Shown piece after piece: positions 1-64,000 of a DNA stretch of 64,000 bases. Origin of the DNA: an uncultured Bacteroides sp. (GTDB lineage: Bacteria > Bacteroidota > Bacteroidia > Bacteroidales > Bacteroidaceae). Location: the NCBI GenBank assembly GCA_949296855.1, contig CASFRN010000164.1, positions 8,127 to 72,126 of the forward strand, written 5' to 3'. The notes beneath the pieces were generated by a model. The model made no database searches. It was not told where the DNA came from and saw only the letters and a list, made by a program, of their open reading frames with translations. A program made the translations under genes and the position numbers. Numbering within the stretch: position 1 is the first letter of the stretch; each line of letters begins with the position of its first letter.

Positions 1-219
1 AACTGTGGTACGAATGTGATCACTCCGGGATTCTTGTGGCCGATTGAAGACTTGGTTCGCGATGCTGTAGGCCCTAACGGCGCTTGTATCGCGCGCATCA
101 ACGCTAACCGTGAAAACCCGCAAGTATATTACGACCATCCGTTCATCACCGGTACTTCGGTAGAGTCTTCTATCGCATACGGTGATATGATTGTAAAAGT
201 GTTGAACTCATTGAAGTAA
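1..219 (+). CDS. 3' end of a CDS that begins upstream of the window; product not recognised
   Basis: Frame 1 is open from base 1 (NCGTNVITPGF...) to the TAA at 217-219. The GTG at 16 in the ORF track is only the first in-window start-like codon. Confidence 0.5.
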   Translation, partial: NCGTNVITPGFLWPIEDLVRDAVGPNGACIARINANRENPQVYYDHPFITGTSVESSIAYGDMIVKVLNSLK

Positions 220-306
220 TGTAATTAATCAATTTACAATTTACGATTTACGATTGTCTTATATCGCAATTGTAAATTGTAAATTGTAAAAATAGTAAAT
301 AGAGCT

Positions 307-552
307 ATGCCTGCAATTATCATTCACAGCATCGAGATGACCGACGAACAAAAGAAAATAGTTGCCGAAAAGTTCGTCTCCACGTTTTCCGAAGTGAGCG
401 GCGTGCCCAAAGACCGTATTTATCTTTTCTTTAACGGATATGGCCTGAACGAAGCGGCTACAGGCGGAAAACTGTTTTCCGAGAATCCTCCTAAAAGTGC
501 GAAAGCGAAGTTTAACGAGAATGAGTGGGCGGATAAAGCCGGAGAGAAATAA
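307..552 (+). CDS. 4-oxalocrotonate tautomerase family protein
   Basis: Begins with ATG and reads MPAIIIHS. A Pro directly after Met followed by a beta-strand is typical of the tautomerase superfamily. Small size (81 aa). Confidence 0.7.
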   Translation: MPAIIIHSIEMTDEQKKIVAEKFVSTFSEVSGVPKDRIYLFFNGYGLNEAATGGKLFSENPPKSAKAKFNENEWADKAGEK

Positions 553-586
553 AAGTAAATCGATTAAATAATAAAGAGAAACGAAT

Positions 587-2245
587 ATGGATGTAAACCA
601 AACCATCGTAAAAGCGCTCGAAGATATCGGCGTGAATTATGTTTTTGGAGGAAGCGGGCAAGTAAATGCTTCTATGTTGCTGGCCTTGCGCGATTCAAAG
701 AAAATAAAGACCGTCATCATCCGTAATGAACAGGCGGCATCGTTCATGGCATGTGGCTATACCATGTTTAACCCGAATAACTTAGGTGTATGCTTTGCGA
801 CAGGAGGTCCGGGTGCGTTTAATCTATTCTCGGGTATGGCGGTTGCGTTGTCCGACTCGTTGCCTGTATTGGCTATCACCGGATATACGTCGATGAGCCA
901 GCGCGGGAAAGGAGCGTTGAACGAATCTACAGGCTTGAGCCGTACGCCGGATTCGCAAGTGATGTTTTCTGCTACAACGAAGAAATCATACATTTTAGAA
1001 CGTGCGGAAGATACTTGTGATATATTGGAAGATGCTATCAACACGGCATTCGACGGACGTCCGGGACCGGTGCATATCCATATCCCGAAGGATGTGACTA
1101 CGGCGGAAGTTACCAATTTCCGCCCGATAAAAATCAATGTGAAGCCGGTCAAGGCAGATGTGGAGGCTTTGCAAAAAGCGGCAGACGCACTGGCTGACGC
1201 AATCGGTAAGAATAAGAAAGTGCTGGCGATGATAGGCTACGGCTGCATCCGTAGTGAAGCGGCAGAAGAATTGCTTCAATTGGTGGAACGGTATCAGATT
1301 CCGTTTGTGCAGACCATGGACGCTAAAGGATTGTTGCCCGAAAATCATCCCTTGTGTTTAGGCATGTATGGCACATCGGGCGATAAGGCTGCCAATGCCT
1401 ATTTTGCCGATGCCGAAGTGGTGCTTGCTATGGGAAACTCGTTTGCCCAAAACGCTACCTTCTCGTTTCAACCGGATTTATATGCCGATAAACAACTGAT
1501 TCATATTAATATTGATCCGGCTGAAATAGGTAAAGTGTATAAAGCTGACGTAACGGTAGTAAGCGATGTCAAATTAGCGCTTCAAGCTATTTTGCCGATG
1601 TTGGAAATGAAGAATCTCCCCCCGTTGCAACTCAATGAATTGCCCGGAGGGCATTTTTACGAAGATGCCCCGCATACGGATGCCGGACGGATATTTCCGG
1701 GAGACATTGTCCGTATCTTGTCTCGCAACTTGCCTGATAATGCCATTGTAATGGGAGATGCCGGTTCGCATATGTTGTGGCTGAGCTGTTATTTGCAACT
1801 GAACAAGAACCAGCGTTATCAGAATCCGGGTAGTTTTGGGCCTATGGCGAGCCATACGAACGGATGCTTGGGTGTGAAATGCGCTAATCCGGATAAAGTG
1901 GTGATTGCCGGTGTGGGCGACGGATGTTATCAGATGGCGGGATTCGAGTTGATGACTGCGGTGCAATATAATATCCCTGTTATTTGGATTATATTCAACA
2001 ACAGCGAATTCAATATCATCAAGAAGTTCTTGTTGAATATGTACAATGACGAGGCGTATATGCAGTTCGACAATCCGGACTTTGTGAAGTATGCCGAAGC
2101 GTGCGGAGCTAAAGGCTACCGGGTAGAGAAGCTGGATGATTTCTTGCCTGCCCTGCAGGATGCCATTGCATCGAATAAGCCCTGCCTCATTGATGTATTG
2201 ATGGACAGCGAGGCTTATCCGCCTTTCAGCTTAGGGAAAGTGTAA
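587..2245 (+). CDS. Thiamine-pyrophosphate-dependent enzyme, acetolactate synthase large-subunit-like
   Basis: 552 aa with the three-domain ALS-like layout. N-terminal part reads YVFGGSGQVN...GPGAFNL. C-terminal TPP-binding motif reads GVGDGCYQM...NNSEFN. Confidence 0.85.
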   Translation: MDVNQTIVKALEDIGVNYVFGGSGQVNASMLLALRDSKKIKTVIIRNEQAASFMACGYTMFNPNNLGVCFATGGPGAFNLFSGMAVALSDSLPVLAITGYTSMSQRGKGALNESTGLSRTPDSQVMFSATTKKSYILERAEDTCDILEDAINTAFDGRPGPVHIHIPKDVTTAEVTNFRPIKINVKPVKADVEALQKAADALADAIGKNKKVLAMIGYGCIRSEAAEELLQLVERYQIPFVQTMDAKGLLPENHPLCLGMYGTSGDKAANAYFADAEVVLAMGNSFAQNATFSFQPDLYADKQLIHINIDPAEIGKVYKADVTVVSDVKLALQAILPMLEMKNLPPLQLNELPGGHFYEDAPHTDAGRIFPGDIVRILSRNLPDNAIVMGDAGSHMLWLSCYLQLNKNQRYQNPGSFGPMASHTNGCLGVKCANPDKVVIAGVGDGCYQMAGFELMTAVQYNIPVIWIIFNNSEFNIIKKFLLNMYNDEAYMQFDNPDFVKYAEACGAKGYRVEKLDDFLPALQDAIASNKPCLIDVLMDSEAYPPFSLGKV

Positions 2246-2314
2246 GAAAAATAGCCTGAGAATGCATTGCGGCTGGCTGGAACGCTTGGGGTGTACGACT
2301 GCTTTTGAGGTAAG

Positions 2315-2372
2315 GTTAATAATCTTCAGGCAGCAAAGTTAATAATCTTCAGGCAGCAAGGTTAATAATCTT
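2315..2372. repeat. 23-bp tandem direct repeat, about 2.5 copies (GTTAATAATCTTCAGGCAGCAA[A/G])
   Basis: Copies read directly at 2315-2337 and 2338-2360, with a partial third copy from 2361. Located in the intergenic region upstream of the 2486 gene. Confidence 0.9.
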
Positions 2373-2485
2373 ACAAATAGGCAGGTTGTATGATGCGGTT
2401 GACATATATACCGTTAAAGATGGTTTTTCATAAACATTGGAAAGGGTAAACAAAAAATCGTATATCGTAAATTGTAAAATTGCAG

Positions 2486-3697
2486 ATGAAGAGATTTTGG
2501 ATAGCAGGATTGTTATGCGGATGTGCTTTTTATGCGAACGCTCAAAAGATAACATTCGACGTGGGCAGGGATTCGACATTCAATGCCGCGGAGGATTATG
2601 CGCAAACCAGTGAAGGGTTTGACGTGGATATTACCAAGGTGAATGTGATAAACTTGGGGTCGCAGATTGCACAGGATGTCGCTGTGGCAAGTGCCAATAG
2701 CGGCGAGGTGAAATCGGCGCTCGCAAATTCTTCTTATTACAGGCAGCGTGTGGACCTGATGCTTTCGTCGGCTTTGCCTGAACGTACGAATGTTTATGCT
2801 ACCATTTCTTTTCTGAACGATAACTCAGGTTCCGCATCGGCGATGGTGACTGTAACCAACTTGGAAATAGAGCATTTTTTCCGGAGGAACTTTAAGTTCC
2901 GTTTAGGGCGTTTGGCAAATTCTGTGTCCGAATCGCAGTTTTTCGGCAGGATGGCTTTAGAGGAATCTTCGGCGCACGTGTTTGGCAGGAAATTGTTTAT
3001 CAATGACGCATTGGAGTTTGACGGGAGTTTCAAGAAGAGGGGAGGGCCTTCGTTTTTTGTGGGACTGAAACCGCAGTTCAAGCCTTTTAACTTGAAAGGT
3101 GTATATGCAGGCATCCACCAGGATTTCAAGAACGGGATGCAACTGCATGGCATCGTTTCGCTCAACCGGCAATTTGAAGCGGATATGACAACGTATATTC
3201 CGGACTTTAGGGGTAAGGACGCCTATTTCTCGTACGAGGCGGAGGTGGCATATAAGCGGACGGGAGGAACCGTCTTCCTGAATGTAGGAGGCAATGTGGG
3301 CTATACGGGGTTGATACCCCATGCAAGCGGCCGTTTTGATTACATCAATCAGGTGCTGCCGGTTGTCATGCGGAAAGGGGATTCGTTTAAGGAAACGTTC
3401 ACTCCGGCAGCCGGCTTTCGCATCTATCCGTCTCGGTTGGCCTCTTCCTTGAAATGGCTGCCGCAGGCCGGATTGGAAGCTGAAGTGCAGGGAGCTTTGA
3501 CAGACCGCTTTACGGCTTTGAACGTGTGTGCATATTGTAAATTGAGTATCACCCGGCGGATGGTATTGACTTATTATTGCACGCCTCAGTTCATTTGGCA
3601 GGATTTCAATGCGGACAAGCCTTCCTATATAGGCGGTGTGGTGAATTACTTGCGTTTGAGTGTGACCGTAGGGAAGCCTGCGCGTATGTTCCTGTAA
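2486..3697 (+). CDS. Exported protein, probable outer-membrane beta-barrel, function unknown
   Basis: The ATG at 2486 gives MKRFWIAGLLCGCAFYANAQ, a signal peptide; the track start at 2480 is TTG. Hydrophobic residues alternate throughout and the C-terminus is aromatic/hydrophobic. Confidence 0.6.
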   Translation: MKRFWIAGLLCGCAFYANAQKITFDVGRDSTFNAAEDYAQTSEGFDVDITKVNVINLGSQIAQDVAVASANSGEVKSALANSSYYRQRVDLMLSSALPERTNVYATISFLNDNSGSASAMVTVTNLEIEHFFRRNFKFRLGRLANSVSESQFFGRMALEESSAHVFGRKLFINDALEFDGSFKKRGGPSFFVGLKPQFKPFNLKGVYAGIHQDFKNGMQLHGIVSLNRQFEADMTTYIPDFRGKDAYFSYEAEVAYKRTGGTVFLNVGGNVGYTGLIPHASGRFDYINQVLPVVMRKGDSFKETFTPAAGFRIYPSRLASSLKWLPQAGLEAEVQGALTDRFTALNVCAYCKLSITRRMVLTYYCTPQFIWQDFNADKPSYIGGVVNYLRLSVTVGKPARMFL

Positions 3698-3713
3698 TGA
3701 AAGGTATAAAAGG

Positions 3714-4907
3714 ATGGAAGAAGAAAAGAAATATTCGAAAATGTTGATACCGTCTATCTTGTCGGTATCTGTACTTACTATCATGGCTCCCACAGCGGTG
3801 TCTCCGGCTTTGGCTGCCATACGGGATGCGTTCCCGCACATTTCGGAGACACAGGCTAAATTGGTATTGACTTTGCCTACGCTGGTGATGATGCCGGTAG
3901 GGCTGTATTCGGCGCGCCTTACCGCAAGGATTGACAAGAAAAAACTGTTGCTTACGGGCATGACGCTTTTTCTGATATTCGGAGTTGCGGGCGGGTTTGT
4001 AAACGATTTCCGGTTGCTGCTGTTGATGCGGTTGCTTTTTGGGGTAGGCTTAGGGATCATGACTCCTTTGTCTACTTCGCTTATTTTCGATTTTGCTCCG
4101 GATACCAACAAGCGCAGCAAGCTTTTAGGCATACAAGGCTCGTTCAACCAATTGGGCGGCCTGCTTTTCATGAGTTTGTCGGGGGTGTTGGCAAGCGTTT
4201 CGTGGCGGTATTCTTTTTTGTGTTATGCTTTTGTGGTGATATCGATTGTGCTTACCGCACTGTTCATGCCTTCCATTCCGCCGATGGCTCCGAAAAAGGC
4301 AGGTGTCGGCGCGAAGAAGCCGAAAATGAACAAGAAGATATTCGTTTTAGCGTTTTTCGCTATGATGATATTCGCTTGTTATTTTGTGATAAATACTGAC
4401 TTGGCATTGTTTATGGACGTGGAAGGCATCGGCGACGCAAAGGAGTGCGGGTATGCCCTTTCGTTGATGCGTATTCCTGCTATTATCGCAGGTGTCTTGT
4501 TGGCTTGGATTATGCGGAACCTGAAGGATTGGACCATGCCTTTTGCCACGGTGATTATGGCGGCAGGGTATGTTATCATCGCCTGTTCCGGTTCGTATGG
4601 GGTGCTGATGGCGGGATGTCTGGTCGTCGGTTTAGGCGGCGGCTTCGCTTTGCCTCCCATCTCCCTCTTTTTGCCTCGTATTGTCACTCCGCGCCAGCGG
4701 ACATTGGGTGTGGCTATCATCATGTCTGTAGCTCAGGTGGGTCAGTTCGTGTCTCCGCTTTATACAGACTTGTTTGTAGATAATTCGGCAGACGGCTCCG
4801 GCAGGATGCGTTTCATCGTGTGTGCGGTTACTTCTGTAATCATAGGGCTTTTGGTGGCGGCGTTTGCTTATACGCTGCCGAAGAAACCGCTGGAGAATGA
4901 CGCATGA
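3714..4907 (+). CDS. MFS transporter
   Basis: 397 aa with about 12 hydrophobic segments. An MFS-like loop motif (LMRLLFGVGLG) is present. Confidence 0.8.
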   Translation: MEEEKKYSKMLIPSILSVSVLTIMAPTAVSPALAAIRDAFPHISETQAKLVLTLPTLVMMPVGLYSARLTARIDKKKLLLTGMTLFLIFGVAGGFVNDFRLLLLMRLLFGVGLGIMTPLSTSLIFDFAPDTNKRSKLLGIQGSFNQLGGLLFMSLSGVLASVSWRYSFLCYAFVVISIVLTALFMPSIPPMAPKKAGVGAKKPKMNKKIFVLAFFAMMIFACYFVINTDLALFMDVEGIGDAKECGYALSLMRIPAIIAGVLLAWIMRNLKDWTMPFATVIMAAGYVIIACSGSYGVLMAGCLVVGLGGGFALPPISLFLPRIVTPRQRTLGVAIIMSVAQVGQFVSPLYTDLFVDNSADGSGRMRFIVCAVTSVIIGLLVAAFAYTLPKKPLENDA

Positions 4908-4949
4908 CCCGGTTAGTTGAAGTGAAAAATATTAGAATAAAGATAAGAT

Positions 4950-6116
4950 ATGGCTATAAAGATTTTAAGTGTAGACGATGAACAGGACCTGGAAATATTG
5001 CTTACCCAGTATTTCCGGCGGAAAATCCGCAAGGGGGAATACGAGTTCACCTTTGCGCATAACGGTTTGGAAGCTCTGCAATTGGTATTAGAGAAAAAGG
5101 ATTTCGACATCATCTTGAGTGATATCAATATGCCCGAGATGGACGGACTGACCTTGTTGACGCGTATCAACGAGATGAGGAATCCGGCATTGAAATGCAT
5201 CATGGTGTCGGCATACGGCGATATGGACAACATCCGTTCGGCGATGAATAACGGTGCATTCGACTTCGCTACCAAGCCCATTGATTTGGACGACCTGTCG
5301 CGTACGATAGAGAAGGCGATTGAACAGATTGATTTTGTCAGGGCTTCGCAGTGTGAGCACGACCAGTTGGAGTCTATCAAGAACGATTTGGCGGTAGCGG
5401 GAGAAATCCAGCAGGCTATCCTGCCGCGTAAATTCCCGCCTTTTCCCAAGTTGGCTGACGTGGTAGACATTTATGCGTCCATGACTCCGGCCAAAGACGT
5501 GGGAGGGGATTTCTATGACTTTTTCCGGATAGACGAAGACCGTATCGGATTCGTGATAGCTGATGTCTCGGGCAAAGGGGTTCCGGCATCGTTGTTTATG
5601 GCGGTAAGCCGTACGTTAATCCGGGCGACAGGAGTTAGAGGAGTGCCTTCGCACGAATGCATCAATTCGGTAAATAAGCTGTTGTGCAACGAAAGCCTGG
5701 ATTCCATGTTCGTGACGGTATTTTATGGCATTTACAATATCAAAACCGGTGAAGTGGATTATACGAATGCGGGTCATAATCCTCCTTATTTGTTGCGGAG
5801 GAATAATACGGTAGAGCCTTTGCCGCTTTCCAAGAATTTCATCGTAGGCGTGTTCGATGACTTTGTCTATACGAATTCGAGTTTGGTCTTGGAGCCGGGA
5901 GACGCATTGATTCTTTATACCGACGGCGTGACGGAGGCTTTTAACGAGAACAGGGAAATGTTTTCGGAAAGCGGGTTGGAGAAGACCTTGAAGAGTGTCC
6001 CTGGCGCCGGCAGCGAAGAAATCTCAGAGGCTATATTAGAGGATTTGAAGGATTTTGTCGGTGAGGAGCCTCAAAGCGATGACATCACGATGTTGGTGTT
6101 GAAGCGGCTGAAATAA
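4950..6116 (+). CDS. Response-regulator receiver domain fused to a PP2C/SpoIIE-type serine phosphatase (RsbU-like)
   Basis: Receiver motifs ILSVDDE, DIILSDINMPEMDG and ATKP. PP2C part has GGDFYDFF, IADVSGKG and TDGVTEA...SDDITML. Confidence 0.9.
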   Translation: MAIKILSVDDEQDLEILLTQYFRRKIRKGEYEFTFAHNGLEALQLVLEKKDFDIILSDINMPEMDGLTLLTRINEMRNPALKCIMVSAYGDMDNIRSAMNNGAFDFATKPIDLDDLSRTIEKAIEQIDFVRASQCEHDQLESIKNDLAVAGEIQQAILPRKFPPFPKLADVVDIYASMTPAKDVGGDFYDFFRIDEDRIGFVIADVSGKGVPASLFMAVSRTLIRATGVRGVPSHECINSVNKLLCNESLDSMFVTVFYGIYNIKTGEVDYTNAGHNPPYLLRRNNTVEPLPLSKNFIVGVFDDFVYTNSSLVLEPGDALILYTDGVTEAFNENREMFSESGLEKTLKSVPGAGSEEISEAILEDLKDFVGEEPQSDDITMLVLKRLK

Positions 6117-6146
6117 TATATGTAGTACAAAATAAAACCTTTTTTT

Positions 6147-8003
6147 ATGAAAGACAATTTTAACGTGTTCAAACCTGCTGATAAGATGCAGTTTGAATTT
6201 ACAGATCTGATTGCCGGATATGTAAGCGATTTTAACGAGAACGGAAAATGTTTTACGTTGACGACAACTGACGGACGCACTTTCCCTGTATTATTGACAG
6301 ATACGACTTTTGCCCGTCTGATGCGCAATTTGGACGAACCTTATCAGGATGCGACTGGAAATATGTATCAGCTCTTGGCCCAAAACGGACGTATGGCTTT
6401 CGTTTTCGGCATTTTCTATCCGCAACACGACGGCGGTTATACATTTGAAGCGAAACAGATTGATTTCCCTGAAAGAGAATTGGGCAAGTTCCGTTTCGAA
6501 GAATCAAACTGGTGGGCGAACCAGGCGAAGAGTATTTGTAATTTCTTTGTCCGCGCGCAGTTCGGAGACGGCGAGATAGATTATGAGAAGTACCGTACGG
6601 CGGTCAGCTTGGGAGGCAAGCGGGAAGTGAACTCTTTCCGTCAGGAAACAGATACCATTTCACGTATGATTTACGGTATGGCTTCCGCCTTTATGCTGAC
6701 GGGAGAAGACATTTTCTTGGAAACGGCAGAAAAAGGTGTGGAATACCTGAAGAAACACATGCGTTTCTACGATGTGGACGAGAATGTGGTTTATTGGTAT
6801 CATGGCATTGACATTGATGGGGATAAGGAGAAGAAAATCTTTACTTCCGAGTTCGGGGATGACTACGATGCTATTCCGATGTACGAACAGATTTACGCAT
6901 TGGCAGGCCCGATTCAGACTTATCGCGTGAACGGTGACCCTTCCATTTTGCGTGACGCCGAATTGACCATTGACTTGTTCGAACGTTTCTTCAAGGACAA
7001 TAAAGGCGAAGGGTACTACTCGCATATCGACCCGGTATTGTTGAGTCCGGATAGCCCGAGCCTTGGCCCGAACCGGATGCGTAAGAACTGGAATTCTGTA
7101 GGCGACCATGCTCCTGCTTATTTGATTAACTTGTATCTGGCTACGGAAGAAAAGAAATATAAGGATTTTCTGGAATATACAGCCGATACGATTACCGCAC
7201 ATTTTCCTGATTATGAAAACAGCCCGTTCGTGAACGAACGTTTTATGGATGACTGGAGCCATGATTTGACATGGGGCTGGCAACAAGACCGTGCGGTAGT
7301 GGGGCACAATTTGAAGATTGCATGGAACCTGATGCGTATCAATAGCATTTGCCCGAAGCAGTCGTATGAAGAATTTGCCCAGCATATCGCCGAAGTTATG
7401 CCTCAAGTAGGTTTGGACGTGCAGCGTGGCGGTTGGTATGATGTAATGGAACGCCGCTTGCATGGCAATCAAGAATATTATCGTTTTGCATGGCACGACC
7501 GTAAGGCATGGTGGCAGCAAGAACAGGCTATTCTGGCATACGAAATCTTGTATGGTATTTATGGTAAGGAAGAATACCTGAAGTACGCCCGTGAATCGGC
7601 GGCGTTCTATAACACTTATTTCCTGGATCATGAAGACGGAGCTGTTTATTTCAATGTATTGGCCAATGGTCTGCCTTACCTGTTGGGTACGGAGCGTAAG
7701 AAAGGAAGCCACTCGATGAGCGCATACCATTCGGTAGAGTTGGCTTATCTGGCTGCTACTTACACGAACTTAATGAATACCAAGAAACCGCTTACTTTGT
7801 ACTTCAAGCCTCAAGTAAACGGCTTTAAAGACAATGTCTTGCGTGTTCAGCCGGATATCCTGCCTGTAGGTAGTGTGAAATTGGCTCAGGTATGGATTGA
7901 CGGTAAGGAATGGACGAAGTTCGACGCAGATAAGCTGACCGTTCAATTGCCGGCAGTAGATTATCGTCCGAAAGTGAAAGTTGTCATTGTTCCTAAAGAT
8001 TGA
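6147..8003 (+). CDS. N-acylglucosamine 2-epimerase (AGE) superfamily protein with an extra domain of about 150 aa at the N-terminus
   Basis: From about aa 170 the sequence shows an alpha/alpha-barrel-like repeat pattern (SRMIYGMASAF..., VGHNLKIAWNL, WWQQEQAILAY). The family call is by pattern only. Confidence 0.6.
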   Translation: MKDNFNVFKPADKMQFEFTDLIAGYVSDFNENGKCFTLTTTDGRTFPVLLTDTTFARLMRNLDEPYQDATGNMYQLLAQNGRMAFVFGIFYPQHDGGYTFEAKQIDFPERELGKFRFEESNWWANQAKSICNFFVRAQFGDGEIDYEKYRTAVSLGGKREVNSFRQETDTISRMIYGMASAFMLTGEDIFLETAEKGVEYLKKHMRFYDVDENVVYWYHGIDIDGDKEKKIFTSEFGDDYDAIPMYEQIYALAGPIQTYRVNGDPSILRDAELTIDLFERFFKDNKGEGYYSHIDPVLLSPDSPSLGPNRMRKNWNSVGDHAPAYLINLYLATEEKKYKDFLEYTADTITAHFPDYENSPFVNERFMDDWSHDLTWGWQQDRAVVGHNLKIAWNLMRINSICPKQSYEEFAQHIAEVMPQVGLDVQRGGWYDVMERRLHGNQEYYRFAWHDRKAWWQQEQAILAYEILYGIYGKEEYLKYARESAAFYNTYFLDHEDGAVYFNVLANGLPYLLGTERKKGSHSMSAYHSVELAYLAATYTNLMNTKKPLTLYFKPQVNGFKDNVLRVQPDILPVGSVKLAQVWIDGKEWTKFDADKLTVQLPAVDYRPKVKVVIVPKD

Positions 8004-8008
8004 AGATT

Positions 8009-8317
8009 ATGAGTGCAGAGGTTCATAAAGTAGGCTCTGTGTTGGATGCATCGTCCAGCAAAGAGGAACAACAAGCCATATTGTCCATTTTAGATGATGA
8101 CAAAAGCGTGATTTTGGATTTGTCTGAATGCAGCTATGTGTCAAGTGCCGGATTGCGTGTCATGCTTTATGCTTATAAGGTTGCGGCATCTAATGGCTTG
8201 AGTGTATATTTGGTAGGAGTGTCTAAAGAAGTGAGAGAGGTGATGAGCATCACTGGTTTTGAACACTTCTTTAAGTACTTCGATACGGTGGAAGATTGTC
8301 AAAATCAAATTGGTTGA
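8009..8317 (+). CDS. STAS-domain protein (anti-sigma-factor-antagonist family)
   Basis: DLSECSYVSSAGLRVML matches the SpoIIAA/RsbV phospho-serine loop; the Ser-Ser codons are at 8141-8146. The ATG at 8009 is preferred over the TTG at 8000, which overlaps the upstream stop. Confidence 0.85.
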   Translation: MSAEVHKVGSVLDASSSKEEQQAILSILDDDKSVILDLSECSYVSSAGLRVMLYAYKVAASNGLSVYLVGVSKEVREVMSITGFEHFFKYFDTVEDCQNQIG

Positions 8318-8319
8318 GT

Positions 8320-10455
8320 ATGCAACGGGTAGATTTATTTCCGACGCATGAGTATAAAGGGTTAAAGTTGCGCACAGGGCGCCCTTATCCTTTTGGAGCT
8401 ACCGTAATGGGGAATGCCGTGAATTTCTCGGTATATTCCCGTTATGCCACAGCCTGCACGTTGGTTCTTTTCCATAATCACGAGCCGGAACCGTTCGTGG
8501 AGATACCTTTCCAGAAGGAGTTCAAGATGGGGAATGTATTCTCGATGATGGTTTTCGATTTGGATTTCGAGAATATCGAATATGGTTATCGGATGGACGG
8601 TCCGTGGAATCCGAAAGAAGGCCATCGCTTTGATAAGACGAAGATTCTGATGGACCCGTACGCCAAGCTGATTGCGGGACGCGATGTGTGGGGAGCACAG
8701 CCGGACTGGAATAATGCGTATCAATACCGTGCCCGTGTGGTTTGCGACGATTTCGATTGGGAGGATGACCTTCCGTTGGAGACTCCGGTAAATGAACTGG
8801 TCATTTACGAAATGCACGTCCGTAACTTTACGTGTGGCGCGAATGCCAACGTAAAGCATCCCGGTACATTTGCGGGTATTGTCGAAAAGATTCCATATTT
8901 AAAGGAACTGGGCGTGAACTGTGTGGAGCTTATGCCAATCCATGAATTTGACGAGTTCGAGAACAGCAAGCCTTCTCCGGTCGACGGGCACATGCTTTAT
9001 AACGTGTGGGGGTATAGCAATGTGGGGTTCTTCGCTCCGAAAGCGGCATACGCTTCTACAGGACGTTTCGGTATGCAGGTGGACGAGTTGAAAAACCTCA
9101 TCAAGCAGCTTCATGCCAACGGCATTGAAGTGATACTGGATGTGGTGTTCAACCATACGGCGGAAGGAAACGAAAACGGTCCTTACATCTCGTACCGGGG
9201 CATTGACAACAAGACTTATTACATGCTGACTCCCGACGGTTATTATTTTAACTTCAGCGGTTGCGGCAATACCTTGAATTGTAATAACCCGAACGTGAGG
9301 GACATGATTGTGGAAAGCTTGCGTTATTGGGTGACCGATTATCACGTGGACGGATTCCGCTTCGATTTGGCGGCTATCTTAGGGCGTGACCAGAACGGAT
9401 ATCCGATGCCGAACCCGCCTTTGTTGGAATCGTTGGCTCATGACCCCATTTTAGGCAAGACCAAACTGATTGCCGAAGCATGGGATGCCGGAGGCCTGTA
9501 TCAGGTAGGCGCGTTCCCTTCATGGGGACGCTGGGCGGAATGGAACGGGAAGTACCGTGACAGCATCCGCCGGTTCTTGAAAGGTGACGAGCATGTGTTG
9601 GCTGACGTGAAAGAACGTATCGCGGGCTCTGCCGATTTGTACGCTTCTCAAAACCGGGGCATCAAGGCGAGCGTGAACTTCATTACTGCTCACGATGGCT
9701 TTACGCTGATGGACCTTGTGTCGTATAACGGCAAGCACAATGAGGCGAACGGCGAGGACAACCGGGACGGAGAAGACAATAACAATAGCTGGAATTGCGG
9801 TTGGGAAGGAGAATGTGACGACAAGGGCATCAATTTCTTGCGCCACAAACAGATAAAGAATGCGATTTCCTTGTTGATGGTAAGCCAAGGCATTCCGATG
9901 ATATTGTCGGGAGACGAAATGGGGAATACCCAGTACGGTAATAACAACGCTTATTGTCAGGACAATGAAATCGGGTGGCTCGACTGGACGAATCTGCAGA
10001 AGAACGGAGACTTGTATAATTACTTCCGCAAGATAATCCGTTTCCGCCAGGCGCATAAAGCATTGCGTTTCGAATACCATTTCGGGCATTGCGATTATCG
10101 TAACTTGGGATATCCCGATTTTTCATGGCATGGCGTGAAGGCATGGCGTCCGGATACCGGATATAATAATCTGACTGCAGCCTTTATGCTGAACGGATGT
10201 TATGCCGAAACAGACGGTGTGCCTGATGACTTCATCTATGTCGCCATGAATATGCACTGGGATATGCATGGGTTCGAACTTCCCGGGTTGCCCGAAGGGA
10301 TGGCTTGGCATGTATTTGCCAATACCGAAATGGCTGCTCCCGATGATATTTGTGAACCAGGAAAAGAATGTTTGCTCGATAACCAGAATGAAATTTTGGT
10401 AGGGCCTCGTTCTGTCATGATTTTAGTCGGGAAACAAGCGGCGGATAAAGAGTGA
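8320..10455 (+). CDS. glgX: Glycogen debranching enzyme / isoamylase (GH13, GlgX-type)
   Basis: GH13 conserved regions are present: DVVFNHT, GFRFDLA, AEAWD, FITAHDGFTL. The ATG at 8320 lies 3 nt after the STAS stop; the track start at 8296 is TTG. Confidence 0.9.
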   Translation: MQRVDLFPTHEYKGLKLRTGRPYPFGATVMGNAVNFSVYSRYATACTLVLFHNHEPEPFVEIPFQKEFKMGNVFSMMVFDLDFENIEYGYRMDGPWNPKEGHRFDKTKILMDPYAKLIAGRDVWGAQPDWNNAYQYRARVVCDDFDWEDDLPLETPVNELVIYEMHVRNFTCGANANVKHPGTFAGIVEKIPYLKELGVNCVELMPIHEFDEFENSKPSPVDGHMLYNVWGYSNVGFFAPKAAYASTGRFGMQVDELKNLIKQLHANGIEVILDVVFNHTAEGNENGPYISYRGIDNKTYYMLTPDGYYFNFSGCGNTLNCNNPNVRDMIVESLRYWVTDYHVDGFRFDLAAILGRDQNGYPMPNPPLLESLAHDPILGKTKLIAEAWDAGGLYQVGAFPSWGRWAEWNGKYRDSIRRFLKGDEHVLADVKERIAGSADLYASQNRGIKASVNFITAHDGFTLMDLVSYNGKHNEANGEDNRDGEDNNNSWNCGWEGECDDKGINFLRHKQIKNAISLLMVSQGIPMILSGDEMGNTQYGNNNAYCQDNEIGWLDWTNLQKNGDLYNYFRKIIRFRQAHKALRFEYHFGHCDYRNLGYPDFSWHGVKAWRPDTGYNNLTAAFMLNGCYAETDGVPDDFIYVAMNMHWDMHGFELPGLPEGMAWHVFANTEMAAPDDICEPGKECLLDNQNEILVGPRSVMILVGKQAADKE

Positions 10456-10489
10456 ATTATAAATAGTAAAATTGTAAATTAGTAAAGAT

Positions 10490-10801
10490 ATGGATAATCA
10501 ATTTGTAATCAATCAGGAAGGGAATGCCTTGACAATCGTTTTGGGCGAACAGCTGACCACAGGCAATGCGCCTGCGCTTATGGAAGAATTGAATAAGTAT
10601 AAAGACCAGGGCATAGAGAAGGTTGTCTTTGATGCGACTAAATTGGCTTACATTGCCAGCAGCGGCATCCGTACCATTATTTTCGCTAAGCAGAAGTTAG
10701 GAGGGAATCCTGTTATTGAATTTGTAAACTGCGCTTCGGATATCCGCAGCGTGTTCGAAATGACCGGCTTGCAGAATTATATTACTTTCGTTAGCAAATA
10801 A
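10490..10801 (+). CDS. STAS-domain protein (second anti-sigma-antagonist paralogue)
   Basis: DATKLAYIASSGIRTII loop, with Ser-Ser codons at 10658-10663. 103 aa. Confidence 0.85.
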   Translation: MDNQFVINQEGNALTIVLGEQLTTGNAPALMEELNKYKDQGIEKVVFDATKLAYIASSGIRTIIFAKQKLGGNPVIEFVNCASDIRSVFEMTGLQNYITFVSK

Positions 10802-10810
10802 GCCGATGCT

Positions 10811-11224
10811 ATGAAAGAATTATATTTCCAGCCGATAGCGGGCAAAGCAGAAGAAATCATTGATGCCATCCTCCGGACAAAGGAGGTGGCATCGTGCACC
10901 AAGGAATTGTACGCCATTCATTTGGTGTGCGAAGAACTGGTGGTGAACGTTGTGAGCTATGCCTATTCTGATGAGGCGGAAGGTTATCTGAAGGTGCAGG
11001 TAGAAAAAGAAGACGGATGCATTACATTGCGCTTTATAGACGGAGGCGTTGCGTTCAATCCGTTGGAAAGAGAGATGCCGGATGTTTCCCTTCCTCTGGA
11101 AGAACGTCAGATTGGGGGGCTTGGAATATTCCTTACCGTTCAGATGATGGATGAAGTATTGTATGAACGGGTGGATGACGAGAATGTATTAACGATTAAA
11201 AAACGTATTGGCAATGAAGAATAA
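10811..11224 (+). CDS. GHKL-type anti-sigma regulatory factor / serine kinase (RsbW/SpoIIAB-like)
   Basis: 137 aa. N-box-like ELVVNVVSYAY and G-box GGLGIFL. Lies immediately downstream of a STAS gene. Confidence 0.8.
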   Translation: MKELYFQPIAGKAEEIIDAILRTKEVASCTKELYAIHLVCEELVVNVVSYAYSDEAEGYLKVQVEKEDGCITLRFIDGGVAFNPLEREMPDVSLPLEERQIGGLGIFLTVQMMDEVLYERVDDENVLTIKKRIGNEE

Positions 11225-11771
11225 GATAGGAATCCTCATAGAAAGCGATTTTTACGAAAATGAAATCTTCTATTACCAGTTCCGCTTTAAGGAAGCGGGT
11301 TACGAAGTTCATTTTCTTTCGCGTTTGTGGGGAAACGATAGCATCACTTTCAACGGTCATGAGTTTCGTGCGCCGTTCTATTGCAACGAGAGCTTTGAGG
11401 CGCTTGACGATAAGGCTCTCGATGAGTATGCCGCTGTGATAGTTCCTGCGGGAATGGTGTCGGACCGCCTTCGTTATACCGAGGATGTGCACAAGCTTCC
11501 TCCCGCTTGCGTGTTCCTGCAAAAGGTCTTTGCGCGTCAGGACATTATAAAAGGCGTGATTTGCCACGGCTTATGGCTGCTTTCTCCGGTATCGGATTTG
11601 GTAAAAGGAAGAAAGATGACCGTGCATAATAACCTCTTGGGCGATGCTAAGAATTATGGCGTGGAGTATGTTGATGCGGATGTTGCGGTGGACGGCGACT
11701 TGGTTTCAGCCCGTACCGGAGGACATTGTTATTTGCTTGCGTCTGAGATACTGAAGGCGTTGGCTAAATGA
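11214..11771 (+). CDS. DJ-1/PfpI family protein
   Basis: Nucleophile elbow ICHGLWLL. The ATG at 11214 overlaps the kinase gene end by 11 nt; the track start at 11208 is TTG. Confidence 0.8.
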   Translation: MKNKIGILIESDFYENEIFYYQFRFKEAGYEVHFLSRLWGNDSITFNGHEFRAPFYCNESFEALDDKALDEYAAVIVPAGMVSDRLRYTEDVHKLPPACVFLQKVFARQDIIKGVICHGLWLLSPVSDLVKGRKMTVHNNLLGDAKNYGVEYVDADVAVDGDLVSARTGGHCYLLASEILKALAK

Positions 11772-11868
11772 AACATCGTTCGTAAGTAGATTTGAAAAAA
11801 TGCCAGTCGGATGCTGGCAAGAATGCATACGGCTTCATCGGCTGACGGAGCTATATGTATTGCCCGAT

Positions 11869-11909
11869 GGAACTGGCTTCATCAGCCAACGGAGCCAGTT
11901 CCGTTTTTT
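11869..11909 (+). terminator. Rho-independent terminator closing the 4950-11771 operon
   Basis: A perfect 10-bp stem, GGAACTGGCT (11869-11878) pairing with AGCCAGTTCC (11893-11902), followed by a T-run at 11904-11909. Confidence 0.75.
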
Positions 11910-11926
11910 ACATTAAACAATACAGG

Positions 11927-13483
11927 ATGAAGTTCGAAGTGAAAAAATACGGTTGGTATATCTGGAGTGCCTTGCTTCTTGCCGGAGTGGGGGGATTGGC
12001 TTATTTCAATAGCTTATTGTCCGAGCAGGTAGATGATTTGCGGGCCAGGCTGGACGAGTATAAGGAGCAAGAAGGTCATTCATTTGTAGTAGAGCGCATC
12101 AGTAAGCAGATGGAAGAAATCGCTTACCAGCAAAAAGACATTTCCGAAAAGCAACGTGAAGAAGCCGTATTCCAAATGGGAGTGGCGGAGCAGATGCGTA
12201 TGCGTGCGGAAGGAGAACGGAAAAAGGCGGAAGAGTTTTCCCGTAATGCTGTGGAAGCAAGGAATATGGCGGAAGAGCAACGTGAACTGGCCATTCTACG
12301 GCAACATCAAGCGGAATATTCGAAAAGAGTAGCGGATACATTGAGTAACGTGGCGCTGGGGCGTGCCTTGGCTTTGCTTTCCAATGTACAATATAGGGCG
12401 GGCAACAAGGATGTGGCGTCTCTGCTTGCATATGCGGCATGGAAATATACATCAGAGTATAAGGGGAATGTGTATCAGCCTGTCATTTTTAATGCGTTGG
12501 GGCAAACAAGTGAAAGTTTTATTTCGCGGAATATTCATAAAGGAGGCGTCACCCAAATCGTTCCGGTTCATGAAGAAGACAACGTTTATGTTTCGGTAAG
12601 CAATTATGGCGAAATCCGCCGGTGGAGTTGTGATGGAGAGACTGTAGCGGATGAATTGTTGTTCGGCGACTCGGATTATAACTTTAGAGACGTTTGCTTG
12701 GATGAGGGAAATGTAGTTTATGCCCTTTCTGCTGGCGGAAAGTTATTGGTTGTTGACGGAAAGGCAGAGCGGACAATCCTTTTGCCCGAAGAGGAAAAGT
12801 GGATGAGAGTGGTTCCTTTTGGCAGCGGGCGGTTGCTTTTGGCTTCATCCGTACATTTATATATATATGATAGAGATGATAGCCGGATAACGGATACCGT
12901 GTCTCTTCCGGAAGAGCTTACCGCTATCGGAGAGAAGGAAGGGCAGTGGCTGGCGTTCGGCAGTGAAGGAGGGTTATGGGAGATAAGTCCCGCAGGTGAC
13001 TTGGTGCCGCAAGAACGTTTCGTTAAAGAGCGGGTTACGGCTTTTGCATGGTCCTCGGATTTGAGGATGGGGGCGGTCGGCGTAGAAGACGGCAATATCT
13101 ATTTGATGGACGATATAGGGAATGTCGTGAAATCGTTGGTCGGTCACCGTTCCCGCATTACCCGGCTTCTGTTTAAAGACCGTTACTTGTTTTCGTCCAG
13201 TTACGATTGTACGGTCAGCTTGTGGGATATCCGTGCCGACAAGCAGGAGGCGGTTTCGCTGAAGACGTTGCCCGGATGGGTATATTGTTTTTGTCTTTCG
13301 GAGGACAATGCGATATGGACGGGCGACGAGAGCGGGGCAGTGTCGCGCATTATGATTTCCCCTGACGAGATGGCTGCCCTTATTCAGAACAAGCTGAAGC
13401 GTGACTTTACCGATGAGGAATGGTTGTACTACGTAGGGCGTAATGTGCCACGGATGCGGCTTAAATTGTTAAACCTTAAATGA
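11927..13483 (+). CDS. Membrane-anchored coiled-coil protein with a C-terminal WD40 beta-propeller
   Basis: The ATG at 11927 lies after the terminator and gives MKFEVKKYGWYIWSALLLAGVGGLAYF, a TM helix. An E/R/K/Q-rich coiled coil follows. A canonical WD repeat is present (GHRSRITRLLF...SSSYDCTVSLWDI). Confidence 0.75.
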   Translation: MKFEVKKYGWYIWSALLLAGVGGLAYFNSLLSEQVDDLRARLDEYKEQEGHSFVVERISKQMEEIAYQQKDISEKQREEAVFQMGVAEQMRMRAEGERKKAEEFSRNAVEARNMAEEQRELAILRQHQAEYSKRVADTLSNVALGRALALLSNVQYRAGNKDVASLLAYAAWKYTSEYKGNVYQPVIFNALGQTSESFISRNIHKGGVTQIVPVHEEDNVYVSVSNYGEIRRWSCDGETVADELLFGDSDYNFRDVCLDEGNVVYALSAGGKLLVVDGKAERTILLPEEEKWMRVVPFGSGRLLLASSVHLYIYDRDDSRITDTVSLPEELTAIGEKEGQWLAFGSEGGLWEISPAGDLVPQERFVKERVTAFAWSSDLRMGAVGVEDGNIYLMDDIGNVVKSLVGHRSRITRLLFKDRYLFSSSYDCTVSLWDIRADKQEAVSLKTLPGWVYCFCLSEDNAIWTGDESGAVSRIMISPDEMAALIQNKLKRDFTDEEWLYYVGRNVPRMRLKLLNLK

Positions 13484-13490
13484 TTGGACT

Positions 13491-16400
13491 ATGATGAAGC
13501 GGTATTTTTTATGTTTGGTTATCATCTTGCTTGCCGGTGTCGGACAAATGATGGCAAAAGACGGACTTCCTTTCTTTGTCAACTATGTACCTGAGGTTTA
13601 CCATGCGCATAACCGTAATTTTGATATCGTGAGCGATGATAACGGACGGGTGTATGTAGCCAATTTCGAAGGTGTTTTGTATTATGACGGAACGGAGTGG
13701 CATACGATTCATGCTCCGGGCATCTTCCGGATTACCAAATTATTTAAGGACAGCAACGGGCGGATTTGGGTTGGAGGATATAATTTGTTCGGATATTTGG
13801 TTGCCGGCGGGAACGGAGAACTGGAGTTGCGGCTGGTGTTTTCTAAAAACAATAAAGGCTTTTTGGGCGAAGTGACGGATGTCGAAGAGAAGGAGGGGAA
13901 GATTTGTGTCACCACTTCGCTGGGAGATGCGGATATTCAGGATGACTCGATGGATGGTTTTATCGTAAGCCAGGACAAATCTGATGATGTCCGGTATTAT
14001 AAAGAGGCAGTGGTAAATAAGCGGCTGGCGTTGTCTGATGGTTCTGTTCTGTTGGCTACGGCTGGAAGCGGTTTTGTGATGTTGGATAAAGAGGGGAATG
14101 AAGTGTATGCGTTAACGGAGCAAAATGGTTTGTGTAATAATAACGTAAATAGTCTTTATGCCGATTCGTTAGGTTATGTTTGGGGAGCTACCGATAATGG
14201 AATCTTTTTGGTGAATATACGTACGGCATACACTTATTTCCGTTCGAATGAAGGCTTGTCGGGTGAAGTGCAATCTATTTGCCATACTGCTCATGGGCTT
14301 TATGTAGGCACTTTGCAAGGCCTGTTCTATAAAGAAGGGGATGTTTTCGAAGCGGTTGGAGCGATTCAGTATGCTTGTTGGCAACTGCTGCAAGATGCGT
14401 CCGGGAATGTTTATGCTTCTACGGCTGGCGGGCTGTATATAGTACGTGGCAGGCAAGTGCAACAAATAACAGATAGCCACACGCTTTCTGCATACGTTTG
14501 CGGAGACGGGGTGTATTATACAGGTGAAACGGACGGCGTTTATCAAATCCGGCATGGTGAAAGGAGACAGATGAATATCATCGAGAAAGCGACCTGTTTT
14601 TATATGGATGCTGATAATACTTTATGGGTAAGGAATATCTACGGGCAGGTGTTCCGTTGCGAAGGGGATTATTCCGGTTATGTTATTCTTGCTCCGGAGA
14701 ATGCAAAAGGAGAGAAGGACAGTTTTAACAATACGCTTTTCGTTCAAGACGGAATCATTTTTGTGTTAAGCCATGTAGGATTGTTCAAATGGAATCATGC
14801 AGAAGGTAAATTGGTAGAGGTTGCCGACCGTTCTTCGTGGGCATCGGATATCCGATACCCTCGGTTTGTGTATCCAGAGATGAACCAACGCGTATGGGGA
14901 ACTGATAATGAGGGGAAGAGCCTGCATATATACACCCATAAGCAAGGAGTGGAGGAAACGAATGCTCTTTTGCGCCCGGTACATGATTTGACGATAGGGA
15001 CAATGGAGGTAAAAGGTGACGATGTGTGGCTTGGAGGAAACTTTGGCTTGATTCATTGGGATGCCGCAATGAAGGAGCCGGATTATGCGGAGGAAGCGCA
15101 TGTATATATCCGGCGTATTGTTATTGACAATGATTCGGTTGTATGGGGCGGATTTGATAAAGACGGCAGGTTAGAGGCTTTGCTTCCTTTTAAAGGGTTG
15201 ACATTCGAAAGTGGTATACGCGATATTAGAATATCTTTCTCAACCGATTTGTTCTCTGTTCTTGGAGCGACGGAATACCGTTATCGGCTGAATGCGGGTG
15301 ATGAATGGTCAGATTGGAGTACAGAGACTTCAGCGCGTTTTGCCAATCCGCGTTCGGGGCGTTACGTTTTTCAGATTATGGCACGCGACAGGTACGGGCG
15401 GGCGACGGAAGCGTTAAGCTTGCCTCTTACGGTGCGCTATCCTGTTTATATGCGGTGGTATAGTATTCTGTTATATGTTATTGTGCTTTCATTCGGTGTC
15501 TGGCTGCTGGTAAGATGGCGTATGCATCGTCTGTTAAAAGAGAAAATGCGCCTGGAAAATATCGTAGAAGAACGGACTTCGCAATTGCGTCGGCAAAAAG
15601 AAGAGATAGAAGAAAAATCAAAGAAGCTGGAGGTGGCTCTTGATGATTTGAGTAAGGCGCAATACCAGCTTATCCGCCAAGAAAAGATGGCTACGGTAGG
15701 TACGTTGACCAAGGGGCTTGTCGACCGTATCTTGAATCCGATGAATTATGTGAATAATTTCTCGCACATGAGCATTGGGCTGGTAAAAGATATTAAAGAC
15801 AATTTGGACGATGACCAGGAGAATATGACATCGGATATTTACGAAGACTCCATCGATGCGCTTGATATGCTGAATACGAATTTAAAGAAGATAGAAGAAC
15901 ATGGATTGAATACGACGCGCATCCTGAAAGCAATGGAGGAAATGCTGAAAGACCGGGGTGTTAATCTGTCGTTGATTGATATAGCGGCGATATGCCGTAA
16001 AAACATCGAGATGTTGCAATCGTATTATGCTAAAGATATAGCCGAGTGTCATATCAAGATAGAATCGCCGGACAAAGATGCAATAGCTGTAGCCGAAGTA
16101 GACGCGGAGCAGTTCAGTAAGGTTGTGATGAGCATGCTGGCGAATAGCATTTACGCGCTTCGCAAGAAGTCCCTGCAAAGGAAATCTTTTGAACCGATGA
16201 TTCGTTTAAGGGTTTCGACAGATGTTGGAGCCAGCATGGTGAAAGTAGGTGTTTATGATAACGGCGTCGGAATAGAGTCATCTATTATCGATAAGGTGTT
16301 CGATCCGTTCTTTACTACGAAAACCACGGCGGAAGCCGTCGGGGTAGGTATGTATCTTAGCCGGGAAATCATATTAAACCATGGCGGGAATATCACTGTC

Positions 16401-16499
16401 CGTTCGGTGAAAGACGAATATGCCGAATTTGTGATTTCTGTTCCTATCCATCATGCGGGGAATGCGAAAAAAGAAGCAGAAAAGGAACTCGATAATTAA
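13491..16499 (+). CDS. Two-component sensor with periplasmic beta-propeller/Y_Y_Y domains, one TM helix and a kinase core lacking the H-box histidine
   Basis: Signal/TM at the N-terminus, about 640 aa of propeller-like repeats, and a TM helix (YSILLYVIVLSFGVWLLV). The DHp-like segment reads QEKMATVGTLTKGLVDRILNPMNYV, with Asp (codon 15723-15725) where the His is expected. The HATPase_c N, G1 and G2 boxes are present (DNGVGI, GVGMYL). Confidence 0.85.
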   Translation: MMKRYFLCLVIILLAGVGQMMAKDGLPFFVNYVPEVYHAHNRNFDIVSDDNGRVYVANFEGVLYYDGTEWHTIHAPGIFRITKLFKDSNGRIWVGGYNLFGYLVAGGNGELELRLVFSKNNKGFLGEVTDVEEKEGKICVTTSLGDADIQDDSMDGFIVSQDKSDDVRYYKEAVVNKRLALSDGSVLLATAGSGFVMLDKEGNEVYALTEQNGLCNNNVNSLYADSLGYVWGATDNGIFLVNIRTAYTYFRSNEGLSGEVQSICHTAHGLYVGTLQGLFYKEGDVFEAVGAIQYACWQLLQDASGNVYASTAGGLYIVRGRQVQQITDSHTLSAYVCGDGVYYTGETDGVYQIRHGERRQMNIIEKATCFYMDADNTLWVRNIYGQVFRCEGDYSGYVILAPENAKGEKDSFNNTLFVQDGIIFVLSHVGLFKWNHAEGKLVEVADRSSWASDIRYPRFVYPEMNQRVWGTDNEGKSLHIYTHKQGVEETNALLRPVHDLTIGTMEVKGDDVWLGGNFGLIHWDAAMKEPDYAEEAHVYIRRIVIDNDSVVWGGFDKDGRLEALLPFKGLTFESGIRDIRISFSTDLFSVLGATEYRYRLNAGDEWSDWSTETSARFANPRSGRYVFQIMARDRYGRATEALSLPLTVRYPVYMRWYSILLYVIVLSFGVWLLVRWRMHRLLKEKMRLENIVEERTSQLRRQKEEIEEKSKKLEVALDDLSKAQYQLIRQEKMATVGTLTKGLVDRILNPMNYVNNFSHMSIGLVKDIKDNLDDDQENMTSDIYEDSIDALDMLNTNLKKIEEHGLNTTRILKAMEEMLKDRGVNLSLIDIAAICRKNIEMLQSYYAKDIAECHIKIESPDKDAIAVAEVDAEQFSKVVMSMLANSIYALRKKSLQRKSFEPMIRLRVSTDVGASMVKVGVYDNGVGIESSIIDKVFDPFFTTKTTAEAVGVGMYLSREIILNHGGNITVRSVKDEYAEFVISVPIHHAGNAKKEAEKELDN

Positions 16500-16532
16500 A
16501 GGAATAAAAAATAAACTCAAAAATCTCAATAT

Positions 16533-17372
16533 ATGGAAACGATAGAACAATTGAAGCGGCAGGTAGAAAGTTTGCAAGAACAATTAAGGCAACAAGAGAA
16601 GATGGCAACGTTGGGATTGCTTACAGCCGGAATCGTGCATGAGATTCGTAATCCGTTGAATTTTGTAATCAATTTCAGTAAGCTTTCCGGTGACTTGATA
16701 AAAGATTTGGGAGAAGACTTGGAGGCAAATGAAGATAATATAGATAATGATGACATGGATGATATTCGTGACATCATGGAAAATTTGAATGAAAACCTTC
16801 AGAAGATAAAGGAACATGGTGACCGGGCTGTTAGTATTATTCAGAATATTCTGCTGTATTCGCGCGGGAAAGAAGATGAGTTTATCCCGACAGATGTATG
16901 TAAGCTGGTAAAAGAATATGTATGGCTTTCTTATCATGCGATGCGTGCTAACCTGAAGAACTTCAATATCACCATTGAGGAGGATTATGAAGCGGCTCTT
17001 CCTTTGCAGCCGGTAGTGCCTCAAGACTTGAGCCGCGCGGTATTGAATGTGATGAACAACGCTTGTTATGCAGTGTGGGAAAAAGCAGGACAGAATATTC
17101 CCGATTACAAACCGACGGTTTCAATAAAAGTAGTTCGCAAGGGCAAGGAACTGCTTATCTCTATTACGGATAACGGCACAGGGATGAGCGATGAAGTAAA
17201 GCAACGTCTGTTCGAAACATTCTTTACCACGAAACCGACCGGACAAGGCACCGGTTTGGGGATGTATATCACTCGCAATATCATCGAAGAAAAACATCAC
17301 GGGCGGATTGAATTCGATTCTGAGGAAGGCAAGTTTACGGCATTTTCACTTATAATACCCATGAAGGAATGA
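16533..17372 (+). CDS. Soluble histidine kinase (HisKA + HATPase_c) with no sensor domain
   Basis: QEKMATLGLLTAGIVHEIRNPLNFV carries the His codon at 16638-16640. Also DNGTGM and GTGLGMY. No TM segment. Confidence 0.9.
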   Translation: METIEQLKRQVESLQEQLRQQEKMATLGLLTAGIVHEIRNPLNFVINFSKLSGDLIKDLGEDLEANEDNIDNDDMDDIRDIMENLNENLQKIKEHGDRAVSIIQNILLYSRGKEDEFIPTDVCKLVKEYVWLSYHAMRANLKNFNITIEEDYEAALPLQPVVPQDLSRAVLNVMNNACYAVWEKAGQNIPDYKPTVSIKVVRKGKELLISITDNGTGMSDEVKQRLFETFFTTKPTGQGTGLGMYITRNIIEEKHHGRIEFDSEEGKFTAFSLIIPMKE

Positions 17373-19777
17373 GAATCAGATTTTTAGTGCTTTTCTGTTT
17401 GTTGTCGTCTGTTCTTTGGGCGCAAGAAGAAAAAGATTTGTTGCAGATATACAGGCAGGCGGAAGAAGAATATGCAATCGGAAGGTTTGATGCTTCCATT
17501 CGTTTGTTGGATCGGAATATGACGAATTTTACCGGAACATTGAAGAGTAGTGCTTGCCGTTTGCTCTCGTTGTGCTGGTTAGGGAAAGACAATCTGCCAG
17601 AAGCAGAGCGGTATGCGTCTTCCCTTTTGAAGGAAGACCCTTATTATAGCACGTCCATCAATGACCCTTTGCGCTTTGTCGACTTGATAGAACGGTTGAA
17701 GCGAGGTGAGGAGGCGACTATTACTACCGCTTCTCAGCAAGCTGAGTCTGTAGAAGAAGCCCCCGTGCCTGTTACGCTGATTACGGAAGAGATGATAAAG
17801 GCATCAGGGGCAAGGACTTTAGCAGACCTGTTGACATTGTACGTGCCAGGTATGTCACTTGTGGAAGGCGATGAACAGAATGTGGCTATGCATGGCGTAT
17901 ATTCTTCATCTCAAGAAAAGATATTGGTGATGTTGAATGGGCATCGGTTGAACAGCCGGACGACCAATTCGGAAGCGTTGGATTACCGGACCAGTTTGGA
18001 TAAAATTAAGCAGATAGAAGTGTTACGCGGTCCGGCTTCTTCGTTGTATGGAAATGTTGCCTTGACGGCAGTAGTGAATATTATCACTAAACAAGGGCGT
18101 GAGGTGGATGGTGTTCAGCTTTCGGCTGGGGTGGGTACAAATCATACATACCGTGCCGATTTCCTGATGGGGAAGAGCGGGCTGGGTATTGATTTCTTGG
18201 CTTGGGCGTCTGTATATTCTTCGCAGGGAGAGAAGCGGGATGTGGGCATTGAAGATGAAGGGTTTTATGGAAAGATACTTCGCCCTGGAAGTATATATAT
18301 TGACGGTTATAATCATCAGCCGGCTTATGATATAGGTTTTATCGCGAAATGGAATGAGTTTAAGTTTATGTTTAATACGCAGTATGCCAAGGAAGTGCCT
18401 TCATATAATACGGTGCTTTTCCAGGGGTTATATTCTTACGACCGTTACCGTGCGATGAACGGGTCTACTCCAGGACACGCGCGGCAGGCTACTCGTTTAG
18501 ATTTGTCGTATGAAAAAAAATGGGGTGAAAAATGGTTTGGAAAGATTGATGCGTATGTAGATTTGGAGACTGTTTCAAATTATGATGTCGGTGGTGACAG
18601 TATCTTACTGGAAGACCGGGAGGATATTCCAATTCGGGAGGATGAAGTGTTGGATGGCGTTGATAAGAGCAATATGCGTACGCGAGGGGTTTATCAGGTT
18701 CAGTTATGGCGGGATTATACTTATGGAGTGGTTGCCCAAAGTGTCTATGATATCCAGCGTGATAAATGGAGCGGAAGTTGGCTGTTGGGAGCACAGGTTG
18801 AAAGTTATACGTTGAAAGATTGCAGTATGTCCGTAGGAGATAACTTTAGCCGGATATTGGTGACTTATTCCAGTCGGAATCGGTTTCTGTTGTTGAACAG
18901 TGAATTTAATTTATCGGCTTTCAGTCAATTGAAGGCGAATATAGGCCGGCATTTTATCTTCAACGGTGGCGTGCGGTATGATTATAAGCATCGCTATAAT
19001 GGGAAAAAGTTGAATGCGTTTTCTCCCCGTCTTTCTTTTATTTACCAGTTCAATCCTAAAATGGGTTTGAAGTTCGGTTATTCTCATTCGTTTGTGGATG
19101 CGCCTTATTTGTATCGCGGGTCCAATACATCGACTTATCCGGGTGGAAATAATTTGGAACCGGAGCAGTTGGATGCAGTTCAGTTGACTTTCAATCATTC
19201 TATACCTTCTTGTAATTTGAAGTATGAGGCGAATGTTTATTATAATCGTTTGTCAGATTTGATTTATTTGGATACTTCTGTTCCGACCTATTACAATTCC
19301 GGTGGTGTGGATGTTATGGGTGTCGAAGGAGTCGTGTCTTATGCGGATGCCCGTTCGCTGGGTTATTTGAATGTATCCTATCAATGGTTGCTGGATAACG
19401 TTAATTATGCATCTACAGGTTCTTACATTAATAATGTCCCTAAGTTCAGGTTAGGGGGAATGTACCGTTATCAATTTTTGAAAACTCCTAAGGCAGGAGA
19501 TGCGTATGTCAGGGTCAATGCCATCGTTTTATCTAAGCAAATATCTCCTATACAGAGGGCTTTCGTTGGAGATAAGGCTATCAATGATCCTGATTATGAA
19601 TTGAGTCCTCGTGCTGTTTTTAATCTTGGCATGGATTATGTTTACAAGCGGGTCGGGATTTCTGCAAATGTTTATAATGTGTTAAACTCAAATTATTATC
19701 AAGGCGGGCTTCGTAAGGCATTTCCTTTGCCCCAGCAGTCAATAAGTTTTTTGGTGAAGCTATCCTATAAGTTTTGA
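17369..19777 (+). CDS. TonB-dependent receptor with an N-terminal helical (TPR-like) extension of about 110 aa
   Basis: Signal peptide MRIRFLVLFCLLSSVLWAQ. Plug motifs APVPVTLIT, LADLL and IEVLRGPASSLYG. C-terminal SYKF. The ATG overlaps the kinase stop as ATGA. Confidence 0.85.
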   Translation: MRIRFLVLFCLLSSVLWAQEEKDLLQIYRQAEEEYAIGRFDASIRLLDRNMTNFTGTLKSSACRLLSLCWLGKDNLPEAERYASSLLKEDPYYSTSINDPLRFVDLIERLKRGEEATITTASQQAESVEEAPVPVTLITEEMIKASGARTLADLLTLYVPGMSLVEGDEQNVAMHGVYSSSQEKILVMLNGHRLNSRTTNSEALDYRTSLDKIKQIEVLRGPASSLYGNVALTAVVNIITKQGREVDGVQLSAGVGTNHTYRADFLMGKSGLGIDFLAWASVYSSQGEKRDVGIEDEGFYGKILRPGSIYIDGYNHQPAYDIGFIAKWNEFKFMFNTQYAKEVPSYNTVLFQGLYSYDRYRAMNGSTPGHARQATRLDLSYEKKWGEKWFGKIDAYVDLETVSNYDVGGDSILLEDREDIPIREDEVLDGVDKSNMRTRGVYQVQLWRDYTYGVVAQSVYDIQRDKWSGSWLLGAQVESYTLKDCSMSVGDNFSRILVTYSSRNRFLLLNSEFNLSAFSQLKANIGRHFIFNGGVRYDYKHRYNGKKLNAFSPRLSFIYQFNPKMGLKFGYSHSFVDAPYLYRGSNTSTYPGGNNLEPEQLDAVQLTFNHSIPSCNLKYEANVYYNRLSDLIYLDTSVPTYYNSGGVDVMGVEGVVSYADARSLGYLNVSYQWLLDNVNYASTGSYINNVPKFRLGGMYRYQFLKTPKAGDAYVRVNAIVLSKQISPIQRAFVGDKAINDPDYELSPRAVFNLGMDYVYKRVGISANVYNVLNSNYYQGGLRKAFPLPQQSISFLVKLSYKF

Positions 19778-19802
19778 TGTTAATTAGAAATTGAAAAATA
19801 CG

Positions 19803-22800
19803 ATGAACAGAATACGGTTGAATGCGATTCAACAGAAATTTTGGATGGATAACTTGTTGAAATATCCGTCTATTGAATACAATGGTACGAATTGTACGTT
19901 TTGGGTGCAAGGGGATTTGGATATTGGGGTGTTAAAAGAAGCCTATAGGTTGATAATGTTGGAATACCCTCCGTTTCATTCGACAATTTTGGTTGAACAG
20001 GGTGTTCCTTATTTTGTTTGGAATGATTCCATAGAGCATTTGCCGTTTCAGTTTATCGAACAGCCGGAAGGCTCTTTGAAAGAAATTGATAGGTTGTTAG
20101 AACAGCTTGTTTATCAACCGTTTGATTTAGATAAGGAATATCCTTGCCGGTTTTATGTGATTCATCATAAGGATGGTTATTTTTTGCTGCATCTGATTCA
20201 TCATATAGCGATAGACGGAGTAAGTATCCAGTCTTTCTTTAGCCGGTTGTCTGCTATTTATAATGATTTGTTGCGTGATGTGTATATGCCTGTAAATCAG
20301 AATAATCAAATGACTCGTTTCAATGCTTGGTTCGATGGCTGTCGTTCACGGCAAAATGAGCAGGATGTGGCATATTGGCAAGATTATGTCCGGCAGGTGT
20401 CTGTAAGTTTGCCGCTTCCTCGTTTGTCATCGGAAAAAGAGACTGAGAGATTGAGAGAACAGGATTTCTATTATGCTTTTGCATTGGGGAAAAAACGTTA
20501 TGAGCAGTATCGTCATTTTTGTAAGGAGTTTCAGACAAGCCCCTTCCGTCTGTTTTCCACTGTATGGGCCTTGACATTATCGAGGGTTATGCGGGTAGAC
20601 GAGTTGCTGTTGGACCATACGGTCAATATGCGCGGCAAAGACTATGCGAACTTGTTCGGCGTGTTTGTAAACAATTTGCCTATAAAATATAAGTTTCAGG
20701 ATGACCGGGCATCTTTTATGGAGCTTGTTGGTTATGCCAATGAAAACCGGCGCAAAGAGCGAGAACACTTGTTTGCATTTTACGGTGATGTTCTAACAAG
20801 GGAGAAAGGGAATCAGGAACAGGTGAACGTATGTATTAATTACCCATTGGATTTTCATGCTTTAGCGTTGGATTTGCACGGGTGTGTTGTGAAAAACTAT
20901 CGTCATGTGAATGTGCTTCCTCCTTTAGACTTGGTTCTGGCGGTAGCAAGTGATGAATCTTTTCGGTGTAATATTCGTTTCAAGCCAGTTATTTCTCGTC
21001 GGTTGGTTCAAGCGTTGGCAGAGACGTTTCAAGAAATCTTGGATCAAGTCTTAGCTTGTCCGGAAATAAAGCTGAAAGATATTCGGTTAGTCTCTAAGGA
21101 TAAGGAAAAGGTTCTTTTAACCCAAGAAGAACGTTCCTTGCGGAATAGGTTGGTTATACCTCAGACTTTCGTTGAACAGTTCCGGCAGACAGTGGTTAAG
21201 TATCCGGATTATAGGGCTGTAGAGTTTGAAGAACACGGTTTTTCTTATGCTGAGTTGGACAGTTTGAGCGAGCGTGTGGCGAAAGCATTGTGCCGGATGG
21301 GGCTGCAAGGCCGGTATATCGGGCTGTCCACGCCTAAGAATCTGTGGATGATTGTCGGTATATTGGGTATATTGAAATCAGGCAATGTGTATGTGCCGGT
21401 AGATGGTGATTATCCGATAGATAGAATCCGCTTTATAATAGACGATTGCCAGCTTTCTGCGGTGTTGCGTACTCAGGATACTTCCGTAGTCTTGGAAGGG
21501 GTTCCTATGTTGTCTATCGAGAGCCTGGTGCAGGAAAAGGATGATAAGAATATGGTTCTGCCCCGGCTTTTGCTTTCAGATAAGGCCTATGTAATCTACA
21601 CTTCTGGAACGACAGGAAAACCGAAAGGCATTCCCATTAGTTATTCTATGTTGGCGCAGACGATAGCGACTTCAGTCAATGTGCTGCACTTGGATGCACA
21701 TTCACGCGAGTTACAGTTTGCCAATATCTGTTTCGATGCGTCTGTGATGGAAATATTTCCAGCGCTTATTGCAGGCGCTACACTGGTCTTGACTCCAGAA
21801 TCGCTCCGTAAAGATCCGGTGGAACTCTTCTCGTTTTTAAGGGAGAAGGACATTACGTCTATGTTTATGCCGCCCGCTTTCTTGGCTGCGTTGCCTCGCC
21901 GGCCTTTGCCTCGGCTTCATACTATTTTTGTAGGTGGAGATTCTTGTACACAAGAAGTAATAGATTATTGGAGCAAAGACCGCCTTTTCGTCAATGTCTA
22001 CGGGCCGACGGAAAATTGTGTAGACGTAACTCATGCGATATTTCATCCTGGTACATATTTGAACGATATAGGTGTGAGTGTACCTGGCTGTACTTGTTAT
22101 GTATTGGACAAATATTTACATTTGATGCCCGACAATACAGTCGGCGAACTTTATATAGGAGGAAGCAAGCTCACGGAAGGTTATTTGAACCGGCCGGAGT
22201 TGAACGCTGAAAAATTTGTGCTTAACCCTTTTGTCGCTGAAGAAGATAAACGGAGAGGCTTGAATACGCGCCTGTATCAGACGGGAGATTTGGTTATGCG
22301 CCGTCCTGACGGACATCTGATTTTTATGGGGCGTTCGGATTTTCAGGTAAAGCTGAACGGCTACCGGATTGAGTTGGGTGATATAGAGTCTAAAATACTC
22401 GAATTTGGCGGTATGGTAAAGAACGCTGTGGTTACGTTGAACGGGCAAGGAGGAGGAAAACACTTGGTCGCTTATGTGCAGACAGATTCAGTGTCTGCTT
22501 TCCCGTTAGATGGCTTGAAGGCTTATTTGAAATTCCGTATGCCGGCATATATGATACCTGCAGTTATAATCCCGTTGCAGGAGTTTCCTTATAATACAAG
22601 CGGGAAAATCGACCGTAAGCGTTTGCCGGATCCGTCTGTTTATGTGGAAGTACGTGAGGTTGATCGGCCTGTTACGGAATGTGAACGTAAGTTGGCTGTG
22701 TTGTGGAGCGGGTTGTTGCCGTCCGTACAGGCTGTCGGTCGTGACGATAGTTTTATCGCTTTAGGCGGTGACTCTATGTCGGTTATCCGTTTGTCTTTTA

Positions 22801-25800
22801 TGATACATGAGCAGTTTGGCTTCCCGATAAAGGCATTTGATATTTATCAGCATATTACGCTGAAGGAGTTGGCAGCTTTTATCGATGCTTATTTACATTC
22901 GGATTTAGGAGAACAAGAAGAGGCGGCTGATTCTGTTGTTTCGGAAGTGGTTCCTTTGACACCGGAACAGTTCAGTTTGTGGCTGGAGTGTATGAAGTCG
23001 GATGAATTGAAGGATGCTTATAATTTACCTTGTTTGTTTGAGTGTCCGTCTGTTTTGCAGCCGGCTGTGTTTGAACAGGCTTTCAACCGTTTGATAAAAG
23101 TGCAGGATAGTTTCCGGATGTGTTTCCCAGCAGATGATAATGGCAATCCTTATATACAGGTGAAAGAATATGCTCCGATGCGGATAGAAATATGCGATGT
23201 CGCGGATGATGAATTGGCGGGATGTTTGAATAGGGATATGCAAGTTTCATTTGATTTGGCGCATGGGCCGTTGTTCCATTGTAGGCTTTATCGCATATCG
23301 GGGAAGAGATATGTTTGTTCCTTGGTGATGCATCATTTGATTTCAGACGGTTGGTCGGCACAGTTGATTCAGTCCGTTCTGGTAAAATCCGTATCAGGTA
23401 TGACGGTTGATTGGGAAGGGCTGTCGGGAAGCTATGTGGAATATGCGTTATTGGCAGACCGTTTTGTGGATACCTCGGCTTATGCTCGCCGTGTGCAGTT
23501 TTGGAAAGGATATTTGCAAGGTGCATCAGAATTGAAATTGCCCAATCTTAAGTCGGAGCGGGAAATCGGGCTTGCCGGAGGTGTGTATACCTGTCTTCTT
23601 CCTAAGGAGCTTTCCGAAAAGGTTCATGCGTTTTGCCGCCTTTATATGTGTACTCCGTTTGTCTTTTATTATGCTGTTTATCTGATGGTATTGGCGCGTG
23701 TGTATAGGCAGACGGATTTTGTGGCCGGTTTCCCTTACGGAGGGCGTGAACATGGACGTTACAAAAATGTTGTCGGCTATTTTGTCCAGACTTTATGTTT
23801 GCGTTATCGCAAGGCATATCAAGAATTGTCCTTTGCCGGCTATTTAGCTGAGATTAAATCGGAATTGCTTGAGGTTGAGCAGAATGCGGTTTCGTTTGAT
23901 AAGATAATGGAGGTGGCGCGGACCCATGCGGCGGAAACGGGTTTACGATTGGTTAGGACGATGTTTACATTCGAGAAAAAATCATTGTATCATGATTGTC
24001 TTATGCAAGAAAAGTCTGTCTTTGATATGGTGTTGAGCGTTTTGTCGGACGATGAAGAGAATGTTTGTTGCCGTATAAGGTATAGGCATTCGTGCTTTGC
24101 AGAAGAGGATATGGCCCGTTTCGCTATGATTTACAAATCTGTTATGTGGGCGGTAACCAGCGATGCTGGTAAAGTTTTGTCGGCTTATTCGCTTGCGTCG
24201 GTTGATTATTGTCAGGCGGTAATCAGAGGAAATCTTTTGTCGGATACCTTAGGTTGTCCGCAGCCTTTTTTGCATCGTTTTGCACAGGCTGTTCGGGATT
24301 TTCCTGACCGGACTGCTCTTGTGTGTGGCGGTAAAAGCATCACTTATCAAGAATTAGACGAGCAGTCCGGCCAGGTTATGTTGGCGATAAAGTCGGCTGG
24401 CATACAGCCGGATTCCAATATCGTTGTTTCTATGCAGGCATCGATAGAATGTATAGTCGCGATGGTCGGTATACTGAAGGCGGGATGTTGTTACGTGCCT
24501 GTGGCTGTAAATTTGCCGGATGAACGTAAGGCTTTTATTCAAAAGGACGCTGCTTGTGTCATGTCGTTTGATGAAACGGATTATCCGTACGGCCATTTGG
24601 CGGAAATTTCTGAGGGGATGAGAAAGGAATGTTCTTTTTCGGGAAATGCGTATGTTATTTATACGTCGGGGACAACCGGACAACCGAAAGGGGTGCCTGT
24701 TACGCATCTGTCTTTGTCGTATTTGATAGAGGCGGAAATTTCCCGAATGAAATTAACGGAGAAAAGTCGAGGCTTGTTGTTCGCGAGCATCAGCTTCGAT
24801 GCTTCTGTGTTTGAGATTTTTCCTATATTGTCTGTTGGCGCAACGTTGGTGATTGCATTGCCGGAAGAAAGAAAAGACCCTGTATTATTGGCTGCGCTGC
24901 TGGAAAGACAGAAAGTTACTTTTGCTACTATCCCTCCTGCTATTCTGCCTGTCTTGCCGCAAAGGCCGTTTCCGTCGTTGGCGGTTATCGTATTAGGAGG
25001 TGAGACAACGGCATTGTCGGCACTTGAGTTTTGGCGGAAAGGCCGTACCGTGATTAATGCTTACGGCCCTACGGAGAACACGGTAGATACGACAATGTGT
25101 GTGGTGGATGATGATTTCGAATACAATGATATCGGCGTCCCGTTGCCCGGAGTTTCTTGCTATGTGTTAGATGAATATCATAACATTGTACCGGATGGTA
25201 TGGTAGGTGAATTATATATCGGTGGGGTACAGTTGACCCGTGGGTATCTGAACCGCCCTGAATTGAATCAGGAGAAATTCATCGAAAATCCATACGTTAC
25301 GCCGGAAGACAAGGCGATGGGAGTCAATCTCCGGCTGTATAAGAGCGGCGATTTGGTGAGACGGCGTCCTGACGGGCATCTGATATTTATGGGACGTGCG
25401 GACAGTCAGGTGAAGCTGCGCGGATTCCGCATAGAGTTAGCCGAGATAGAAACATTGCTTCAGCAATGCGAGGGAGTACGTAATGCATTGGTGGAGGTGC
25501 GGAAAACGGATACGCAGGAAGAACTGGCTGCATTCGTGCAGTTCGACAAACAGGCTTCGCCGGATGTGTCCGGTTTGCAAGCCGTCTTGCGCGGCAAGTT
25601 GCCTCCTTATATGATTCCTTCCAAATGGGCGGCGGTGGATGAGTTTCCGCTTACGGTAAACGGAAAGATAGACCGTAGGCGGTTGCCCGAACCCGATGTC
25701 GTGGTGAAGCGTGAGGTCGTCGGAGCGGGTACGGAAAACGAGGAAACATTGCTGGCAATGGCTGGGGAAGTTATCGGTTCGGAAGGCATCGGAGTGGAAA

Positions 25801-26657
25801 CCGATTTGCTGGATGAGGCTGGGATGACGTCCATGCAGGTGATGGAGTTTGTCGGGAAAGTGATAACGGAAACAGGTTTGCGCATCACGGTCTCTTCGGT
25901 ATACAAAAACCGTACGATACGTAAGTTGTTGTGTGATACGGAAGGAAGGCCTTACTTTTGGTTCGATGGTTTCGACGGACGGAAGCCGGTATTGGTGTTC
26001 ATAACGGGGTTTCCTGCCGTGTCGCCTTTCTATGATGCGCTGTTGCGCTTCTTTGCGCGTGATTATTCGGTATTTGTATTTGACTCTTATTACGATTTCT
26101 TTGTCGGGAAAGACGCTGTGTCTCTGGAAGTGCTGTTGCATTCGTATGAAGAGGTTCTGACGGAGGTTTTGGGTGATAAGCCTGTAGCGATGCTGACCGG
26201 TTATTGTACCGGTGCGGAATTGGCTATTGTTTTTGCTGCTTATATGCGGAAGAAGCATCCGGAGAAAGCTTTGTATCCTATCTTAAATATGGAAGGGGTT
26301 TACCGGCGCCAGGAAACAGACGAGATACCGGAAACGATTACGGAAGAGCCGTTAAGGGGACGTATTTGTATTACGAACGAACTTTATAAAGGTTTTCCTT
26401 TATTGGAGTATACTGGGCCGATTGTGCATGTGATGGCGGGAAGACCGTCTAAGATGATTTATTGGGAAAAAGGTGAGGAGACCGATGGATTGATTTTGGA
26501 ACAGATGCGTCAGGCATCAGAAGCGAATCATGAGGATTGGCAACGGCATTACCCCAACGCTCCTTACTATGAGTTGGATTGTGACCACTGGACGTTCTTT
26601 GAAGAAAAGAATCTAAGGGTACTCCGTGAGATTATTCGAAAACATTGGAATATATAA
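19803..26657 (+). CDS. Bimodular non-ribosomal peptide synthetase, C-A-T-C-A-T-TE
   Basis: C1 HHIAIDG (about 20200-20220). A1 YTSGTTGKPKG (about 21597-21630). T1 LGGDSMS (about 22761-22781). C2 HHLISDG (about 23330-23350). A2 YTSGTTGQPKG (about 24660-24692). T2 AGMTSM (about 25818-25838). TE GYCTGA (26199-26216) and C-terminal DHW. The ATG at 19803 is preferred over the TTG at 19791. Confidence 0.95.
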   Translation: MNRIRLNAIQQKFWMDNLLKYPSIEYNGTNCTFWVQGDLDIGVLKEAYRLIMLEYPPFHSTILVEQGVPYFVWNDSIEHLPFQFIEQPEGSLKEIDRLLEQLVYQPFDLDKEYPCRFYVIHHKDGYFLLHLIHHIAIDGVSIQSFFSRLSAIYNDLLRDVYMPVNQNNQMTRFNAWFDGCRSRQNEQDVAYWQDYVRQVSVSLPLPRLSSEKETERLREQDFYYAFALGKKRYEQYRHFCKEFQTSPFRLFSTVWALTLSRVMRVDELLLDHTVNMRGKDYANLFGVFVNNLPIKYKFQDDRASFMELVGYANENRRKEREHLFAFYGDVLTREKGNQEQVNVCINYPLDFHALALDLHGCVVKNYRHVNVLPPLDLVLAVASDESFRCNIRFKPVISRRLVQALAETFQEILDQVLACPEIKLKDIRLVSKDKEKVLLTQEERSLRNRLVIPQTFVEQFRQTVVKYPDYRAVEFEEHGFSYAELDSLSERVAKALCRMGLQGRYIGLSTPKNLWMIVGILGILKSGNVYVPVDGDYPIDRIRFIIDDCQLSAVLRTQDTSVVLEGVPMLSIESLVQEKDDKNMVLPRLLLSDKAYVIYTSGTTGKPKGIPISYSMLAQTIATSVNVLHLDAHSRELQFANICFDASVMEIFPALIAGATLVLTPESLRKDPVELFSFLREKDITSMFMPPAFLAALPRRPLPRLHTIFVGGDSCTQEVIDYWSKDRLFVNVYGPTENCVDVTHAIFHPGTYLNDIGVSVPGCTCYVLDKYLHLMPDNTVGELYIGGSKLTEGYLNRPELNAEKFVLNPFVAEEDKRRGLNTRLYQTGDLVMRRPDGHLIFMGRSDFQVKLNGYRIELGDIESKILEFGGMVKNAVVTLNGQGGGKHLVAYVQTDSVSAFPLDGLKAYLKFRMPAYMIPAVIIPLQEFPYNTSGKIDRKRLPDPSVYVEVREVDRPVTECERKLAVLWSGLLPSVQAVGRDDSFIALGGDSMSVIRLSFMIHEQFGFPIKAFDIYQHITLKELAAFIDAYLHSDLGEQEEAADSVVSEVVPLTPEQFSLWLECMKSDELKDAYNLPCLFECPSVLQPAVFEQAFNRLIKVQDSFRMCFPADDNGNPYIQVKEYAPMRIEICDVADDELAGCLNRDMQVSFDLAHGPLFHCRLYRISGKRYVCSLVMHHLISDGWSAQLIQSVLVKSVSGMTVDWEGLSGSYVEYALLADRFVDTSAYARRVQFWKGYLQGASELKLPNLKSEREIGLAGGVYTCLLPKELSEKVHAFCRLYMCTPFVFYYAVYLMVLARVYRQTDFVAGFPYGGREHGRYKNVVGYFVQTLCLRYRKAYQELSFAGYLAEIKSELLEVEQNAVSFDKIMEVARTHAAETGLRLVRTMFTFEKKSLYHDCLMQEKSVFDMVLSVLSDDEENVCCRIRYRHSCFAEEDMARFAMIYKSVMWAVTSDAGKVLSAYSLASVDYCQAVIRGNLLSDTLGCPQPFLHRFAQAVRDFPDRTALVCGGKSITYQELDEQSGQVMLAIKSAGIQPDSNIVVSMQASIECIVAMVGILKAGCCYVPVAVNLPDERKAFIQKDAACVMSFDETDYPYGHLAEISEGMRKECSFSGNAYVIYTSGTTGQPKGVPVTHLSLSYLIEAEISRMKLTEKSRGLLFASISFDASVFEIFPILSVGATLVIALPEERKDPVLLAALLERQKVTFATIPPAILPVLPQRPFPSLAVIVLGGETTALSALEFWRKGRTVINAYGPTENTVDTTMCVVDDDFEYNDIGVPLPGVSCYVLDEYHNIVPDGMVGELYIGGVQLTRGYLNRPELNQEKFIENPYVTPEDKAMGVNLRLYKSGDLVRRRPDGHLIFMGRADSQVKLRGFRIELAEIETLLQQCEGVRNALVEVRKTDTQEELAAFVQFDKQASPDVSGLQAVLRGKLPPYMIPSKWAAVDEFPLTVNGKIDRRRLPEPDVVVKREVVGAGTENEETLLAMAGEVIGSEGIGVETDLLDEAGMTSMQVMEFVGKVITETGLRITVSSVYKNRTIRKLLCDTEGRPYFWFDGFDGRKPVLVFITGFPAVSPFYDALLRFFARDYSVFVFDSYYDFFVGKDAVSLEVLLHSYEEVLTEVLGDKPVAMLTGYCTGAELAIVFAAYMRKKHPEKALYPILNMEGVYRRQETDEIPETITEEPLRGRICITNELYKGFPLLEYTGPIVHVMAGRPSKMIYWEKGEETDGLILEQMRQASEANHEDWQRHYPNAPYYELDCDHWTFFEEKNLRVLREIIRKHWNI

Positions 26658-26674
26658 ATTAAAAAATTAATCTT

Positions 26675-27220
26675 ATGAAGCAAAACGGAACGATAACCGA
26701 TATCCTGACGCGGGTTACTGTCAGGAGATTTACAGACGAGCCGGTGGACAACGAAGCGTTGCGCCTGCTGTTGCAGGCGGCTATGGCTGCGCCCAGTTCG
26801 ATGAACCTGCAGCCGTGGCATTTCATTGTGGTGCGTGACGAAACGGTGAAGCAATGTTTGAAAGACAGCTTGCCATACGCCAAGATGATAAATAAAGGTT
26901 GTACGGGTATTGTGGTGTGTGGCGATATTTCTCTCTATGAACATATCAATAAAGTGGATAAGGAAGACAACACGCTTTATTGGGTGCAGGATTGTTCCGC
27001 CGCTTCCGAGAATCTGCTGTTGGCAGCCCATGCCATCGGTTTGGGAGCCGTGTGGACGGGGATTTATCCGCTGGAAAGCCGTGTGAAGAAGCTACGTGAA
27101 TTGTTGGCGATACCTGACCATATTGTGCCGTTGAACTTGATTTTAATCGGTCATCCGGAGAGTGTTCCTCTTCCAAAAGAGAAGTGGGACGAAAAGAAAT
27201 TGCATTACGATAAATATTAA
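26675..27220 (+). CDS. Nitroreductase-family FMN oxidoreductase
   Basis: 181 aa. RVTVRRFTDEPV, APSSMNLQPW and ENLLLAAHAIGLG are typical of the nitroreductase fold. Confidence 0.85.
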   Translation: MKQNGTITDILTRVTVRRFTDEPVDNEALRLLLQAAMAAPSSMNLQPWHFIVVRDETVKQCLKDSLPYAKMINKGCTGIVVCGDISLYEHINKVDKEDNTLYWVQDCSAASENLLLAAHAIGLGAVWTGIYPLESRVKKLRELLAIPDHIVPLNLILIGHPESVPLPKEKWDEKKLHYDKY

Positions 27221-27298
27221 AATGAATGTCCGCATCTGTCGATAAAGATATAGAATTTTATAGGCGGATTGCGGGCGTTTTTGTTAAAAATGGAGTAT

Positions 27299-27691
27299 AT
27301 GAAATTACATCATGTGGGTTATACCGTTGCCGATATCCGTGTTTCTGCAAAGCGGTTTGCGTTGTTGGGATATCAGCCTGGAGAAGTGCTTTACGATGAA
27401 GGTTTGAGTGTAGAGCTTTGCTATTTGACGAAGGAAGGAAGTGCCGTCATCGAACTGGTGCATCAGTTGCAAGCCGGTTCGCTGGAGGCGGAATTGCTCC
27501 GTGCGGGAGGTGTCATGCCTTATCATTTGGGTTATGAAGCGGAGGCTTTCGATGAGGCTTGTTCGGAATTAGACGCACAAGGGTATAAACGCTTGTTTAA
27601 TCCGGTTCCTGTTGGAGTTTTGGATGGGAAGCTCATTTGCTACTTTCATCATCCGGATATTGGCTACATTGAGTTGATAGAAAAAGCTTAG
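27299..27691 (+). CDS. VOC (glyoxalase / methylmalonyl-CoA-epimerase-like) family protein
   Basis: MKLHHVGYTVADI start and a C-terminal ...IGYIELIE. The track start at 27269 is TTG, and an alternative ATG lies at 27290. Confidence 0.75.
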   Translation: MKLHHVGYTVADIRVSAKRFALLGYQPGEVLYDEGLSVELCYLTKEGSAVIELVHQLQAGSLEAELLRAGGVMPYHLGYEAEAFDEACSELDAQGYKRLFNPVPVGVLDGKLICYFHHPDIGYIELIEKA

Positions 27692-27740
27692 AGCCTGTTT
27701 AAATTTTCCGATAAGCCTGAGCAAAATTTAAACAGGCTCT
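27690..27740. terminator. Perfect 18-bp inverted repeat hairpin overlapping the VOC stop codon
   Basis: AGAGCCTGTTTAAATTTT (27690-27707) pairs with AAAATTTAAACAGGCTCT (27723-27740) around a 15-nt loop. No clear T-run follows. Confidence 0.6.
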
Positions 27741-28187
27741 TAGACATTGCTTTTTGTTTGTTGATTCTTAAGGCATTCAGTTTTGTGAGTATCTGACCCG
27801 GACATTCTAATAAATAAGTAAGTGTACAAAATTAAGCGGCATCATGAAAAGCGCAGATTCACGCAGATTGAATGAAGCATAATCCGCCTTCCAATGAAGA
27901 TACCTTCATCTGCCATCGAAGGTATCTTCATCGCTTCACGAAGGCACCTTCATCGCCCTACGAAGGTATCTTCATAAAAACAGGGGTAAAGATAAGCAAC
28001 TAATCAAAACATCTTATAGCATACAGATGACACAGATAGAACCGGTTTTCGTAGATTCTCTGTGGTCATCTGCAAAATCAGCGTCATCTGTGTGCCAGGA
28101 TATAAGCTAATTACGTTCAGTTCGGCAGAGGAGGTGGTGAAACTTGCCGCGATGAGAATGTTGCTGAGCAAAATTTAAACAGGCTCT
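27717..28187. repeat. Pair of identical 24-bp direct repeats (CTGAGCAAAATTTAAACAGGCTCT) bounding a non-coding segment
   Basis: Copies at 27717-27740 and 28164-28187, offset by 447 bp. A 15-bp core, ATTTAAACAGGCTCT, recurs at 63042-63056. Confidence 0.9.
27891..27977. repeat. Four tandem 21-22-bp units containing CGAAGGTATCTTCATCG-like cores
   Basis: Units begin at about 27891, 27913, 27934 and 27956. The first core (GAAGATACCTTC) is the reverse complement of the GAAGGTATCTTC core carried by the second and fourth units. Confidence 0.8.
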
Positions 28188-28251
28188 AAATAATTTTATT
28201 TTTTTTGGAAAAAAACAAAGGAAACCATTTGATTATGTAAAATCTTATGTA

Positions 28252-28259
28252 TATATTTG
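28252..28259 (+). promoter_or_regulatory. Candidate Bacteroides -7 promoter box (TATATTTG) for the pilus-associated operon
   Basis: Matches TAnnTTTG and lies about 140 nt upstream of the ATG at 28398. Confidence 0.4.
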
Positions 28260-28397
28260 CAAAGAATTACGAATGAATACCTCATGTGATTCTTTGCAAG
28301 CATTCTTTTACTAAATTCCATAGATAAGCTTGCTACAAAGGTACAAAAAGATTGATAGAGTTTTTTTAATTGATAGAGAATATTTATGTAAGATGCT

Positions 28398-28973
28398 ATG
28401 AAACGTTTGCTGACTATATTGCTGTGTTGCATAGGTATGTCGGTTTCTGCACAGAATTGGATGTTAAAAACCAATTTGCTTCACGATTTAACCACTACAA
28501 TAAATTTTGGTGTTGAAGCACGTTTGTCGCAGAAATGGACTTTGGATGTGTCTGCCAACTGGAATCCTTGGGACTTTTCGGATAACAAGAAATGGAAGCA
28601 GCTTTCTTTCCAGCCCGAAGCCCGCTATTGGCTTTGCGAGGCGTTCAACGGTCATTTTCTCGGTGCACACCTCTTGGGCGGCATTTACAACATGGGTAAT
28701 TGGAATACCGATTTCAAATTGTTCGGTACTGATTTCGGCGAGCTTCAGGATTACCGTTTCGAAGGCTGGATGTTAGGAGTAGGCGTGGCTTACGGCTATC
28801 AATGGCTGCTCTCGAAGCATTGGAGCGTGGAGGCGGAAATCGGAATCGGTTATGTCTACAGCCGGTATGATAAGTACGAGTGTCCTTATTGTGGTGATTT
28901 GTTAGAAGAAAACAAGCCGCACAATTACTTTGGGCCTACCAAGGTGGCGGTCAATCTGATTTACGTGTTTTAA
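28398..28973 (+). CDS. DUF3575-type outer-membrane beta-barrel protein
   Basis: Signal peptide, then NWMLKTNLLHDLTTTINFGVEARLSQKWTLDVSANWNPW and a C-terminal NLIYVF. These genes typically open Bacteroidales fimbrial loci. Confidence 0.8.
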   Translation: MKRLLTILLCCIGMSVSAQNWMLKTNLLHDLTTTINFGVEARLSQKWTLDVSANWNPWDFSDNKKWKQLSFQPEARYWLCEAFNGHFLGAHLLGGIYNMGNWNTDFKLFGTDFGELQDYRFEGWMLGVGVAYGYQWLLSKHWSVEAEIGIGYVYSRYDKYECPYCGDLLEENKPHNYFGPTKVAVNLIYVF

Positions 28974-28994
28974 AGTGCTGAAGGAGGAAAAATC

Positions 28995-30404
28995 ATGAAA
29001 ACAATTTGCTTATATAGTCTGTTGGCTTTGCTTCCGTTTGTATCGGTAGCGGCTGATGAGGCAAAACGTTTGCCGGGTGGTGCCGAGGTGGGCGGTGTGG
29101 AAATCCGTAAGCAGCGCGACAGTGTGCTGATACGCATGAGCTTGGACTTGAACGGAATGGAAGTAGGGCGTAACCGCTCTATTGTAATAGCTCCCTTGTT
29201 TTATGCGGAAGGGGAAGGAACGTGGCTTCCTGCCATCGAGGTTATGGGGCGCACCCGCTATCTCTATTATCAACGTAACGAAGAATCGCTTTATGCCAGT
29301 AATCCTTATGCCGTTATAAAACGGGACAAGGAGGCGGAGCAACAAGTCGATTATCAGGTAGCCGTTCCTTATCGCAAGTGGATGGATCGCGCGACATTGG
29401 TGGTGGCGGAAGATACGTGCCAGTGTGGTGACGTGACGAAAGGAAACAGCGTACCCTTGAAGCAAGCCGATTTGGTTTTCCGTCCGAAGTTGTCCTACAT
29501 TACTCCGCAGGCAGAAACCCGTAAGACACGTGCTTTAAGCGGTGAAGCCTATTTGGATTTCCCTGTAAACAAGACGGTTATTTACCCCGATTACCGGAGG
29601 AATACGGCGGAATTGGCTAAGATACGCGCTACGGTTGATACCGTCCGTGCCGATAAGGATTACAGCATAACGCAGATACGCCTGAAAGGTTATGCTTCGC
29701 CCGAAGGAGGTTATGCGTGGAACGTACGTTTGTCTGAAGGCCGTACGGAAGCATTGCGTAATTATTTGATTGAAGAATACGGCTTTAAGGCGGATTTGTT
29801 CCGTGCCGAGCCAGGTGCGGAAAACTGGGAAGGCTTGCGCCGGTATGTAGCGGCAAGCAGCCTGACGGATAAAGACGGCATCCTTGCCTTGATAGACAGC
29901 GATGAGAGCAACCTCGACCGGAAAGAGCACCGCATCCGCGACGAGCATCCGGCATCGTATCAGAAGCTATTGAAAGACTGCTATCCGGCTTTACGCCGCA
30001 CGGATTACACCGTGGACTATGTAATCCGCGGTTTCGATGTAGAGGAAGCGAAGGAAGTAATAAAGGTCCGTCCGCAAAACCTGAGCCTGCAGGAGATGTT
30101 TGCCGTGGCTCAGATATACGAGGCGGGAAGTGAGGATTTCAATCATGTATTTGATGTAGCGGTCCGTATGTACCCCGACAATCTGGTAGCGAACCTTAAT
30201 GCAGCCAATGCGCTTTTGGAACAAGGTGCGGCAGAACAGGCAATGAAGTTCTTAGAGAAAGCGGGCGGTAGTCCTCAAGCTGACAACGCCCGAGGCGTAG
30301 CCTTGATTCTATTAGAGCAGTACGATGAGGCAGCCGTTTGTTTGCAACGTGCCGCGGATGCAGGCATCAGCGAAGCTAAAGCGAACTTGGAATACATCAA
30401 GTAA
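28995..30404 (+). CDS. DUF3868-like N-terminal domain + OmpA-like peptidoglycan-binding domain + C-terminal TPR
   Basis: Signal peptide, the OmpA-like motif GYASPEGGYAWNVRLSEGRTEALRNYL, and C-terminal TPR-like helices. Confidence 0.75.
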   Translation: MKTICLYSLLALLPFVSVAADEAKRLPGGAEVGGVEIRKQRDSVLIRMSLDLNGMEVGRNRSIVIAPLFYAEGEGTWLPAIEVMGRTRYLYYQRNEESLYASNPYAVIKRDKEAEQQVDYQVAVPYRKWMDRATLVVAEDTCQCGDVTKGNSVPLKQADLVFRPKLSYITPQAETRKTRALSGEAYLDFPVNKTVIYPDYRRNTAELAKIRATVDTVRADKDYSITQIRLKGYASPEGGYAWNVRLSEGRTEALRNYLIEEYGFKADLFRAEPGAENWEGLRRYVAASSLTDKDGILALIDSDESNLDRKEHRIRDEHPASYQKLLKDCYPALRRTDYTVDYVIRGFDVEEAKEVIKVRPQNLSLQEMFAVAQIYEAGSEDFNHVFDVAVRMYPDNLVANLNAANALLEQGAAEQAMKFLEKAGGSPQADNARGVALILLEQYDEAAVCLQRAADAGISEAKANLEYIK

Positions 30405-30474
30405 AGATTCGGATTGACAGGGAAATAAAAAGACTCTGTGTCTTTGTGTCTCTGTATTCGATAGTTAAAAATAG

Positions 30475-30503
30475 TGCTCTTTGACATAGTGGAAATAAGG
30501 GAA
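30475..30503. repeat. Left arm of the inverted repeat flanking the toxin-antitoxin cassette
   Basis: TGCTCTTTGACATAGTGGAAATAAGGGAA. Its partner at 31405-31434 differs by one mismatch and one 1-nt indel. Confidence 0.85.
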
Positions 30504-30510
30504 TAATTTG

Positions 30511-30518
30511 TAACTTTG
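30511..30518 (+). promoter_or_regulatory. Candidate -7 box (TAACTTTG) driving the TA cassette
   Basis: Matches TAnnTTTG and lies 40 nt upstream of the ATG at 30558, just inside the left inverted-repeat arm. Confidence 0.5.
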
Positions 30519-30557
30519 CGTACAGATTAGAAACGTAAGAATGAGGAGGATAAAGCC

Positions 30558-30833
30558 ATGACCGAAAATTCAGCATTAGCCATGCAGCGCGAAGCGTTGA
30601 TAAACGAGTTGCGCAACGTTGATGACATCGATGTAATCCAAAAGACACAACGCTACCTTAACCGGGCTTTGACTGCGGTAAAGAAAGCGGCAAGCAAGGC
30701 AAAGGAAGAGGAAGAATACATTAGTAAGGAAGAGATAATGGACAGTTTGCGTGAATCGCTGACTGAAATGTACACTGCCCAACGGGACGGAATCAAACGT
30801 AAAACCTTGCAGGAAGTAATCGATGAATTATAG
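30558..30833 (+). CDS. Putative antitoxin (helical, acidic; partner of the downstream RelE/ParE-like toxin)
   Basis: 91 aa. Overlaps the toxin start by 11 nt. The call rests on position and size; the family was not recognised directly. Confidence 0.6.
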   Translation: MTENSALAMQREALINELRNVDDIDVIQKTQRYLNRALTAVKKAASKAKEEEEYISKEEIMDSLRESLTEMYTAQRDGIKRKTLQEVIDEL

Positions 30834-31191
30834 TATAATACCTGAGCCAAGGTTCTTGCGTGAGATGAAACGTTTGGCTAAAAAGTATAAGTCGATGAAG
30901 CAAGATTTACAGCGACTTAATGATGAGCTATTGGCAGACCCTACTTGCGGAGTAGATTTGGGTGAAGGTTTTCGTAAAGTACGTATGGCTATTGCCAGTA
31001 AAAACCGTGGTAAAAGCCATGGGGCAAGAGTCATTACTTATCTATATGCCATAAATGAAGTTGAAGGAAATATTAGTTTGTTGTCCATATACGACAAACA
31101 AGAAAAAGACAACATTTCCGAAGCGGAATTACGACAACTGAAAGCCGAAATCAAAGCCAAAGTGGGTATTACAAATAATCCGGTAGATTAG
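30823..31191 (+). CDS. RelE/ParE-superfamily toxin (Bacteroidales addiction-module toxin type)
   Basis: The pattern F...KRLAKKYKS...DL..L...L..P..G..LG.G..K.R......GKS.GARVI.Y...........LLSIYDK is typical of RelE-like toxins. Confidence 0.75.
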   Translation: MNYSIIPEPRFLREMKRLAKKYKSMKQDLQRLNDELLADPTCGVDLGEGFRKVRMAIASKNRGKSHGARVITYLYAINEVEGNISLLSIYDKQEKDNISEAELRQLKAEIKAKVGITNNPVD

Positions 31192-31200
31192 GTATTAACG

Positions 31201-31365
31201 ATGAAAAAGAGGATTAAACATACATCTTACAAGAAGCAAAAGTACGCCCCCAAGCGTACCTTAGCCGATGTATTGGATGAAAACTACATCAGTAAGAAAG
31301 ATTTAGAACGAAGATACCTCAGAGCCTTTACTCATATCAAGCCAAAAAAGAAGGCTGGAAACTGA
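31201..31365 (+). CDS. Unlisted 54-aa lysine-rich ORF inside the cassette
   Basis: Hand translation: MKKRIKHTSYKKQKYAPKRTLADVLDENYISKKDLERRYLRAFTHIKPKKKAGN, ending at the TGA at 31363-31365. Starts 9 nt after the toxin stop. Below the 60-aa cutoff of the ORF track. Confidence 0.4.
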   Translation: MKKRIKHTSYKKQKYAPKRTLADVLDENYISKKDLERRYLRAFTHIKPKKKAGN

Positions 31366-31404
31366 AATCAGCAAGAGAACTAATCAATGAACTATAGGAT
31401 TCTT

Positions 31405-31434
31405 TTCCCTTATTTCCACTAAGTCACAAGAGCA
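31405..31434. repeat. Right arm of the inverted repeat flanking the toxin-antitoxin cassette
   Basis: TTCCCTTATTTCCACTAAGTCACAAGAGCA. Its reverse complement matches 30475-30503. Confidence 0.85.
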
Positions 31435-31454
31435 TATAAAGCGAAAGGATATTA

Positions 31455-31468
31455 TTAACTTTTAATTT
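31455..31468 (+). promoter_or_regulatory. TTAACTTTTAATTT element exactly 10 nt upstream of the major pilin ATG
   Basis: An identical 14-mer lies at 33796-33809, also 10 nt upstream of the ATG at 33820. A near copy is at 33783-33795. Confidence 0.5.
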
Positions 31469-31478
31469 ATATGCGATT

Positions 31479-33653
31479 ATGAGAAAATTTAAGTTTTTTG
31501 CTTTAGCGTTTGCGGCACTCAGCTTCGCTGCGTGCTCAGACGATGCGATTGAAGGGCAAAGCGGAAGCGGCGGCTCTGCTGGCGAAGGTACTCCGGCTTA
31601 CTTGACGATTTCTTTTACTGCCAATAGTGGTAGCAGTAGCCGTTCTACTGCGGACGATGCGAATAATTGGGGTGATAAAGATGGAGATGCAGAAGATAGC
31701 GGACATCATAATGCGGGTACAACAGATGAAAATGCTGTGAAGACGGCATTGATTGTGGTAAATCCTGCTGACGGAGGAAACACGGCGTTTGCTAAATTGT
31801 ATACCGCTTCAACAACAGCTTCAGAAGACGGGGAGTTTGAAGTGATTGATGATGCTTCTAAACTTTATAAAAATACAACTCCGATTGAAGTGGCTGTAGG
31901 AAAGTATAATGTTTTAGTTGTTATCAATCCGGTTAGTGAATTGGTTCCATCAGGTGCTCAAGAAGGTATAACGAATGCAAATGCAGTGCAAGACTTATAT
32001 AATAAAATTGTCAATGAAAGTTATCTTCCTAATGAAGCAACTTATAAAAGTCTTGTCGATGCTACAATTGGAGAAGATGGCATGATGATGGCTAATAAAA
32101 ATTGGAATGATGGCTCCGTTGGGTCAGCTTCTGATTGTTCTGTTGTCTTGACACCGGATAATAATGCTCCTGAAAAAGCGGCAACGGTTACTGTTGATGT
32201 AGAGCGTGTTATGTCTAAGATTACTTTCCGTGATACGCAGATTGACGGGATGAAGGATAAAAATATTTATCCGGTTACTGTACATACAGGTGTAGGCACA
32301 GCGGTAACTGTACGTGGCGCTATTTTGGATGAAACGACAACAGATGTGGAAGATGATTATCGGATTGTTGTTTTAAATAAAGCAGAGGATATTGCAGAGC
32401 ATGAAGTTTATGCTTTGTATGAAAAAGCATCAGAAGATGCTGAGGCTGTTTTAACAGGTGTATATGCAGCTACTACAGAAACGAAGAAAACAGAAGATGG
32501 TAATGAATATACAGTTTATACAAAATTGACGGCTGTTACAGATGCTTCCGACTATGTAGCTGGGACAAACTATGTAGCAAATACAAGTGCAGAAGACTAT
32601 GGCCTTACTTTGGTTTTGGCTGAGATGGGTGATCCTACTTATTGGTATGTAAGGTTGGAAGGTTATGCGTTGGTTAATCTGTCAAAAGATGTACACTATG
32701 TGCGTCATACAATTGACAATGCCAATGTGATAACACCTCTTGGAACATTAAATGGTTCTAACTATTTATATACGACAAATTGGATAGCAAAGAATACGGC
32801 TGAATTTAGCACTAATGATAAGGGTGATGTAATATTCAGTAATTGTGACCCCAATGATTGGTTCTATAATACGTTGGCTGCCGTATCTGATGATAGTGAT
32901 AAGTTGACATTTAGCGGCAATACGATTATTAACAGTGATTTTTATCAAGCATTCCCTACGGGTGCATATCCAGAAGATGGTGCCGTTGAGGGTGATGGTA
33001 TCATTTATGATAAAGGAACATCGACTGGTAGTGGTCAGCATACAAGCGCTAATGGTAATTTGGATAATATTGGTCATTTTTTGGCATATTGCTTCGAAAA
33101 CTCCACTGATCTTAATCATCAGATGCATGGCATAAGCACAGGTATTTCATTCGTTGCGAGAATGTACACAGACCAAGAATGTACAAAACCTGTAGAAAGA
33201 TTGTATCAATATGCCGGTCAAAAGTTTACTTCATTAAAGAGTATTCAAGAAGCTTTTGGAGCAAGCCGAATGAGTTCAGCGTTTAACAGCTTGGTTGATA
33301 AAGAATCAACTATAACGGATGTAGAAGACATGAAAGACGAATTGGAGAAGTTGGCTGCGAATAAAGAAAACGGCGGTGAAAACATTACAATCTATAATGA
33401 TAATATCTGCTATTACTACACTACAGAAATTAAGCATTTCGATAATGGTGATAATGCGGTATTAGGCAATATGGAGTTTGCGATTATGCGTAATAACATT
33501 TATTCTTTATCGGTAAGTGGCATTAATGAAATCGGTGATGCGATTGTGGATCCGACTCCGAATATTCCGGATGAAACAGAAAGTCGTGCAGCTCTGACCG
33601 TACAAGTACGTATCCTCCCATGGATTGTCCGCTACAACGACATCGAGTTCTAA
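31479..33653 (+). CDS. Type V pilus major subunit candidate (Mfa1/FimA-superfamily lipoprotein), unusually long
   Basis: Lipobox FAACS. The N-terminal strand AYLTISFTANSGSSSR-S has an Arg in the position of the gingipain-type maturation site. C-terminal donor-strand-like LPWIVRYNDIEF. Confidence 0.7.
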   Translation: MRKFKFFALAFAALSFAACSDDAIEGQSGSGGSAGEGTPAYLTISFTANSGSSSRSTADDANNWGDKDGDAEDSGHHNAGTTDENAVKTALIVVNPADGGNTAFAKLYTASTTASEDGEFEVIDDASKLYKNTTPIEVAVGKYNVLVVINPVSELVPSGAQEGITNANAVQDLYNKIVNESYLPNEATYKSLVDATIGEDGMMMANKNWNDGSVGSASDCSVVLTPDNNAPEKAATVTVDVERVMSKITFRDTQIDGMKDKNIYPVTVHTGVGTAVTVRGAILDETTTDVEDDYRIVVLNKAEDIAEHEVYALYEKASEDAEAVLTGVYAATTETKKTEDGNEYTVYTKLTAVTDASDYVAGTNYVANTSAEDYGLTLVLAEMGDPTYWYVRLEGYALVNLSKDVHYVRHTIDNANVITPLGTLNGSNYLYTTNWIAKNTAEFSTNDKGDVIFSNCDPNDWFYNTLAAVSDDSDKLTFSGNTIINSDFYQAFPTGAYPEDGAVEGDGIIYDKGTSTGSGQHTSANGNLDNIGHFLAYCFENSTDLNHQMHGISTGISFVARMYTDQECTKPVERLYQYAGQKFTSLKSIQEAFGASRMSSAFNSLVDKESTITDVEDMKDELEKLAANKENGGENITIYNDNICYYYTTEIKHFDNGDNAVLGNMEFAIMRNNIYSLSVSGINEIGDAIVDPTPNIPDETESRAALTVQVRILPWIVRYNDIEF

Positions 33654-33672
33654 TAAGTTGAAATGAATAACC

Positions 33673-33755
33673 TTGTAGGGGCGTATTGCATACGCCCGAA
33701 AGCATACGCTTAAATTTGTTTATGCATTCAGGGCGTATGCGATACGCCCCTACAA
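33673..33755. terminator. Long hairpin (25-bp arms, 1 mismatch) between the major pilin and the anchor gene
   Basis: TTGTAGGGGCGTATTGCATACGCCC (33673-33697) pairs with GGGCGTATGCGATACGCCCCTACAA (33731-33755). Each arm is also self-complementary (GGGCGTAT/ATACGCCC). Confidence 0.7.
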
Positions 33756-33795
33756 TATAACGATGTACCCTAACTACACTATCAACTTTTAATTT

Positions 33796-33809
33796 TTAAC
33801 TTTTAATTT
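33796..33809 (+). promoter_or_regulatory. Second copy of TTAACTTTTAATTT, 10 nt upstream of the anchor pilin ATG
   Basis: Identical sequence and identical spacing to the copy at 31455-31468. Confidence 0.5.
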
Positions 33810-33819
33810 TTAATTGAAA

Positions 33820-34869
33820 ATGAACTTGCTTTACTCCATATACCATCATGTAGGACGGCTTTTACCGACTGTGGCAGCCCTCTTGTCTTTAGCTTCGTGC
33901 CATACTGTTTGGGATGATGACGACTGTCCCGTTGACATTGAGTATCGGGTAAAGTTCAAGTACGACTACAACATGCTCTTTACCGATGCGTTTGCCACAC
34001 AAGTGCAATCGGTTACCCTCTATGCGTTTGATGAACAAGGCAAACTGGTACTTCAGCAGTCCGAACAAGGCGAAGCGTTGAGCCGTAGCGATTATACCAT
34101 GAAGCTTGACCTTACTCCCGGCAATTATCGGCTGGTAGCATGGGCAGGCTTAGCGGAAGGCGACGCTTTCGAAGTGCCTGTAATGGATGAAGGGGTTTCG
34201 GTACAGGAAGACTTGACATGCCGCATCAACCGTTATCAGCGTACCTTGCACGGTGAGGAGATTGATTCGGTGGGCTATCTTCATTCGTTGTGGCATGGCA
34301 TGGCCGATACGCAATTGCAGCAATCGCGGGCAGAAGTGAATACGCAACTTGTTACCGTGCCTTTGATGAAGAACACCAATACTTTCCGCATCATTCTCCA
34401 GCAAATGGCGGAAGGGCAGATGGACGCATCAGCTTTTGAGTTTGCCATCACCGACGAGAACGGGATGATGACCCATGAAAATCGTGTGGTGGAAGGCGAT
34501 GGTGTGTTGACTTATATGCCTTATCATCAAGTGCAAGGCTCGACAGTGGTAGAAGGTGAAGCTTCGGAAGAACAACTGAACATGGTGGTGGCTGAACTGA
34601 CTACAGGAAGGCTGATGGCGGATGCCGGGACACGTCTTACTGTCTCCAACCGCGAGACGGGGGAGACTGTGCTTTCCATTCCTTTAATAGATTACTTGGA
34701 ACTCTGTAAGACGGTAGCCAACTACGATATGCCTTTGCAAGAGTATCTCGACCGTGAAGATACCTATAATATGACGTTCTTCCTCGATTCGGATAACGCT
34801 TGGATTAACACCCAAATCATTATCAATGACTGGATAGTCCGTTATAACGACATAACTCCCGACTTATGA
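33820..34869 (+). CDS. FimB/Mfa2-family pilus anchor/terminator subunit
   Basis: Lipobox LASC, followed by HTVWDDDDCP and VKFKYDYNM. C-terminal NDWIVRYNDI. The ATG at 33820 is preferred over the TTG at 33814. Confidence 0.75.
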   Translation: MNLLYSIYHHVGRLLPTVAALLSLASCHTVWDDDDCPVDIEYRVKFKYDYNMLFTDAFATQVQSVTLYAFDEQGKLVLQQSEQGEALSRSDYTMKLDLTPGNYRLVAWAGLAEGDAFEVPVMDEGVSVQEDLTCRINRYQRTLHGEEIDSVGYLHSLWHGMADTQLQQSRAEVNTQLVTVPLMKNTNTFRIILQQMAEGQMDASAFEFAITDENGMMTHENRVVEGDGVLTYMPYHQVQGSTVVEGEASEEQLNMVVAELTTGRLMADAGTRLTVSNRETGETVLSIPLIDYLELCKTVANYDMPLQEYLDREDTYNMTFFLDSDNAWINTQIIINDWIVRYNDITPDL

Positions 34870-35969
34870 TGAAAAGATGGTTTCTACATAGTATGGTTTG
34901 CCTGTTGGCGTTCATCGGGGTAGCTTGCTCGGACGATGCCGGAAACATGCCGATGGATAATGCCGGCAATGTAAGGCTTCGCTTGCAGTTGGCATTGCCT
35001 GCAGGCGGTGGCGTGTCGCGTACGGAAAGTTTTCTTGAGAATGGCGTTGGGTTGGAGAACTACATCGATTTTTTCGATGAAGACCGATACCGCATTTACT
35101 TTTTCAATTCCGATGATAAGTTTATAGCTCGGTTCATGCCTACCGTTGTAGATATGTCTTTAGAAAACCAGTATATTTTGTATCAGGTAGAAGGGGATGT
35201 GCCGGAAGAGCTTATGCCTCAATCGGGAACGATGGATTTTAAAATCGTAGTATTAGGCAACTGGGACACGTATCAAGAGCTGGTGGCAGAAAAAACCACT
35301 ATTGAACAACTATGCAAGGCAGATTGGGCTACGTTCGATTGTTTTACGGATGGTTTCGAATTGAGCAAACCCGGTAAACTGATACCGTTTTACGGTGTGC
35401 ATGAATACAAAGACATTGCCTTTGAAGATGGAAAGATTGTTAACTTGCCAGCTCCTGTCACTTTGCTCCGTGCTATGGCGAAAGTAGAGGTTGTGCTTGA
35501 AACGAAAGGGATGTCGTTCAGCAGTGTTTCCATTCAGGGGTATAACCAGGAAGGGTATTGTGCGCCAAGCGGTGTGGATTCGCAAGAGGATTATGATTAT
35601 GATGAAAACCGGCTTGCATTGCATTTGATAGGCGGTACAAATGATGAAGGTGCTGCTTCTCGATCTCTTCCTTTCCTGCATATCGAAGGAGAAGACAATG
35701 ACACTTGGATTGCTTATTTGCCGGAATATGATAATAGGAGTGATGAATCTGAAGCCGCACATATCGAAGTCCGTTTTGATATTCAGACAGAAGACGACGC
35801 AAAGGATTTTATAATCTATTTCTCTGATGACCAAGACGATAAAAGTAAAACATTTGATATCGTCCGCAATAATCTTTATCGTTTCAATGTAACGATAGAC
35901 CCGAAAGGCAAGTTGGCGATTGAAGTGAATAAGTGGGATGAAATTTTTGAAAACAATTTTATTTTCTAA
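34866..35969 (+). CDS. Accessory pilin-like lipoprotein (Mfa3/4-like position)
   Basis: Lipobox GVACS and the N-terminal strand VRLRLQLALP...SRT. Overlaps the upstream stop as ATGA. Confidence 0.6.
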   Translation: MMKRWFLHSMVCLLAFIGVACSDDAGNMPMDNAGNVRLRLQLALPAGGGVSRTESFLENGVGLENYIDFFDEDRYRIYFFNSDDKFIARFMPTVVDMSLENQYILYQVEGDVPEELMPQSGTMDFKIVVLGNWDTYQELVAEKTTIEQLCKADWATFDCFTDGFELSKPGKLIPFYGVHEYKDIAFEDGKIVNLPAPVTLLRAMAKVEVVLETKGMSFSSVSIQGYNQEGYCAPSGVDSQEDYDYDENRLALHLIGGTNDEGAASRSLPFLHIEGEDNDTWIAYLPEYDNRSDESEAAHIEVRFDIQTEDDAKDFIIYFSDDQDDKSKTFDIVRNNLYRFNVTIDPKGKLAIEVNKWDEIFENNFIF

Positions 35970-38359
35970 TGATTATGAAACATACTCTATACCTGTTGAT
36001 AGTGGTGCTGATAAGTGTATTGTCGGTAAGTTGTTCCGAAGAGAGACTGGCTGGCAGTGTGTCTTCTTCCGAATTTGAAGAAGGGGAATTGGTGTTGGCG
36101 TCTCTTCATTTATCAGTCAATGGCTTTGAGGTAAATGTACAGTCTGGTTCAAGAGCACCCGAAGATGAACCGACTCAAGAAGAACTTGCGGATGAAGAAA
36201 TTGCAATCCATAACATTTGGGTATTCCAGTTTAATACAAACGGTGACCAATTAATCAACCCGCGTTATTATGAGATTACCGATCAAGCTGAATTACAGGA
36301 TTTAAAAGTTTGGTTAAAGCCGGGTGTGGCTTCTACGGTTTACGTGGTGGCAAATACAGGCCAGCCCGATTGGATAAAGGAAAATACGGATGTCAGCACG
36401 CTTACAAAATTGGAATCATTGGATTTGTTTAACCTGGATCCTCAGTTTATCAATGAAGGGAAACCCTTGTCGCTTCCGATGGAAGGCAAGGAGGATAATG
36501 TAACTGTAAGTGAAGTGAGTGGGACACCGGAAAATAACGTCACGGTTCATGTGACACGTATGTTTGCTAAGTTGCAGGTAAAGGTGAGTATCACTCCAGC
36601 GAATATAAAGCTGCGGAATATTGCGATAAACCGCATTCCGTTAGTAAGTAAAATAAAGGAGCGGACAGGAGAGGGGGATGATAAGACTAATTATAATACA
36701 GGAGATAGAGGGTATTGGTACGATGACTTTTTTGATGAGTCAGATGACGTAAGTAAGACTTACGTAATGTATATGGCTGAAAATATGCAAGGCCGGATAG
36801 ACAATAATTCAGAAAAGGATGAGGAGAATGCTCCGGCAAATGCATTTGAAATAGGTGTAAATGTGATTCATACGAGTGTTGATGATGGTTCCACTACTTA
36901 TCCTACTTATAAAGTCTATCCGGGGCAAAATATGACGAACGACTTCAATATCAAGCGGAATTGCATTTATAATATCACGGTTAATATCGAACACGATGAG
37001 AAAGTCAATGTTCCTTCTTCCAATTGCTTTATTGTCATACCGGGTAGACTGTTAGCCTTCGAACCTTATTATCGCACGGAAACAGGCGGGGGATTTAGGA
37101 TTGAAGATTATTTGAATCCGGATGAGGAATCTAAAGCGATAGACCGGGTTTCTATTCTTTGGCAGACAGAAAATGCCATAGGTGATAATACAAGCGGAGA
37201 TTTGGTGTATTATGATAGCGGGCAGAAGAAAATTTATGTGAGAACTCAGGAAGGAAATGAAGGCAATGCTTTGATTGCGGCTTATAATAAAGCAGGTGAA
37301 ATTATTTGGTCATGGCACATTTGGGTAACAGGTAACGACCCGGCTAATCTAACTAATTCAATCCGGTATACTACGTATCGTTGGGATGAAAAGGGTATTT
37401 ATACGGAGGAACAGCGTGTGCCGGGATATCAAGTGATGTCATGCAATTTAGGTGCATTGGCAAATGAACCAGCAAATGCAACAGACACCAAACCTTTTGG
37501 TTTGCTGTATCAATGGGGACGGAAAGACCCTTTCCCGCCTGTTGAAGATGGAGGTGGTATTACTGAGTATGCATACGGTAAAGCTGTGCGTCGGATGTAT
37601 TATGACAATACCAATCGGGAGATTGTGGGAATAACTTCAGGTATTTATGGCGCGGACGCTACTTCAGGTAATAATCTTTTCTATTCCGTAATGGGGAATG
37701 CGCTTTCTCCCCAAGACCCGTTGATATATGCCATTCAGCATCCTACTGTGTTTATATGCGGTACAGCAGCGGATAGGCATTATACGGAATCTGCTTTACA
37801 ATCAGTAAGTAGTTATGCAAACAATGGAGATTGGAATTACAAGAGCAACGATGAATTGTGGGGTGGTAAAACTCCGGACAATAGTGGGAATATGAAAAAA
37901 TTGAATATCGGTACCGCAACCATATACAATAATTATGAAGGTACTGACAAGTCTATTTTTGACCCATGTCCGTATGGTTGGAGGGTTCCGCCTGGTGACT
38001 TTTGGTTAGGTTTTACTAAAACAGGAATAAATCCGACCACGTGGGAAGAGATTAATGTTTATGAGCCTGCTGGTTGGAATAAAAATTGGTGGGGAACATA
38101 CATATATTTGACCGATTGGAAAAATGGGAAGTATACTTATTTCCCCAATCAAGGGACACGTGTCAGCAGCGGATATGGTATAAGAGTGGGCCAGTGTGGA
38201 AATTATCACAATGCCACGACAGATGATGATAACAGAGTGAATATCTTACATATTCATAATGATTTTAGTTTATTCCATATATTTGAAACTGACTTTCGAT
38301 TCTATTACGTGAAGTCTGTTGCCGGTCCGATACGTTGTGTACGTGAATCGCAACAATGA
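35969..38359 (+). CDS. Pilus tip/adhesin candidate: pilin-like N-terminus fused to a FISUMP/DUF1566-like C-terminal domain
   Basis: Lipobox SVSC and the N-terminal strand LASLHLSV...SGSRA. The C-terminal half has LYQWGRKDPF, FDPCPYGWRVP and YFPNQGTR. An alternative ATG lies at 35975. Confidence 0.65.
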   Translation: MIMKHTLYLLIVVLISVLSVSCSEERLAGSVSSSEFEEGELVLASLHLSVNGFEVNVQSGSRAPEDEPTQEELADEEIAIHNIWVFQFNTNGDQLINPRYYEITDQAELQDLKVWLKPGVASTVYVVANTGQPDWIKENTDVSTLTKLESLDLFNLDPQFINEGKPLSLPMEGKEDNVTVSEVSGTPENNVTVHVTRMFAKLQVKVSITPANIKLRNIAINRIPLVSKIKERTGEGDDKTNYNTGDRGYWYDDFFDESDDVSKTYVMYMAENMQGRIDNNSEKDEENAPANAFEIGVNVIHTSVDDGSTTYPTYKVYPGQNMTNDFNIKRNCIYNITVNIEHDEKVNVPSSNCFIVIPGRLLAFEPYYRTETGGGFRIEDYLNPDEESKAIDRVSILWQTENAIGDNTSGDLVYYDSGQKKIYVRTQEGNEGNALIAAYNKAGEIIWSWHIWVTGNDPANLTNSIRYTTYRWDEKGIYTEEQRVPGYQVMSCNLGALANEPANATDTKPFGLLYQWGRKDPFPPVEDGGGITEYAYGKAVRRMYYDNTNREIVGITSGIYGADATSGNNLFYSVMGNALSPQDPLIYAIQHPTVFICGTAADRHYTESALQSVSSYANNGDWNYKSNDELWGGKTPDNSGNMKKLNIGTATIYNNYEGTDKSIFDPCPYGWRVPPGDFWLGFTKTGINPTTWEEINVYEPAGWNKNWWGTYIYLTDWKNGKYTYFPNQGTRVSSGYGIRVGQCGNYHNATTDDDNRVNILHIHNDFSLFHIFETDFRFYYVKSVAGPIRCVRESQQ

Positions 38360-38602
38360 TGTATTCATTTTCGTATGTGCTTTGGGATGAGTTCAAAACA
38401 GTTTCTTAGAAGATAAAAAATCTCTATCGCGAGGAGGTGTCCTCGTACATTTTACTTAAATTAGTAATCTATATTTAAGAATCGGTTCGCAGGGATGCGC
38501 GCCGGTTCTATTTTTTATCCTCTTCGGCAAACAGGATGATTCAGATTCTTTTTTCCTTTGCAGATAAGTGCTGTCTATCAACAAAATTTACATTAAAATC
38601 CT

Positions 38603-38610
38603 TACCTTTG
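38603..38610 (+). promoter_or_regulatory. Candidate -7 box (TACCTTTG) about 350 nt upstream of the caspase-locus first gene
   Basis: Matches TAnnTTTG. It lies downstream of an imperfect hairpin with a T-run at about 38481-38520 that probably ends the pilus operon. Confidence 0.45.
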
Positions 38611-38963
38611 TAAAAAATTATGGCTCACGATGAACGCTCTTTGCAAAACTTTTCCTATCTTTGAGCCGTTGCATAGTGCAACAGACATAATGTAGGAAGC
38701 GTTTAGCTTTATTCCATACTGATGAACTTCGACAACTCATTGCATATTGGAATAAGAAAGACGTTCTTCCTTTGGTGTGTTATATATGTTTCTCTACAGC
38801 ATATACAGCCAAAGGTGTGAGCCATTTCTTTATCTATATGCAAGGCAGTCGAAGGCCTATCAGTAGGATAAACTAATTGGCTCACACTTCTTTTTATGCC
38901 TGCCAATTAACTTTAGCCGCATCGTCGGGCCTTCGGTGCAACCACCTTAAATTACTTTTTATT

Positions 38964-39527
38964 ATGAGAATCAGCCCGCTTATTCTCGTTACCCTATTGG
39001 TCCTGTCGGCTTTTTCTGCTTGCAAAAGCAGCCGGAATATGACTGAGACCTTTACAGGGAAAGATTTCCCGTTCGATTCTGTTGTCGCCTCTTGGCTGGG
39101 CGACAGTGTGTGCGATGCGTTTCATACGCCTTCTTGGGTGTATGCATATAAGATGCGTCCGAAGCATGCCGAGACAGATACGCTTATCGGCGGATATGCT
39201 GTTGACTATGTTATTGGCAAGTTGGACGAATCGTGTTATGCACCTTTATTGTTTTTTTTGAAAGATACTGCCAATTACGTTTTAAGCGATGAAACGGTAA
39301 AGACATTGTTTTCGCCCAACATCGGATTTGAGTTCGCCAGCCCGAAGTATGGCAAGACTTATCTGCTGATAGCATTCAACGGCAGCCAGTTGCAGGTAGT
39401 CAGTCAAGACCGAACTGTCTTGCATAAACAATTTAAGAACAAGTATTTCCTCTTGCGCTTTGCCGAAAAACTGCTGCCCGGCAACGAGTTCATCCGAAGA
39501 GAATTATCCCGTAACCGTCAAAACTGA
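38964..39527 (+). CDS. Lipoprotein, function unknown
   Basis: The ATG at 38964 gives MRISPLILVTLLVLSAFSACKSS, a lipobox. The track start at 38877 is TTG and adds a non-signal extension. Confidence 0.65.
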   Translation: MRISPLILVTLLVLSAFSACKSSRNMTETFTGKDFPFDSVVASWLGDSVCDAFHTPSWVYAYKMRPKHAETDTLIGGYAVDYVIGKLDESCYAPLLFFLKDTANYVLSDETVKTLFSPNIGFEFASPKYGKTYLLIAFNGSQLQVVSQDRTVLHKQFKNKYFLLRFAEKLLPGNEFIRRELSRNRQN

Positions 39528-39532
39528 AAATC

Positions 39533-40669
39533 ATGAAACACATTCGCTTGTTTATAGCTTGCGTAGCGATGACGCTCTGCGTTTCGCTGAAAGCACAGAC
39601 TTTCCATGCCATTCTTTTCGCTGACACGAACGATAAACGCATCGGCAAAAGTACAGCCATCGACCTGAACAATGTCAGCAACATGCTGGTAGAGGCACAA
39701 AGCTCCCTGAAAGGAAAAATGGAGTTCGTTTATTATGTTTACCCCGGCAATTATTGTTCTCCGCAGAATCTGAGGAAAGTGTTAGACAACATCCGTTGCC
39801 AGTCGGACGATGTGGTGTTTTTTTATTATAGCGGGCATGGAGGACGCTCCATGCAAGACACTTCCCCTTATCCGCAAATGTGCTTGGGGCAGCGCGACGA
39901 GTCGAAGATGATTTCGGTAGAAGGCTTAGACCGTGCCCTTGCCCGCAAGAATCCCCGCTTGCGCTTTGTCATTACAGACTGCTGCAATTCGGAAGACGAG
40001 GATATTACGCCTAAGCTGGAAATCAGCAGAGGAAGTTCCATGGTCAGTTCGAAAACGGAGCGTAATTACGCGAAACTCTTCCTGGGCAAGTACGGAAATG
40101 TCATTGTGACTTCGAGCAAAGCGGGAGAGACTTCCTCCGGCAATAATGTGAGAGGGGGACGCTTTACTTACTGTTTGCTTGCCGTGCTCGAAAATGCCAT
40201 CCGGCAAGACGTAACCGACTGGCAACTCATTATGGATGCCGTAAAAGAAGGCACCGCCGAGTATTCTTCTGGCGAGATGCATCCGTTTGGCGAAGTGCAT
40301 GTAAGTGCTACTCCGCCTGTTGCCGCCCAGCCTGAACCGGAAACTGCTCCGGCTCCTGTGCAAGAAGAAGTAGCCACGCAAGACGTGTTGTTGCCCGACC
40401 TTTTGAAGCTGGTGGATACCAGTATCGGTGCGTCGAAACGTCTGAATATGGTAACTCCTCTTTTACGGAAGCATTTTGCCAACGGCAATGTCATCGTAGA
40501 AGCCTTGGGCAAAGACAGCCGTACGGTGGTCAATCAGGAAACTGCCCAAGAGTTTTTGGAACGGCTGAGCACCTCTTTCTTCTTGGTCAACTTCAATATC
40601 TTGTCCGTAGAGCGGGACAGCAACCGGAAGATTACCTCATTAAGAATTCACGAAGTGTATAAACAATAA
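39533..40669 (+). CDS. Exported caspase-like (peptidase C14) protein with a Pro-rich linker and a C-terminal domain of about 90 aa of unknown function
   Basis: Signal peptide MKHIRLFIACVAMTLCVSLKAQ. Catalytic His in FFYYSGHGG (codon 39836-39838). Catalytic Cys in VITDCCNS (codons 39980-39985). Linker PPVAAQPEPETAPAPV. Confidence 0.8.
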   Translation: MKHIRLFIACVAMTLCVSLKAQTFHAILFADTNDKRIGKSTAIDLNNVSNMLVEAQSSLKGKMEFVYYVYPGNYCSPQNLRKVLDNIRCQSDDVVFFYYSGHGGRSMQDTSPYPQMCLGQRDESKMISVEGLDRALARKNPRLRFVITDCCNSEDEDITPKLEISRGSSMVSSKTERNYAKLFLGKYGNVIVTSSKAGETSSGNNVRGGRFTYCLLAVLENAIRQDVTDWQLIMDAVKEGTAEYSSGEMHPFGEVHVSATPPVAAQPEPETAPAPVQEEVATQDVLLPDLLKLVDTSIGASKRLNMVTPLLRKHFANGNVIVEALGKDSRTVVNQETAQEFLERLSTSFFLVNFNILSVERDSNRKITSLRIHEVYKQ

Positions 40670-40683
40670 AACAAGGATAGAAA

Positions 40684-41136
40684 ATGAAAAAGATTTTACT
40701 TGCTGTATGGTGCAGCCTGATGGTTGCCTTTACAATGAATGCGCAGACATCGTCGGGAAACGAAGTGGTAGATGAAATATTGAAAAGAGATGATGTGTCC
40801 ACATTAGAAAAAGGATTTGCTCAAAAAGGGATTGAAGCAAAAGTCCGGATTTATTTTGAATCGAAACAAAATGAACTCATATATAGTTTCCGTGTTTTCG
40901 ATGCAGATGTGTATGATGTGCTTGATGTAGACCAATTGTTATCTGTTTTTGTAACAGGGACACTCGAAGGGTGTAAGACAGCGGATGGAACAGGGAATTG
41001 GATGGTATGGATAAGCAATGAATTCAAGCGTACCGATACGGGTATTCGGATGGAAATTCTCTATGGCAATCAAAAGAAAACTGCATCCGTTACAGCTGAT
41101 GAAATAATAGATATCGCTTACAAAATGTTTCAATAA
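40684..41136 (+). CDS. Exported protein, function unknown
   Basis: Signal peptide MKKILLAVWCSLMVAFTMNAQ. Lies 14 nt after the upstream stop. Confidence 0.6.
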   Translation: MKKILLAVWCSLMVAFTMNAQTSSGNEVVDEILKRDDVSTLEKGFAQKGIEAKVRIYFESKQNELIYSFRVFDADVYDVLDVDQLLSVFVTGTLEGCKTADGTGNWMVWISNEFKRTDTGIRMEILYGNQKKTASVTADEIIDIAYKMFQ

Positions 41137-41148
41137 TAGCATCATTTT

Positions 41149-41754
41149 ATGAAAAAACTGATTATCACTTTCATGATTATACTTGTTGCATGGGGATGGA
41201 CAATTCCGCTCCGTGCACAGACCAATGACTTGAGTCCGGAAGAATTGGAAATGTTCCGTACGGAAGTAAAGAACCGGACGAACCGCTTCCAAATGTACTT
41301 AACGTTTATCGGGAGCAAGAAGAACGATTTGAATACGAAGAAAGCTTATATTAAGCAAGCCTTGCAATTGTTTATCGGTAAAGGCGAAAAATACGAAGAT
41401 GGATACGGCAATGTCCAACCTGCCGTAGGGATGGAGACTACCTCCAAATATAAGAAGAAAAAGTCGTGGCAACTGACAAAACAATATCTGAACCGGTTGG
41501 CTAATATGACTTACAAGGAAATAGAAATCACATGGGTTGATACCTGCCGTGTAAGCAATTTCTATAAGGTAAAAGACGGGCTGTATACCGCTACGGTTAC
41601 CGTTTCGCAACGTTTTGCCGGTTATCGGGATAACGGAGGCTATACTGATACGACAGTCAAGACCATAGAGATTTTCTTGGAAGAATACCTGACTCCTGTA
41701 GGCAGAAGGTATCGCATCCTTTTCGGAGACATTGAAGCCCTTGAAACTTATTGA
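41149..41754 (+). CDS. Exported protein, function unknown
   Basis: Signal peptide MKKLIITFMIILVAWGWTIPLRAQ. Lies 12 nt after the upstream stop. Confidence 0.6.
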   Translation: MKKLIITFMIILVAWGWTIPLRAQTNDLSPEELEMFRTEVKNRTNRFQMYLTFIGSKKNDLNTKKAYIKQALQLFIGKGEKYEDGYGNVQPAVGMETTSKYKKKKSWQLTKQYLNRLANMTYKEIEITWVDTCRVSNFYKVKDGLYTATVTVSQRFAGYRDNGGYTDTTVKTIEIFLEEYLTPVGRRYRILFGDIEALETY

Positions 41755-41759
41755 AAGCC

Positions 41760-42572
41760 ATGAAACGAATATTACTCTCGCTGATAAGCGTATTGTGTGT
41801 CTGTCCGCTGTGCATAGGGCAGACTGCATTGCCCGACTCTGTTTGGCAAACTGAATTTAACTTCCGTGTAAAACAATTGGATGAGTTTATGGCACGGTTT
41901 AACGGAGAAGAGGCTGTAGATGTCAACGTGGCGGATTCGTTAAAACGTCCGTTGAATCTGCTTTATTTGTTCGACCGTGAACTATTTGCCTCCAACCGTG
42001 ATTCTATGTTGCAGAAGGTAAACGCTTTTATAGATACTGTAATTACTCAGCGGAATGCCTTATGTTATGAAGACGGGGGCTGGTTTGCCGAAGTGGGTTG
42101 TAACTGTATATATAAAGGTAAGAAAGATACGCTTACCCTTTATTTGAAGCCGGAAAAGATAGAAGAGTTCCAATACCGTTGGGTGGTTATCGGTGCTAAA
42201 GGCAAGTTGCTTCAGCTGATACCAGCCAAGCGGAACCGTGGCTTGGATATTCTGCCTAATAATCATGAAGTGTCTTTCCGTGCCTTGTCGAAAATCGCTC
42301 AGTTAGGAAGTAACAACATCCTGAATTATGCCGAGCGTGATTATGTGCCCGACGGGCTTTCCGCTTTTTATGCGTTGGTTTATTCCGATGCTTTGAAGAT
42401 AGAGACTACGGGGCAAATTACCTATCATTTCCTTGAAGTGCCCGGTTATGTGTTTACCGTAGAACGGTTTAACCGGAAAGGGACTAATACCGGTTGGCTG
42501 ATTTCACGGCTTATCCCTATGCACGAAACAGAAAAACAAGCTTATTACAATCAATTTTTAAAAACCGAATGA
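41760..42572 (+). CDS. Exported protein, function unknown
   Basis: The ATG at 41760 gives MKRILLSLISVLCVCPLCIGQ. The track start at 41751 is TTG and overlaps the upstream stop. Confidence 0.6.
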   Translation: MKRILLSLISVLCVCPLCIGQTALPDSVWQTEFNFRVKQLDEFMARFNGEEAVDVNVADSLKRPLNLLYLFDRELFASNRDSMLQKVNAFIDTVITQRNALCYEDGGWFAEVGCNCIYKGKKDTLTLYLKPEKIEEFQYRWVVIGAKGKLLQLIPAKRNRGLDILPNNHEVSFRALSKIAQLGSNNILNYAERDYVPDGLSAFYALVYSDALKIETTGQITYHFLEVPGYVFTVERFNRKGTNTGWLISRLIPMHETEKQAYYNQFLKTE

Positions 42573-44281
42573 CCATGAAGAAGATTCTTTTATACATTTG
42601 TTTGTTATGGCTGCCTTCTGTGGCATTTGCGGAGCAGGCTTTAAGCGTTGAACAAAGGCAAAGGGTTGAGGCTGCCGTCAAGACCTATTTTGAACGGCTT
42701 GCACGTTATGTCGCAGAGCCGATGGGTGCGGAAGCCGGACAAATCAGTTTCGATATTTCAGAAATGTTCGAAAACCGATTGGATGCTCCGGTTTACAATG
42801 ACTTGGTGGCGTTGAAAGACAAAACAGGCATAGATGCCTCTTGTACCATCAGTGATTACTTGCTTTCTTTTGGTCCGTTGAGCGAGAAATACGGCTACAA
42901 GTTCCGTATCACTTACGATTCTATCGTATGTCATCCGTTGGTGGAACCCAGCAATGACAATGCGATGAATGCGTTGGTTTATGTGAGGAAACATATTGAT
43001 GGGGGCGGTGTGTCGGAGACATTGACCAACGTGATTCGTTATAATTTGAATACGGACAAGTTGTCCTACATAGAGAAATCTTCTTTCACCACAAGCGATG
43101 AAGACATCAATTTCTTGTTGGAGAACCATTATGGTTATAGTACGGCTAAGCTAAATGAAATGGCTGCCCGCTGTTTTCAAGAAAAGAAATACAAGCAAGC
43201 CTATCAGTTGTACGAACAGGCAGCCATACGCGATGACATGGATGCCCAATATGCTTTGGCGAATATGTTATGGAAGCGGCAAGGGTGTGAAGAGTACGGT
43301 TTGTTTGCTACCGTCAATATGACGAAGTTTTGGTTGAAGAAGATTTATTTCAAGTATATTGGAGCTAAAATTGGCGTTAAACTACCAAATATGGGAATTT
43401 ATAAGCCTGTTCAAGAAATGATAAGTCTTGTTTTTCAGGATGAACATAGATTCTATACCGACTATGAAGATAGACCGTTTAATTCCGGATTGATGAAATA
43501 TAAAGTTCCAGGAAAAGAATTATATGGATTTTTTAACACGAAGGGGGAAATGGTGATTCCTGCCCAATATTCTGATGCTTTGGCTTTTTCGGATGGATTA
43601 GCACGGGTTAAAATTTCAGGTAAATGTGGATATATCAATACAAAAGGTGAACTTGTTATTCCTGCTATATACAGAAGTGCATCTCCTTTTATAAATGGAA
43701 CAGCTTCAGTTTCGTATCAAGATGCTAAAGGTTTAATATTGTTTATCATTAATAAGAAAGGGGAAAAAATTTCGGAAGATTTTGATGACATTATTCAGAT
43801 ACAACGTAGGGAGGATATATTAACGGCGGCAAGACGAGGAAAGAAATGGGGATTTATTAATAGCCTTGGAAAAATCAAAATGCCATTCATTTATGATGAG
43901 GTTGATAAGTCACGGACTTGGGCCAATACATCTTCAGACCATTTCATTGCGATTTGCCAAAACGGGAAATGGGGCTTTATTGATACGAGTTCATCGGAAG
44001 GGAAGATTATTGTGCCGCCTCAATATAAAAACGTTGGCAGTTTCTTTTTTGGCATGGCCTGGGTAAATGATGGAAAAAACATTTCATTTATCGATAAGAC
44101 AGGTAAGATTGTGTGCACCGGAATCAAACAATGTACAGATTTTAATGCCAATGGTTTGGCTGGTGTCAAATTTGAATTGAATAGTAAAAAAGGTTACTTG
44201 ATTAATAAACGAGGTGAAGTCGTTTATTATTATGATGCTGGCGAAGATGGAAAGATATATAATCTCCGGAGAAAAGAATAA
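42569..44281 (+). CDS. Exported protein with an unknown N-terminal domain, a Sel1-like repeat and multiple WG (KWG-type) beta repeats
   Basis: The ATG at 42569 overlaps the upstream stop as ATGA and gives MTMKKILLYICLLWLPSVAFAEQ. Sel1-like segment YEQAAIRDDMDAQYALANMLW. WG repeats KWGFINSLGKIKMPFIYDEV, KWGFIDTS...IVPPQYKNV and GYINTKGELVIPAIY. Confidence 0.75.
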   Translation: MTMKKILLYICLLWLPSVAFAEQALSVEQRQRVEAAVKTYFERLARYVAEPMGAEAGQISFDISEMFENRLDAPVYNDLVALKDKTGIDASCTISDYLLSFGPLSEKYGYKFRITYDSIVCHPLVEPSNDNAMNALVYVRKHIDGGGVSETLTNVIRYNLNTDKLSYIEKSSFTTSDEDINFLLENHYGYSTAKLNEMAARCFQEKKYKQAYQLYEQAAIRDDMDAQYALANMLWKRQGCEEYGLFATVNMTKFWLKKIYFKYIGAKIGVKLPNMGIYKPVQEMISLVFQDEHRFYTDYEDRPFNSGLMKYKVPGKELYGFFNTKGEMVIPAQYSDALAFSDGLARVKISGKCGYINTKGELVIPAIYRSASPFINGTASVSYQDAKGLILFIINKKGEKISEDFDDIIQIQRREDILTAARRGKKWGFINSLGKIKMPFIYDEVDKSRTWANTSSDHFIAICQNGKWGFIDTSSSEGKIIVPPQYKNVGSFFFGMAWVNDGKNISFIDKTGKIVCTGIKQCTDFNANGLAGVKFELNSKKGYLINKRGEVVYYYDAGEDGKIYNLRRKE

Positions 44282-44298
44282 TTTGGCATAATGAAACT

Positions 44299-44337
44299 GG
44301 TCTGCCTTTTGCTGCGAAAAGATGCAAGAGGCAGACC
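44299..44337 (+). terminator. Hairpin after the caspase-locus operon
   Basis: GGTCTGCCT (44299-44307) pairs with AGGCAGACC (44329-44337), a 9-bp perfect stem. No T-run follows. Confidence 0.55.
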
Positions 44338-44448
44338 CATTTAAAGGGTTTATAAAGCTTTCGTATTTCTACTCTTATCTCTAATGCGTTTGTGATTCTG
44401 TAAAACATATCAACGCTCGATTTATTGTACCGTTCTTGATATATGGTA

Positions 44449-44532
44449 ATTCGCTTGAAAAAATGTTATGTAATGCGTGAGATTCGCTTGAAAAAATGTA
44501 GTTAAGCTTATGTTATTCGTTCGAAAAAGTGT
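44449..44532. repeat. Three direct repeats of an 18-mer at 33-bp spacing upstream of the AAA ATPase gene
   Basis: ATTCGCTTGAAAAAATGT at 44449-44466 and 44482-44499, and the variant ATTCGTTCGAAAAAGTGT at 44515-44532. The last copy abuts the -7 box. Confidence 0.85.
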
Positions 44533-44539
44533 AATTTTG
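44532..44539 (+). promoter_or_regulatory. Candidate -7 box (TAATTTTG) for the AAA ATPase gene
   Basis: Matches TAnnTTTG and lies 24 nt upstream of the ATG at 44563. Confidence 0.5.
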
Positions 44540-44562
44540 CATGGAACGAATAGAATCATGTT

Positions 44563-45948
44563 ATGCTCAGAAGAAAAATAGAAACAGTTTTGGCCGAGTG
44601 GAAGAAATCCGAAAACAGAAAACCTCTCGTGATAAAAGGCATACGCCAATGTGGGAAGACATACATAGTACAAAAATTCGCAAGGGAGAATTACGGGAAT
44701 GTGGTTTATATGAATTTCATTCTCGAACCGGACAAGAAATCTGCTTTTACAGGTAATTTAGATGTCAATACCATTATTCTCAATTTATCTGCTTTGATTC
44801 AGGGTAGCCGTTTCGTTAGTGGAAAAACATGCATTATCCTTGACGAAATTCAAGAATGCAAGGAGGCAAGGACTGCTTTGAAGTCCTTTCATATAGACGG
44901 GCGTTTCGACATCATTGCCACAGGTTCTCTTTTAGGAGTGAAAGGTTACGGTAAGAACAAGAAGAAAAACGAAGGGGATGAAGGACAAGATTCAGTTCCT
45001 GTAGGGTATGAAACTGTAGTAGATATGTATCCGTTGGATTTTGAAGAATTTCTATGGGCAAACGGAATCAGTGATACGGTTATTGGTTCTGTTAAATCAT
45101 GTTTTGAAAGTGAGAAGGCTGTTCCTGACGGCATTCACAAAGCTATGATGGAATTGTTGTACAGATATGTTATAGTAGGGGGGCTGCCGGAAGCGGTGAA
45201 CTGTTTTCTCGAAACCAAGAATATTGAACTTATATACAAGGTGCAGCGTAATCTTATTGCCGGTTACGAAGAAGATATGGTCAAGTATGCGGATGATACA
45301 GACAAGCCACATATCCGGGAATGTTTCGAGTCCGTTCCGAGACAATTGGCCAGAGAGAATAAGAAATTCCAGTATTCCGTAGTCAAAAAGGGCGGAAGGG
45401 CATCGCAATATATCGGCAGTATCCAATGGCTGGAAGATGCCGGAATAGTCCGGAGATGTTACAATACGCAGATTACGGAACTGCCGTTAGAAGGCAATGC
45501 CATACAGGATTGCTTTAAGGTGTACACCACAGATATAGGTATCTTCATGGCAATGCTTGACTATGGAACTCAGGCAGACATCTTAAAGGGGAATCTTTTG
45601 GGATACAAGGGTGCTATTTTTGAAAACCTAATGGCTGATTTTTTGTGCAAGTCCGGACAAAAATTATATTATTTTCATAAAGATAGCGGGCTTGAACTAG
45701 ACTTCTTGGTGAGATTTAACAATGAATGCGTCATACTTGAAGTGAAAGCAAAGGGTGGTAAGGCAAAAAGCATGGCTACGGTTCTTAAAAATAAAGATGT
45801 ATATCATGTCAAAAGTGCAATTAAGCTGGGACAATATAATGTTGGGCGTGAAGGAGAGGTACTTACCGTTCCGCTTTATATGGGATTTCTTATTGAGGAT
45901 AAGCTTGCGGATGCTGTTATTCCCGATATAGATTTAAGCGGGTTATAG
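44563..45948 (+). CDS. AAA-family ATPase with a DUF4143-like C-terminal domain
   Basis: Walker A GIRQCGKTY and Walker B CIILDEIQ. The 461-aa architecture is common as a stand-alone Bacteroidales ATP-binding protein. Confidence 0.8.
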   Translation: MLRRKIETVLAEWKKSENRKPLVIKGIRQCGKTYIVQKFARENYGNVVYMNFILEPDKKSAFTGNLDVNTIILNLSALIQGSRFVSGKTCIILDEIQECKEARTALKSFHIDGRFDIIATGSLLGVKGYGKNKKKNEGDEGQDSVPVGYETVVDMYPLDFEEFLWANGISDTVIGSVKSCFESEKAVPDGIHKAMMELLYRYVIVGGLPEAVNCFLETKNIELIYKVQRNLIAGYEEDMVKYADDTDKPHIRECFESVPRQLARENKKFQYSVVKKGGRASQYIGSIQWLEDAGIVRRCYNTQITELPLEGNAIQDCFKVYTTDIGIFMAMLDYGTQADILKGNLLGYKGAIFENLMADFLCKSGQKLYYFHKDSGLELDFLVRFNNECVILEVKAKGGKAKSMATVLKNKDVYHVKSAIKLGQYNVGREGEVLTVPLYMGFLIEDKLADAVIPDIDLSGL

Positions 45949-46010
45949 TGAATCATAGCGTTGCTATGTGCATAACGGCTTATAATTAGTTTATATTATA
46001 GGTATACAAA

Positions 46011-46081
46011 CACAGAAGACCACACATTTACATTTGCTTATGCTATGCAGCATAGAAAAATAAAATCTGTGTTCTTCTGTG
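46011..46081. terminator. Imperfect palindrome between the convergent ATPase and alaS genes (CACAGA-type family)
   Basis: CACAGAAGACCACACAT (46011-46027) pairs with ATCTGTGTTCTTCTGTG (46065-46081). An inner hairpin reads CTATGC-A-GCATAG. Confidence 0.6.
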
Positions 46082-46115
46082 TAATCTGTGTGCTATCGGA
46101 AGCACAACCGGATGG

Positions 46116-48734
46116 TTAGAATCCTGCCAATTCCAGCACTTTATCTACAGCGGCGCTCAGTCCGTCGGGGTTCTTTCCTCCGGCAGTAGCGAAGTGAGGT
46201 TGTCCGCCTCCGCCTCCTTGAATCAGCTTGGCGGCTTCGCGTACCAATTGACCGGCATTCAGTCCGGCTTTCACTTGGTCGTCACTCATAATAACCGTCA
46301 GCATCGGTTTGTCTCCGAAGATGCTTCCGATGACTACGAACAGGTTTTCGGGGAACTGTCCTTTCAGTTGGAAAGCAATGTTCTTGATGGCTTCGGGGCG
46401 CATCGGCAGCATGGCTTTAATGACTTTTACGCCGTGTATTTCTTTGGCGCTTTCAATCAGTCTTGACTTAGCGCTCGCTTCCCGTTCTTTCATGAACTCT
46501 TCCATCTGCTTTTTCAGTCCGGCGTTTTCGTCGACATATTTTGCAATGGCAATCTTTAAGTCGGGCGCATTGTTGAAGAGGGCTTTCAAGTCGTTCATGG
46601 TGTCTTGCAGGACATCCATCATTTCTTCCACTTTTGCACCGGTAATGGCTTCGATACGGCGTACGCCCGCAGCTACCGAGCTTTCAGAAAGTATCTTCAC
46701 CATACCGATTTTACCGGTAGCCGATACATGAGTACCTCCACAGAACTCGATGGATGAACCGAATTGCACAACGCGCACTTCATCGCCGTATTTTTCGCCG
46801 AAGAGGGCAATGGCTCCTAATTCTTTGGCTTTTTCAATCGGGAGGTTACGGTATTCGGTCAAGGGGATGTCTTCACGGATTTTGGCATTGACTAAATGCT
46901 CTACTTCGCGCAACTGTTCGGGAGTTACTTTTTGGAAGTGTGAGAAGTCGAAACGCAATGATTCCGGAGTAACCAATGAACCTTTCTGCTCTACGTGCGT
47001 GCCTAATACTTGGCGCAATGCTTCATCAAGCAAGTGGGTGCAAGAGTGGTTGGCTGCACAAGCGGCACGTTTGTCGGTGTCTACACACGCCATCATCGGG
47101 GCGTCGAGATGTTCAGGAAGCTGCTTGGCGATATGAATCGGAAGGTTGTTTTCTTTCTTGGTGTCAATGATATCGATGGTCTCGAATTCGCTGACCAATA
47201 CACCCGTGTCGCCTACCTGACCGCCGCTTTCGGCATAGAACGGCGTTTCGCTCAATACGATTTGATACAGTGTCTGGTTCTTCTGCTTGATTTGGCGGTA
47301 GCGCAGGATACGGGTTTCGTATTCGGTATAGTCGTAGCCGACGAATTTTGTTTCGCCTTCTTCCAATACCACCCAGTCGCTTGCCTCAATGGCTGCGGCA
47401 TTGCGGGCACGCTCTTTTTGCTTTTGCATTTCAATGTTGAACTCTTCTTCGTTCACTGTCATGCCGTTCTCACGAAGAATCAGTTCGGTCAAGTCAAGCG
47501 GGAATCCGAATGTGTCGTATAATGTAAAGGCATCTACGCCGCTGATTTCTGTCTTTCCGGCAGCCTTGGTGTCGTTCATCACTTTGTCGAGCAGGCGGAT
47601 GCCGGTTTCCAGTGTGCGCAAGAAAGCTTCTTCTTCTTCTTTGATGACTTTTTCAATTAGGGTTTGCTGTGCTTTCAGTTCAGGATATGCCTGTCCCATA
47701 TTCTCTATCAGTACGGGGACGAGCTTGAACATGAAGGGTTGCTTTTGTCCTAAGAACGTGTATGCATACCGCACGGCACGGCGCAAGATACGGCGGATAA
47801 CGTAACCGGCTTTGGCATTCGAAGGCAGCTGGCCATCGGTAATAGAGAATGCAATGGTGCGGATGTGGTCTGCCACTACACGCATGGCTACGTCTGTTTT
47901 CGGGTCTTTGCCGTAGGTAGTGCCAGCCAAATCGCCGATGACTTTGATGATGGGTTGGAACACATCGGTATCGTAGTTCGATTTCTTTCCTTGCAATGCC
48001 ATGCAGAGGCGTTCGAAGCCCATGCCAGTATCGATAACCTTGGCAGGAAGCGGTTCGAGCGAACCGTCTGCCTTGCGGTTGTATTGCATGAACACAAGGT
48101 TCCATATTTCGATAACCTGCGGGTTATCTTTGTTTACCAGTTCACGCCCGGGCACTTTTGCCTTTTCTTCTTCCGAGCGCAAGTCGATATGGATTTCCGA
48201 GCAAGGTCCGCAAGGTCCCGTGTCGCCCATTTCCCAGAAGTTATCGTGCTTGTTCCCGTTGATGATGTGGTCTTTGGGTAAGTATTGTTCCCAGTATCCG
48301 GCTGCTTCGTTATCCCGTTCCAGCCCTTCTTCGGGGCTTCCTTCGAACACGGTAGCATAAAGGATGTCGGGATTGATTTTCAATACATCTACTAAGAATT
48401 CCCATGCCCAACTGATGGCTTCTTTCTTGAAGTAGTCGCCGAATGACCAGTTGCCCAACATTTCGAACATGGTGTGGTGGTAGGTATCATGGCCTACTTC
48501 TTCCAAGTCGTTGTGCTTTCCGCTTACTCGCAGGCATTTCTGCGAGTCGGTCACACGTCTGTATTTAGCCGGATGGTTTCCCAGGATGATGTCTTTAAAC
48601 TGGTTCATACCGGCATTGGTAAACATCAGCGTAGGGTCGTCTTTGATGACCATCGGTGCCGAAGGCACAATCTGATGTCCTTTTGACTCAAAGAATTTTA
48701 CGAATGAGTCGCGGATTTCGTTTGCTGTCAACAT
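46116..48734 (-). CDS. alaS: Alanine--tRNA ligase
   Basis: 872 aa, starting [20 protein letters not shown]. Class II motifs and a C-terminal editing/DHHA1-like region are present. Confidence 0.97.
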
Positions 48735-48778
48735 ATAAGTCTTATTATCTTGTCGTTAATATTCTCAAAATCGATTTG

Positions 48779-48786
48779 CAAAGATA
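48779..48786 (-). promoter_or_regulatory. Candidate -7 box (TATCTTTG on the minus strand) for alaS
   Basis: The plus strand reads CAAAGATA. Lies about 45 nt upstream of the alaS ATG at 48734. Confidence 0.5.
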
Positions 48787-48869
48787 ATCGGTTTTATTAT
48801 TTTTGTCGCTACGTTTGGGGCAAAACTTGAGGGATTGCCCATTAAATTTCTTCAAAAACAACGATTTGA

Positions 48870-49838
48870 ATGCGTAAAGTCTACTATATATATAATCCGA
48901 AGACGCGTACATACGACCGTATTTATCCTACGATGCGTCAGCGCATGATGAGTTATCTGCGTAATTTGTTTGTCGGGATGGGGCTGGGGGCAGGATGTTT
49001 CATCTTGTTGCTGATGGTTTTCGGTTCGCCTTCGGAAAAAGACTTGCGGACAGAAAACTCACGTCTGACCGCACAGTATCACATTTTGTCATCGCGGCTG
49101 GACGAAGCGTTAAGCGTGATGCAACAGTTGCGGCAAAGGGATGATAATCTGTATCGGGTAATCATGCAAGCCGATCCGGTGCCCGACGCGGTGCGTAACG
49201 CCAATTATGGGAAAACGAACCGTTATGAAGAGTTGATGGAACTGGCGAACGCCAAGCTGGTGGTGAATACTACGCAGAAGATGGACGTGCTGGAAAGGCA
49301 GGTGTATATCCAGTCGAAGTCGTTCGACGAGATACTTGACTTGTGTAAGAATCACGATGAGATGTTGATGTGCGTACCTGCCATTCAACCCGTATCGAAT
49401 AAGGACTTGAAGCAGACGGCATCGGGGTATGGCACGCGTATCGACCCGATATATAAAACGGTGAAGTTTCATGCGGGGATGGATTTCTCGGCTAATGTCG
49501 GTACGCCGGTTTATGCTACGGGAAACGGTACGGTGAAAACCGCAGGTTGGGAAGGTTTGTACGGCAAATGCATCACCATCGACCATGGTTTCGGCTATGT
49601 GACCCGTTACGCGCACCTTAATCAGATTAAAGTCCGTGTGGGGCAGAAAGTAGTGAGGGGAGAAACTATCGGTGAAGTGGGGACGACCGGAAAAAGCACG
49701 GGGCCTCACCTGCATTACGAAGTGCACCTGAAAGGGCAGATTATGAATCCGGTGAATTATTATTTTATGGATTTGGACGCTGACGATTATGACAAGATGA
49801 TTCAGATAGCCGCCAATCACGGCAAGGTATTCGATTGA
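48870..49838 (+). CDS. M23-family metallopeptidase with an N-terminal TM helix
   Basis: HAGMDF, YGKCITIDHG and GPHLHYEV motifs. Confidence 0.9.
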   Translation: MRKVYYIYNPKTRTYDRIYPTMRQRMMSYLRNLFVGMGLGAGCFILLLMVFGSPSEKDLRTENSRLTAQYHILSSRLDEALSVMQQLRQRDDNLYRVIMQADPVPDAVRNANYGKTNRYEELMELANAKLVVNTTQKMDVLERQVYIQSKSFDEILDLCKNHDEMLMCVPAIQPVSNKDLKQTASGYGTRIDPIYKTVKFHAGMDFSANVGTPVYATGNGTVKTAGWEGLYGKCITIDHGFGYVTRYAHLNQIKVRVGQKVVRGETIGEVGTTGKSTGPHLHYEVHLKGQIMNPVNYYFMDLDADDYDKMIQIAANHGKVFD

Positions 49839-49861
49839 CGCTTGAATGGAAGGAGGCATGT

Positions 49862-50209
49862 ATGGCATTGAAGCAAGACAAGCAGTTGAAGTTGTATTAT
49901 TCCATCCGCGAGGTGGCGGAGATGTTCGGGGTGAACGAGTCGCTTATCCGCTATTGGGAAAAGGAGTTTCCGGGCATCGCTCCGAAGCGTGCGGGCGGGA
50001 AAATACGTCAATATACGAAAGAGGATATTGAGTTTATCCGCCAGATTTATTATCTGGTAAAAGAGAAAGGAATGACGCTGGCAGGCGCCAAGCAGCAGTT
50101 GAGGCAGAATAAAGAAGGAGTGCGCAATACCACCGATTTGGTCAACCGCCTCAAGCAGATCCGTGCAGAGTTGGTGAGTATCCGGAAAGAACTGGATTAC
50201 ATTACCTGA
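49862..50209 (+). CDS. MerR-family helix-turn-helix transcriptional regulator
   Basis: YYSIREVAEMFGVNESLIRYWEKEF. The ATG at 49862 is preferred over the TTG at 49835, which overlaps the M23 gene. Confidence 0.8.
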   Translation: MALKQDKQLKLYYSIREVAEMFGVNESLIRYWEKEFPGIAPKRAGGKIRQYTKEDIEFIRQIYYLVKEKGMTLAGAKQQLRQNKEGVRNTTDLVNRLKQIRAELVSIRKELDYIT

Positions 50210-50219
50210 TGTGGTTCCA

Positions 50220-50285
50220 CCACGGATTACGCGGATTGATAGAATTATTCTTCATTCTTGTTTTATGAATCCGTATAATCCGTGG
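50220..50285. terminator. 21-bp-arm palindrome between the convergent merR-like and relA/spoT genes
   Basis: CCACGGATTACGCGGATTGAT (50220-50240) pairs with ATGAATCCGTATAATCCGTGG (50265-50285), with 3 mismatches. Confidence 0.7.
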
Positions 50286-50298
50286 TATGAACGTGAAA

Positions 50299-52575
50299 TC
50301 AGTCGACAATTTCGTCATCGAAGTCATCAATGCGGGTTATCTTCTTGATATTCTCTATTTTCTTCAGGTTGTTGCAGATGGTGTTGACATCGTTTACATC
50401 GTGTACGTAAAGTTGGATACGTGATTCGAAGATTCCTTCTTCCGACTCGATGGTCAGCTTATGGATATTGACGTTCAGTTGTTGCGAAATCACTTCGGTC
50501 AATTTGTTCAGTATACCGATTTCGTCCAGTCCTTTGATGTAGATGTTTACGGGAAATACCAACGCTTTGCCTGTTTGCCATTGTACAGCAATCAGACGGT
50601 TTCCGAAGCTGGTTTTCAATTGGGCGGCAATGGGGCATTGGCGCTTATGGATGACAATGCGGTTGTTGTCATCGATGTACCCCAATACGTCATCGCCTGG
50701 GATAGGCTTGCAGCAATCCGCTAGGATGTAGTTCTTTTGGATGGCGTCGGGGGTTAGTTTGACAATCGATTTTTTGTCGATGTTGAGTGGTTGAGGCTCA
50801 GTCTTGCTTTGTTGCTTGGCATTCTTTTGCTTGTTTCCTCCAAAGGCGAAGCTGATGTATTTTTTCCAGTTGGTTGAGTTGGTTTTTTCTTTCAGCTCGT
50901 TTTTGTCGGTGTCTCCTAAGGTGAATACGCCTTGGCCTACTGCCAAAGCCAGTTCCTCGTATGTTTTTACCTGATGTTTTTCACAGAGTTTGCGGATGTT
51001 TTCATCGTTGGCTGGCAACCCTTCATTTTGGAAGAACTGAGCTATCAAGTCTTCGCCTTTTTGTTGTTGTTCGCGCCGTTCCCGTTTCAAGATGGCCTGT
51101 ATTTTAGCTTTTGCTTTAGCGGTGGTGGCAAAATTAATCCATGAAGGTTGCACCTTTTGAGATTTCGAAGTCAGGATTTCCACTTGGTCCCCGCTTTGCA
51201 GCTTGTGGCTGAGCGGCACCAGCTTATGGTTGACCTTCGCACCGATGCAATGGCTGCCCAAGAATGTATGGATAGAGAATGCAAAGTCGAGTGCAGTGCA
51301 GTTTTGCGGCATCGTCTTGATTTCTCCCTTCGGTGTGAATACGAATATTTCGGACGCGAACAAGTTCAGTTTGATTGTATCCAGGAAATCTAATGCATCG
51401 GGCTGCGGGTCGTCTAATATTTCTTTGATGGTTTTCAGCCATTTGCTTAGTTCGCCTTCGTCTTCACTTCCTCCTCCTGCTTTGTATTTCCAGTGGGCCG
51501 CAAATCCTTGTTCGGCTACGTCGTTCATCCGCTCGCTTCGGATTTGTACTTCAATCCATTGCCCCTTGTTGCTCATGAGGGTGACATGGAGGGCTTGATA
51601 ACCGTTGGCTTTCGGGTGGCTCACCCAGTCACGCAGACGGTCAGGGTGTGGTTTGTAGATGCGTGAGATGGCAACGTATATATTAAAGCAGTCGTTCAGT
51701 TCCTCTTCTTGGTTGCGTGGGGTAAAGATGATGCGTACCGCCAGGATGTCGTAAATTTCCTCGAACGTGATATGTTTGGCTTGCATCTTGTTCCAAATGG
51801 AATAAGGAGACTTTACGCGCGCAATAATCCGGTAAGGAATGTTCATCTTGTCCAGTTGCTCGCGGATAGGCGCCGTGAATTCGGTAAACAGGCTTTCCCG
51901 TTCGGCCTGGGTGGCTTGCAGTTTGTTTTGGATTTCCTGATAGGTCTCCGGATGTTCGTATTTGAAGCTCAGGTCTTCCAGTTCGGTCTTGATGCGGTTC
52001 AGCCCCAAGCGGTTCGCCAAGGGAGCGTAAATGTACAAGGTTTCACCCGCTATCTTATATTGTTTGCTGGGAAGCATCGAACCGAGCGTACGCATATTGT
52101 GGAGGCGGTCGGATATCTTGATGAGGATGACACGGATGTCATCGTTCATCGTCAGAAGCAGTTTCTTGAAGTTTTCCGCTTGTGCCGACGCGCGGTCGCC
52201 GAAGATGCCTCCCGATATTTTGGTGAGGCCGTCCACGATTTGCGCAATCTTAGGGCCGAAGAGGTTTTCGATGTCTTCTACGGTATAGTCTGTATCTTCC
52301 ACCACATCGTGAAGCAAGGCCGCGCAAATGGATGTAGAGCCTAATCCGATTTCGACGCAGGCAATGCGGGCTACGGCAATGGGGTGAAGGATGTAAGGTT
52401 CACCCGACCGGCGTCTCACTCCTTTATGCGCTTGCCGGGCGAAGTTGAAAGCTTTTGTGATGATTTCTACTTTCTTGCGATGTCTGCTTTCTAAATATCG
52501 GTCCAACAATTCCTGAAAAGCGTCGTCTATCAGCTTTTCGTCTGCTTGCTCTTGGGGTAATTTTTCGTCAGTCAT
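50299..52575 (-). CDS. Bifunctional (p)ppGpp synthetase/hydrolase (RelA/SpoT homologue)
   Basis: HD motif HDVVEDT, a RelA_SpoT synthetase core, and TGS and C-terminal ACT-like regions. The ATG at 52575 (MTDEKL) is preferred over the TTG at 52602. Confidence 0.95.
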   Translation of the reverse strand: MTDEKLPQEQADEKLIDDAFQELLDRYLESRHRKKVEIITKAFNFARQAHKGVRRRSGEPYILHPIAVARIACVEIGLGSTSICAALLHDVVEDTDYTVEDIENLFGPKIAQIVDGLTKISGGIFGDRASAQAENFKKLLLTMNDDIRVILIKISDRLHNMRTLGSMLPSKQYKIAGETLYIYAPLANRLGLNRIKTELEDLSFKYEHPETYQEIQNKLQATQAERESLFTEFTAPIREQLDKMNIPYRIIARVKSPYSIWNKMQAKHITFEEIYDILAVRIIFTPRNQEEELNDCFNIYVAISRIYKPHPDRLRDWVSHPKANGYQALHVTLMSNKGQWIEVQIRSERMNDVAEQGFAAHWKYKAGGGSEDEGELSKWLKTIKEILDDPQPDALDFLDTIKLNLFASEIFVFTPKGEIKTMPQNCTALDFAFSIHTFLGSHCIGAKVNHKLVPLSHKLQSGDQVEILTSKSQKVQPSWINFATTAKAKAKIQAILKRERREQQQKGEDLIAQFFQNEGLPANDENIRKLCEKHQVKTYEELALAVGQGVFTLGDTDKNELKEKTNSTNWKKYISFAFGGNKQKNAKQQSKTEPQPLNIDKKSIVKLTPDAIQKNYILADCCKPIPGDDVLGYIDDNNRIVIHKRQCPIAAQLKTSFGNRLIAVQWQTGKALVFPVNIYIKGLDEIGILNKLTEVISQQLNVNIHKLTIESEEGIFESRIQLYVHDVNDVNTICNNLKKIENIKKITRIDDFDDEIVD

Positions 52576-52654
52576 GGTAGTCCTTCTTAATGAATAGTGC
52601 AAAATTAGGAAAAATCCTTAATCTTGCAAGAAGAAAGGACTTTTTTCTTGTAAA

Positions 52655-53893
52655 TTATCGGATGCGGATGGATTTTCCTGCACGGATGCTGCTTCCGCGT
52701 ATGCCGTTCAGTCTCCGCAACTGGGATACACTGACTCCGTATTTACGGGCGATGCCTCCTAATGTTTCCCCGTTACGTATGCGGTGGTACACGGCTTTCG
52801 GGGCAGGTATGTCGACGGTATTGCGCCGCGTGAGGTAAGTATCCGGCTTGTAATTGTAAATGCTGTCTTCCTTGTCGATGAAGCTGCTCATCAGCTTGCT
52901 GGGCAGGCGCAGGGCATACGGTTGCTCGTTGCCGGGGATGATGTCTTTCTTGAATTCCGGATTGAGGGCGCGCAGTTCGTCAAGGCTAATGCCGCATACC
53001 GCCGATACTTGCTGTAAGTGAAGCGGACGGGATATGTGTATGGTGTCTGTCCCTTCGGGCATTTTCATCTCCATCGGGCTGATGTTGTGCTCGCAATAGT
53101 AGGTCATGATGTAATTGGCTGCAATGAAGGCGGGTACATATCCGCGGGTCTGTTTGGGTAGGTAGTTGTAAAGTGCCCAAAAGTCTTTTTCCCCGTCGGC
53201 ACGGCGGATGGCTTTATTGATGGTGCCGGGACCGCAATTGTAGGCGGCAAGTACCAAGTTCCAGTCGTGGTAGATGTCGTAAAGGTCTTTCAGGTAACGG
53301 GCGGCGGCGCGTGTCGATTTTACCGGGTCGCGCCGTTCGTCTACCAGGCTCGTCACTTTCAGCCCGTATATTTTTCCGGTGTTCAGCATGAATTGCCATA
53401 AGCCTACGGCTCCCTGGCTGGAACTGGCCATCGGGTTTAACGCCGACTCGATGACCGGCAGGTATTTTAATTCTAAAGGAAGTCCGTAGAGGTCGAGCGC
53501 TTCTTCGAAGATGGGCATATAGAAGTTGTTGGCGCTTAGCATGAACGCTACTTTCTGGCGCAAGCGGGTCGCGTACATATCGATAAATTCGCGTACCACT
53601 TCATTGTATGGCATTTCGATGATGGCGGGGATGCGTTTCAGCCGGTCTATGTAAACGGAGTCGCTTACTTCCGGATTGTCGCCGGTCAGGGTGCAGTTTT
53701 CGCCGATGTTGATGTAATTCTTCGAAATCCAGTCAAGGTAGAGGCTGTCGGTTTCGGAGATCATGCCAGCCGGCAGGTCGATGACTTCTTCGGCTCCCGA
53801 TGCCGAACGGACGGTGATGCTTGTCTCCGTCTGTTGCGCGTAAAGGGCAGAAGCCCCAAACATACTTAATATTCCAATAAACAGTTTTTTCAT
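52655..53893 (-). CDS. Lytic murein transglycosylase (SLT domain) with a C-terminal LysM domain
   Basis: Signal peptide, ESALNPMASSSQGAVGLWQFM, and LysM YHRIRNGETLGGIARKYGVSVSQLRRLN. Confidence 0.9.
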   Translation of the reverse strand: MKKLFIGILSMFGASALYAQQTETSITVRSASGAEEVIDLPAGMISETDSLYLDWISKNYINIGENCTLTGDNPEVSDSVYIDRLKRIPAIIEMPYNEVVREFIDMYATRLRQKVAFMLSANNFYMPIFEEALDLYGLPLELKYLPVIESALNPMASSSQGAVGLWQFMLNTGKIYGLKVTSLVDERRDPVKSTRAAARYLKDLYDIYHDWNLVLAAYNCGPGTINKAIRRADGEKDFWALYNYLPKQTRGYVPAFIAANYIMTYYCEHNISPMEMKMPEGTDTIHISRPLHLQQVSAVCGISLDELRALNPEFKKDIIPGNEQPYALRLPSKLMSSFIDKEDSIYNYKPDTYLTRRNTVDIPAPKAVYHRIRNGETLGGIARKYGVSVSQLRRLNGIRGSSIRAGKSIRIR

Positions 53894-53897
53894 GGTT

Positions 53898-54692
53898 CTA
53901 AAATTTAATGTTGCACTGCACGCCGATGCCTTGAGGCAATCCGCAACGTGCGTCGTTAAACAAGGCTGGTTGCCATTCCATACTCAAATCGTCGGATATG
54001 TCGAAGCTGGACAGTTCGGCGTCTACATACGCGTCAACCACTGAGAGCAAGTATACACCGATGAAGGCAAAGATGCTTAGGTCTCGTTGTCGCCGGTATA
54101 GGTCTTTACGCTTCCTGAAGGTTTCTTGCCAATACTGGAGGTTGCCCAGCACCATGTCTTGTGTATATCCTAAGGGCAGAAAGTCCATATAGCTGTCATT
54201 GGCAGGATTGTCGCTCATGATGTCTTGATAGGCTTGCGAATAGTCTTTGTACATCTGCCCGTTCCATGTCAAGGCATAGATACAGCCCACGAATCCGCCA
54301 TAGATGATGGGCAGTTTCCAGTATTTGTGATTGTATATCTGCCCGGCGCCCGGTATGGCAAGCGAAAGCCAGATAGCGTTGTTCGCTATCGGCGTCCATT
54401 TCTTTTTCTTGAGTTCTATGGGGGGAGTCTGTTGTTGGACGGAATCGCTTTTATGGGCGAGCAGTGCCGTGTCTACCGGAGCTTCCAAGTCGGTAACCCG
54501 TTGCTTTTCCCATGCCAGCGTGTCGAGCAACGCCAAGCTGTCCGCACGGTTTTGCGCACGGATGGAATCGGCTTTCAGTATCCCTTCGCGGTGCTTTCGG
54601 GCGCGCTGTCCATACGTATCCACACTTCCGCCGAATAAGAAGCCGGACAGGAATACAAAGATAATCAGGTATGTAAACGATTGCTTTTCCAA
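53898..54692 (-). CDS. DUF5683-family membrane protein
   Basis: PGAGQIYNHKYWKLPIIYGG motif. The only available start is the TTG at 54692, 4 codons after the parB stop and in the same frame. Confidence 0.75.
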   Translation of the reverse strand: MEKQSFTYLIIFVFLSGFLFGGSVDTYGQRARKHREGILKADSIRAQNRADSLALLDTLAWEKQRVTDLEAPVDTALLAHKSDSVQQQTPPIELKKKKWTPIANNAIWLSLAIPGAGQIYNHKYWKLPIIYGGFVGCIYALTWNGQMYKDYSQAYQDIMSDNPANDSYMDFLPLGYTQDMVLGNLQYWQETFRKRKDLYRRQRDLSIFAFIGVYLLSVVDAYVDAELSSFDISDDLSMEWQPALFNDARCGLPQGIGVQCNIKF

Positions 54693-54704
54693 GTCTGTCC
54701 GCTT

Positions 54705-55604
54705 TTATTCTTTAGGTTGTGTCGAATCCAATATCTCCATAATCCGCTCTAGGTCGGCCTCGCTGTTGAAGGGGATGCTGATTTTCCCTTTTCCCTTGTT
54801 GCTGCACGACAGCTGCACTTTAGTTCCGAAAAACGAGCACAGGTGGTTTTGCAGCAGGGTATATTCCTCGGACAGTTTGGCTCCTTTGGGGGTTATCTTC
54901 TTCCCGCCTGATTCTACGCTTTCGCCAGCCGAGAGGGCTTTGACAATTTCTTCCACTTTGCGCACCGAGTAGCCTTGCGCGATGATTTCGTTGAAGATGC
55001 GTATCTGCGTCTTGGGGTCATCCAATGCCAGCAGGGCACGGGCATGGCCCATGTCTATCTCTTTGTTCTTCAACGCCACTTGGATGGGCGCCGGCAGCTT
55101 GAGCAAGCGCAGGTAGTTGGCAATGGTAGCCCGCTTTTTCCCTACACGGTCGCTCAGCCTTTCTTGCGTCAGTCCGTATTGCTCAATGAGATGTTGGTAT
55201 GCCAGCGCGATTTCCAGCGAGTTGAGGTCTTCCCGCTGTATGTTCTCTATCAACGCCATTTCCATTACGTTTTCGTCGTCGGCCGTGCGGATGTATGCGG
55301 GGATGGTTTTCAGTCCGGCTTGTATGGCAGCCCGGTAGCGTCGTTCTCCCGCGATGATCTGGTAGGAGTCGTCATCCAACTGGCGCAAGGTGATGGGCTG
55401 TATGATGCCTATTTCCGCTATCGAGTCGGCCAGTTCTTGCAGGGCGATCGGGTCGAATTCGCGGCGCGGCTGGTTGGGGTTGACTGAAATCTTGTCCAGC
55501 TCTATTTCGTTGATGGAAGATGACCCTGACGTCCTGATTTCCTCATTGGTGGAAATCAGGGCATCGAGTCCTCTTCCTAATGCATATTTCTTTTGTACCG
55601 CCAT
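54705..55604 (-). CDS. parB: Chromosome partitioning protein ParB
   Basis: NPNQPR, IIAGERRYRAA and an HTH region. Confidence 0.95.
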   Translation of the reverse strand: MAVQKKYALGRGLDALISTNEEIRTSGSSSINEIELDKISVNPNQPRREFDPIALQELADSIAEIGIIQPITLRQLDDDSYQIIAGERRYRAAIQAGLKTIPAYIRTADDENVMEMALIENIQREDLNSLEIALAYQHLIEQYGLTQERLSDRVGKKRATIANYLRLLKLPAPIQVALKNKEIDMGHARALLALDDPKTQIRIFNEIIAQGYSVRKVEEIVKALSAGESVESGGKKITPKGAKLSEEYTLLQNHLCSFFGTKVQLSCSNKGKGKISIPFNSEADLERIMEILDSTQPKE

Positions 55605-55628
55605 GTTTTCTCTTGTAGTTACGGGTCG

Positions 55629-56399
55629 TTACTGTTTTTGGTTTTTGTTAATGATTTCATTGGCAAGCGCCAGATGGTTTTTAGCTCCTGTGGAATCGGC
55701 ATCGTATAAGATGGCTGGGATTCCATGGCTCGGCGCTTCGCTTAGTTTCACATTGCGCTGGATAATTGTCTTGAACACCAATTCCTGAAAATGCCGTTTC
55801 ACTTCGTCGTAGATTTGGTTCGCTAAGCGTAGGCGTGAATCGAACATAGTCAGCAAGAAGCCTTCTATTTCCAGCGACGGGTTCAGTTTCGTCTTGATAA
55901 TCCGTATGGTATTCAGCAATTTGCTGATTCCTTCCAGCGCAAAGTATTCGCATTGCACGGGGATAATGACCGAGTCGGCGGCTGTCAGTGCGTTGATGGT
56001 AATCAGCCCCAAAGAAGGTGAGCAGTCTATCAGAATGTAATCGTATTCTCCTGCCATCGGCGCCAGTGCCTTTTTCATGATTTTCTCACGGCTTTCTAAA
56101 TTCAGCATTTCAATTTCCGCCCCTACCAGGTCAATGTGCGAGGGGACGATGTCCAGTCCGTCAATATCGGTCGTGTAAATGGCTTCCCGTATGTCGCTTT
56201 GGTTAATCAGACATTCATAGATGGAGCAGTCGATGTCTTTCAAGTCAACTCCTAATCCCGATGAGGCGTTAGCCTGAGGGTCAGCGTCTACTACCAATAC
56301 TTTCTTTTCGAGTGTAGCCAGTGATGCAGCCAAGTTGATGGTGGTCGTAGTTTTTCCTACACCGCCTTTTTGGTTGGCTAAAGCAATAATCTTTCCCAT
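55629..56399 (-). CDS. parA: Chromosome partitioning ATPase ParA/Soj
   Basis: Deviant Walker [11 protein letters not shown]. 256 aa. Confidence 0.95.
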
Positions 56400-56729
56400 A
56401 TTAATCAGTTTATCTGATTGCGAAGTAACAAATAATTGGCGAGATAGCGTGTCTCATTCTTGCAACATTTTGCAAAACTGTTGATAACTCGCCGCTTCTG
56501 TTAATAACTTCACCGGGCAAAGATAGCGATTTTTGTGTAAATCCGATGTGCGGCATACGAAGTTTAATATCCGCTTGTGTAAAATTAACGGATGTATACG
56601 GCTTTATTTCATCGGACGGATACACATTTTTATATCCCAGCCCGTGGAAAGTGGAATGAAAGCTGCCGGAATGGGGAATGTATCCTACTTTAGGGGCATT
56701 ATATCATTGGTGCATTGGGCAAAATATTG

Positions 56730-56737
56730 TAACTTTG
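56730..56737 (+). promoter_or_regulatory. Candidate -7 box (TAACTTTG) for surE-lpxB
   Basis: Matches TAnnTTTG and lies 38 nt upstream of the ATG at 56775. Confidence 0.5.
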
Positions 56738-56774
56738 CGGGCATGAAATCTCCTTACATTATATAAAGGTATAT

Positions 56775-57548
56775 ATGACTAAGAAAAGACCTCTGTTGCT
56801 GTTGTCGAACGACGACGGTGTGAATGCAAAAGGAATACACGAACTGGTGCGGGCTTTGCGTCCCGTAGGTGATTTGATTGTCGTGGCTCCCGACGGGCCT
56901 CGTTCAGGGTCGGCAGGTGCCATCACTTCTGCTTTTCCGGTGCTTTATGCTTTGCTTCAGCAGGAGCCGGGATTGTCGGTATACAAGTGTTCGGGTACTC
57001 CGGTGGATTGCGTCAAGTTGGCGTTGCATGCCATTGTGCCCCGTACTCCCGACCTTGTGATAGGCGGCATTAACCACGGCGACAATTCTTCGGTGAATGT
57101 GCACTATTCGGGAACGATGGGCGTGGTTATTGAAGGTTGCCTGAAAGGGATTCCTTCCATCGGTTTTTCGCTTTGCAACCATGGTGCGGATGCCGACTTT
57201 TCTCCGGCTTTGCCTTATGTGAAGCGCATCGTTGAAGAGACATTGGCGAAGGGTCTTCCTGACGGGATTTGCCTGAATGTGAATTTTCCTGATACCGCAG
57301 ATTTAGAAGGGGTGCTGGTATGCCGTCAGACGCACGGTGTATGGACGCGTGAATTTGTGAAAGCCGACCATCCGAGAGGAGGAAACTATTTTTGGTTGAC
57401 CGGCGAATATAAGAATCTGGAGCCGGATGCAGAAGACACCGACCATTGGGCGTTGGGACATAATTATGTAGCGATAACACCTACTCAAATCGATGTGACC
57501 GCCTATACGGCGATGCGTGAACTGAAAACCTGGAACTTTAACGTATGA
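56775..57548 (+). CDS. surE: 5'/3'-nucleotidase SurE
   Basis: LLLSNDDGVNAKGI and GINHGDN motifs. Confidence 0.95.
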   Translation: MTKKRPLLLLSNDDGVNAKGIHELVRALRPVGDLIVVAPDGPRSGSAGAITSAFPVLYALLQQEPGLSVYKCSGTPVDCVKLALHAIVPRTPDLVIGGINHGDNSSVNVHYSGTMGVVIEGCLKGIPSIGFSLCNHGADADFSPALPYVKRIVEETLAKGLPDGICLNVNFPDTADLEGVLVCRQTHGVWTREFVKADHPRGGNYFWLTGEYKNLEPDAEDTDHWALGHNYVAITPTQIDVTAYTAMRELKTWNFNV

Positions 57549-58696
57549 AATATTATCTGATTGTCGGAGAAGCGTCGGGCGACTTGCATGCGTCCAACCT
57601 GATGCGTGCGTTGCTTGCGGAAGACCCGGAAGCCGAATTCCGCTTTTTCGGAGGCGACTTGATGAAGGAAGTGGGAGGTACTTGTGTGCGCCATTATAAA
57701 TCGTTGGCATACATGGGGTTTATTCCTGTGCTTCTGCATTTGCGTACGATTCTCCGCAATATGGATTTTTGTAAGAGCGATGTGGAATCGTGGAATCCGG
57801 ATGTATTGATTTTGGTGGATTATCCGGGATTCAATCTGAAGATAGCCCGATATATCAAGCTTCATACGCAGATTCCGGTGTTTTATTACATTTCCCCGAA
57901 GATTTGGGCGTGGAAAGAATACCGTATAAAGAATATCAAGCGTGATATCGACGGGATGTTTTCCATTCTTCCGTTTGAAGTGGAGTTTTACCGGAAACAT
58001 CAATATCCCGTTCATTATGTGGGTAATCCGTGTGTGGATGCCGTCGCTGCCTTCCGGAAAGATGCCGTTGAGGCTTTTGATGACTTCGTTTTGTCGCACG
58101 GGTGGGGGAAGAAGCCGATAATCGCTTTGCTTGCCGGAAGCCGGAAGCAAGAGATTAAGGATAATCTGCCATTGATGATACAGGCTTCGCGCAGTTTCCC
58201 CGATTATCAGTTTGTAGTGGCTGGCGCGCCGGGCATTGAGCCAGAGTTTTACCGGCAATACATCGATGCGGATACCGAGATTATCTTTGGGGAGACTTAC
58301 CGGCTGCTTGCCCACGCTACGGCGGCATTGGTCACATCGGGGACGGCTACGCTTGAGACCGCACTTTTCCGTGTGCCGCAAGTCGTATGCTACTATACGG
58401 CTGCCGGCAAGCTGGTTTCTTTGCTGCGCCGTGTGGTGTTGAAGGTTCCTTTTGTGTCGTTGGTCAATCTGATAGCCGGGAAAGAAGTCGTGACCGAATT
58501 GGTGGCGGGTGATATGAGTGTTGGCGCTATCGTGCGTGAACTTTCGTTGATATTGCCGGGCGGAAAAGCGCGCGGACAGATGCTGGATGATTACGGCCGC
58601 TTGATACAGGTGTTAGGGGAAGCCGGCGCTTCGGAACGAGCAGCCCGCCAGATGATGGAAGCGTTGGAAGCATACAGGAAGAAATTGTACGCGTGA
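57545..58696 (+). CDS. lpxB: Lipid-A-disaccharide synthase
   Basis: GEASGDLHASNLM at the N-terminus. 383 aa. Overlaps surE as ATGA. Confidence 0.93.
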   Translation: MKYYLIVGEASGDLHASNLMRALLAEDPEAEFRFFGGDLMKEVGGTCVRHYKSLAYMGFIPVLLHLRTILRNMDFCKSDVESWNPDVLILVDYPGFNLKIARYIKLHTQIPVFYYISPKIWAWKEYRIKNIKRDIDGMFSILPFEVEFYRKHQYPVHYVGNPCVDAVAAFRKDAVEAFDDFVLSHGWGKKPIIALLAGSRKQEIKDNLPLMIQASRSFPDYQFVVAGAPGIEPEFYRQYIDADTEIIFGETYRLLAHATAALVTSGTATLETALFRVPQVVCYYTAAGKLVSLLRRVVLKVPFVSLVNLIAGKEVVTELVAGDMSVGAIVRELSLILPGGKARGQMLDDYGRLIQVLGEAGASERAARQMMEALEAYRKKLYA

Positions 58697-58703
58697 TTTT
58701 TTC

Positions 58704-58868
58704 TCACCACAGATTACACAGATTAAAACAATTATTTTCAACCATGGTGTAGACAAAATTTTACCACAGAGATACACAGAGCTTTTGATTATTTTTTCCG
58801 TGGTTACTCTGTGACCTTTGGGGTGAAATTCAATTCTTAATTATTTTAATCTGTGTAATCTGTGGTGA
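58704..58868. terminator. Perfect 25-bp-arm palindrome between the convergent lpxB and cdsA genes
   Basis: TCACCACAGATTACACAGATTAAAA (58704-58728) pairs with TTTTAATCTGTGTAATCTGTGGTGA (58844-58868). An inner imperfect CACAGAGA-type pair is nested inside. Confidence 0.8.
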
Positions 58869-58877
58869 AGAAAAAGA

Positions 58878-59714
58878 TTACAAGCTCAAGATATACAGAT
58901 AAACGACTGATGCCGGTATTGCCATAAGCGTACTATCGAAACGGTCCAGCATACCTCCGTGTCCCGGCAGGATATTTCCGGAGTCTTTGATTCCCAAAGT
59001 GCGTTTGAAAAGCGATTCGACGAGGTCGCCCCATGTGCCGAATACCACGATAACCAATGCTAATCCTATCCATTCGTAGATGGTGAGGAAGAAGAAGTAT
59101 TGAGAGAGGATAATCGCTGCAATGACGGCAAATGCGGCTCCGCCGATAGAGCCTTCCCACGATTTCTTAGGCGAAATGCGTTCGAACAGGCGGTGCTTGC
59201 CGAAAAGCATCCCTGTGCAATAAGCCCCCGTATCATTGATCCATGTAAAGATGAAAATGGATAAAGGCAGTATCGGATTATATTGCGAGATGCTGGTAGC
59301 AGCGCTTGTGTGGTAAGCAAGCACGTTGAGCAGGGCGAACGGCAGCCCGATGTAGAGTTGGCTCATCATGGCATACGCCCAGTTGTTGATGGGATTTTTT
59401 TGTCTCTTATATAGCTCGCTGATAAACAGATACATAATCAGGAAAAGGTAGGGGATGAATATTTCGTTCGTTCCCGGGACGACTCCGATGTATCCGAAAC
59501 AAAGAAATAAGAAAACGCCGGCCAGTATGGTGATGGGTTTATTCATCTGCACCTGTCCGGTAGCGTTCGCCAAGGTTCCGAACTCATGGATGGTCAGTGC
59601 GCTGACGATAGAAAACAGAATCGTGAACAGGATAGGGCCGCCTAAGATGCATCCCACCAATACGGCAACAAAGATAATGCCGGTGATAGTACGTTGTAAG
59701 AAGTTGTTTTTCAT
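58878..59714 (-). CDS. cdsA: Phosphatidate cytidylyltransferase
   Basis: GDLVESLFKRTLGIKDSGNILPGHGGMLDRFDS signature. The ATG at 59714 (MKNNFLQRT) is preferred over the TTG at 59747. Confidence 0.93.
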   Translation of the reverse strand: MKNNFLQRTITGIIFVAVLVGCILGGPILFTILFSIVSALTIHEFGTLANATGQVQMNKPITILAGVFLFLCFGYIGVVPGTNEIFIPYLFLIMYLFISELYKRQKNPINNWAYAMMSQLYIGLPFALLNVLAYHTSAATSISQYNPILPLSIFIFTWINDTGAYCTGMLFGKHRLFERISPKKSWEGSIGGAAFAVIAAIILSQYFFFLTIYEWIGLALVIVVFGTWGDLVESLFKRTLGIKDSGNILPGHGGMLDRFDSTLMAIPASVVYLYILSL

Positions 59715-59782
59715 ATTGTTTCTATTTAGTAGCCGGACAATCGGCAAAGACGTAAGTGATGCCTATTGTCCGGCTTTTCGGT

Positions 59783-61828
59783 TTATTGCTTCGGTGTGTC
59801 TTCCTTAGTCCCGTTGTCTTCCGGCTGCGGGTTTTCGGGAAGCGCTTTCGGTTGTTCTGCTCCGATAGCTGCGGGTTGTGATCCGTTTTCTTCCGCCATG
59901 ATTTCTTCCGAACGGGAAGTCCACGGGCGTTTGCCGAAAATCTTTTCTACGTCTTCGGCATAAATCACTTCACGGTCTATCAATACTTGCGCCAGTTGGG
60001 CGTGGCCTTCGCTGTGCTTTTGCAGAAGTTCTTTAGCGCGCACATACTGTTCGTTGATCATCTTCTGCACTTCTTGGTCGATGACTTCGGCAGTATGTTC
60101 GCTGTACGGCTTGTTGAAGGCGAATTCATCGTTGCTGTAATAACACAAGTTGGGCAACCGTTCGCTCATGCCCGCGTATGCAATCATGCCGTAGGCTTGC
60201 TTGGTGACACGCTCTAAATCGTTCATGGCACCGGTAGAGATATGGCCGATAAACAGTTCTTCGGCTGCCCGTCCGCCCAGTGTAGCGCACATTTCGTCTA
60301 ACATCTGTTCTTTCGTGGTAAGTTGACGTTCCTCGGGCAGATACCATGCAGCTCCCAGCGCGCGTCCGCGTGGCACGATGGTCACTTTTATCAGCGGATT
60401 GGCGTGTTCCAAGAACCACGAAATGGTGGCGTGGCCGGCTTCATGCAAGGCGATGGCGCGTTTTTCAGAGGCGGTCATCACCTTGGTTTTCTTTTCCAGT
60501 CCGCCTACGATACGGTCAATCGCTGCCATGAAGTCGTCTTTACCGACAGATTCTTTTGAGTGGCGTGCAGCTATCAGGGCAGCTTCGTTGCATACGTTGG
60601 CAATGTCGGCTCCGCTGAATCCCGGCGTTTGGCGTGCCAGTAAATCCACATCGACCGTATTGTCTAGTTTCAGCGGGCGCAGATGTACGCCGAACACTTC
60701 TTTCCGTTCGTTCAGGTCGGGCAAGTCTACATAGATTTGGCGGTCGAAACGTCCGGCGCGCAACAAGGCTTTATCCAAAATGTCCACACGGTTGGTCGCA
60801 GCCAAAATGATGACGCCGCTATTCGAACCGAATCCGTCCATTTCGGTCAGCAATTGGTTTAATGTGTTTTCGCGTTCATCGTTTCCTCCGATGCCCGGAT
60901 TCTTTCCGCGGGCACGGCCCACAGCGTCTATTTCATCGATAAAGATGATGCACGGCGCTTTCTCTTTCGCTTGGCGGAACAAGTCGCGCACACGCGAAGC
61001 ACCTACACCAACAAACATTTCCACAAAGTCGGAACCCGAAATGGAGAAGAAAGGCACATCGGCTTCTCCTGCCACAGCTTTAGCAAGCAAGGTCTTTCCT
61101 GTTCCCGGAGGCCCTATCAATAACGCGCCTTTCGGAATTTTTCCTCCCAATTTGGTGTATTTTTCCGGGTCTTTCAAGAAGTCTACTATCTCCTGTACTT
61201 CTTGTTTGGCTGCAGCTTGTCCCGCTACGTCTTTGAACGTGGTGCGGTTAGCCCCTTTTTCGAACAGTTGCGCCTTACTTTTTCCTACGCTGAACACATT
61301 GCCTGTCCCGCCAGGCCCCGTCGCTCCGCCCATCCGTCGCATGGCGAATATCCAGATGGCTATCAACAGAATGAAGGGGAACGTGTTCCAAAAAATCATC
61401 CCGAAATAATTGTTCCGTTTTTCGTAACTGATGGATCCGGTAAAGGCACCGTTGGCTTGCGCTTCGTCCAAAAACTTGTCTAACGTATCGACGGAGCCTA
61501 CCTGTACCGTTACGGCTGGGCTTTTCCCTACTTTATCCGCATCTTGTTTGAACACGTCGACGATATGGTCGGGTTTGATGTACATTTCTACCGTATTGTC
61601 ATCATAGGCGATGATTTTGCTGGCGTAGCCTTTGTTCACCATCTCCTTGAATTCAGTATAGGTTATTTCTTTGCTTGCACTTCCTTCATCGGTCGACAGA
61701 TAAAGAAAGCCGAGCACAAGCGCAATCACTACGTACAGCCACGTCAGGTTAGGACGGGGTACGTTAATCTTTGGCTTGTTGTTCGGGTTGTTGAAGTTGG
61801 TATTGTTGTTGTTTTGATTTTCGTCCAT
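59783..61828 (-). CDS. ftsH: ATP-dependent zinc metalloprotease FtsH
   Basis: Walker [14 protein letters not shown] and zinc site HEAGHA. The ATG at 61828 (MDENQ) is preferred over the GTG at 61894, which would overlap rsfS. Confidence 0.96.
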
Positions 61829-61851
61829 GATAATCTTTCGTATGAGTTTGA

Positions 61852-62211
61852 TTAGTCCAAATCGGGTATTGAAGTCAGCTTGGCGTCCGCCCACAGGTTT
61901 TCCAAATTATAGAAAGCGCGTACTTCGGGCAGGAATATGTGGACGAGGACATCTCCGTAGTCCAGTGCCACCCATTGTGCGTTGCGTACCCCGTCCATGC
62001 CGTATGCTCTTTCACCGGTCGTTTTCTTTACATAGTCCTTTACCGAGTCTGTGATAGCCGAGACTTGGCTGGGTGAGTTTCCCTGACAGATGACGAAATA
62101 CTTGCAGATTGTATCTTCTATATCCGTTAAGTCTGCGATTACGATGTTTTTACCTTTTTTCTCTTGAATGCCTTCTGTTATCTTTTGCACTAAAAGTTTT
62201 GTTTCGTTCAT
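61852..62211 (-). CDS. rsfS: Ribosome silencing factor RsfS (iojap family)
   Basis: 119 aa. CKYFVICQGNSPSQV...WVALDYGDVLVHIF pattern. Conserved position upstream of ftsH. Confidence 0.9.
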   Translation of the reverse strand: MNETKLLVQKITEGIQEKKGKNIVIADLTDIEDTICKYFVICQGNSPSQVSAITDSVKDYVKKTTGERAYGMDGVRNAQWVALDYGDVLVHIFLPEVRAFYNLENLWADAKLTSIPDLD

Positions 62212-62398
62212 TATTCTTCCGTTCTTGTTTTGTTTTTAATTGTTTTTTAATGTACCTTCTTTTCTTGAAAGAAGAGAATATGCGACAAAGATACTTGGTT
62301 TTCTGTATATCACGAAAAGTTTAGCTCTTAATTCTTTTTTTCTTATGTATTTTTTTGAAAAAAGTCTTCAAATCCCTTGTCGGGTTAAAGAAAAATTG

Positions 62399-62406
62399 TA
62401 CCTTTG
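62399..62406 (+). promoter_or_regulatory. Candidate -7 box (TACCTTTG) for the tRNA-Gln pair
   Basis: Matches TAnnTTTG and lies 40 nt upstream of the first tRNA. Confidence 0.55.
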
Positions 62407-62445
62407 CACCGTCAAAATCGAAATGACGTTAATGACAGTTGATTT

Positions 62446-62516
62446 TGGGCTATGGTGTAATGGTAACACAACAGATTCTGGTCCTGTTTTTCTTGGTTCG
62501 AATCCGAGTAGCCCAA
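62446..62516 (+). tRNA. tRNA-Gln (anticodon CTG), copy 1
   Basis: Hand-folded cloverleaf. Acceptor stem TGGGCTA/TAGCCCA with a U1-A72 pair. D arm GTGT/ACAC. Anticodon loop TTCTGGT. T arm CTTGG-TTCGAAT-CCGAG. CCA is not encoded. Confidence 0.85.
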
Positions 62517-62566
62517 CTTCGAAAGCATGAGCTGTTCCCACGGAGGGGATGGCGAGTGGTCATGTT

Positions 62567-62637
62567 TGGGCTATGGTGTAATGGTAACACAACAGATTCT
62601 GGTCCTGTTTTTCTTGGTTCGAATCCGAGTAGCCCAA
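62567..62637 (+). tRNA. tRNA-Gln (anticodon CTG), copy 2
   Basis: Identical 71-nt sequence to copy 1, after a 50-nt spacer. Confidence 0.85.
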
Positions 62638-62653
62638 CTTTTTCATAAGTGGA

Positions 62654-62701
62654 TTAACAAAAAAGAGTGTCTTTCTTAAGAGAGGCACTCTTTTTTGTTA
62701 A
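62654..62701 (+). terminator. Terminator hairpin after the tRNA pair
   Basis: TTAACAAAAAAGAGTGTCT pairs with AGGCACTCTTTTTTGTTAA (18 of 19 bp). The descending arm is T-rich. Confidence 0.75.
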
Positions 62702-62721
62702 TTGATTTTCATTTGCTTACG

Positions 62722-62817
62722 TTAGAAACGGAAACGGTCATTTTGTCCATATATGGCATTAGCGCTCCATTCCAAATTCTTCTTGATTTCCTTCAACAAA
62801 CTTTTTACCATTTTCAT
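62722..62817 (-). CDS. Candidate 31-aa small ORF (MKMVKSLLKEIKKNLEWSANAIYGQNDRFRF)
   Basis: Hand translation of the minus strand. A TACTTTTG -7-like box lies on the minus strand about 75 nt upstream, at about 62888-62900. No homology evidence. Confidence 0.25.
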   Translation of the reverse strand: MKMVKSLLKEIKKNLEWSANAIYGQNDRFRF

Positions 62818-63054
62818 AATGTTACCCTTTCTTTTTTAGTTTAGTCAATCAGTTTTTTTGTTGTGATTCATGTTTTACAACACAAAAGTAATGCCTTTGT
62901 TCAAAAGAGATCTTGTATGGAAGGGGAAAAATGGCGCAAGCTGCCTGTTTTCTTGACCTGTGTCAAAAATAAAAGGTCCGTTTAGTCATATAAGTGAAAC
63001 GTCCTGCCAAACCGGCAGGTCGTTTCAGGTCAAAATGGCGCATTTAAACAGGCT

Positions 63055-64000
63055 CTAAGTTTCATTGATAAGTAATGACGAGTCGCCGTAGCTTAGGAAG
63101 CGGAAATCGTGCGCCAGTGCATAGTCGTAAATGCGGTGCCAGTCTCCTTTTACAAAGGCCGAAACCAAAAGCAGCAAGGTGCTTTGCGGCTGGTGGAAGT
63201 TGGTCACCATACGTCTGACTATCTTGTATTCGTATCCCGGCGCGATGATGATTTGTGTGCTGGTATGCAAGGCATCCAGCTGATGGCGTTCCATATAGCC
63301 GAGGATTTGCCGCAAAGCCTCGACCGTAGTAAGGGTGGGGTGCGTGTCGTAAGGTTGCCATTGTTTGACGTGCAAATCCGCTTCGTTGGCATCCGGATTC
63401 CGGCTGATGGTTACACCTATGTAATATAAGCTTTCTAATGTGCGTACCGATGTGGTGCCTATGGCTACGGCTTTTCCGTCGTGGGCGATAAGCTTACAGA
63501 TGGTGTCTTTCGATACCGATATGTATTCGGTGTGCATTTCGTGTCCGGCTATCTCTTCGCTCTTGACAGGCTTGAAGGTGCCCGCTCCTACATGGAGCGT
63601 CACTTCTTCTAAGTCCGCGCCCTTGGCTTTCAAGGCATCGAGCACCCGTTGGGTGAAATGCAATCCGGCGGTAGGAGCCGCTACCGATCCTTTAATTTTC
63701 GAATAAACCGTTTGATAGGTTTCTTTGTCGCTTTCTTGGGTTTCTCTATTTAAATAAGGTGGAATGGGCAGTTCGCCGAACATTTCGAGGATGTCGGCAA
63801 ACGTGACGTGAGGGTTGTCCCATGTGAAGTTTACCCAATGGCTGGTGCCCCGTGCCTCACCGCGTGTGGCAGTCAGGGTGATGTTTTGCCCTTTTACAGT
63901 CATTCGGCGCGTTAAGGCACCTTCTTTCCATTTTTTCAGATTGCCTATCATGCAGAGCCATGCGGCGTGTTCGGTTTGCTGGAAATTCAGCGCATAGTCA
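63055..64000 (-). CDS. queA: S-adenosylmethionine:tRNA ribosyltransferase-isomerase; the 5' end lies beyond the window
   Basis: C-terminal NFHQPQSTLLLLVSAF...FLSYGDSSLL. The reading frame stays open upstream of the listed Met (…DYALNFQQTEHAAWLCMIGN) to the window edge. Confidence 0.85.
   Translation of the reverse strand, partial: DYALNFQQTEHAAWLCMIGNLKKWKEGALTRRMTVKGQNITLTATRGEARGTSHWVNFTWDNPHVTFADILEMFGELPIPPYLNRETQESDKETYQTVYSKIKGSVAAPTAGLHFTQRVLDALKAKGADLEEVTLHVGAGTFKPVKSEEIAGHEMHTEYISVSKDTICKLIAHDGKAVAIGTTSVRTLESLYYIGVTISRNPDANEADLHVKQWQPYDTHPTLTTVEALRQILGYMERHQLDALHTSTQIIIAPGYEYKIVRRMVTNFHQPQSTLLLLVSAFVKGDWHRIYDYALAHDFRFLSYGDSSLLINET

What the first reader, a model, noticed from the sequence alone, without database searches (positions are those of the whole stretch)
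17369..27691. Orphan bimodular NRPS cluster flanked by a TonB-dependent receptor, a nitroreductase and a VOC enzyme
Seen in sequence:
- A single 2,284-aa C-A-T-C-A-T-TE synthetase carries all core motifs.
- An N-terminal condensation domain (HHIAIDG) precedes the first A domain.
- The gene lies 25 nt after a TonB-dependent receptor, which is itself translationally coupled to a histidine kinase.
- It is followed at 17 nt by a nitroreductase-fold gene and then by a VOC-fold gene.
- No PPTase, MbtH-like protein, acyl-ligase, ACP or exporter is present in the window.

Established knowledge: a leading C domain usually N-acylates the first residue, or accepts an upstream-loaded unit. NRPS genes next to TonB receptors are typical of metallophore loci.

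Inference: the product is probably an N-capped dipeptide-derived molecule that is re-imported or sensed through the receptor. It might be modified by the FMN and VOC enzymes. I do not recognise this architecture as a described Bacteroidales product.
Basis: partly seen in the sequence, partly recalled or inferred. Interest (0 to 1): 0.82.

Follow-up and report, generated by a model that had tools for sequence, protein, structure and literature searches.

The report
Swappable peptide-synthetase and receptor cassette
The two-module peptide synthetase is real, but it is the last part of a conserved gut-Bacteroidales operon (sensor kinases, outer-membrane receptor, synthetase) in which receptor barrel and synthetase are exchanged together between strains, pointing to a strain-specific self-made peptide with its own receptor, a system nobody has characterised.

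Summary
A 2,284-aa C-A-T-C-A-T-TE synthetase (19803-26657) lies 25 nt after a TonB-dependent receptor and 17 nt before a nitroreductase and a VOC gene.

Three corrections apply:
- The terminal domain is a very divergent thioesterase with a Cys-Glu-His triad. Pfam does not recognise it; a structure model does.
- The conserved unit is larger than the finding. The order membrane β-propeller, His-less kinase, small kinase, receptor, synthetase is kept in about 100 related loci, next to partner-switching regulators.
- The nitroreductase and VOC genes lie in the constant flank and are absent from Prevotella, B. fragilis and L006-type loci.

The key result is within-species replacement. Flanks are 95-99% identical, while the receptor barrel and the whole synthetase share no detectable DNA similarity. 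One Phocaeicola salanitronis-like background carries four alleles.

The family spans A-T-TE, C-A-T-TE and two- and three-module forms, in B. fragilis, P. distasonis and Prevotella. I found no characterisation in the literature.

Best reading: a cognate, strain-variable peptide and receptor pair feeding a sensor relay. Metallophore and toxin/receptor-replacement readings remain open. The product chemistry is unknown.

The parts
4950..6116 (+). Response-regulator receiver fused to a PP2C/SpoIIE phosphatase (RsbU-like); candidate output of the kinases
   Evidence: Pfam Response_reg 1.5e-24 and SpoIIE 2.6e-53. Its ortholog (65-75% identity) lies directly upstream of the beta-propeller gene in L004 and L006 and in many metagenome loci.
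8000..8317 (+). STAS-domain protein 1 (anti-sigma-antagonist type)
   Evidence: ORF and sequence. The syntenic 102-aa gene in L023, L025 and L027 is a Pfam STAS/STAS_2 protein.
10490..10801 (+). STAS-domain protein 2
   Evidence: ORF. The syntenic 103-aa STAS gene is present in L001, L003, L005 and L023.
10811..11224 (+). RsbW-like GHKL kinase (HATPase_c_2), partner-switching component
   Evidence: Pfam HATPase_c_2 5.8e-19. Conserved upstream of the operon at 64-80% identity.
11855..13483 (+). Membrane-anchored coiled-coil and WD40 beta-propeller protein; first gene of the invariant block
   Evidence: One N-terminal transmembrane segment in the sequence. WD40/beta-propeller Pfam hits. Present in every locus with enough upstream DNA.
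13491..16499 (+). Large sensor: signal peptide, periplasmic Reg_prop/Y_Y_Y domains, transmembrane segment, DHp-like helix with Asp745 in place of the phospho-His, then an ATPase domain
   Evidence: Pfam hits; sequence. The GL[VI]DRILNP motif is conserved in all orthologs examined, including loci without a synthetase.
16533..17372 (+). Small soluble histidine kinase (HisKA and HATPase_c, His36 in HEIRNPL), translationally coupled to the receptor
   Evidence: Pfam hits. H-box conserved. 4-nt overlap with the receptor start.
17369..19777 (+). TonB-dependent receptor. Signal peptide; TPR-like N-terminal extension (aa 20-113, nt 17426-17707); TonB-box-like TITTASQQAE (nt 17717); plug; variable barrel
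   Evidence: Plug and barrel from Pfam. N-terminal extension model pLDDT 84 with TPR fold matches. The N-terminal ~150 aa are 96-100% identical between alleles whose barrels are only ~30-40% identical. Conservation profile.
19803..26657 (+). Bimodular NRPS of 2,284 aa. Approximate domain spans: C1 19803-21120, A1 21165-22667, T1 22689-22883, C2 22941-24200, A2 24279-25667, T2 25725-25920, TE 25905-26654
   Evidence: Pfam and NCBIfam; motif coordinates. Specificity codes are A1 DAMFFGVVD(K) and A2 DAFTVGAVD(K). Family of 45-64% identical orthologs plus one- and three-module forms.
25905..26657 (+). Divergent thioesterase domain with triad Cys2135 (nt 26205-26207), Glu2164 (26292-26294) and His2262 (26586-26588)
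   Evidence: Invariant C, G, E and H columns. Model pLDDT 87.6. Foldseek top hits are PKS/NRPS thioesterases including AB3403 and SulM. Cys fills the nucleophile column in 106 of the 150 profile hits listed, out of 1.84 billion representatives searched.
26675..27220 (+). Nitroreductase-fold FMN enzyme; lies in the constant flank, role uncertain
   Evidence: Pfam 3e-25. Best PDB hits are uncharacterised 'putative nitroreductase' entries at 1e-44; AlbA cyclodipeptide oxidase scores 2.5e-20. 92% identical in L001, where the synthetase is only 60% identical. Lies outside the swapped block.
27269..27691 (+). VOC/glyoxalase-fold protein; lies in the constant flank, role uncertain
   Evidence: Glyoxalase_4 3.7e-14. 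Best PDB hits are glyoxalase I at 1e-13. Present only in the Bacteroides, Phocaeicola and Parabacteroides-type subset.

Best explanation
Synthetase and receptor are a matched pair: the synthetase makes a short peptide that varies between strains, and the receptor barrel encoded just upstream recognises or imports it.

Proposed steps in the window:
1. A1 and A2 load two amino acids whose identity is not resolved.
2. C1 probably adds a cap from a donor supplied in trans.
3. C2 forms the peptide bond.
4. The Cys-Glu-His thioesterase takes the chain as a thioester and releases it. The release chemistry is unknown.

Proposed sensing: receptor occupancy is reported through the constant N-terminal part of the receptor (TPR-like extension, TonB box, plug). 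It passes to the inner-membrane beta-propeller protein and the His-less sensor, which works with the small kinase. The kinase controls the receiver-PP2C phosphatase and the STAS/RsbW-like partner switch.

Shown: gene order, domain content, catalytic residues, and co-replacement of barrel and synthetase. Inferred: the ligand-receptor pairing, the signalling route and the cap.
For: 1. Invariant order. Beta-propeller, His-less sensor, small kinase, receptor and synthetase keep the same order in 20 loci found through the synthetase. In 64 of 67 metagenome loci found through the receptor's N-terminal extension, a synthetase-type gene starts within 400 nt of the receptor.

2. Within-species replacement.
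- L023 vs L025: 98.4% identity up to receptor nt ~725 and 98.8% from the nitroreductase start, with no similarity between.
- L027 and L035 add two more alleles on the same background.
- L046 vs L045: a one-module and a two-module allele, with a 95%-identical left flank and 82%-identical DNA downstream of the synthetase.
- L021 and L022 vs L001: 92-94% identity downstream of the swap. In L021, which retains it, the receptor 3' half is ~70% identical. Module 1 is ~53% identical at protein level.

3. Divergence ranking. Receptor and synthetase are always the most divergent genes. Against L001 they are 68% and 60% identical, versus 83-92% for the kinases and nitroreductase.

4. Constant signalling parts. 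The receptor's first ~150 aa are 96-100% identical between alleles, while the barrel is ~30-40%. The sensors lie in the 98%-identical flank, so they are unlikely to bind such different products directly.

5. The extension is a folded TPR-like domain that precedes a TonB-box-like motif.

6. A receiver-PP2C, two STAS proteins and an RsbW-like kinase travel with the operon in two different arrangements.

7. Tight same-strand spacing from 11855 to 27691, with gaps of -4 to 48 nt.
Against: - No metabolite, transcript or binding data exist.
- No exporter or PPTase is linked to the locus.
- A-domain codes match nothing I could verify, and the C1 subtype is unresolved.
- Versions without a synthetase exist: L029, L030, L040 and L049. 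The sensor and receptor can therefore work without a self-made ligand.
- Co-replacement could partly reflect physical adjacency.
- Most family members are A-T-TE enzymes with no C domain, so capping is not general.
- A His-less kinase, a TPR-type extension and a partner switch have no tested precedent as a relay.
Confidence: 0.45

Rival explanations
1. Metallophore locus. The peptide chelates iron or another metal, the receptor takes up the loaded form, and the kinases only regulate expression. Receptor and synthetase would co-diversify as in the pyoverdine/FpvA locus.
For: - Synthetase-receptor adjacency and co-diversification are classic for siderophore loci (established knowledge of pyoverdine).
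- NCBIfam gives weak matches to siderophore, B12 and heme receptor families, all far below their cut-offs.
- The nitroreductase resembles NfsA/Frp-type flavin reductases.
Against: - No genes for chelating groups: no hydroxylase, no DHB or salicylate pathway, no Cy domains.
- No periplasmic binding protein or ABC importer is linked.
- No E. coli-type Fur box and no riboswitch.
- The most common form is a single A-T-TE with a hydrophobic-type code, an unlikely chelator.
- To my knowledge, siderophore biosynthesis is not known in gut Bacteroidales.
Confidence: 0.2
2. Antagonism with receptor replacement. The peptide is an antibacterial that enters or targets competitors through this receptor family, and producers carry a resistant receptor allele acquired together with the synthetase. 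This follows the known Bacteroides BSAP toxin plus resistant-ortholog pattern.
For: - Toxin gene and divergent receptor ortholog exchanged as one block is the pattern described for BSAP-1 and BSAP-2 (my knowledge, not tested here).
- Receptor-only loci without a synthetase exist.
Against: - At least four alleles occur in one species, each with its own synthetase. This fits lock-and-key pairs better than a sensitive/resistant dichotomy.
- The operon is embedded in sensor kinases.
- The receptor's N-terminal signalling-type part is conserved.
- B. fragilis appears monomorphic: one 90%-identity cluster with 1,614 members.
Confidence: 0.12
3. The receptor imports an exogenous substrate, such as an acid, amine or peptide, that the synthetase then modifies. 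The kinases sense that substrate. Barrel and synthetase would co-vary because both must fit the substrate.
For: - The TBDR plus Reg_prop/Y_Y_Y sensor logic resembles polysaccharide utilisation loci, where imported ligands are sensed in the periplasm (established knowledge; domains).
- C1 needs a donor that is not encoded nearby.
Against: - The sensors are constant while barrel and synthetase change completely, so the sensors do not track the variable ligand.
- No inner-membrane importer is linked.
- A-T-TE forms have no C domain to accept a donor.
Confidence: 0.08
4. No functional coupling. The synthetase makes a metabolite unrelated to the receptor, and both are simply fast-evolving neighbours in a recombination hot spot.
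For: - All evidence is comparative and no functional data exist.
- Outer-membrane receptors commonly diversify under phage pressure (established knowledge).
Against: - Adjacency is kept in 64 of 67 loci across Bacteroides, Phocaeicola, Parabacteroides, Prevotella and high-GC Bacteroidales.
- Swap boundaries fall precisely inside the receptor and at, or just inside (L035), the 3' end of the synthetase.
- Spacing suggests translational coupling.
Confidence: 0.1

Closest known systems
Pyoverdine locus with FpvA/FpvR/PvdS cell-surface signalling (Pseudomonas)
   Same: - A synthetase sits next to its TonB-dependent receptor.
- Synthetase and receptor co-diversify between strains.
- The receptor has an N-terminal extension before the TonB box that reports occupancy to an inner-membrane partner. 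For the window this last point is an inference.
   Different: - The extension is TPR-like, not an STN domain.
- No ECF sigma or anti-sigma pair is present. Instead there is a beta-propeller protein, a His-less sensor, a small kinase and a PP2C/STAS/RsbW switch.
- There is no chelator chemistry.
- Products are 1-3 residues long.
AB3403 (A. baumannii C-A-T-TE, PDB 4ZXH) and its quorum-regulated A1S_0112-0119 cluster
   Same: - A terminal module with a Cys nucleophile in the thioesterase and the acid residue after beta6 (PMC11298585).
- It is a top fold match of the window's thioesterase.
- It has the same architecture as the one-module family members.
   Different: - Fold match only: 13% identity in the Foldseek alignment, and no PDB chain matched the TE domain by sequence.
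- From my knowledge, the AB3403 cluster encodes an acyl-CoA ligase, ACP and exporter, none of which are here.
- It has no linked receptor or kinases.
ObiF1 and SulM Cys-thioesterases (beta-lactone and beta-lactam forming)
   Same: Cys nucleophile on an NRPS thioesterase. ObiF1 is also a C-A-T-TE with an N-acyl amino-acid product (PMC6668435, PMC11298585).
   Different: - Their catalytic Asp follows beta7 ('position II'); here Glu2164 follows beta6.
- The SulM Gln-Cys-Asn motif is absent (the window has Tyr-Cys-Thr).
- The terminal A-domain codes vary and give no sign of a constant beta-hydroxy or beta-amino residue.
Gut-microbiome C-A-T-C-A-T-R synthetases making N-acyl dipeptide aldehydes and pyrazinones (Guo et al. 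2017, recalled from memory)
   Same: A two-module synthetase from gut anaerobes with a leading C domain and a small dipeptide-derived product.
   Different: - Termination here is by a Cys-thioesterase, not a reductase.
- Here the synthetase is embedded with a receptor and kinases.
Bacteroides hybrid two-component systems with SusC-type receptors
   Same: A periplasmic Reg_prop/Y_Y_Y sensor is encoded next to a TonB-dependent receptor.
   Different: - The sensor lacks receiver and AraC domains, and its phospho-His is replaced by Asp.
- The receptor has no CarboxypepD_reg domain, and no SusD gene follows it.

Membership tests
Modular type I NRPS | Condensation, adenylation and carrier domains with HHxxxDG, A-core motifs, a carrier serine and a terminal release domain | tested here: met
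   Pfam finds 2 each of C, A and T. Motifs are located. The release domain has a thioesterase fold.
Type I thioesterase domain (Pfam PF00975) | Sequence match above the Pfam gathering score | tested here: not met
   E=0.16, 12.6 bits against a cut-off of 26.4; no PDB sequence hit. Membership rests on fold alone, with TM about 0.6 to many thioesterases.
Beta-lactone/beta-lactam-forming Cys-thioesterases (ObiF1, SulM) | Cys nucleophile | tested here: met
   GYCTG, invariant in the family.
Beta-lactone/beta-lactam-forming Cys-thioesterases (ObiF1, SulM) | Catalytic Asp relocated to the loop after beta7 (position II); Gln-Cys-Asn motif for SulM | tested here: not met
   The acid residue (Glu2164; Asp in distant members) directly follows strand E126-129, taken to be beta6. 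The motif is Tyr-Cys-Thr. Criteria are from PMC11298585.
Starter (lipo-initiation) C domain | Groups with known starter C domains rather than LCL or DCL types | tested here: inconclusive
   Best PDB hits are weak and mixed: TycB 2e-15, SrfA-A starter C 1e-11, CDA-C1 3e-7. C2 clearly resembles the LCL type (TycC6 3e-32). The C1 domains form their own clade. No NaPDoS-type reference set was available.
TonB-dependent transducer (FecA/FpvA type) | STN signalling domain before the TonB box, plus an adjacent ECF sigma/anti-sigma pair | tested here: not met
   The N-terminal extension is TPR-like. No sigma or anti-sigma gene appears among the window ORFs scanned.
Siderophore biosynthetic cluster | Genes for chelating moieties, a Fur-type operator, and periplasmic or inner-membrane uptake components | tested here: not met
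   None was found in the window. No E. coli-type Fur box. The Bacteroides Fur operator itself could not be tested.
Dipeptide-aldehyde gut NRPS family (C-A-T-C-A-T-R) | Terminal NAD(P)H-dependent reductase domain | tested here: not met
   No NAD_binding_4 or reductase hit. The C-terminus is an alpha/beta hydrolase.
Partner-switching module (RsbU/RsbV/RsbW type) | PP2C phosphatase, STAS antagonist and GHKL serine kinase encoded together | tested here: met
   SpoIIE/PP2C with a receiver domain, HATPase_c_2 and two STAS proteins. The functional link to the kinases is inferred from synteny only.
Bacteroides hybrid two-component system | Reg_prop/Y_Y_Y sensor, HisKA with His, ATPase, receiver and AraC domains in one protein | tested here: not met
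   No receiver or HTH domain; Asp replaces the phospho-His.

The most novel reading that the evidence does not exclude
Gut Bacteroidales, including B. fragilis and P. distasonis, carry a previously unrecognised peptide-based self-recognition circuit. In it, a non-ribosomal peptide 'pherotype' is read by a matched TonB-dependent receptor. The receptor's constant TPR-type N-terminal domain signals to a pseudo-kinase/kinase pair and a partner switch. Strains change dialect by swapping the receptor barrel and the synthetase as one cassette.
Probability: 0.3. Interest if true: 0.9.

Novelty: new variant of a known kind. Interest (0 to 1): 0.75.

Why it matters
Gut Bacteroidales are thought to have very few non-ribosomal peptide pathways. 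To my knowledge they have no known self-made siderophore and no known peptide quorum signal.

This locus would give them a strain-specific small molecule with a dedicated receptor and sensor relay. It occurs in genetically tractable, medically relevant species: B. fragilis, P. distasonis, Phocaeicola and Prevotella.

That makes several questions directly testable:
- how Bacteroidales strains recognise kin or compete in the gut;
- whether a TonB-dependent receptor can signal through a non-STN domain to kinases;
- what Cys-thioesterases with a conventional acid position do.

The natural allele series runs from A-T-TE to three modules on identical backgrounds. It is also a ready-made case study of synthetase and receptor co-evolution.

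Tried and rejected
- Sequence identification of the C-terminal domain failed (Pfam and PDB). A structure model resolved it.
- A-domain specificity could not be assigned. Codes were extracted against a GrsA segment recalled from memory, and the self-check returned the known DAWTIAAIC. Literature string searches for these codes and their cores returned nothing. My recollection that D-x-x-T-I-G-A-V-D-K codes mean Arg could not be verified and is not used.
- Beta-lactone/beta-lactam chemistry was rejected as a family assignment, because the acid residue is at position I.
- I tested whether L035 (A*-T-C-A-T-TE) shows that C1-type domains accept an upstream cap. Its C domain groups with internal C2-type domains, so it does not.
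- Nitroreductase and VOC as core tailoring enzymes was rejected on distribution and on their position outside the swapped block.
- Riboswitch and Fur-box searches were negative. The promoter/terminator scan was uninformative.
- Literature searches for a described equivalent found only a passing mention of an unprioritised B. fragilis 'NRPS-like 2' cluster family.
- The idea that the small kinase strictly co-occurs with the synthetase was dropped. L040, L049 and L050 keep the kinase without a synthetase.

Full report
**1. Observation**

- The small histidine kinase (16533-17372) overlaps the start of a TonB-dependent receptor (17369-19777) by 4 nt.
- The synthetase ATG at 19803 is 25 nt after the receptor stop.
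- A nitroreductase-fold gene follows the synthetase after 17 nt (26675-27220), then a VOC/Glyoxalase_4 gene (27269-27691).

Pfam finds two Condensation, two AMP-binding and two PP-binding domains. The catalytic motifs are present: HHIAIDG, HHLISDG, GGDSM, and both A10 lysines. T2 carries an unusual AGMTSMQ carrier motif.

No PPTase, MbtH protein, stand-alone ACP or acyl ligase is in the window. An MFS transporter at 3714-4907 is present but is not conserved in the related loci examined.

**2. The terminal domain**

The last ~250 residues do not reach the Pfam Thioesterase threshold (E=0.16) and hit nothing in the PDB by sequence.

An alignment of family members shows invariant G, C, G, E and H columns. 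An AlphaFold model built on it has pLDDT 87.6. Its best Foldseek matches are PKS/NRPS thioesterases, with TM about 0.6 and 12-18% identity. They include the juvenimicin, tautomycetin, NocB, fengycin and SulM thioesterases and the four-domain enzyme AB3403.

The triad is Cys2135, Glu2164 and His2262. The acid residue follows beta6, the conventional position. It is not the post-beta7 position that marks the beta-lactone and beta-lactam-forming ObiF1 and SulM thioesterases.

A profile search of 1.84 billion representative proteins found only 176 relatives. Among the 150 listed, all near-full-length proteins carry the domain at the C-terminus of an NRPS-type protein, and 106 have Cys at the nucleophile position.

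**3. The conserved unit is larger than the finding**

Relatives of the synthetase (45-64% identical) come only from metagenome assemblies (ENA, Logan) and carry no source name.

In every context retrieved, the gene order is the same: membrane-anchored WD40 beta-propeller protein, ~1,000-aa Reg_prop/Y_Y_Y sensor, ~279-aa kinase, receptor, synthetase. The order holds although the synthetase may have one, two or three modules.

The nitroreductase and VOC genes follow only in the Bacteroides, Phocaeicola and Parabacteroides-type subset.

Upstream there is one of two arrangements:
- a receiver-PP2C phosphatase directly before the propeller gene (L004, L006); or
- as in the window, STAS, RsbW-like and DJ-1 genes, with the PP2C ortholog further upstream at 4950-6116 and a second STAS at 8000-8317.

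The large sensor has Asp in place of the phospho-accepting His in every ortholog examined. The small kinase keeps the His.

**4. The receptor**

After the signal peptide comes a ~95-aa extension that is conserved across the family. It models as a five-helix TPR-like domain (pLDDT 84; best fold matches are Fis1 and consensus TPR proteins). A TonB-box-like TITTASQQAE motif and the plug follow it.

It is not an STN domain. The TonB box and plug are the most conserved part of the receptor, and the barrel is the least conserved.

**5. Co-replacement of barrel and synthetase**

This is the key result.
- L023 vs L025 (the L025 receptor falls in the same 90%-identity cluster as a Phocaeicola salanitronis protein, WP_277233531.1). 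DNA identity is 98.4% from the upstream genes to about nt 725 of the receptor, and 98.8% from the nitroreductase start. There is no detectable similarity between those points. The receptor proteins are 96-100% identical over the first 150 aa and ~30-40% identical in the barrel.
- The two synthetases differ completely. One is a 1,243-aa C-A-T-TE with code DAWLWAGVC. The other is a 1,340-aa C-A-T-TE with code DALSIGSVD.
- L027 (a two-module, 2,280-aa synthetase) and L035 (a 1,820-aa A*-T-C-A-T-TE) are two more alleles on the same background. Flank identities to L023 are 98.1% and 95.4% for L027, and 98.4% and 99.0% for L035.
- A P. distasonis-type background has a one-module allele and a two-module allele, with a 95%-identical left flank and 82%-identical DNA downstream of the synthetase.
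- In the lineage closest to L001, three different module-1 types (~53% identical) sit on a gene that is otherwise 99-100% identical. The adjoining receptor 3' half is also divergent.

Across species, receptor and synthetase are always the most divergent genes of the block.

**6. Breadth**

A scan of JGI metagenomes with the receptor's N-terminal extension returned 80 loci. Of the 67 loci with at least 1 kb after the receptor, 64 have a synthetase-type gene starting within 400 nt.

| Form | Loci |
|---|---|
| A-T-TE (~810 aa) | 48 |
| C-A-T-TE | 7 |
| Two-module | 3 |
| 1,820-aa form | 1 |
| Cut by contig end | 5 |

All complete forms inspected have a Cys thioesterase.

Exact look-ups place:
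- the 809-aa form in Bacteroides fragilis (a cluster of 1,614 sequences; the queried sequence is seen on 708 contigs);
- a 1,241-aa form in Parabacteroides distasonis;
- a 1,251-aa form in an uncultured Phocaeicola.

The genome scan adds Bacteroides gallinaceum, Parabacteroides sp. An277, several Prevotella isolates and MAGs, and others.

Versions without a synthetase also exist: L029, L030, L040 and L049.

**7. What it most likely does**

Matched replacement of barrel and synthetase is best explained if the barrel recognises the synthetase product.

The beta-propeller protein and both kinases stay ~98% identical between alleles that must make very different molecules. The sensors are therefore unlikely to bind the product directly. 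The receptor's constant N-terminal part is the obvious conduit. This works like cell-surface signalling, but it is built from different parts.

The linked receiver-PP2C, STAS and RsbW-like proteins suggest a partner-switching output.

All of this is inference from comparative genomics. No step has been tested.

Product chemistry is unresolved.
- The codes DAMFFGVVD(K) and DAFTVGAVD(K) could not be matched to any verified specificity.
- C1 is catalytically intact but belongs to a family-specific clade of unassigned subtype.
- A cap is plausible. L035 carries an in-cis loading module that lacks Asp235. But capping is not general, because most family members have no C domain.

**8. Rivals**

- A metallophore reading fits the synthetase-receptor logic and the diversification. 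It lacks any chelator, Fur or uptake genes.
- A toxin-plus-resistant-receptor reading (the Bacteroides BSAP pattern, from my knowledge) fits block replacement and receptor-only loci. It fits four synthetase-bearing alleles, and the kinase context, less well.
- Substrate import and mere adjacency are less likely (section 5).

**9. Known or new**

Literature searches found no characterisation. One 2026 preprint lists an unprioritised 'NRPS-like 2' cluster family with a thioesterase that is exclusive to B. fragilis.

The nearest analogues are the pyoverdine/FpvA signalling logic and the AB3403-type Cys-thioesterase module. Defining features of both families, and of the ObiF/SulM, siderophore, dipeptide-aldehyde and hybrid two-component families, were tested and not met. 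I therefore rate it a new variant of known kinds.

**10. Verdict**

The finding's real value is the conserved sensor, receptor and synthetase operon with its swappable cassette. Interest 0.75.

Noticed in passing
window 13491-16499 (Asp745 codon at 15723): The ~1,000-aa Reg_prop/Y_Y_Y sensor has Asp where the phospho-accepting His should be (GLVDRILNP). This holds in all orthologs examined, including loci with no small kinase and no synthetase. It may be a pseudo-kinase or a serine kinase acting on the STAS proteins.
   Followed up: partly
window 4950-11771: The partner-switching genes (receiver-PP2C, two STAS, RsbW-like) are interleaved on one strand with glycan and glycogen-type enzymes (AGE-family epimerase 6147-8003, isoamylase 8296-10455) and a DJ-1/PfpI protein. 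This arrangement is conserved in Bacteroides and Phocaeicola-type relatives, which hints that carbon storage could be an output.
   Followed up: partly
window 28398-38359: A ~10-kb fimbrial block lies between the VOC gene and a caspase/WG-repeat block. It holds DUF3575, DUF3868/OmpA, a RelE-like toxin at 30823-31191, Fimbrillin_C, Mfa2 and FimA/DUF4906 genes. In L001 the caspase/WG-repeat block follows about 0.6 kb after the VOC gene with no fimbrial block between, so this looks like an insertion.
   Followed up: partly
window 38877-45948: A Peptidase_C14 (caspase-like) gene, small unknown ORFs, a WG_beta_rep protein and an AAA_14/DUF4143 ATPase form a block that is syntenic with L001. Its function is unknown.
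   Followed up: no
window 25818-25838: The second carrier domain has AGMTSMQ instead of the usual GG[DH]SL around the phosphopantetheine serine. Relatives show G[LMVI]TS[IML] at this position.
   Followed up: partly
L035:12382-17841: One allele has an extra N-terminal A-T loading module whose code (GAVVVSAIL) lacks Asp235, which suggests a substrate that is not an alpha-amino acid. Its T-TE end is identical to that of the L023 allele, which indicates recombination inside the synthetase.
   Followed up: partly
L029, L030 (Parabacteroides), L040, L049: Propeller, sensor and receptor cassettes occur without any synthetase. L029 and L030 also lack the small kinase. L040 has a SAM-methyltransferase after the receptor. 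These may be orphan receivers.
   Followed up: partly
window 62446-62516 and 62567-62637: Two tRNA matches with identical length and score lie 50 nt apart (Rfam RF00005).
   Followed up: no
window 3714-4907: An MFS transporter sits immediately upstream of the receiver-PP2C gene. It contradicts the 'no exporter' statement, but it is not conserved next to the operon in the other loci examined.
   Followed up: partly

Follow-up and report, generated by a model that had tools for sequence, protein, structure and literature searches.

A divergent thioesterase clade with a predicted cysteine nucleophile at the C-termini of short Bacteroides nonribosomal peptide synthetases, and its putative unusual release chemistry

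We found that the window, a 64,000-nucleotide stretch of a contig from an uncultured Bacteroides sp., encodes a two-module nonribosomal peptide synthetase (NRPS) whose C-terminal domain is, to judge from a predicted structure, a divergent type I thioesterase (TE) of the alpha/beta-hydrolase kind. On the evidence of sequence comparison, this domain belongs to an uncharacterised and strongly diverged type I TE clade in which cysteine is the rule at the nucleophile position, so that the cysteine in the window marks a coherent but essentially unannotated group of about 100 clusters at 50% identity. Unusual release chemistry is plausible for such a domain, and several explanations of it are weighed below.

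The NRPS gene (19791..26657, + strand) has an intact reading frame of 2288 codons starting at TTG, the first ATG being codon 5 at 19803, and the ORF list, the translation and Pfam (Condensation twice, AMP-binding twice, PP-binding twice, and AMP-binding_C) give the order C-A-T-C-A-T-TE. The N-terminal condensation domain, C1 (19812..21137, +; about residues 8-449), has an intact HHIAIDG at residue 137; its boundaries were derived from the offset between modules 1 and 2, the Pfam Condensation match falling in two stretches, and its best PDB sequence matches, all weak, were the C domains of TycB and PsoA and a surfactin synthetase domain. It is followed by the adenylation domain A1 (21216..22604, +; about residues 476-938, with the Pfam AMP-binding match in two stretches) and the carrier domain T1 (22689..22883, +; residues 967-1031, the best Pfam PP-binding stretch), with the phosphopantetheine serine, Ser995, within GGDSMS (codon 22773-22775). 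The second module consists of C2 (22941..24200, +; residues 1051-1470, the best Pfam Condensation stretch, with HHLISDG at residue 1181), A2 (24279..25667, +; residues 1497-1959, with Pfam AMP-binding at 1497-1820 and AMP-binding_C at 1885-1959) and T2 (25746..25940, +; about residues 1986-2050, the second Pfam PP-binding stretch). T2 has an unusual G-M-T-S motif with Ser2014 encoded at 25830-25832, and the motif reads GMNS or GMTS in the orthologues. The specificity codes, taken from a motif-anchored alignment, are DAMFFGVVDK for A1 and DAFTVGAVDK for A2; a literature search for the specificities of the A-domain code strings gave no matches. DAFTVGAVDK and DATTIGAVDK resemble DVWTIGAVDK, which we take to be the Arg code of microcystin synthetase.

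The TE domain (25938..26654, +) comprises 239 residues (2050-2288), directly follows T2 and ends the ORF. As a single query, it fell below threshold in Pfam and had no match in NCBIfam and no phmmer match in the PDB; its hit to PF00975 had E = 0.16 and 12.6 bits, compared with a gathering cut-off of 26.4 bits, and covered only residues 60-106. The same profile was matched by 9 of 15 relatives of the domain (best E 3.5e-8), supporting transitively the TE homology of the window domain. The AlphaFold (AF2) model (pLDDT 88.4, pTM 0.90) shows an alpha/beta hydrolase with a lid of about 40 residues and one helix (residues 120-161), and its best Foldseek matches in the PDB were PKS/NRPS thioesterases at a TM of about 0.6, with those of JuvTE, FluC, Pik, Tmc, Vlm2, NocB, SulM and AB3403 at the top. 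An earlier profile search of the PDB had been swamped by columns from the A-domain C-terminus and the carrier domain; when it was redone with a TE-only alignment, the family profile matched the oocydin TE (7r0x), SrfTEII (2k2q) and NcmC (6e6t). The model, Foldseek and the profile thus agree with the initial annotation, which had taken the terminal domain for an alpha/beta-hydrolase TE.

In the frame of the NRPS, nucleotides 26199-26216 read GGT TAT TGT ACC GGT GCG, or G-Y-C-T-G-A, within the peptide VAMLTGYCTGAELAIVF. The elbow G-Y-C-T-G (26199..26213, +) is the only occurrence of G-x-[S/C]-x-G found by a regular-expression scan of the 2288 residues, and its cysteine, Cys2139 (TGT at 26205-26207; Cys90 in domain numbering), lies in the AF2 model between strand 83-89 and helix 91-106. 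In the TE-only profile, the Cys column aligned with the Ser/Cys nucleophile of the oocydin TE (GYSMGG), SrfTEII (GHSMGG) and NcmC (GFCAGS). The initial annotation had described this motif, its frame and its flanking peptide correctly, and had proposed, among other checks, a structural model and a comparison of the cysteine across orthologues: the model places Cys2139 at the nucleophile elbow, in a strand-Cys-helix arrangement, and each of the five close orthologues read (P0001/L002, P0002/L001, L003 and L004) also has cysteine there. Among 96 relatives of the domain, the nucleophile column held cysteine in 84 and serine in 12, and Cys2139 is therefore neither a sequencing accident nor a chance substitution. 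The residue that follows it is mostly hydrophobic across the relatives (Leu 29, Ile 19, Phe 14) and is Asn once only. We infer that Cys2139 is the catalytic nucleophile.

These 96 domain sequences were gathered by searching 1.84 billion representative proteins exhaustively with HMMER; a word-indexed search of 5.8 billion proteins had yielded only three relatives, and one chimeric fragment (P0003) was left out. The representatives share only about 20-50% identity, and members bearing cysteine are spread over the whole neighbour-joining (NJ) tree, so that the retention of cysteine in 84 of them, with serine one nucleotide away, implies selection for cysteine specifically. The serine-bearing members include a single coherent subclade with Gly at position I, the acid position after strand beta6, and a conserved Glu after beta7; that nucleophile and acid position change together in this subclade argues that both are functional residues. 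In addition, a serine-bearing relative (P0058/L009) occupies the same gene cassette, so cysteine is not obligatory for the function of the cassette. Nearly all clade members stand at the C-terminus of a short NRPS of one or two modules; these NRPSs include bare A-T-TE proteins of Bacteroides fragilis, such as EKA80810.1 / WP_223129444.1. The members with a taxonomic label belong to gut Bacteroides or Phocaeicola. One apparent exception, P0001, was considered as a free-standing cysteine hydrolase of 238 residues and rejected, because a stretch of N closely precedes it on contig L002, and the sequence on the far side of this gap encodes NRPS A and T domains in the same frame. Literature searches for a Bacteroides Cys-TE or for a Bacteroides NRPS together with a TonB cassette found nothing relevant.

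From secondary-structure position and alignment, the catalytic triad is predicted to be Cys2139-His2266-Glu2168. The predicted acid, Glu2168 (26292..26294, +; GAA in ILNMEG; Glu119 of the domain), stands directly after strand 115-118 of the model, at canonical position I, in a column that holds Asp in 61, Glu in 23, Gly in 7 and Asn in 5 of the 96 relatives and that aligns with Asp116 of NcmC in the family profile. It lies 29 residues after the cysteine and is aligned with the Asp at +27 of the relatives through a two-residue loop insertion. No acid after strand beta7 is conserved across the relatives, and the corresponding stretch in the window reads MAGRPS. A triad acid that is glutamate rather than aspartate is uncommon, and we know of no characterised TE that could be cited to validate it. 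The predicted catalytic histidine, His2266 (26586..26588, +; CAC in ELDCDHW; His217 of the domain), follows the last strand (210-213) of the model, in a column that aligns with the SrfTEII histidine; the initial annotation had already regarded the His of ELDCDHWTFF, which is present as written, as a plausible catalytic residue. All 96 relatives thus have Cys or Ser in the nucleophile column, 84 of them have Asp or Glu in the acid column, and 91 of the 92 sequences that cover the histidine column have His.

Immediately upstream of the NRPS is the gene for a TonB-dependent receptor of 802 aa (17369..19777, +; Pfam Plug and TonB_dep_Rec_b-barrel), which has the same position relative to the NRPS in loci L005-L011. 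A TonB-dependent receptor precedes the NRPS in every Pfam-annotated locus, as do sensor kinases in all those having upstream sequence. Downstream are genes for a nitroreductase-fold flavoprotein of 181 aa (26675..27220, +; Pfam Nitroreductase) and a glyoxalase/VOC-family protein of 140 aa (27269..27691, +; Pfam Glyoxalase_4); the PDB matches of the flavoprotein were the Bacteroides-type putative nitroreductases 3m5k and 3kwk (about 1e-43) and the albonoursin synthase AlbA (8uc3; 2.5e-20). The initial annotation had drawn attention to the adjacent nitroreductase, which does adjoin the NRPS but is syntenic in one subclade only, since the nitroreductase-glyoxalase pair follows the NRPS in the window, L001/L004 and L005, and the nitroreductase is absent from L003, L006-L009 and L011. 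The two proteins were considered as obligatory partners of the Cys-TE and rejected, both being absent from these last loci. A search of NCBIfam left the receptor, the kinases, the WD40 protein and the VOC protein without specific names.

Cysteine thioesterases are rare, and to our knowledge each one characterised so far carries out a release that serine cannot, giving a beta-lactone, a monobactam, an N-acyl-indole macrocycle or a tetramate. The Cys-TEs that the initial annotation named for the obafluorin and sulfazecin synthetases are indeed documented (PMC6668435, PMC11298585), but its list was incomplete, as AB3403, BulbE-TE, which performs an indolylamide macrocyclisation, and the Dieckmann cyclases NcmC/TrdC also use cysteine and have their acid at position I (PMC11298585, PMC11536411, PMC10956176). 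In BulbE-TE, the change of Cys to Ser abolished cyclisation and increased hydrolysis, and its authors account for the cysteine by noting that thioesters undergo aminolysis more readily (PMC11536411). Published work describes a like dependence on cysteine in ObiF and SulM (PMC6668435, PMC11298585), as well as in BpdE, a cyclase of the NcmC type (PMC10956176).

The explanation that we prefer, and judge on balance probable, is that residues 2050-2288 form a chain-releasing TE whose acyl-S-Cys intermediate is resolved by a weak nucleophile, likely a nitrogen. A dipeptidyl thioester, possibly N-acylated, would pass from Ser2014 of T2 to Cys2139 by an energy-neutral transthioesterification; the acyl-S-enzyme, which should be more open than an oxoester to attack by amines and other poor nucleophiles, would then be resolved by intramolecular cyclisation or aminolysis, not by plain hydrolysis. 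We infer that release is non-hydrolytic. Release might instead be ordinary, either hydrolytic or trivially cyclising, the cysteine being an idiosyncrasy of the lineage and the product a linear (acyl)dipeptide acid. This is rather unlikely given the selection implied by the retention of cysteine across divergent relatives and the altered outcome of Cys to Ser changes in every Cys-TE tested (PMC11536411, PMC6668435, PMC10956176), although it would fit both AB3403, which shares the cysteine and the position-I layout without known unusual chemistry (PMC11298585), and the occurrence of the serine subclade in the same cassette. Were the product a hydrolysed dipeptide, the finding would shrink to a better annotation of a TE subfamily missed by current profile libraries. 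An iterative or oligomerising TE, in which Cys2139 parks a (di)peptidyl unit until the amine of a second unit attacks, would give a dimer or a diketopiperazine-type product, with the nitroreductase serving as a cyclodipeptide oxidase. Thioesters favour aminolysis (PMC11536411), the bare A-T-TE of B. fragilis could make more than a free amino acid only by iteration or with an external acceptor, and the nitroreductase matches AlbA over its full length. Nevertheless, we regard this explanation as improbable, since the intact C1 points to an N-terminus that is acylated or extended, a state that would keep a diketopiperazine from closing, and since the nitroreductase matches generic Bacteroides nitroreductases far better than AlbA and is missing from most loci.

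Closure of a strained four-membered ring on the C-terminal residue, giving a beta-lactone or beta-lactam in the manner of ObiF or SulM, appears more doubtful still; the initial annotation had named a strained ring among the possible outcomes on the strength of the cysteine. In TEs of this type the amino acid of the last module carries a beta-OH or beta-NH2 nucleophile. The A2 code is unlike those that we take to be Thr, Ser and Dap codes, the acid is at position I with no conserved acid after beta7, both precedents being of position II, the Gln-Cys-Asn motif of SulM is absent, and neither SulM nor ObiF is nearer in fold than other TEs. These points weaken a suggestion for which a cysteine nucleophile ending a short NRPS, as in ObiF and SulM, does provide a precedent (PMC6668435, PMC11298585). 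Dieckmann cyclases of the NcmC and TrdC kind, which convert beta-ketoacyl-aminoacyl thioesters into tetramic acids, have a documented Cys-Asp-His triad (PMC10956176), and NcmC was among the best profile matches in the PDB (E 0.0019), with GFCAG and an Asp 27 residues on; we consider such an activity very improbable, however, because the window TE is fused, has a one-helix lid of about 40 residues as opposed to the four-helix bundle of NcmC (PMC10956176), and has no PKS module or source of a beta-ketoacyl group within the window. That the domain is degenerate or inactive, or that an assembly error created the Cys codon, might be suspected from the failure of Pfam, NCBIfam and PDB sequence searches to find it, but is scarcely credible for an intact ORF of 2288 codons with a confidently predicted fold, in which Cys, His and the acid are conserved over about 100 clusters from independent assemblies.

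Together with its neighbours, the Cys-TE NRPS may tentatively be read as making a small diffusible peptide within a self-contained cassette for making, importing and sensing it, one conserved across the Bacteroidales including B. fragilis; we consider this speculative. The NRPS product would be re-imported by the TonB-dependent receptor encoded immediately upstream, would be sensed by a periplasmic beta-propeller (Reg_prop/Y_Y_Y) histidine kinase and a 279-aa kinase, and its signal would be passed on by a response-regulator-PP2C phosphatase, a STAS protein and an anti-sigma-kinase partner switch. If so, this would be an undescribed autoinducer-like or signalling-chelator system of gut commensals, in which the conserved Cys-TE gives the signal its identity through a chemically distinctive release. 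The genetically tractable B. fragilis has the NRPS in its minimal A-T-TE form, set in the same cassette of receptor and kinases, and the questions of the cysteine chemistry and of an imported signal in gut commensals are therefore directly testable.

To judge from alignment and model, the active-site layout matches those of AB3403, BulbE-TE and the NcmC-type cyclases, with an EntF-like acid position, and not that of ObiF and SulM; the clade would display a third layout, Cys-His-Glu/Asp with the acid at position I, in which nucleophile and acid position switch together. The canonical Ser-Asp-His type I TEs (EntF, SrfA-C, Fen, Vlm2 and the PKS TEs; PF00975) share with the window TE the fold, the order of the triad and the place after the last carrier domain, but the window TE has Cys for Ser and Glu for Asp, and its sequence has diverged far below the PF00975 threshold. 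The TEs of ObiF and SulM, likewise at the end of an NRPS, also have a GxCxG nucleophile, but their catalytic Asp is on the loop after beta7, at position II, with Gly at position I (PMC6668435, PMC11298585), whereas Glu2168 is at position I; in ObiF, the EntF-like acid position was reported to sterically inhibit loading, and a return to position I did not restore activity (PMC6668435). SulM further differs in its Gln-Cys-Asn motif, where the window TE has Tyr-Cys-Thr, and in its positively charged pocket. SulM ranked 21 in Foldseek, and ObiF was absent from the top 50.

The NcmC-type cyclases (NcmC, TrdC and BpdE), although similar in their Cys-acid-His triads, are free-standing enzymes with a four-helix-bundle subdomain, acting on PKS-derived beta-ketoacyl-aminoacyl substrates (PMC10956176). 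AB3403 (ABBFA_003403, C-A-T-TE, PDB 4ZXH), from Acinetobacter baumannii, resembles the window protein as a short NRPS with a terminal Cys-TE, its nucleophile being accompanied by a position-I Asp; this TE has been called uncharacterised (PMC11298585), so that the layout alone predicts no unusual chemistry. Its TE sequence similarity to the window domain is marginal (Foldseek rank 35, TMq 0.59; TE-only profile E 0.11), although an alignment that includes the carrier domain runs through its elbow region, and it differs also in its proteobacterial host and in having no known link to a TonB receptor and kinase cassette. BulbE-TE, of the bulbiferamide NRPS of Microbulbifer, has the triad Cys961/Asp988/His1097 with the acid after beta6 (PMC11536411), and resembles the window TE in layout, by description, as a C-terminal type I TE with a cysteine, an acid after beta6 about 27 residues on, and a histidine after the last strand. 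The acid is Asp in BulbE-TE and Glu in the window TE; in addition, BulbE-TE closes a ureido-hexapeptide through the indole nitrogen of Trp (PMC11536411), whereas the window enzyme would handle at most a dipeptide.

We found that nucleotides 26199-26216 (GGTTATTGTACCGGTGCG) are in frame with the 2288-codon NRPS gene at 19791..26657 (+) and encode G-Y-C-T-G-A within the peptide VAMLTGYCTGAELAIVF. The Cys reported in the initial annotation, in place of the usual nucleophilic Ser of a thioesterase (TE), is exact; it is residue 2139 (TGT, 26205-26207), and G-x-[S/C]-x-G occurs nowhere else in the 2288-aa protein. The ELDCDHWTFF segment proposed to hold the catalytic His was likewise found, with His2266 at 26586-26588. 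A second cysteine, Cys2264 (26580-26582), lies two residues ahead of this His (D-C-D-H), and 18 of 96 relatives also have Cys in this column, mainly in the window's own subclade; it may lie near Cys2139 in space, in which case redox control would be possible. Condensation, AMP-binding and PP-binding domains were each found twice by Pfam, which sets the order as C-A-T-C-A-T, with about 240 unassigned residues after it. HHxxxDG is retained in both C domains and the T1 carrier motif is GGDS. In T2, the phosphopantetheine Ser2014 lies in an unusual G-M-T-S (25821-25832), where carrier domains normally have G-G-(D/H)-S. Orthologues have GMNS or GMTS, so the motif characterises the TE-proximal carrier domain across the clade.

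For the terminal domain (last 239 residues, nt 25938-26654, +), PF00975 gave only E 0.16 and 12.6 bits against a 26.4-bit threshold, covering the elbow region, and searches of NCBIfam and of PDB sequences with these 239 residues returned no match. When members of a 15-sequence family were examined individually, nine matched PF00975 (best E 3.5e-8). An AlphaFold model from a 3-sequence input was mediocre (pLDDT 72); a second, built on the 15-sequence alignment of the family, had pLDDT 88.4 and pTM 0.90 and predicted a classic nucleophile elbow (domain numbering: strand 83-89, Cys90, helix 91-106), with Glu119 directly after strand 115-118, a short lid (120-161) of one helix, and His217 after strand 210-213. 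In Foldseek searches of the PDB, the best matches of both models were PKS/NRPS thioesterases (TM ~0.55-0.65), including the juvenimicin, fluvirucin, pikromycin, tautomycetin, YbtT, Vlm2, NocB, fengycin, SulM and AB3403 TEs. In addition, a TE-only family profile retrieved the oocydin TE (7r0x, E 1.6e-5), SrfTEII (2k2q, E 1.5e-4) and the Dieckmann cyclase NcmC (6e6t, E 0.0019) from PDB sequences, with the Cys column aligned to their nucleophiles (GYSMGG, GHSMGG and GFCAGS, respectively), the Glu/Asp column opposite NcmC Asp116 and the His column opposite the SrfTEII His. The terminal domain is thus a strongly diverged type I TE with Cys2139 at the nucleophile position, a real, conserved thioesterase with a predicted Cys-His-Glu triad placed by model and alignment.

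Three relatives were all that a word-indexed search recovered. Profiling 1.84 billion representative proteins exhaustively with HMMER yielded 112 proteins at E ≤ 1e-3, of which 80 reached E ≤ 1e-10; they form a TE clade without previous annotation that is centred on Bacteroidales. In full-length relatives the matching domain is nearly always C-terminal, and their lengths fit A-T-TE (~810 aa), C-A-T-TE (~1250), A-T-C-A-T-TE (~1800) and C-A-T-C-A-T-TE (~2290). Named members include Bacteroides fragilis and B. hominis (809 aa, A-T-TE, a cluster of 619 members), Phocaeicola salanitronis (1340 aa) and MAGs of Candidatus Bacteroides pullicola and Ca. Phocaeicola faecigallinarum. An apparently free-standing 238-aa homologue, P0001, proved to be a gene-calling artefact (locus L002, 1-1499), since the NRPS is interrupted by a scaffold gap of Ns, with its A and T domains still recognisable in frame before the gap. 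The word-indexed search, which covered 5.8 billion proteins, did not retrieve the window NRPS, whose nearest 50%-cluster representative, P0004, shares only 59% identity, suggesting that the source organism is sparsely covered in public data.

Across 96 aligned domains the nucleophile is Cys in 84 and Ser in 12, His is retained in 91 of 92 covering sequences, and the acid column holds Asp (61), Glu (23), Gly (7) or Asn (5); in the window's subclade (ILNMEG) the acid is Glu. In a neighbour-joining tree, Cys was spread over the whole family, a few peripheral Ser-Asp sequences resembled ordinary GHSxGG TEs, and Ser formed one coherent subclade (P0048, P0058, P0062, P0065, P0076 and P0077). This subclade (for example, the P0058 locus, L009) has the nucleophile motif GHSIGSELG, Gly at position I, the canonical acid site after beta6, and a conserved Glu directly after beta7 (LE[N/Q/T]xPS). 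Nucleophile identity and acid position thus switch together, and this co-variation within the family argues well for a catalytic role of these columns.

Motif-anchored extraction gave specificity codes of DAMFFGVVDK for A1 (21216-22604) and DAFTVGAVDK for A2 (24279-25667). In the closest two-module relatives (P0004, P0007, P0008, P0010, P0015 and locus L004), the module next to the TE has a nearly invariant DATTIGAVDK; DAENTGSVDK, DAECVGTVDK and aromatic-type codes, for example DASTVAAVCK, occur in other subclades. Both window domains have Asp at code position 331, which is typical of A domains that activate residues with basic or amide side chains. We take xxxTIGAVDK to resemble an Arg code of microcystin synthetase, as a lead only; the code strings had no match in the literature searched. 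Should an Arg-type code hold, a nitrogen in the side chain would become a candidate for the poor nucleophile that releases the product.

The NRPS gene lies within a cassette spanning 4950-27691 (+). Immediately upstream is a TonB-dependent receptor (17369-19777, +), preceded in turn by a 279-aa HisKA/HATPase kinase (16533-17372), a 1002-aa Reg_prop/Y_Y_Y histidine kinase (13491-16499), a WD40-like propeller (11855-13483), a DJ-1/PfpI protein (11208-11771), a HATPase_c_2 anti-sigma-type kinase (10811-11224), a STAS protein (10490-10801) and, further upstream, a response-regulator-SpoIIE phosphatase (4950-6116). Among loci L005-L011, all Pfam-annotated loci with enough upstream sequence (L005-L010) have propeller, two kinases, receptor and NRPS in this order, usually accompanied by the STAS, HATPase_c_2 and SpoIIE genes, and on the L011 contig a Plug-domain receptor alone fits; L003 and L004, compared by ORF size, have size-matched ORFs at the cassette positions. 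The cassette is kept with one- or two-module NRPSs, from A-T-TE through C-A-T-C-A-T-TE, and with Cys or Ser TEs alike (L005-L010). We read it as a possible make-import-sense signalling unit, and our literature search found no description of such a receptor/kinase/NRPS cassette. The cassette is a more novel lead than the TE itself. Two genes, one GlcNAc-2-epimerase-like and one for an isoamylase (CBM48 plus alpha-amylase), occupy 6147-10455, between the SpoIIE and STAS genes; SpoIIE and STAS adjoin in B. fragilis (L006), suggesting that this block was inserted into the cassette. L005 likewise has an amylase ahead of STAS.

Downstream, the nitroreductase-fold gene (26675-27220, +) and a VOC/glyoxalase gene (27269-27691, +) form a pair whose synteny is restricted to the window, L001/L004 and L005. 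The best PDB relatives of the nitroreductase are generic, uncharacterised Bacteroides-type proteins (3m5k and 3kwk, ~1e-43); the cyclodipeptide oxidase AlbA, albonoursin synthase (8uc3), aligns over its full length but is much more distant (E 2.5e-20). No other NRPS, PKS or acyl-activating gene was found within the 64-kb window. Farther downstream, and unrelated to the cassette, are a Mfa/FimA-type fimbrial locus (28398-38359; DUF3575, OmpA-like, Fimbrillin_C, Mfa2 and DUF4906/FimA), a RelE-like toxin gene (30823-31191), a Peptidase_C14 gene of the caspase family with a WG-repeat protein after it (39533-44281), and two identical tRNA-Gln(CTG) genes 121 bp apart (62446-62638).

By analogy with known Cys TEs, it is a reasonable hypothesis that the Cys marks a demanding, non-hydrolytic release, with plain hydrolysis as the main rival. 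Most likely, the acyl chain would pass by transthioesterification to Cys2139 and then be released through a weak, probably nitrogen, nucleophile. The initial annotation had listed strained-ring formation, as in obafluorin and sulfazecin, among the possible release chemistries. ObiF (beta-lactone) and SulM (monobactam) are both Cys TEs in which the Asp is shifted to the loop past the next strand, the RifR-like position II, a relocation to which the authors tied four-membered ring closure; SulM also carries a Gln-Cys-Asn motif (PMC6668435, PMC11298585). The window domain has its predicted acid, Glu, at position I and departs from two structural features put forward as marks of lactam- or lactone-forming TEs, a layout that weakens the strained-ring suggestion and makes an ObiF/SulM-type ring unlikely. 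The Ser subclade, pairing Ser with a post-beta7 acid, shows the reverse of the ObiF/SulM pairing. Apart from Glu for Asp, the window layout is like that of AB3403, itself uncharacterised, BulbE-TE and the NcmC cyclases, which combine Cys with a position I acid (PMC11298585, PMC11536411, PMC10956176). In BulbE-TE (Cys961/Asp988/His1097), indole-N macrolactamisation is abolished by Cys to Ser mutation (PMC11536411). NcmC, TrdC and BpdE are free-standing Dieckmann cyclases using Cys89/Asp116/His (PMC10956176), whereas the window domain is not free-standing and has neither their four-helix bundle nor a PKS context.

Follow-up and report, generated by a model that had tools for sequence, protein, structure and literature searches.

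Extracytoplasmic homologues of caspases were noted, without being explained, in a survey of 2012 (PMC3501461), which agrees with the statement in the sequence-only reading that such proteins are poorly understood. The C10 and C11 proteases of Bacteroides are surface or secreted enzymes, and exported inhibitors are co-transcribed with the C10 proteases in the Bfp/Bfi operons (PMC2873492). The locus reported here lies in the window, i.e. the whole analysed stretch of 64,000 nt from an uncultured Bacteroides sp., and comprises six tightly packed ORFs, all on the + strand (38964-44281). The following genes and upstream elements were recognised:

38603-38663, + strand: candidate operon promoter; two Bacteroides-type -7 boxes (TAnnTTTG) at 38603-38610 and 38656-38663
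38964-39527, + strand: g1, 187 aa; predicted lipoprotein, lipobox AFSAC with Cys20
39533-40669, + strand: g2, 378 aa; predicted exported caspase/metacaspase-like cysteine protease
40684-41136, + strand: g3, 150 aa; predicted exported protein (MNA-Q)
41149-41754, + strand: g4, 201 aa; predicted exported protein (LRA-Q); NTF2-like fold by modelling
41760-42572, + strand: g5, 270 aa; predicted exported protein (CIG-Q)
42569-44281, + strand: g6, 570 aa; predicted exported protein, putative scaffold with WG repeats

Consecutive genes are separated by 5, 14, 12, 5, and -4 nt, as expected from the earlier description of six same-strand genes with gaps of 14 nt or less or overlaps. Both upstream -7 boxes, which are consensus matches only from a pattern scan, are located in the 600-nt gap 5' of g1. 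The same scan detected no TAnnTTTG box in the five short gaps between g1 and g6. The sole other match within the operon (42593) falls in the g6 coding sequence, 24 nt past its start, and the following one (44532) is immediately 5' of the next gene after the cassette. Translation of g5 could also start at a TTG (41751), and an ATG start at 42575 would yield a g6 product of 568 aa. The lengths given previously for the small proteins were correct for g3 (150 aa) and g4 (201 aa), while g5 has 270 rather than 271 aa. These three proteins, in which no motif had been recognised, have no family match in Pfam or NCBIfam.

The core of the cassette consists of g1, the caspase gene, g4, g5, and the gene for a g6-type protein. 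Their order is kept in about 50 Bacteroidales species, with median gaps of -1 to 11 nt across the loci. That about 50 independent genomes share this order and close packing implies that the cassette is not a chance assemblage. The proposed co-conservation of all six genes thus holds for the core and fails for g3, a sporadic insert found, among the loci searched, only in the window lineage and in L033. A 150-aa gene, which was not compared to g3, occupies the g3 position in L091. The core carriers are gut, rumen, and oral Bacteroidales, all of them host-associated. Among the species in which our scan revealed the cassette are B. ilei, Segatella copri, S. hominis, and Palleniella muris; it was not detected in the classic model species of Bacteroides. 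The chromosomal contexts are unrelated between genomes, which suggests that the cassette travels as a unit. The core of this exported caspase cassette has never previously been described.

The putative protease, g2, matches Pfam Peptidase_C14 (PF00656) with an E value of 4.9e-14 (53 bits; cut-off, 21.4) and has the following features, all on the + strand:

aa 1-21, + strand: signal peptide (LKA-Q)
aa 22 to about 253, + strand: catalytic domain, Peptidase_C14
39836-39838, + strand: codon of catalytic His102, within SGHG (39830-39841)
39983-39985, + strand: codon of catalytic Cys151, within DCCNS (39977-39991)
About 40292-40357, + strand: Pro-rich linker (about aa 254-275)
40358-40666, + strand: C-terminal domain of about 100 aa (aa 276-378)

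The intact His/Cys dyad and the succession of linker and C-terminal domain had been recognised by the sequence-only reading, and the motif coordinates were exact. The orthologues were also inspected for catalytically dead forms; His102 and Cys151 were each retained in 51 of 52 g2 orthologues, and the candidate S1 residue, Asp34, in 43 of 52. The nearest solved sequences are the plant metacaspases MC9 and MC4 (E 6e-6), the alignment being confined to the surroundings of the catalytic His. By its conserved dyad and metacaspase kinship, g2 is probably an active protease.

The AlphaFold2 model of g4 (pLDDT 77.9, pTM 0.73) found structural matches exclusively in the NTF2-like superfamily among its top 50 PDB hits (50/50), with a probability of up to 1.00, an E value of 1.6e-3, and a target-normalised TM-score of about 0.5 as the best figures. 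Thus, g4, which was found in 56 loci and has no sequence match in PDB or Pfam, models as an NTF2-like fold. The model of g5 is confident (pLDDT 88.3, pTM 0.80) and has no structural neighbour in PDB (best E 0.018 with TM <0.25) or BFVD (best E 0.01). The g5 family comprises 1061 clusters at 50% identity (E <= 1e-3) and is always linked to g4; natural fusions of g4-like and g5 domains occur in several lineages and in both orders. It is absent from viral contigs, an observation that is neutral as to a role in defence.

Three parts were distinguished in g6:

About 42632-43153, + strand: N-domain (about aa 22-195), weakly related to g4
About 43154-43318, + strand: Sel1/TPR-like repeat (TPR_3, E 0.004, aa 199-220)
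About 43511-44248, + strand: WG repeats, about seven by eye

The WG repeats (WG_beta_rep, E 2.9e-37, four stretches above threshold) and the separate N-domain bear out the architecture proposed before. The Sel1-like repeat reads like Sel1 by sequence and is represented by the sub-threshold TPR_3 match only; relatives of g6 carry true Sel1/TPR matches. In other lineages, the g6-type N-domain is followed by TPR/Sel1 repeats and by OMP_b-brl_2, TonB_C (E 2e-22), or BACON domains.

Profile comparisons with hhalign connected several of these domains. The g6 N-domain aligned to g4 with 58% probability (E 1e-4). The C-terminal domain of g2 gave 41% with g4, to whose N-terminal half only it aligns, and 78% with the g4-like domain of the fusion proteins; the latter gave 98% with g4. 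Prevotella g6-type proteins carry the same g2 domain at their very C-terminal end (E 1e-16 to 1e-22). The g2 C-terminal domain and the g6 N-domain therefore appear to be weakly related to the NTF2-like g4. The idea of a fold shared by the caspase C-terminal domain and the small proteins survives in this form, extended to the g6 N-domain; no such relationship to g4 holds for g1, g3, or g5.

All six N-termini possess a basic n-region and a hydrophobic core, in agreement with the claim that every product has a signal peptide or lipobox, and these features are kept in orthologues. The signals were called with a home-made heuristic and orthologue conservation rather than with SignalP or LipoP. They end in A/G-Q in g2-g5, in AFA-EQ in g6, and in the lipobox Cys20 (AFSAC) in g1. 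We also considered whether the N-termini might be uncleaved anchors facing the cytoplasm. The signals look cleavable: the cleavage-site Gln is invariant among orthologues of g4 (Q24) and g5 (Q21), and the lipobox Cys of g1 is conserved in at least 90%. The Gln fits the published Q-rule for signal-peptide cleavage in Bacteroidetes (PMC5837995).

Surface exposure of lipoproteins needs an acidic lipoprotein export signal (PMC6222051). Defined as at least two D/E residues at positions +2 to +6, this signal was present in none of 39 g1 orthologues. No T9SS C-terminal domain was detected in the cassette proteins, and in other lineages an OMP beta-barrel or TonB_C domain forms the C-terminus of g6-type proteins. 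On these grounds, the earlier placement of the module as periplasmic or surface-located can be narrowed to the first: the cassette proteins are predicted to be periplasmic, at the inner face of the outer membrane, and not secreted. The same findings make it quite improbable that g2 is a secreted or surface protease, surface- or vesicle-packed, which digests host or dietary proteins while Sel1, WG, and BACON parts bind host molecules. Such a role would suit the exclusively host-associated carriers, the occurrence of Sel1, WG, and BACON domains in host-interaction proteins, the BACON fusions among g6-type proteins, and the location of the C10 and C11 enzymes. However, g2-g6 are plain signal-peptidase-I substrates by prediction, and the OMP-barrel and TonB_C fusions put the N-terminal parts in the periplasm.

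The cassette begins 600 nt 3' of another operon:

28398-38359: type V (Mfa/FimA-like) pilus operon adjoining the cassette; a FimD-like tip adhesin is the product of its last gene

Type V pilins require cleavage after Arg, and metacaspase-like enzymes favour basic P1 residues. This match and the adjacency would agree with g2 being the maturation protease of the pilus, in place of the Arg-gingipain of Porphyromonas. Synteny, however, brings this option close to refutation: pilus genes flank the cassette in none of the other lineages, and the conspecific contigs L086 and L087 have the cassette but lack the entire pilus operon. Pilin processing is, moreover, thought to take place at the cell surface, while the cassette looks periplasmic. 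We regard this role as very improbable.

In 40 core loci, a homologue of g1 lies immediately 5' of the caspase gene; the median g1-g2 gap is -1 nt. Similar genes (E 1e-9 to 1e-11) also precede exported caspases in Thiotrichaceae, and tandem g1-caspase pairs occur in L065 and L072. g1 is far more divergent than the protease (mean column identity of 18% versus 33%) and has no PDB or Pfam match and no detectable likeness to any known inhibitor. Judged by its position, g1 is probably the protease's cognate partner and might inhibit, anchor, or chaperone it. As an inhibitor, it would make the pair resemble the Bfp/Bfi inhibitor-protease operons of Bacteroides (PMC2873492).

The second half of the cassette varies among strains:

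40700-44500, unstranded: allelic replacement block; g3-g6 and an insertion/deletion site (44282-44500)

A comparison with L001 gave 100% DNA identity as far as the stop codon of the caspase gene. Over g3-g6, identity in 100-nt windows is 52-87%, and it recovers to 99-100% near position 44500. At the insertion/deletion site, sister strains hold a seventh gene (g7) for a 366-aa Sel1-repeat protein. Four conspecific contigs have differing allele combinations. Values of dS are 0.8-1.9 within the block versus 0.02-0.06 in the flank, and dN/dS in the block is about 0.1-0.35, with the highest values of the cassette in g3 (0.33-0.36; alleles 57-82% identical). Both g3 and g7 are variably present; g3 is missing from L086 and L087. 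The alleles of g4 and g5 switch jointly in four strains, and those of the caspase combine freely with different g4/g5 and g6 alleles. We interpret g3-g6 as probably old, divergent alleles that became mosaic through recombination between strains, beside near-identical flanks. The dN/dS range indicates that selection within alleles is purifying; introgression from related species could then simply account for the diversity.

The free pairing of caspase alleles argues against tight enzyme-substrate co-evolution, and hence against a self-maturing system in which the caspase has no other target and trims g4, g5, and/or g6 into an outer-membrane-anchored structure, in the manner of gingipains acting on type V pilins. 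Genes for dedicated maturation proteases often lie beside those of their substrates, as in the processing of FimA and Mfa1 by gingipains. Strict co-inheritance of the protease with g4 and g5, the domains common to the protease and its putative substrates, and the OMP-barrel anchors on g6-type proteins speak for such trimming. Against it is also the existence, in L065, L072, and Thiotrichaceae, of g1-caspase pairs unaccompanied by g4 or g5, and we consider it unlikely.

Somewhat less unlikely is envelope surveillance or defence, in which the complex senses foreign periplasmic proteins (phage ejection proteins, bacteriocins entering via TonB-dependent transporters, or T6SS effectors) through variable g3-g6 subunits, and the caspase degrades the intruding protein or brings about cell death. 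Such a system would be the periplasmic equivalent of the cytoplasmic caspase/CHAT immune proteases. It gains from the patchy, accessory-like distribution, the deep allelic mosaics in sensor-side genes beside near-identical flanks, the variable content of g3 and g7, the TonB_C fusion in one lineage, and the cassette of L089, whose island also encodes a CHAT-TPR protein and contains mobile-element genes. Also, the gene that follows in the window corresponds to PDC-S01, a PADLOC candidate; since AAA_14/DUF4143 genes abound in Bacteroidales, its adjacency is weak evidence for defence. However, PADLOC matched only its generic caspase model (E 2e-7), the cassette is surrounded by housekeeping genes in B. 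muris and L091, cassette dN/dS is well under 1, and a periplasmic defence system of this kind is not known.

The explanation we favour, and hold to be somewhat better than an even bet, is a periplasmic protease complex associated with the outer membrane, in which a cognate lipoprotein is joined by docking subunits of the NTF2 type and by recognition subunits that can be exchanged. This self-contained complex would work at the periplasmic side of the outer membrane or close to it, with the metacaspase-like cysteine protease as its only enzyme. All six products would be exported via Sec, as predicted from sequence and orthologue conservation. Lipidated g1 would stay facing the periplasm, and g2-g6 would be cut by signal peptidase I before Gln. 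Paired one-to-one with the protease and probably translationally coupled to it, g1 may keep it at the membrane and/or inactive. The g2 C-terminal domain, g4, and the g6 N-domain, whose relationships are weak to moderate, would form one NTF2-like family that docks the subunits onto one another. g4 and g5 would work as a pair, given their natural fusions in both orders and joint allele switching. The repeat part of g6 (WG repeats here; Sel1/TPR with OMP barrel, TonB_C, or BACON elsewhere) may recognise a ligand or substrate or tether the complex to the outer membrane. The protease would cut its target probably after Arg or Lys, like its metacaspase relatives. The recognition half would be g3-g6, sometimes with g7, and the divergent, recombination-shuffled alleles of these genes suggest that the target varies by strain or originates outside the cell.

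The cassette consists of six genes on the forward strand of the window (38964-44281), with intergenic distances of 5, 14, 12, 5, and -4 nt from g1 to g6 as determined by ORF calling:

38964-39527, + strand: g1, lipoprotein of 187 aa with the lipobox AFSAC
39533-40669, + strand: g2, caspase-like protease of 378 aa; Pfam Peptidase_C14 (PF00656), E = 4.9e-14, 53 bits versus a curated cut-off of 21.4
40684-41136, + strand: g3, small exported protein of 150 aa; no Pfam or NCBIfam match
41149-41754, + strand: g4, small exported protein of 201 aa; no Pfam or NCBIfam match
41760-42572, + strand: g5, small exported protein of 270 aa; no Pfam or NCBIfam match
42569-44281, + strand: g6, WG-repeat protein of 570 aa; four WG_beta_rep (PF14903) stretches above threshold, E = 2.9e-37, 126.8 bits, and a sub-threshold TPR/Sel1-like repeat

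The tight packing of these genes, the export signal on every product and the lack of recognizable motifs in g3, g4, and g5 had been noted in a sequence-only reading of the window and were confirmed. All six N-termini possess a basic n-region followed by a hydrophobic core. The signal sequences of g2-g5 end in Ala or Gly followed by Gln, the pattern of the Bacteroidetes 'Q-rule', which concerns substrates of signal peptidase I (PMC5837995). A pattern scan located two Bacteroides-type -7 boxes ahead of g1, with no such box in the short gaps within the operon; scans for sigma-70 promoters and terminators are uninformative for Bacteroidales. The Rfam scan of the window detected only two tRNAs, both distant from the operon. 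The two tRNA genes (62446-62637) are equal in length, have identical Rfam scores, and are separated by 50 nt.

Judged by its profile match, g2 is a member of Peptidase C14. Its SGHG and DCCNS motifs were recovered exactly at the positions read earlier from the DNA. His102 and Cys151 are invariant in an alignment of 24 sequences and each is retained in 51 of 52 syntenic orthologues. In the mature protein, the N-terminus coincides with the start of strand 1 of the catalytic domain. Asp34, which belongs to a TND motif behind this strand, is a candidate for the acidic S1 residue that would confer the Arg/Lys specificity of metacaspases; it is present in 43 of 52 orthologues, with the alignment to solved metacaspases being confined to the region around the His. 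The solved sequences nearest to g2 are those of plant metacaspases, although the similarity is weak (E = 6e-6). By its score to the NCBIfam model NF047832 ('caspase, EACC1-associated type'), which is 38.6 bits versus a cut-off of 140, g2 is not a member of that type.

g2 has the fold family of bacterial metacaspases and orthocaspases (MEROPS C14B), and its SGHG and DCC motifs contain the same His-Cys dyad. A 2012 survey had already recorded probable signal peptides and Sel1/TPR partners among prokaryotic metacaspases, and Sel1, TPR, and beta-propeller repeat partners are typical of prokaryotic caspase homologues (PMC3501461). In contrast to metacaspases, g2 carries a cleavable Sec signal for export and a C-terminal domain specific to its own family. 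In addition, its gene belongs to a fixed five-gene cassette whose other products are exported and fall in no described family. Literature searches on exported or periplasmic bacterial caspases found neither the cassette nor the families of g1, g4, and g5 described.

The lipoprotein gene g1 is always located just upstream of the protease gene and often overlaps it: the distance has a median of -1 nt and never exceeds 30 nt across 40 gaps. The protein itself is poorly conserved (mean column identity of 18%), with the lipobox Cys conserved at >=90%. Tandem g1-caspase pairs are present in two Bacteroidales loci. Such tight, conserved adjacency is that of protease-inhibitor gene pairs. In the Bfp-Bfi operons of Bacteroides fragilis (C10 protease and staphostatin-like inhibitor) and in the staphopain-staphostatin system, the gene of an exported cysteine protease is likewise co-transcribed with that of a small partner, exported or a lipoprotein, only a few nucleotides away; the partner is thought to shield the producer's own envelope (PMC2873492). 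Unlike these proteases, g2 belongs to clan CD rather than CA, and its cassette contains four further conserved subunits. Furthermore, g1 displays no detectable similarity to staphostatins or any solved protein; the search of its profile against solved proteins gave only signal-peptide noise (E >= 0.3), and no resemblance to known protease inhibitors was found in the profile search of PDB sequences.

Caspases with hydrophobic, signal-peptide-like N-termini were also observed outside the Bacteroidales, at loci from Thiotrichaceae (L057, L059, L061, L062), Chlamydiia (L069), and Treponemataceae (L071). Those of Thiotrichaceae, which are found in tandem copies and are preceded by g1-like genes (E = 1e-9 to 1e-11 with a profile built without signal peptides), have the motif (signal peptide)-TLHAIxVxDTND in common at the N-terminus. 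The proteins of Chlamydiia and Treponemataceae have looser versions of this motif. The same kind of exported caspase is apparently present in the Chlamydiia and Treponema loci, and a g1-like gene together with an exported caspase may represent an older two-gene module.

The structure predicted for g4 is an NTF2-like fold (pLDDT 77.9). All of the top 50 Foldseek matches in PDB are NTF2-like (probability 0.5-1.0, best E = 1.6e-3, TMt about 0.4-0.55). The model superposes, with a probability of up to 1.00, on docking domains of this fold such as the CaMKII hub, Mtr2-Mex67, and the beta subunits of ring-hydroxylating dioxygenases. However, g4 is about 40-50 residues longer than the matched NTF2-like chains, most of which have about 110-190 residues, and does not belong to any described NTF2-like family at the sequence level: the Pfam scan of 40 members gave scattered noise only, and the g4 profile had no match among PDB sequences. 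The model of g5 is confident (pLDDT 88.3, pTM 0.80) and has no credible structural neighbour in PDB or BFVD, so its predicted fold is possibly new. Muribaculaceae and others have proteins that join g5 to a g4-like domain, in both orders. The homologue search with a g4-g5 concatenate returned g5 relatives only.

Direct BLASTP among the six operon proteins gave nothing but signal-peptide noise. Signal peptides inflate profile scores as well, and hhalign comparisons were run on the mature parts. Here, g4 was matched to the g6 N-domain with 58% probability and to the caspase C-terminal domain with 41%, while the g4-like domain of the fusion proteins was matched to g4 with 98% and to the caspase C-terminal domain with 78%. 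In some Prevotella, proteins with the g6 N-domain (g6-type) terminate in the caspase C-terminal domain (E = 1e-16 to 1e-22). Based on these matches, one domain type is probably common to three of the six proteins, namely the caspase (C-terminal domain), g4, and g6 (N-domain). The possibility raised earlier, that the caspase C-terminal domain and the small proteins share a fold, receives partial support for g4 and may extend to g6 (hhalign 41-78%), but g1, g3, and g5 do not share this domain type. Several NTF2-like modules in one system suggest, by analogy with known docking domains, that they serve subunit docking and possibly oligomerization. Two other assignments of the caspase C-terminal domain were rejected: similarity to TonB_C (hhalign 1%, although the domain occupies the position of TonB_C in Prevotella scaffolds) and a T9SS secretion domain (no Pfam or NCBIfam profile match).

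The last protein had been described as a combination of Sel1-like and WG repeats. The latter score above threshold, whereas the Sel1-like repeat in g6 of the window corresponds only to a sub-threshold TPR_3 match in Pfam (E = 0.004). Clear Sel1 repeats are found in the g6-type proteins of other lineages and in a seventh gene that sister strains carry in addition.

A search for homologues of the caspase retrieved 76 full-length relatives (E <= 1e-5); a source is named for few of them, in each case from the Bacteroidales. The scan of one genome per species resulted in 79 loci, in all of which ORFs were called and searched iteratively with each protein of the window. The order g1, caspase, g4, g5, and g6-N-domain protein is common to about 50 Bacteroidales species, including Prevotella/Segatella, Muribaculaceae, Bacteroides ilei, Tannerella, Paludibacteraceae, and Porphyromonadaceae. 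All of them also share the tight spacing, with median gaps of -1, 11, 6, and -1.5 nt along this order. The synteny expected of a functional module is therefore kept in the core genes, while g3 is sporadic: it was detected only in the lineage of the window and at one further locus (L033), and is missing from close relatives. At another locus (L091), a gene that also encodes 150 aa occupies the position of g3.

The flanks of the cassette differ completely from lineage to lineage; therefore, it moves as a self-contained module. In a set of 1.84 billion representatives clustered at 50% identity, 1061 clusters belong to the g5 family (E <= 1e-3). A phage origin of the cassette was rejected, since no relative of g5 was found in the viral contigs of IMG/VR.

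Several loci display additional features. Seventeen of them (L006, L013, L014, L017, L022, and others) encode a family of ~250-300 aa after the g6-type gene, ~3.5 kb downstream of the caspase; this family is without a Pfam match and does not occur in the window. One contig binned as 'Lachnospiraceae bacterium' (L025) agrees with a Bacteroidales contig (L026) in its cassette and in the sizes of the genes, and its label is probably a binning error in a public MAG. At locus L089 (1118-3352), the cassette is part of an island that also encodes a CHAT-TPR protein and contains a primase-like BT4734 gene as well as mobile-element genes (HTH/AAA_25); the CHAT-TPR protein is a second caspase-fold protease, of cytoplasmic type.

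From the pilus operon up to and including the stop codon of the caspase, the window and the sister contig L001 have 100% DNA identity, after which the identity of g3-g6 is 52-87%. Locus L001 possesses the extra Sel1-repeat gene after g6, which the window lacks, and identity resumes at about 44500. The 4.8-kb segment 35900-40700 (pilus tip gene, g1, caspase) is 100% identical to L001 save two mismatches, while the alaS side (44500-47000) is only about 98.3% identical. The difference suggests that the left segment has been transferred or has swept very recently. Four conspecific contigs represent four different allele combinations. There are two caspase alleles (84% identical), g3 alleles of 57-82% identity or no g3, two g4/g5 types with g4 and g5 switching together, and three g6 types; the seventh gene is present or absent. 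Since dS is 0.8-1.9 inside the allelic block versus 0.02-0.06 in the flank, with dN/dS of 0.1-0.35, we interpret the alleles of the variable half as old and shuffled by recombination, not as products of fast positive selection, of which these dN/dS values give no gene-wide signal. Within g6 alleles of otherwise 57-80% identity, a 100-nt island of 98% DNA identity (43174-43273) spans the Sel1/TPR-like repeat; it has the appearance of a tract produced by recombination or gene conversion.

Upstream of the cassette, the window contains a complete type V (Mfa/FimA-like) pilus operon (28398-38359) with genes for DUF3575, DUF3868, Fimbrillin_C, Mfa2, and a FimD-like tip adhesin. This adjacency invites the explanation that the protease matures the pilus. 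However, the pilus operon is present or absent by strain: the conspecific loci L086 and L087 keep the cassette without it and have NRPS, nitroreductase, and glyoxalase genes directly before g1. Pilus genes do not flank the cassette elsewhere, either. A functional link to the pilus was therefore rejected, and pilus maturation is extremely improbable. Further upstream lies a small NRPS cluster (11855-27220), in which genes for a TonB-dependent receptor, two sensor kinases, and a WD40 protein precede the NRPS. The bimodular NRPS (C-A-T-C-A-T, 2288 aa, 19791-26657) is followed by a nitroreductase; the host is a gut-type member of the Bacteroidales. The gene after the operon (44563-45948, own -7 box at 44532) encodes an AAA_14/DUF4143 ATPase, which matches the PADLOC candidate defence family PDC-S01 (E = 1.6e-153).

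Regarding cellular location, g6-type proteins of other lineages retain the N-domain and TPR/Sel1 repeats, followed by an OMP beta-barrel, a TonB C-terminal domain (E = 2e-22), or BACON. The acidic lipoprotein export signal (two or more D/E at positions +2 to +6), which is needed for surface exposure of lipoproteins in Bacteroides (PMC6222051), was found in none of 39 g1 orthologues, and g1 of the window reads C-KSSRN after the lipidated Cys. None of the six proteins has a T9SS C-terminal domain of the Por_Secre_tail type (Pfam and NCBIfam, E <= 1). Taken together, these results point to a periplasmic module, probably at the outer membrane. A surface or host-directed protease is very unlikely.

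PorE-type periplasmic scaffolds of Bacteroidetes combine TPR, a beta-propeller, and an outer-membrane or peptidoglycan anchor. The g6 family would be of similar build, with TPR/Sel1 repeats and a beta-rich repeat or an envelope anchor (OMP barrel, TonB_C); it differs in having a cassette-specific N-domain and no T9SS context.

We favour, with moderate confidence, a general model in which the cassette encodes an outer-membrane-associated periplasmic protease complex. The metacaspase-like g2 would pair with its cognate lipoprotein g1. The latter may be its inhibitor or anchor, as suggested by the C10 proteases of B. fragilis, whose genes are co-transcribed with those of exported inhibitors (PMC2873492). 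The subunits would dock through NTF2-like domains in g4 and, probably, in the protease and g6; g4 would act together with g5, and the repeat part of g6 would provide recognition or tethering. The exchangeable recognition half suggests that the target varies between strains or originates outside the cell. Self-maturation, with the protease processing g4-g6, is a rather doubtful alternative.

Gasdermin/caspase-like and CHAT/TPR immune systems also place a caspase-fold protease beside a ~270-aa partner and repeat-containing sensor proteins, and have an accessory distribution like that of the cassette. Periplasmic defence or surveillance deserves consideration as an explanation, albeit an unlikely one. 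In a specific version, to which we assign a low probability, exchangeable NTF2/TPR/WG sensors would detect foreign phage, bacteriocin, or contact-dependent effector proteins on their arrival in the periplasm and free the lipoprotein-restrained protease, which would destroy the intruder or trigger envelope suicide. In contrast to those cytoplasmic systems, all components of the cassette are exported, and neither an NTPase nor a CRISPR component is present. PADLOC gave no system match for the cassette and no hit for any accessory protein. A role of g5 as a gasdermin-like substrate was rejected, with no gasdermin among the PDB fold matches and no PADLOC hit. If true, the immune reading would extend caspase-based immunity to the bacterial extracytoplasmic compartment.

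Bacterial caspase homologues have been studied nearly wholly as cytoplasmic enzymes of death or immunity. The cassette places such a homologue in a fixed, widespread, and fully exported setting, and offers a testable system for roles of the caspase fold outside the cytoplasm. Most of its partners have no described family: the g5 fold is without a structural neighbour, and g4 is a docking-type NTF2-like protein by prediction only. Cultured carriers exist, among them Segatella hominis, Bacteroides ilei, Bacteroides muris, and Palleniella muris. Bacteroidales are the dominant bacterial order of mammalian guts, and the shuffling of alleles between strains points to a role in interactions that differ from strain to strain, which is relevant to colonization, resistance to phages or competitors, and strain typing of gut Bacteroidales.
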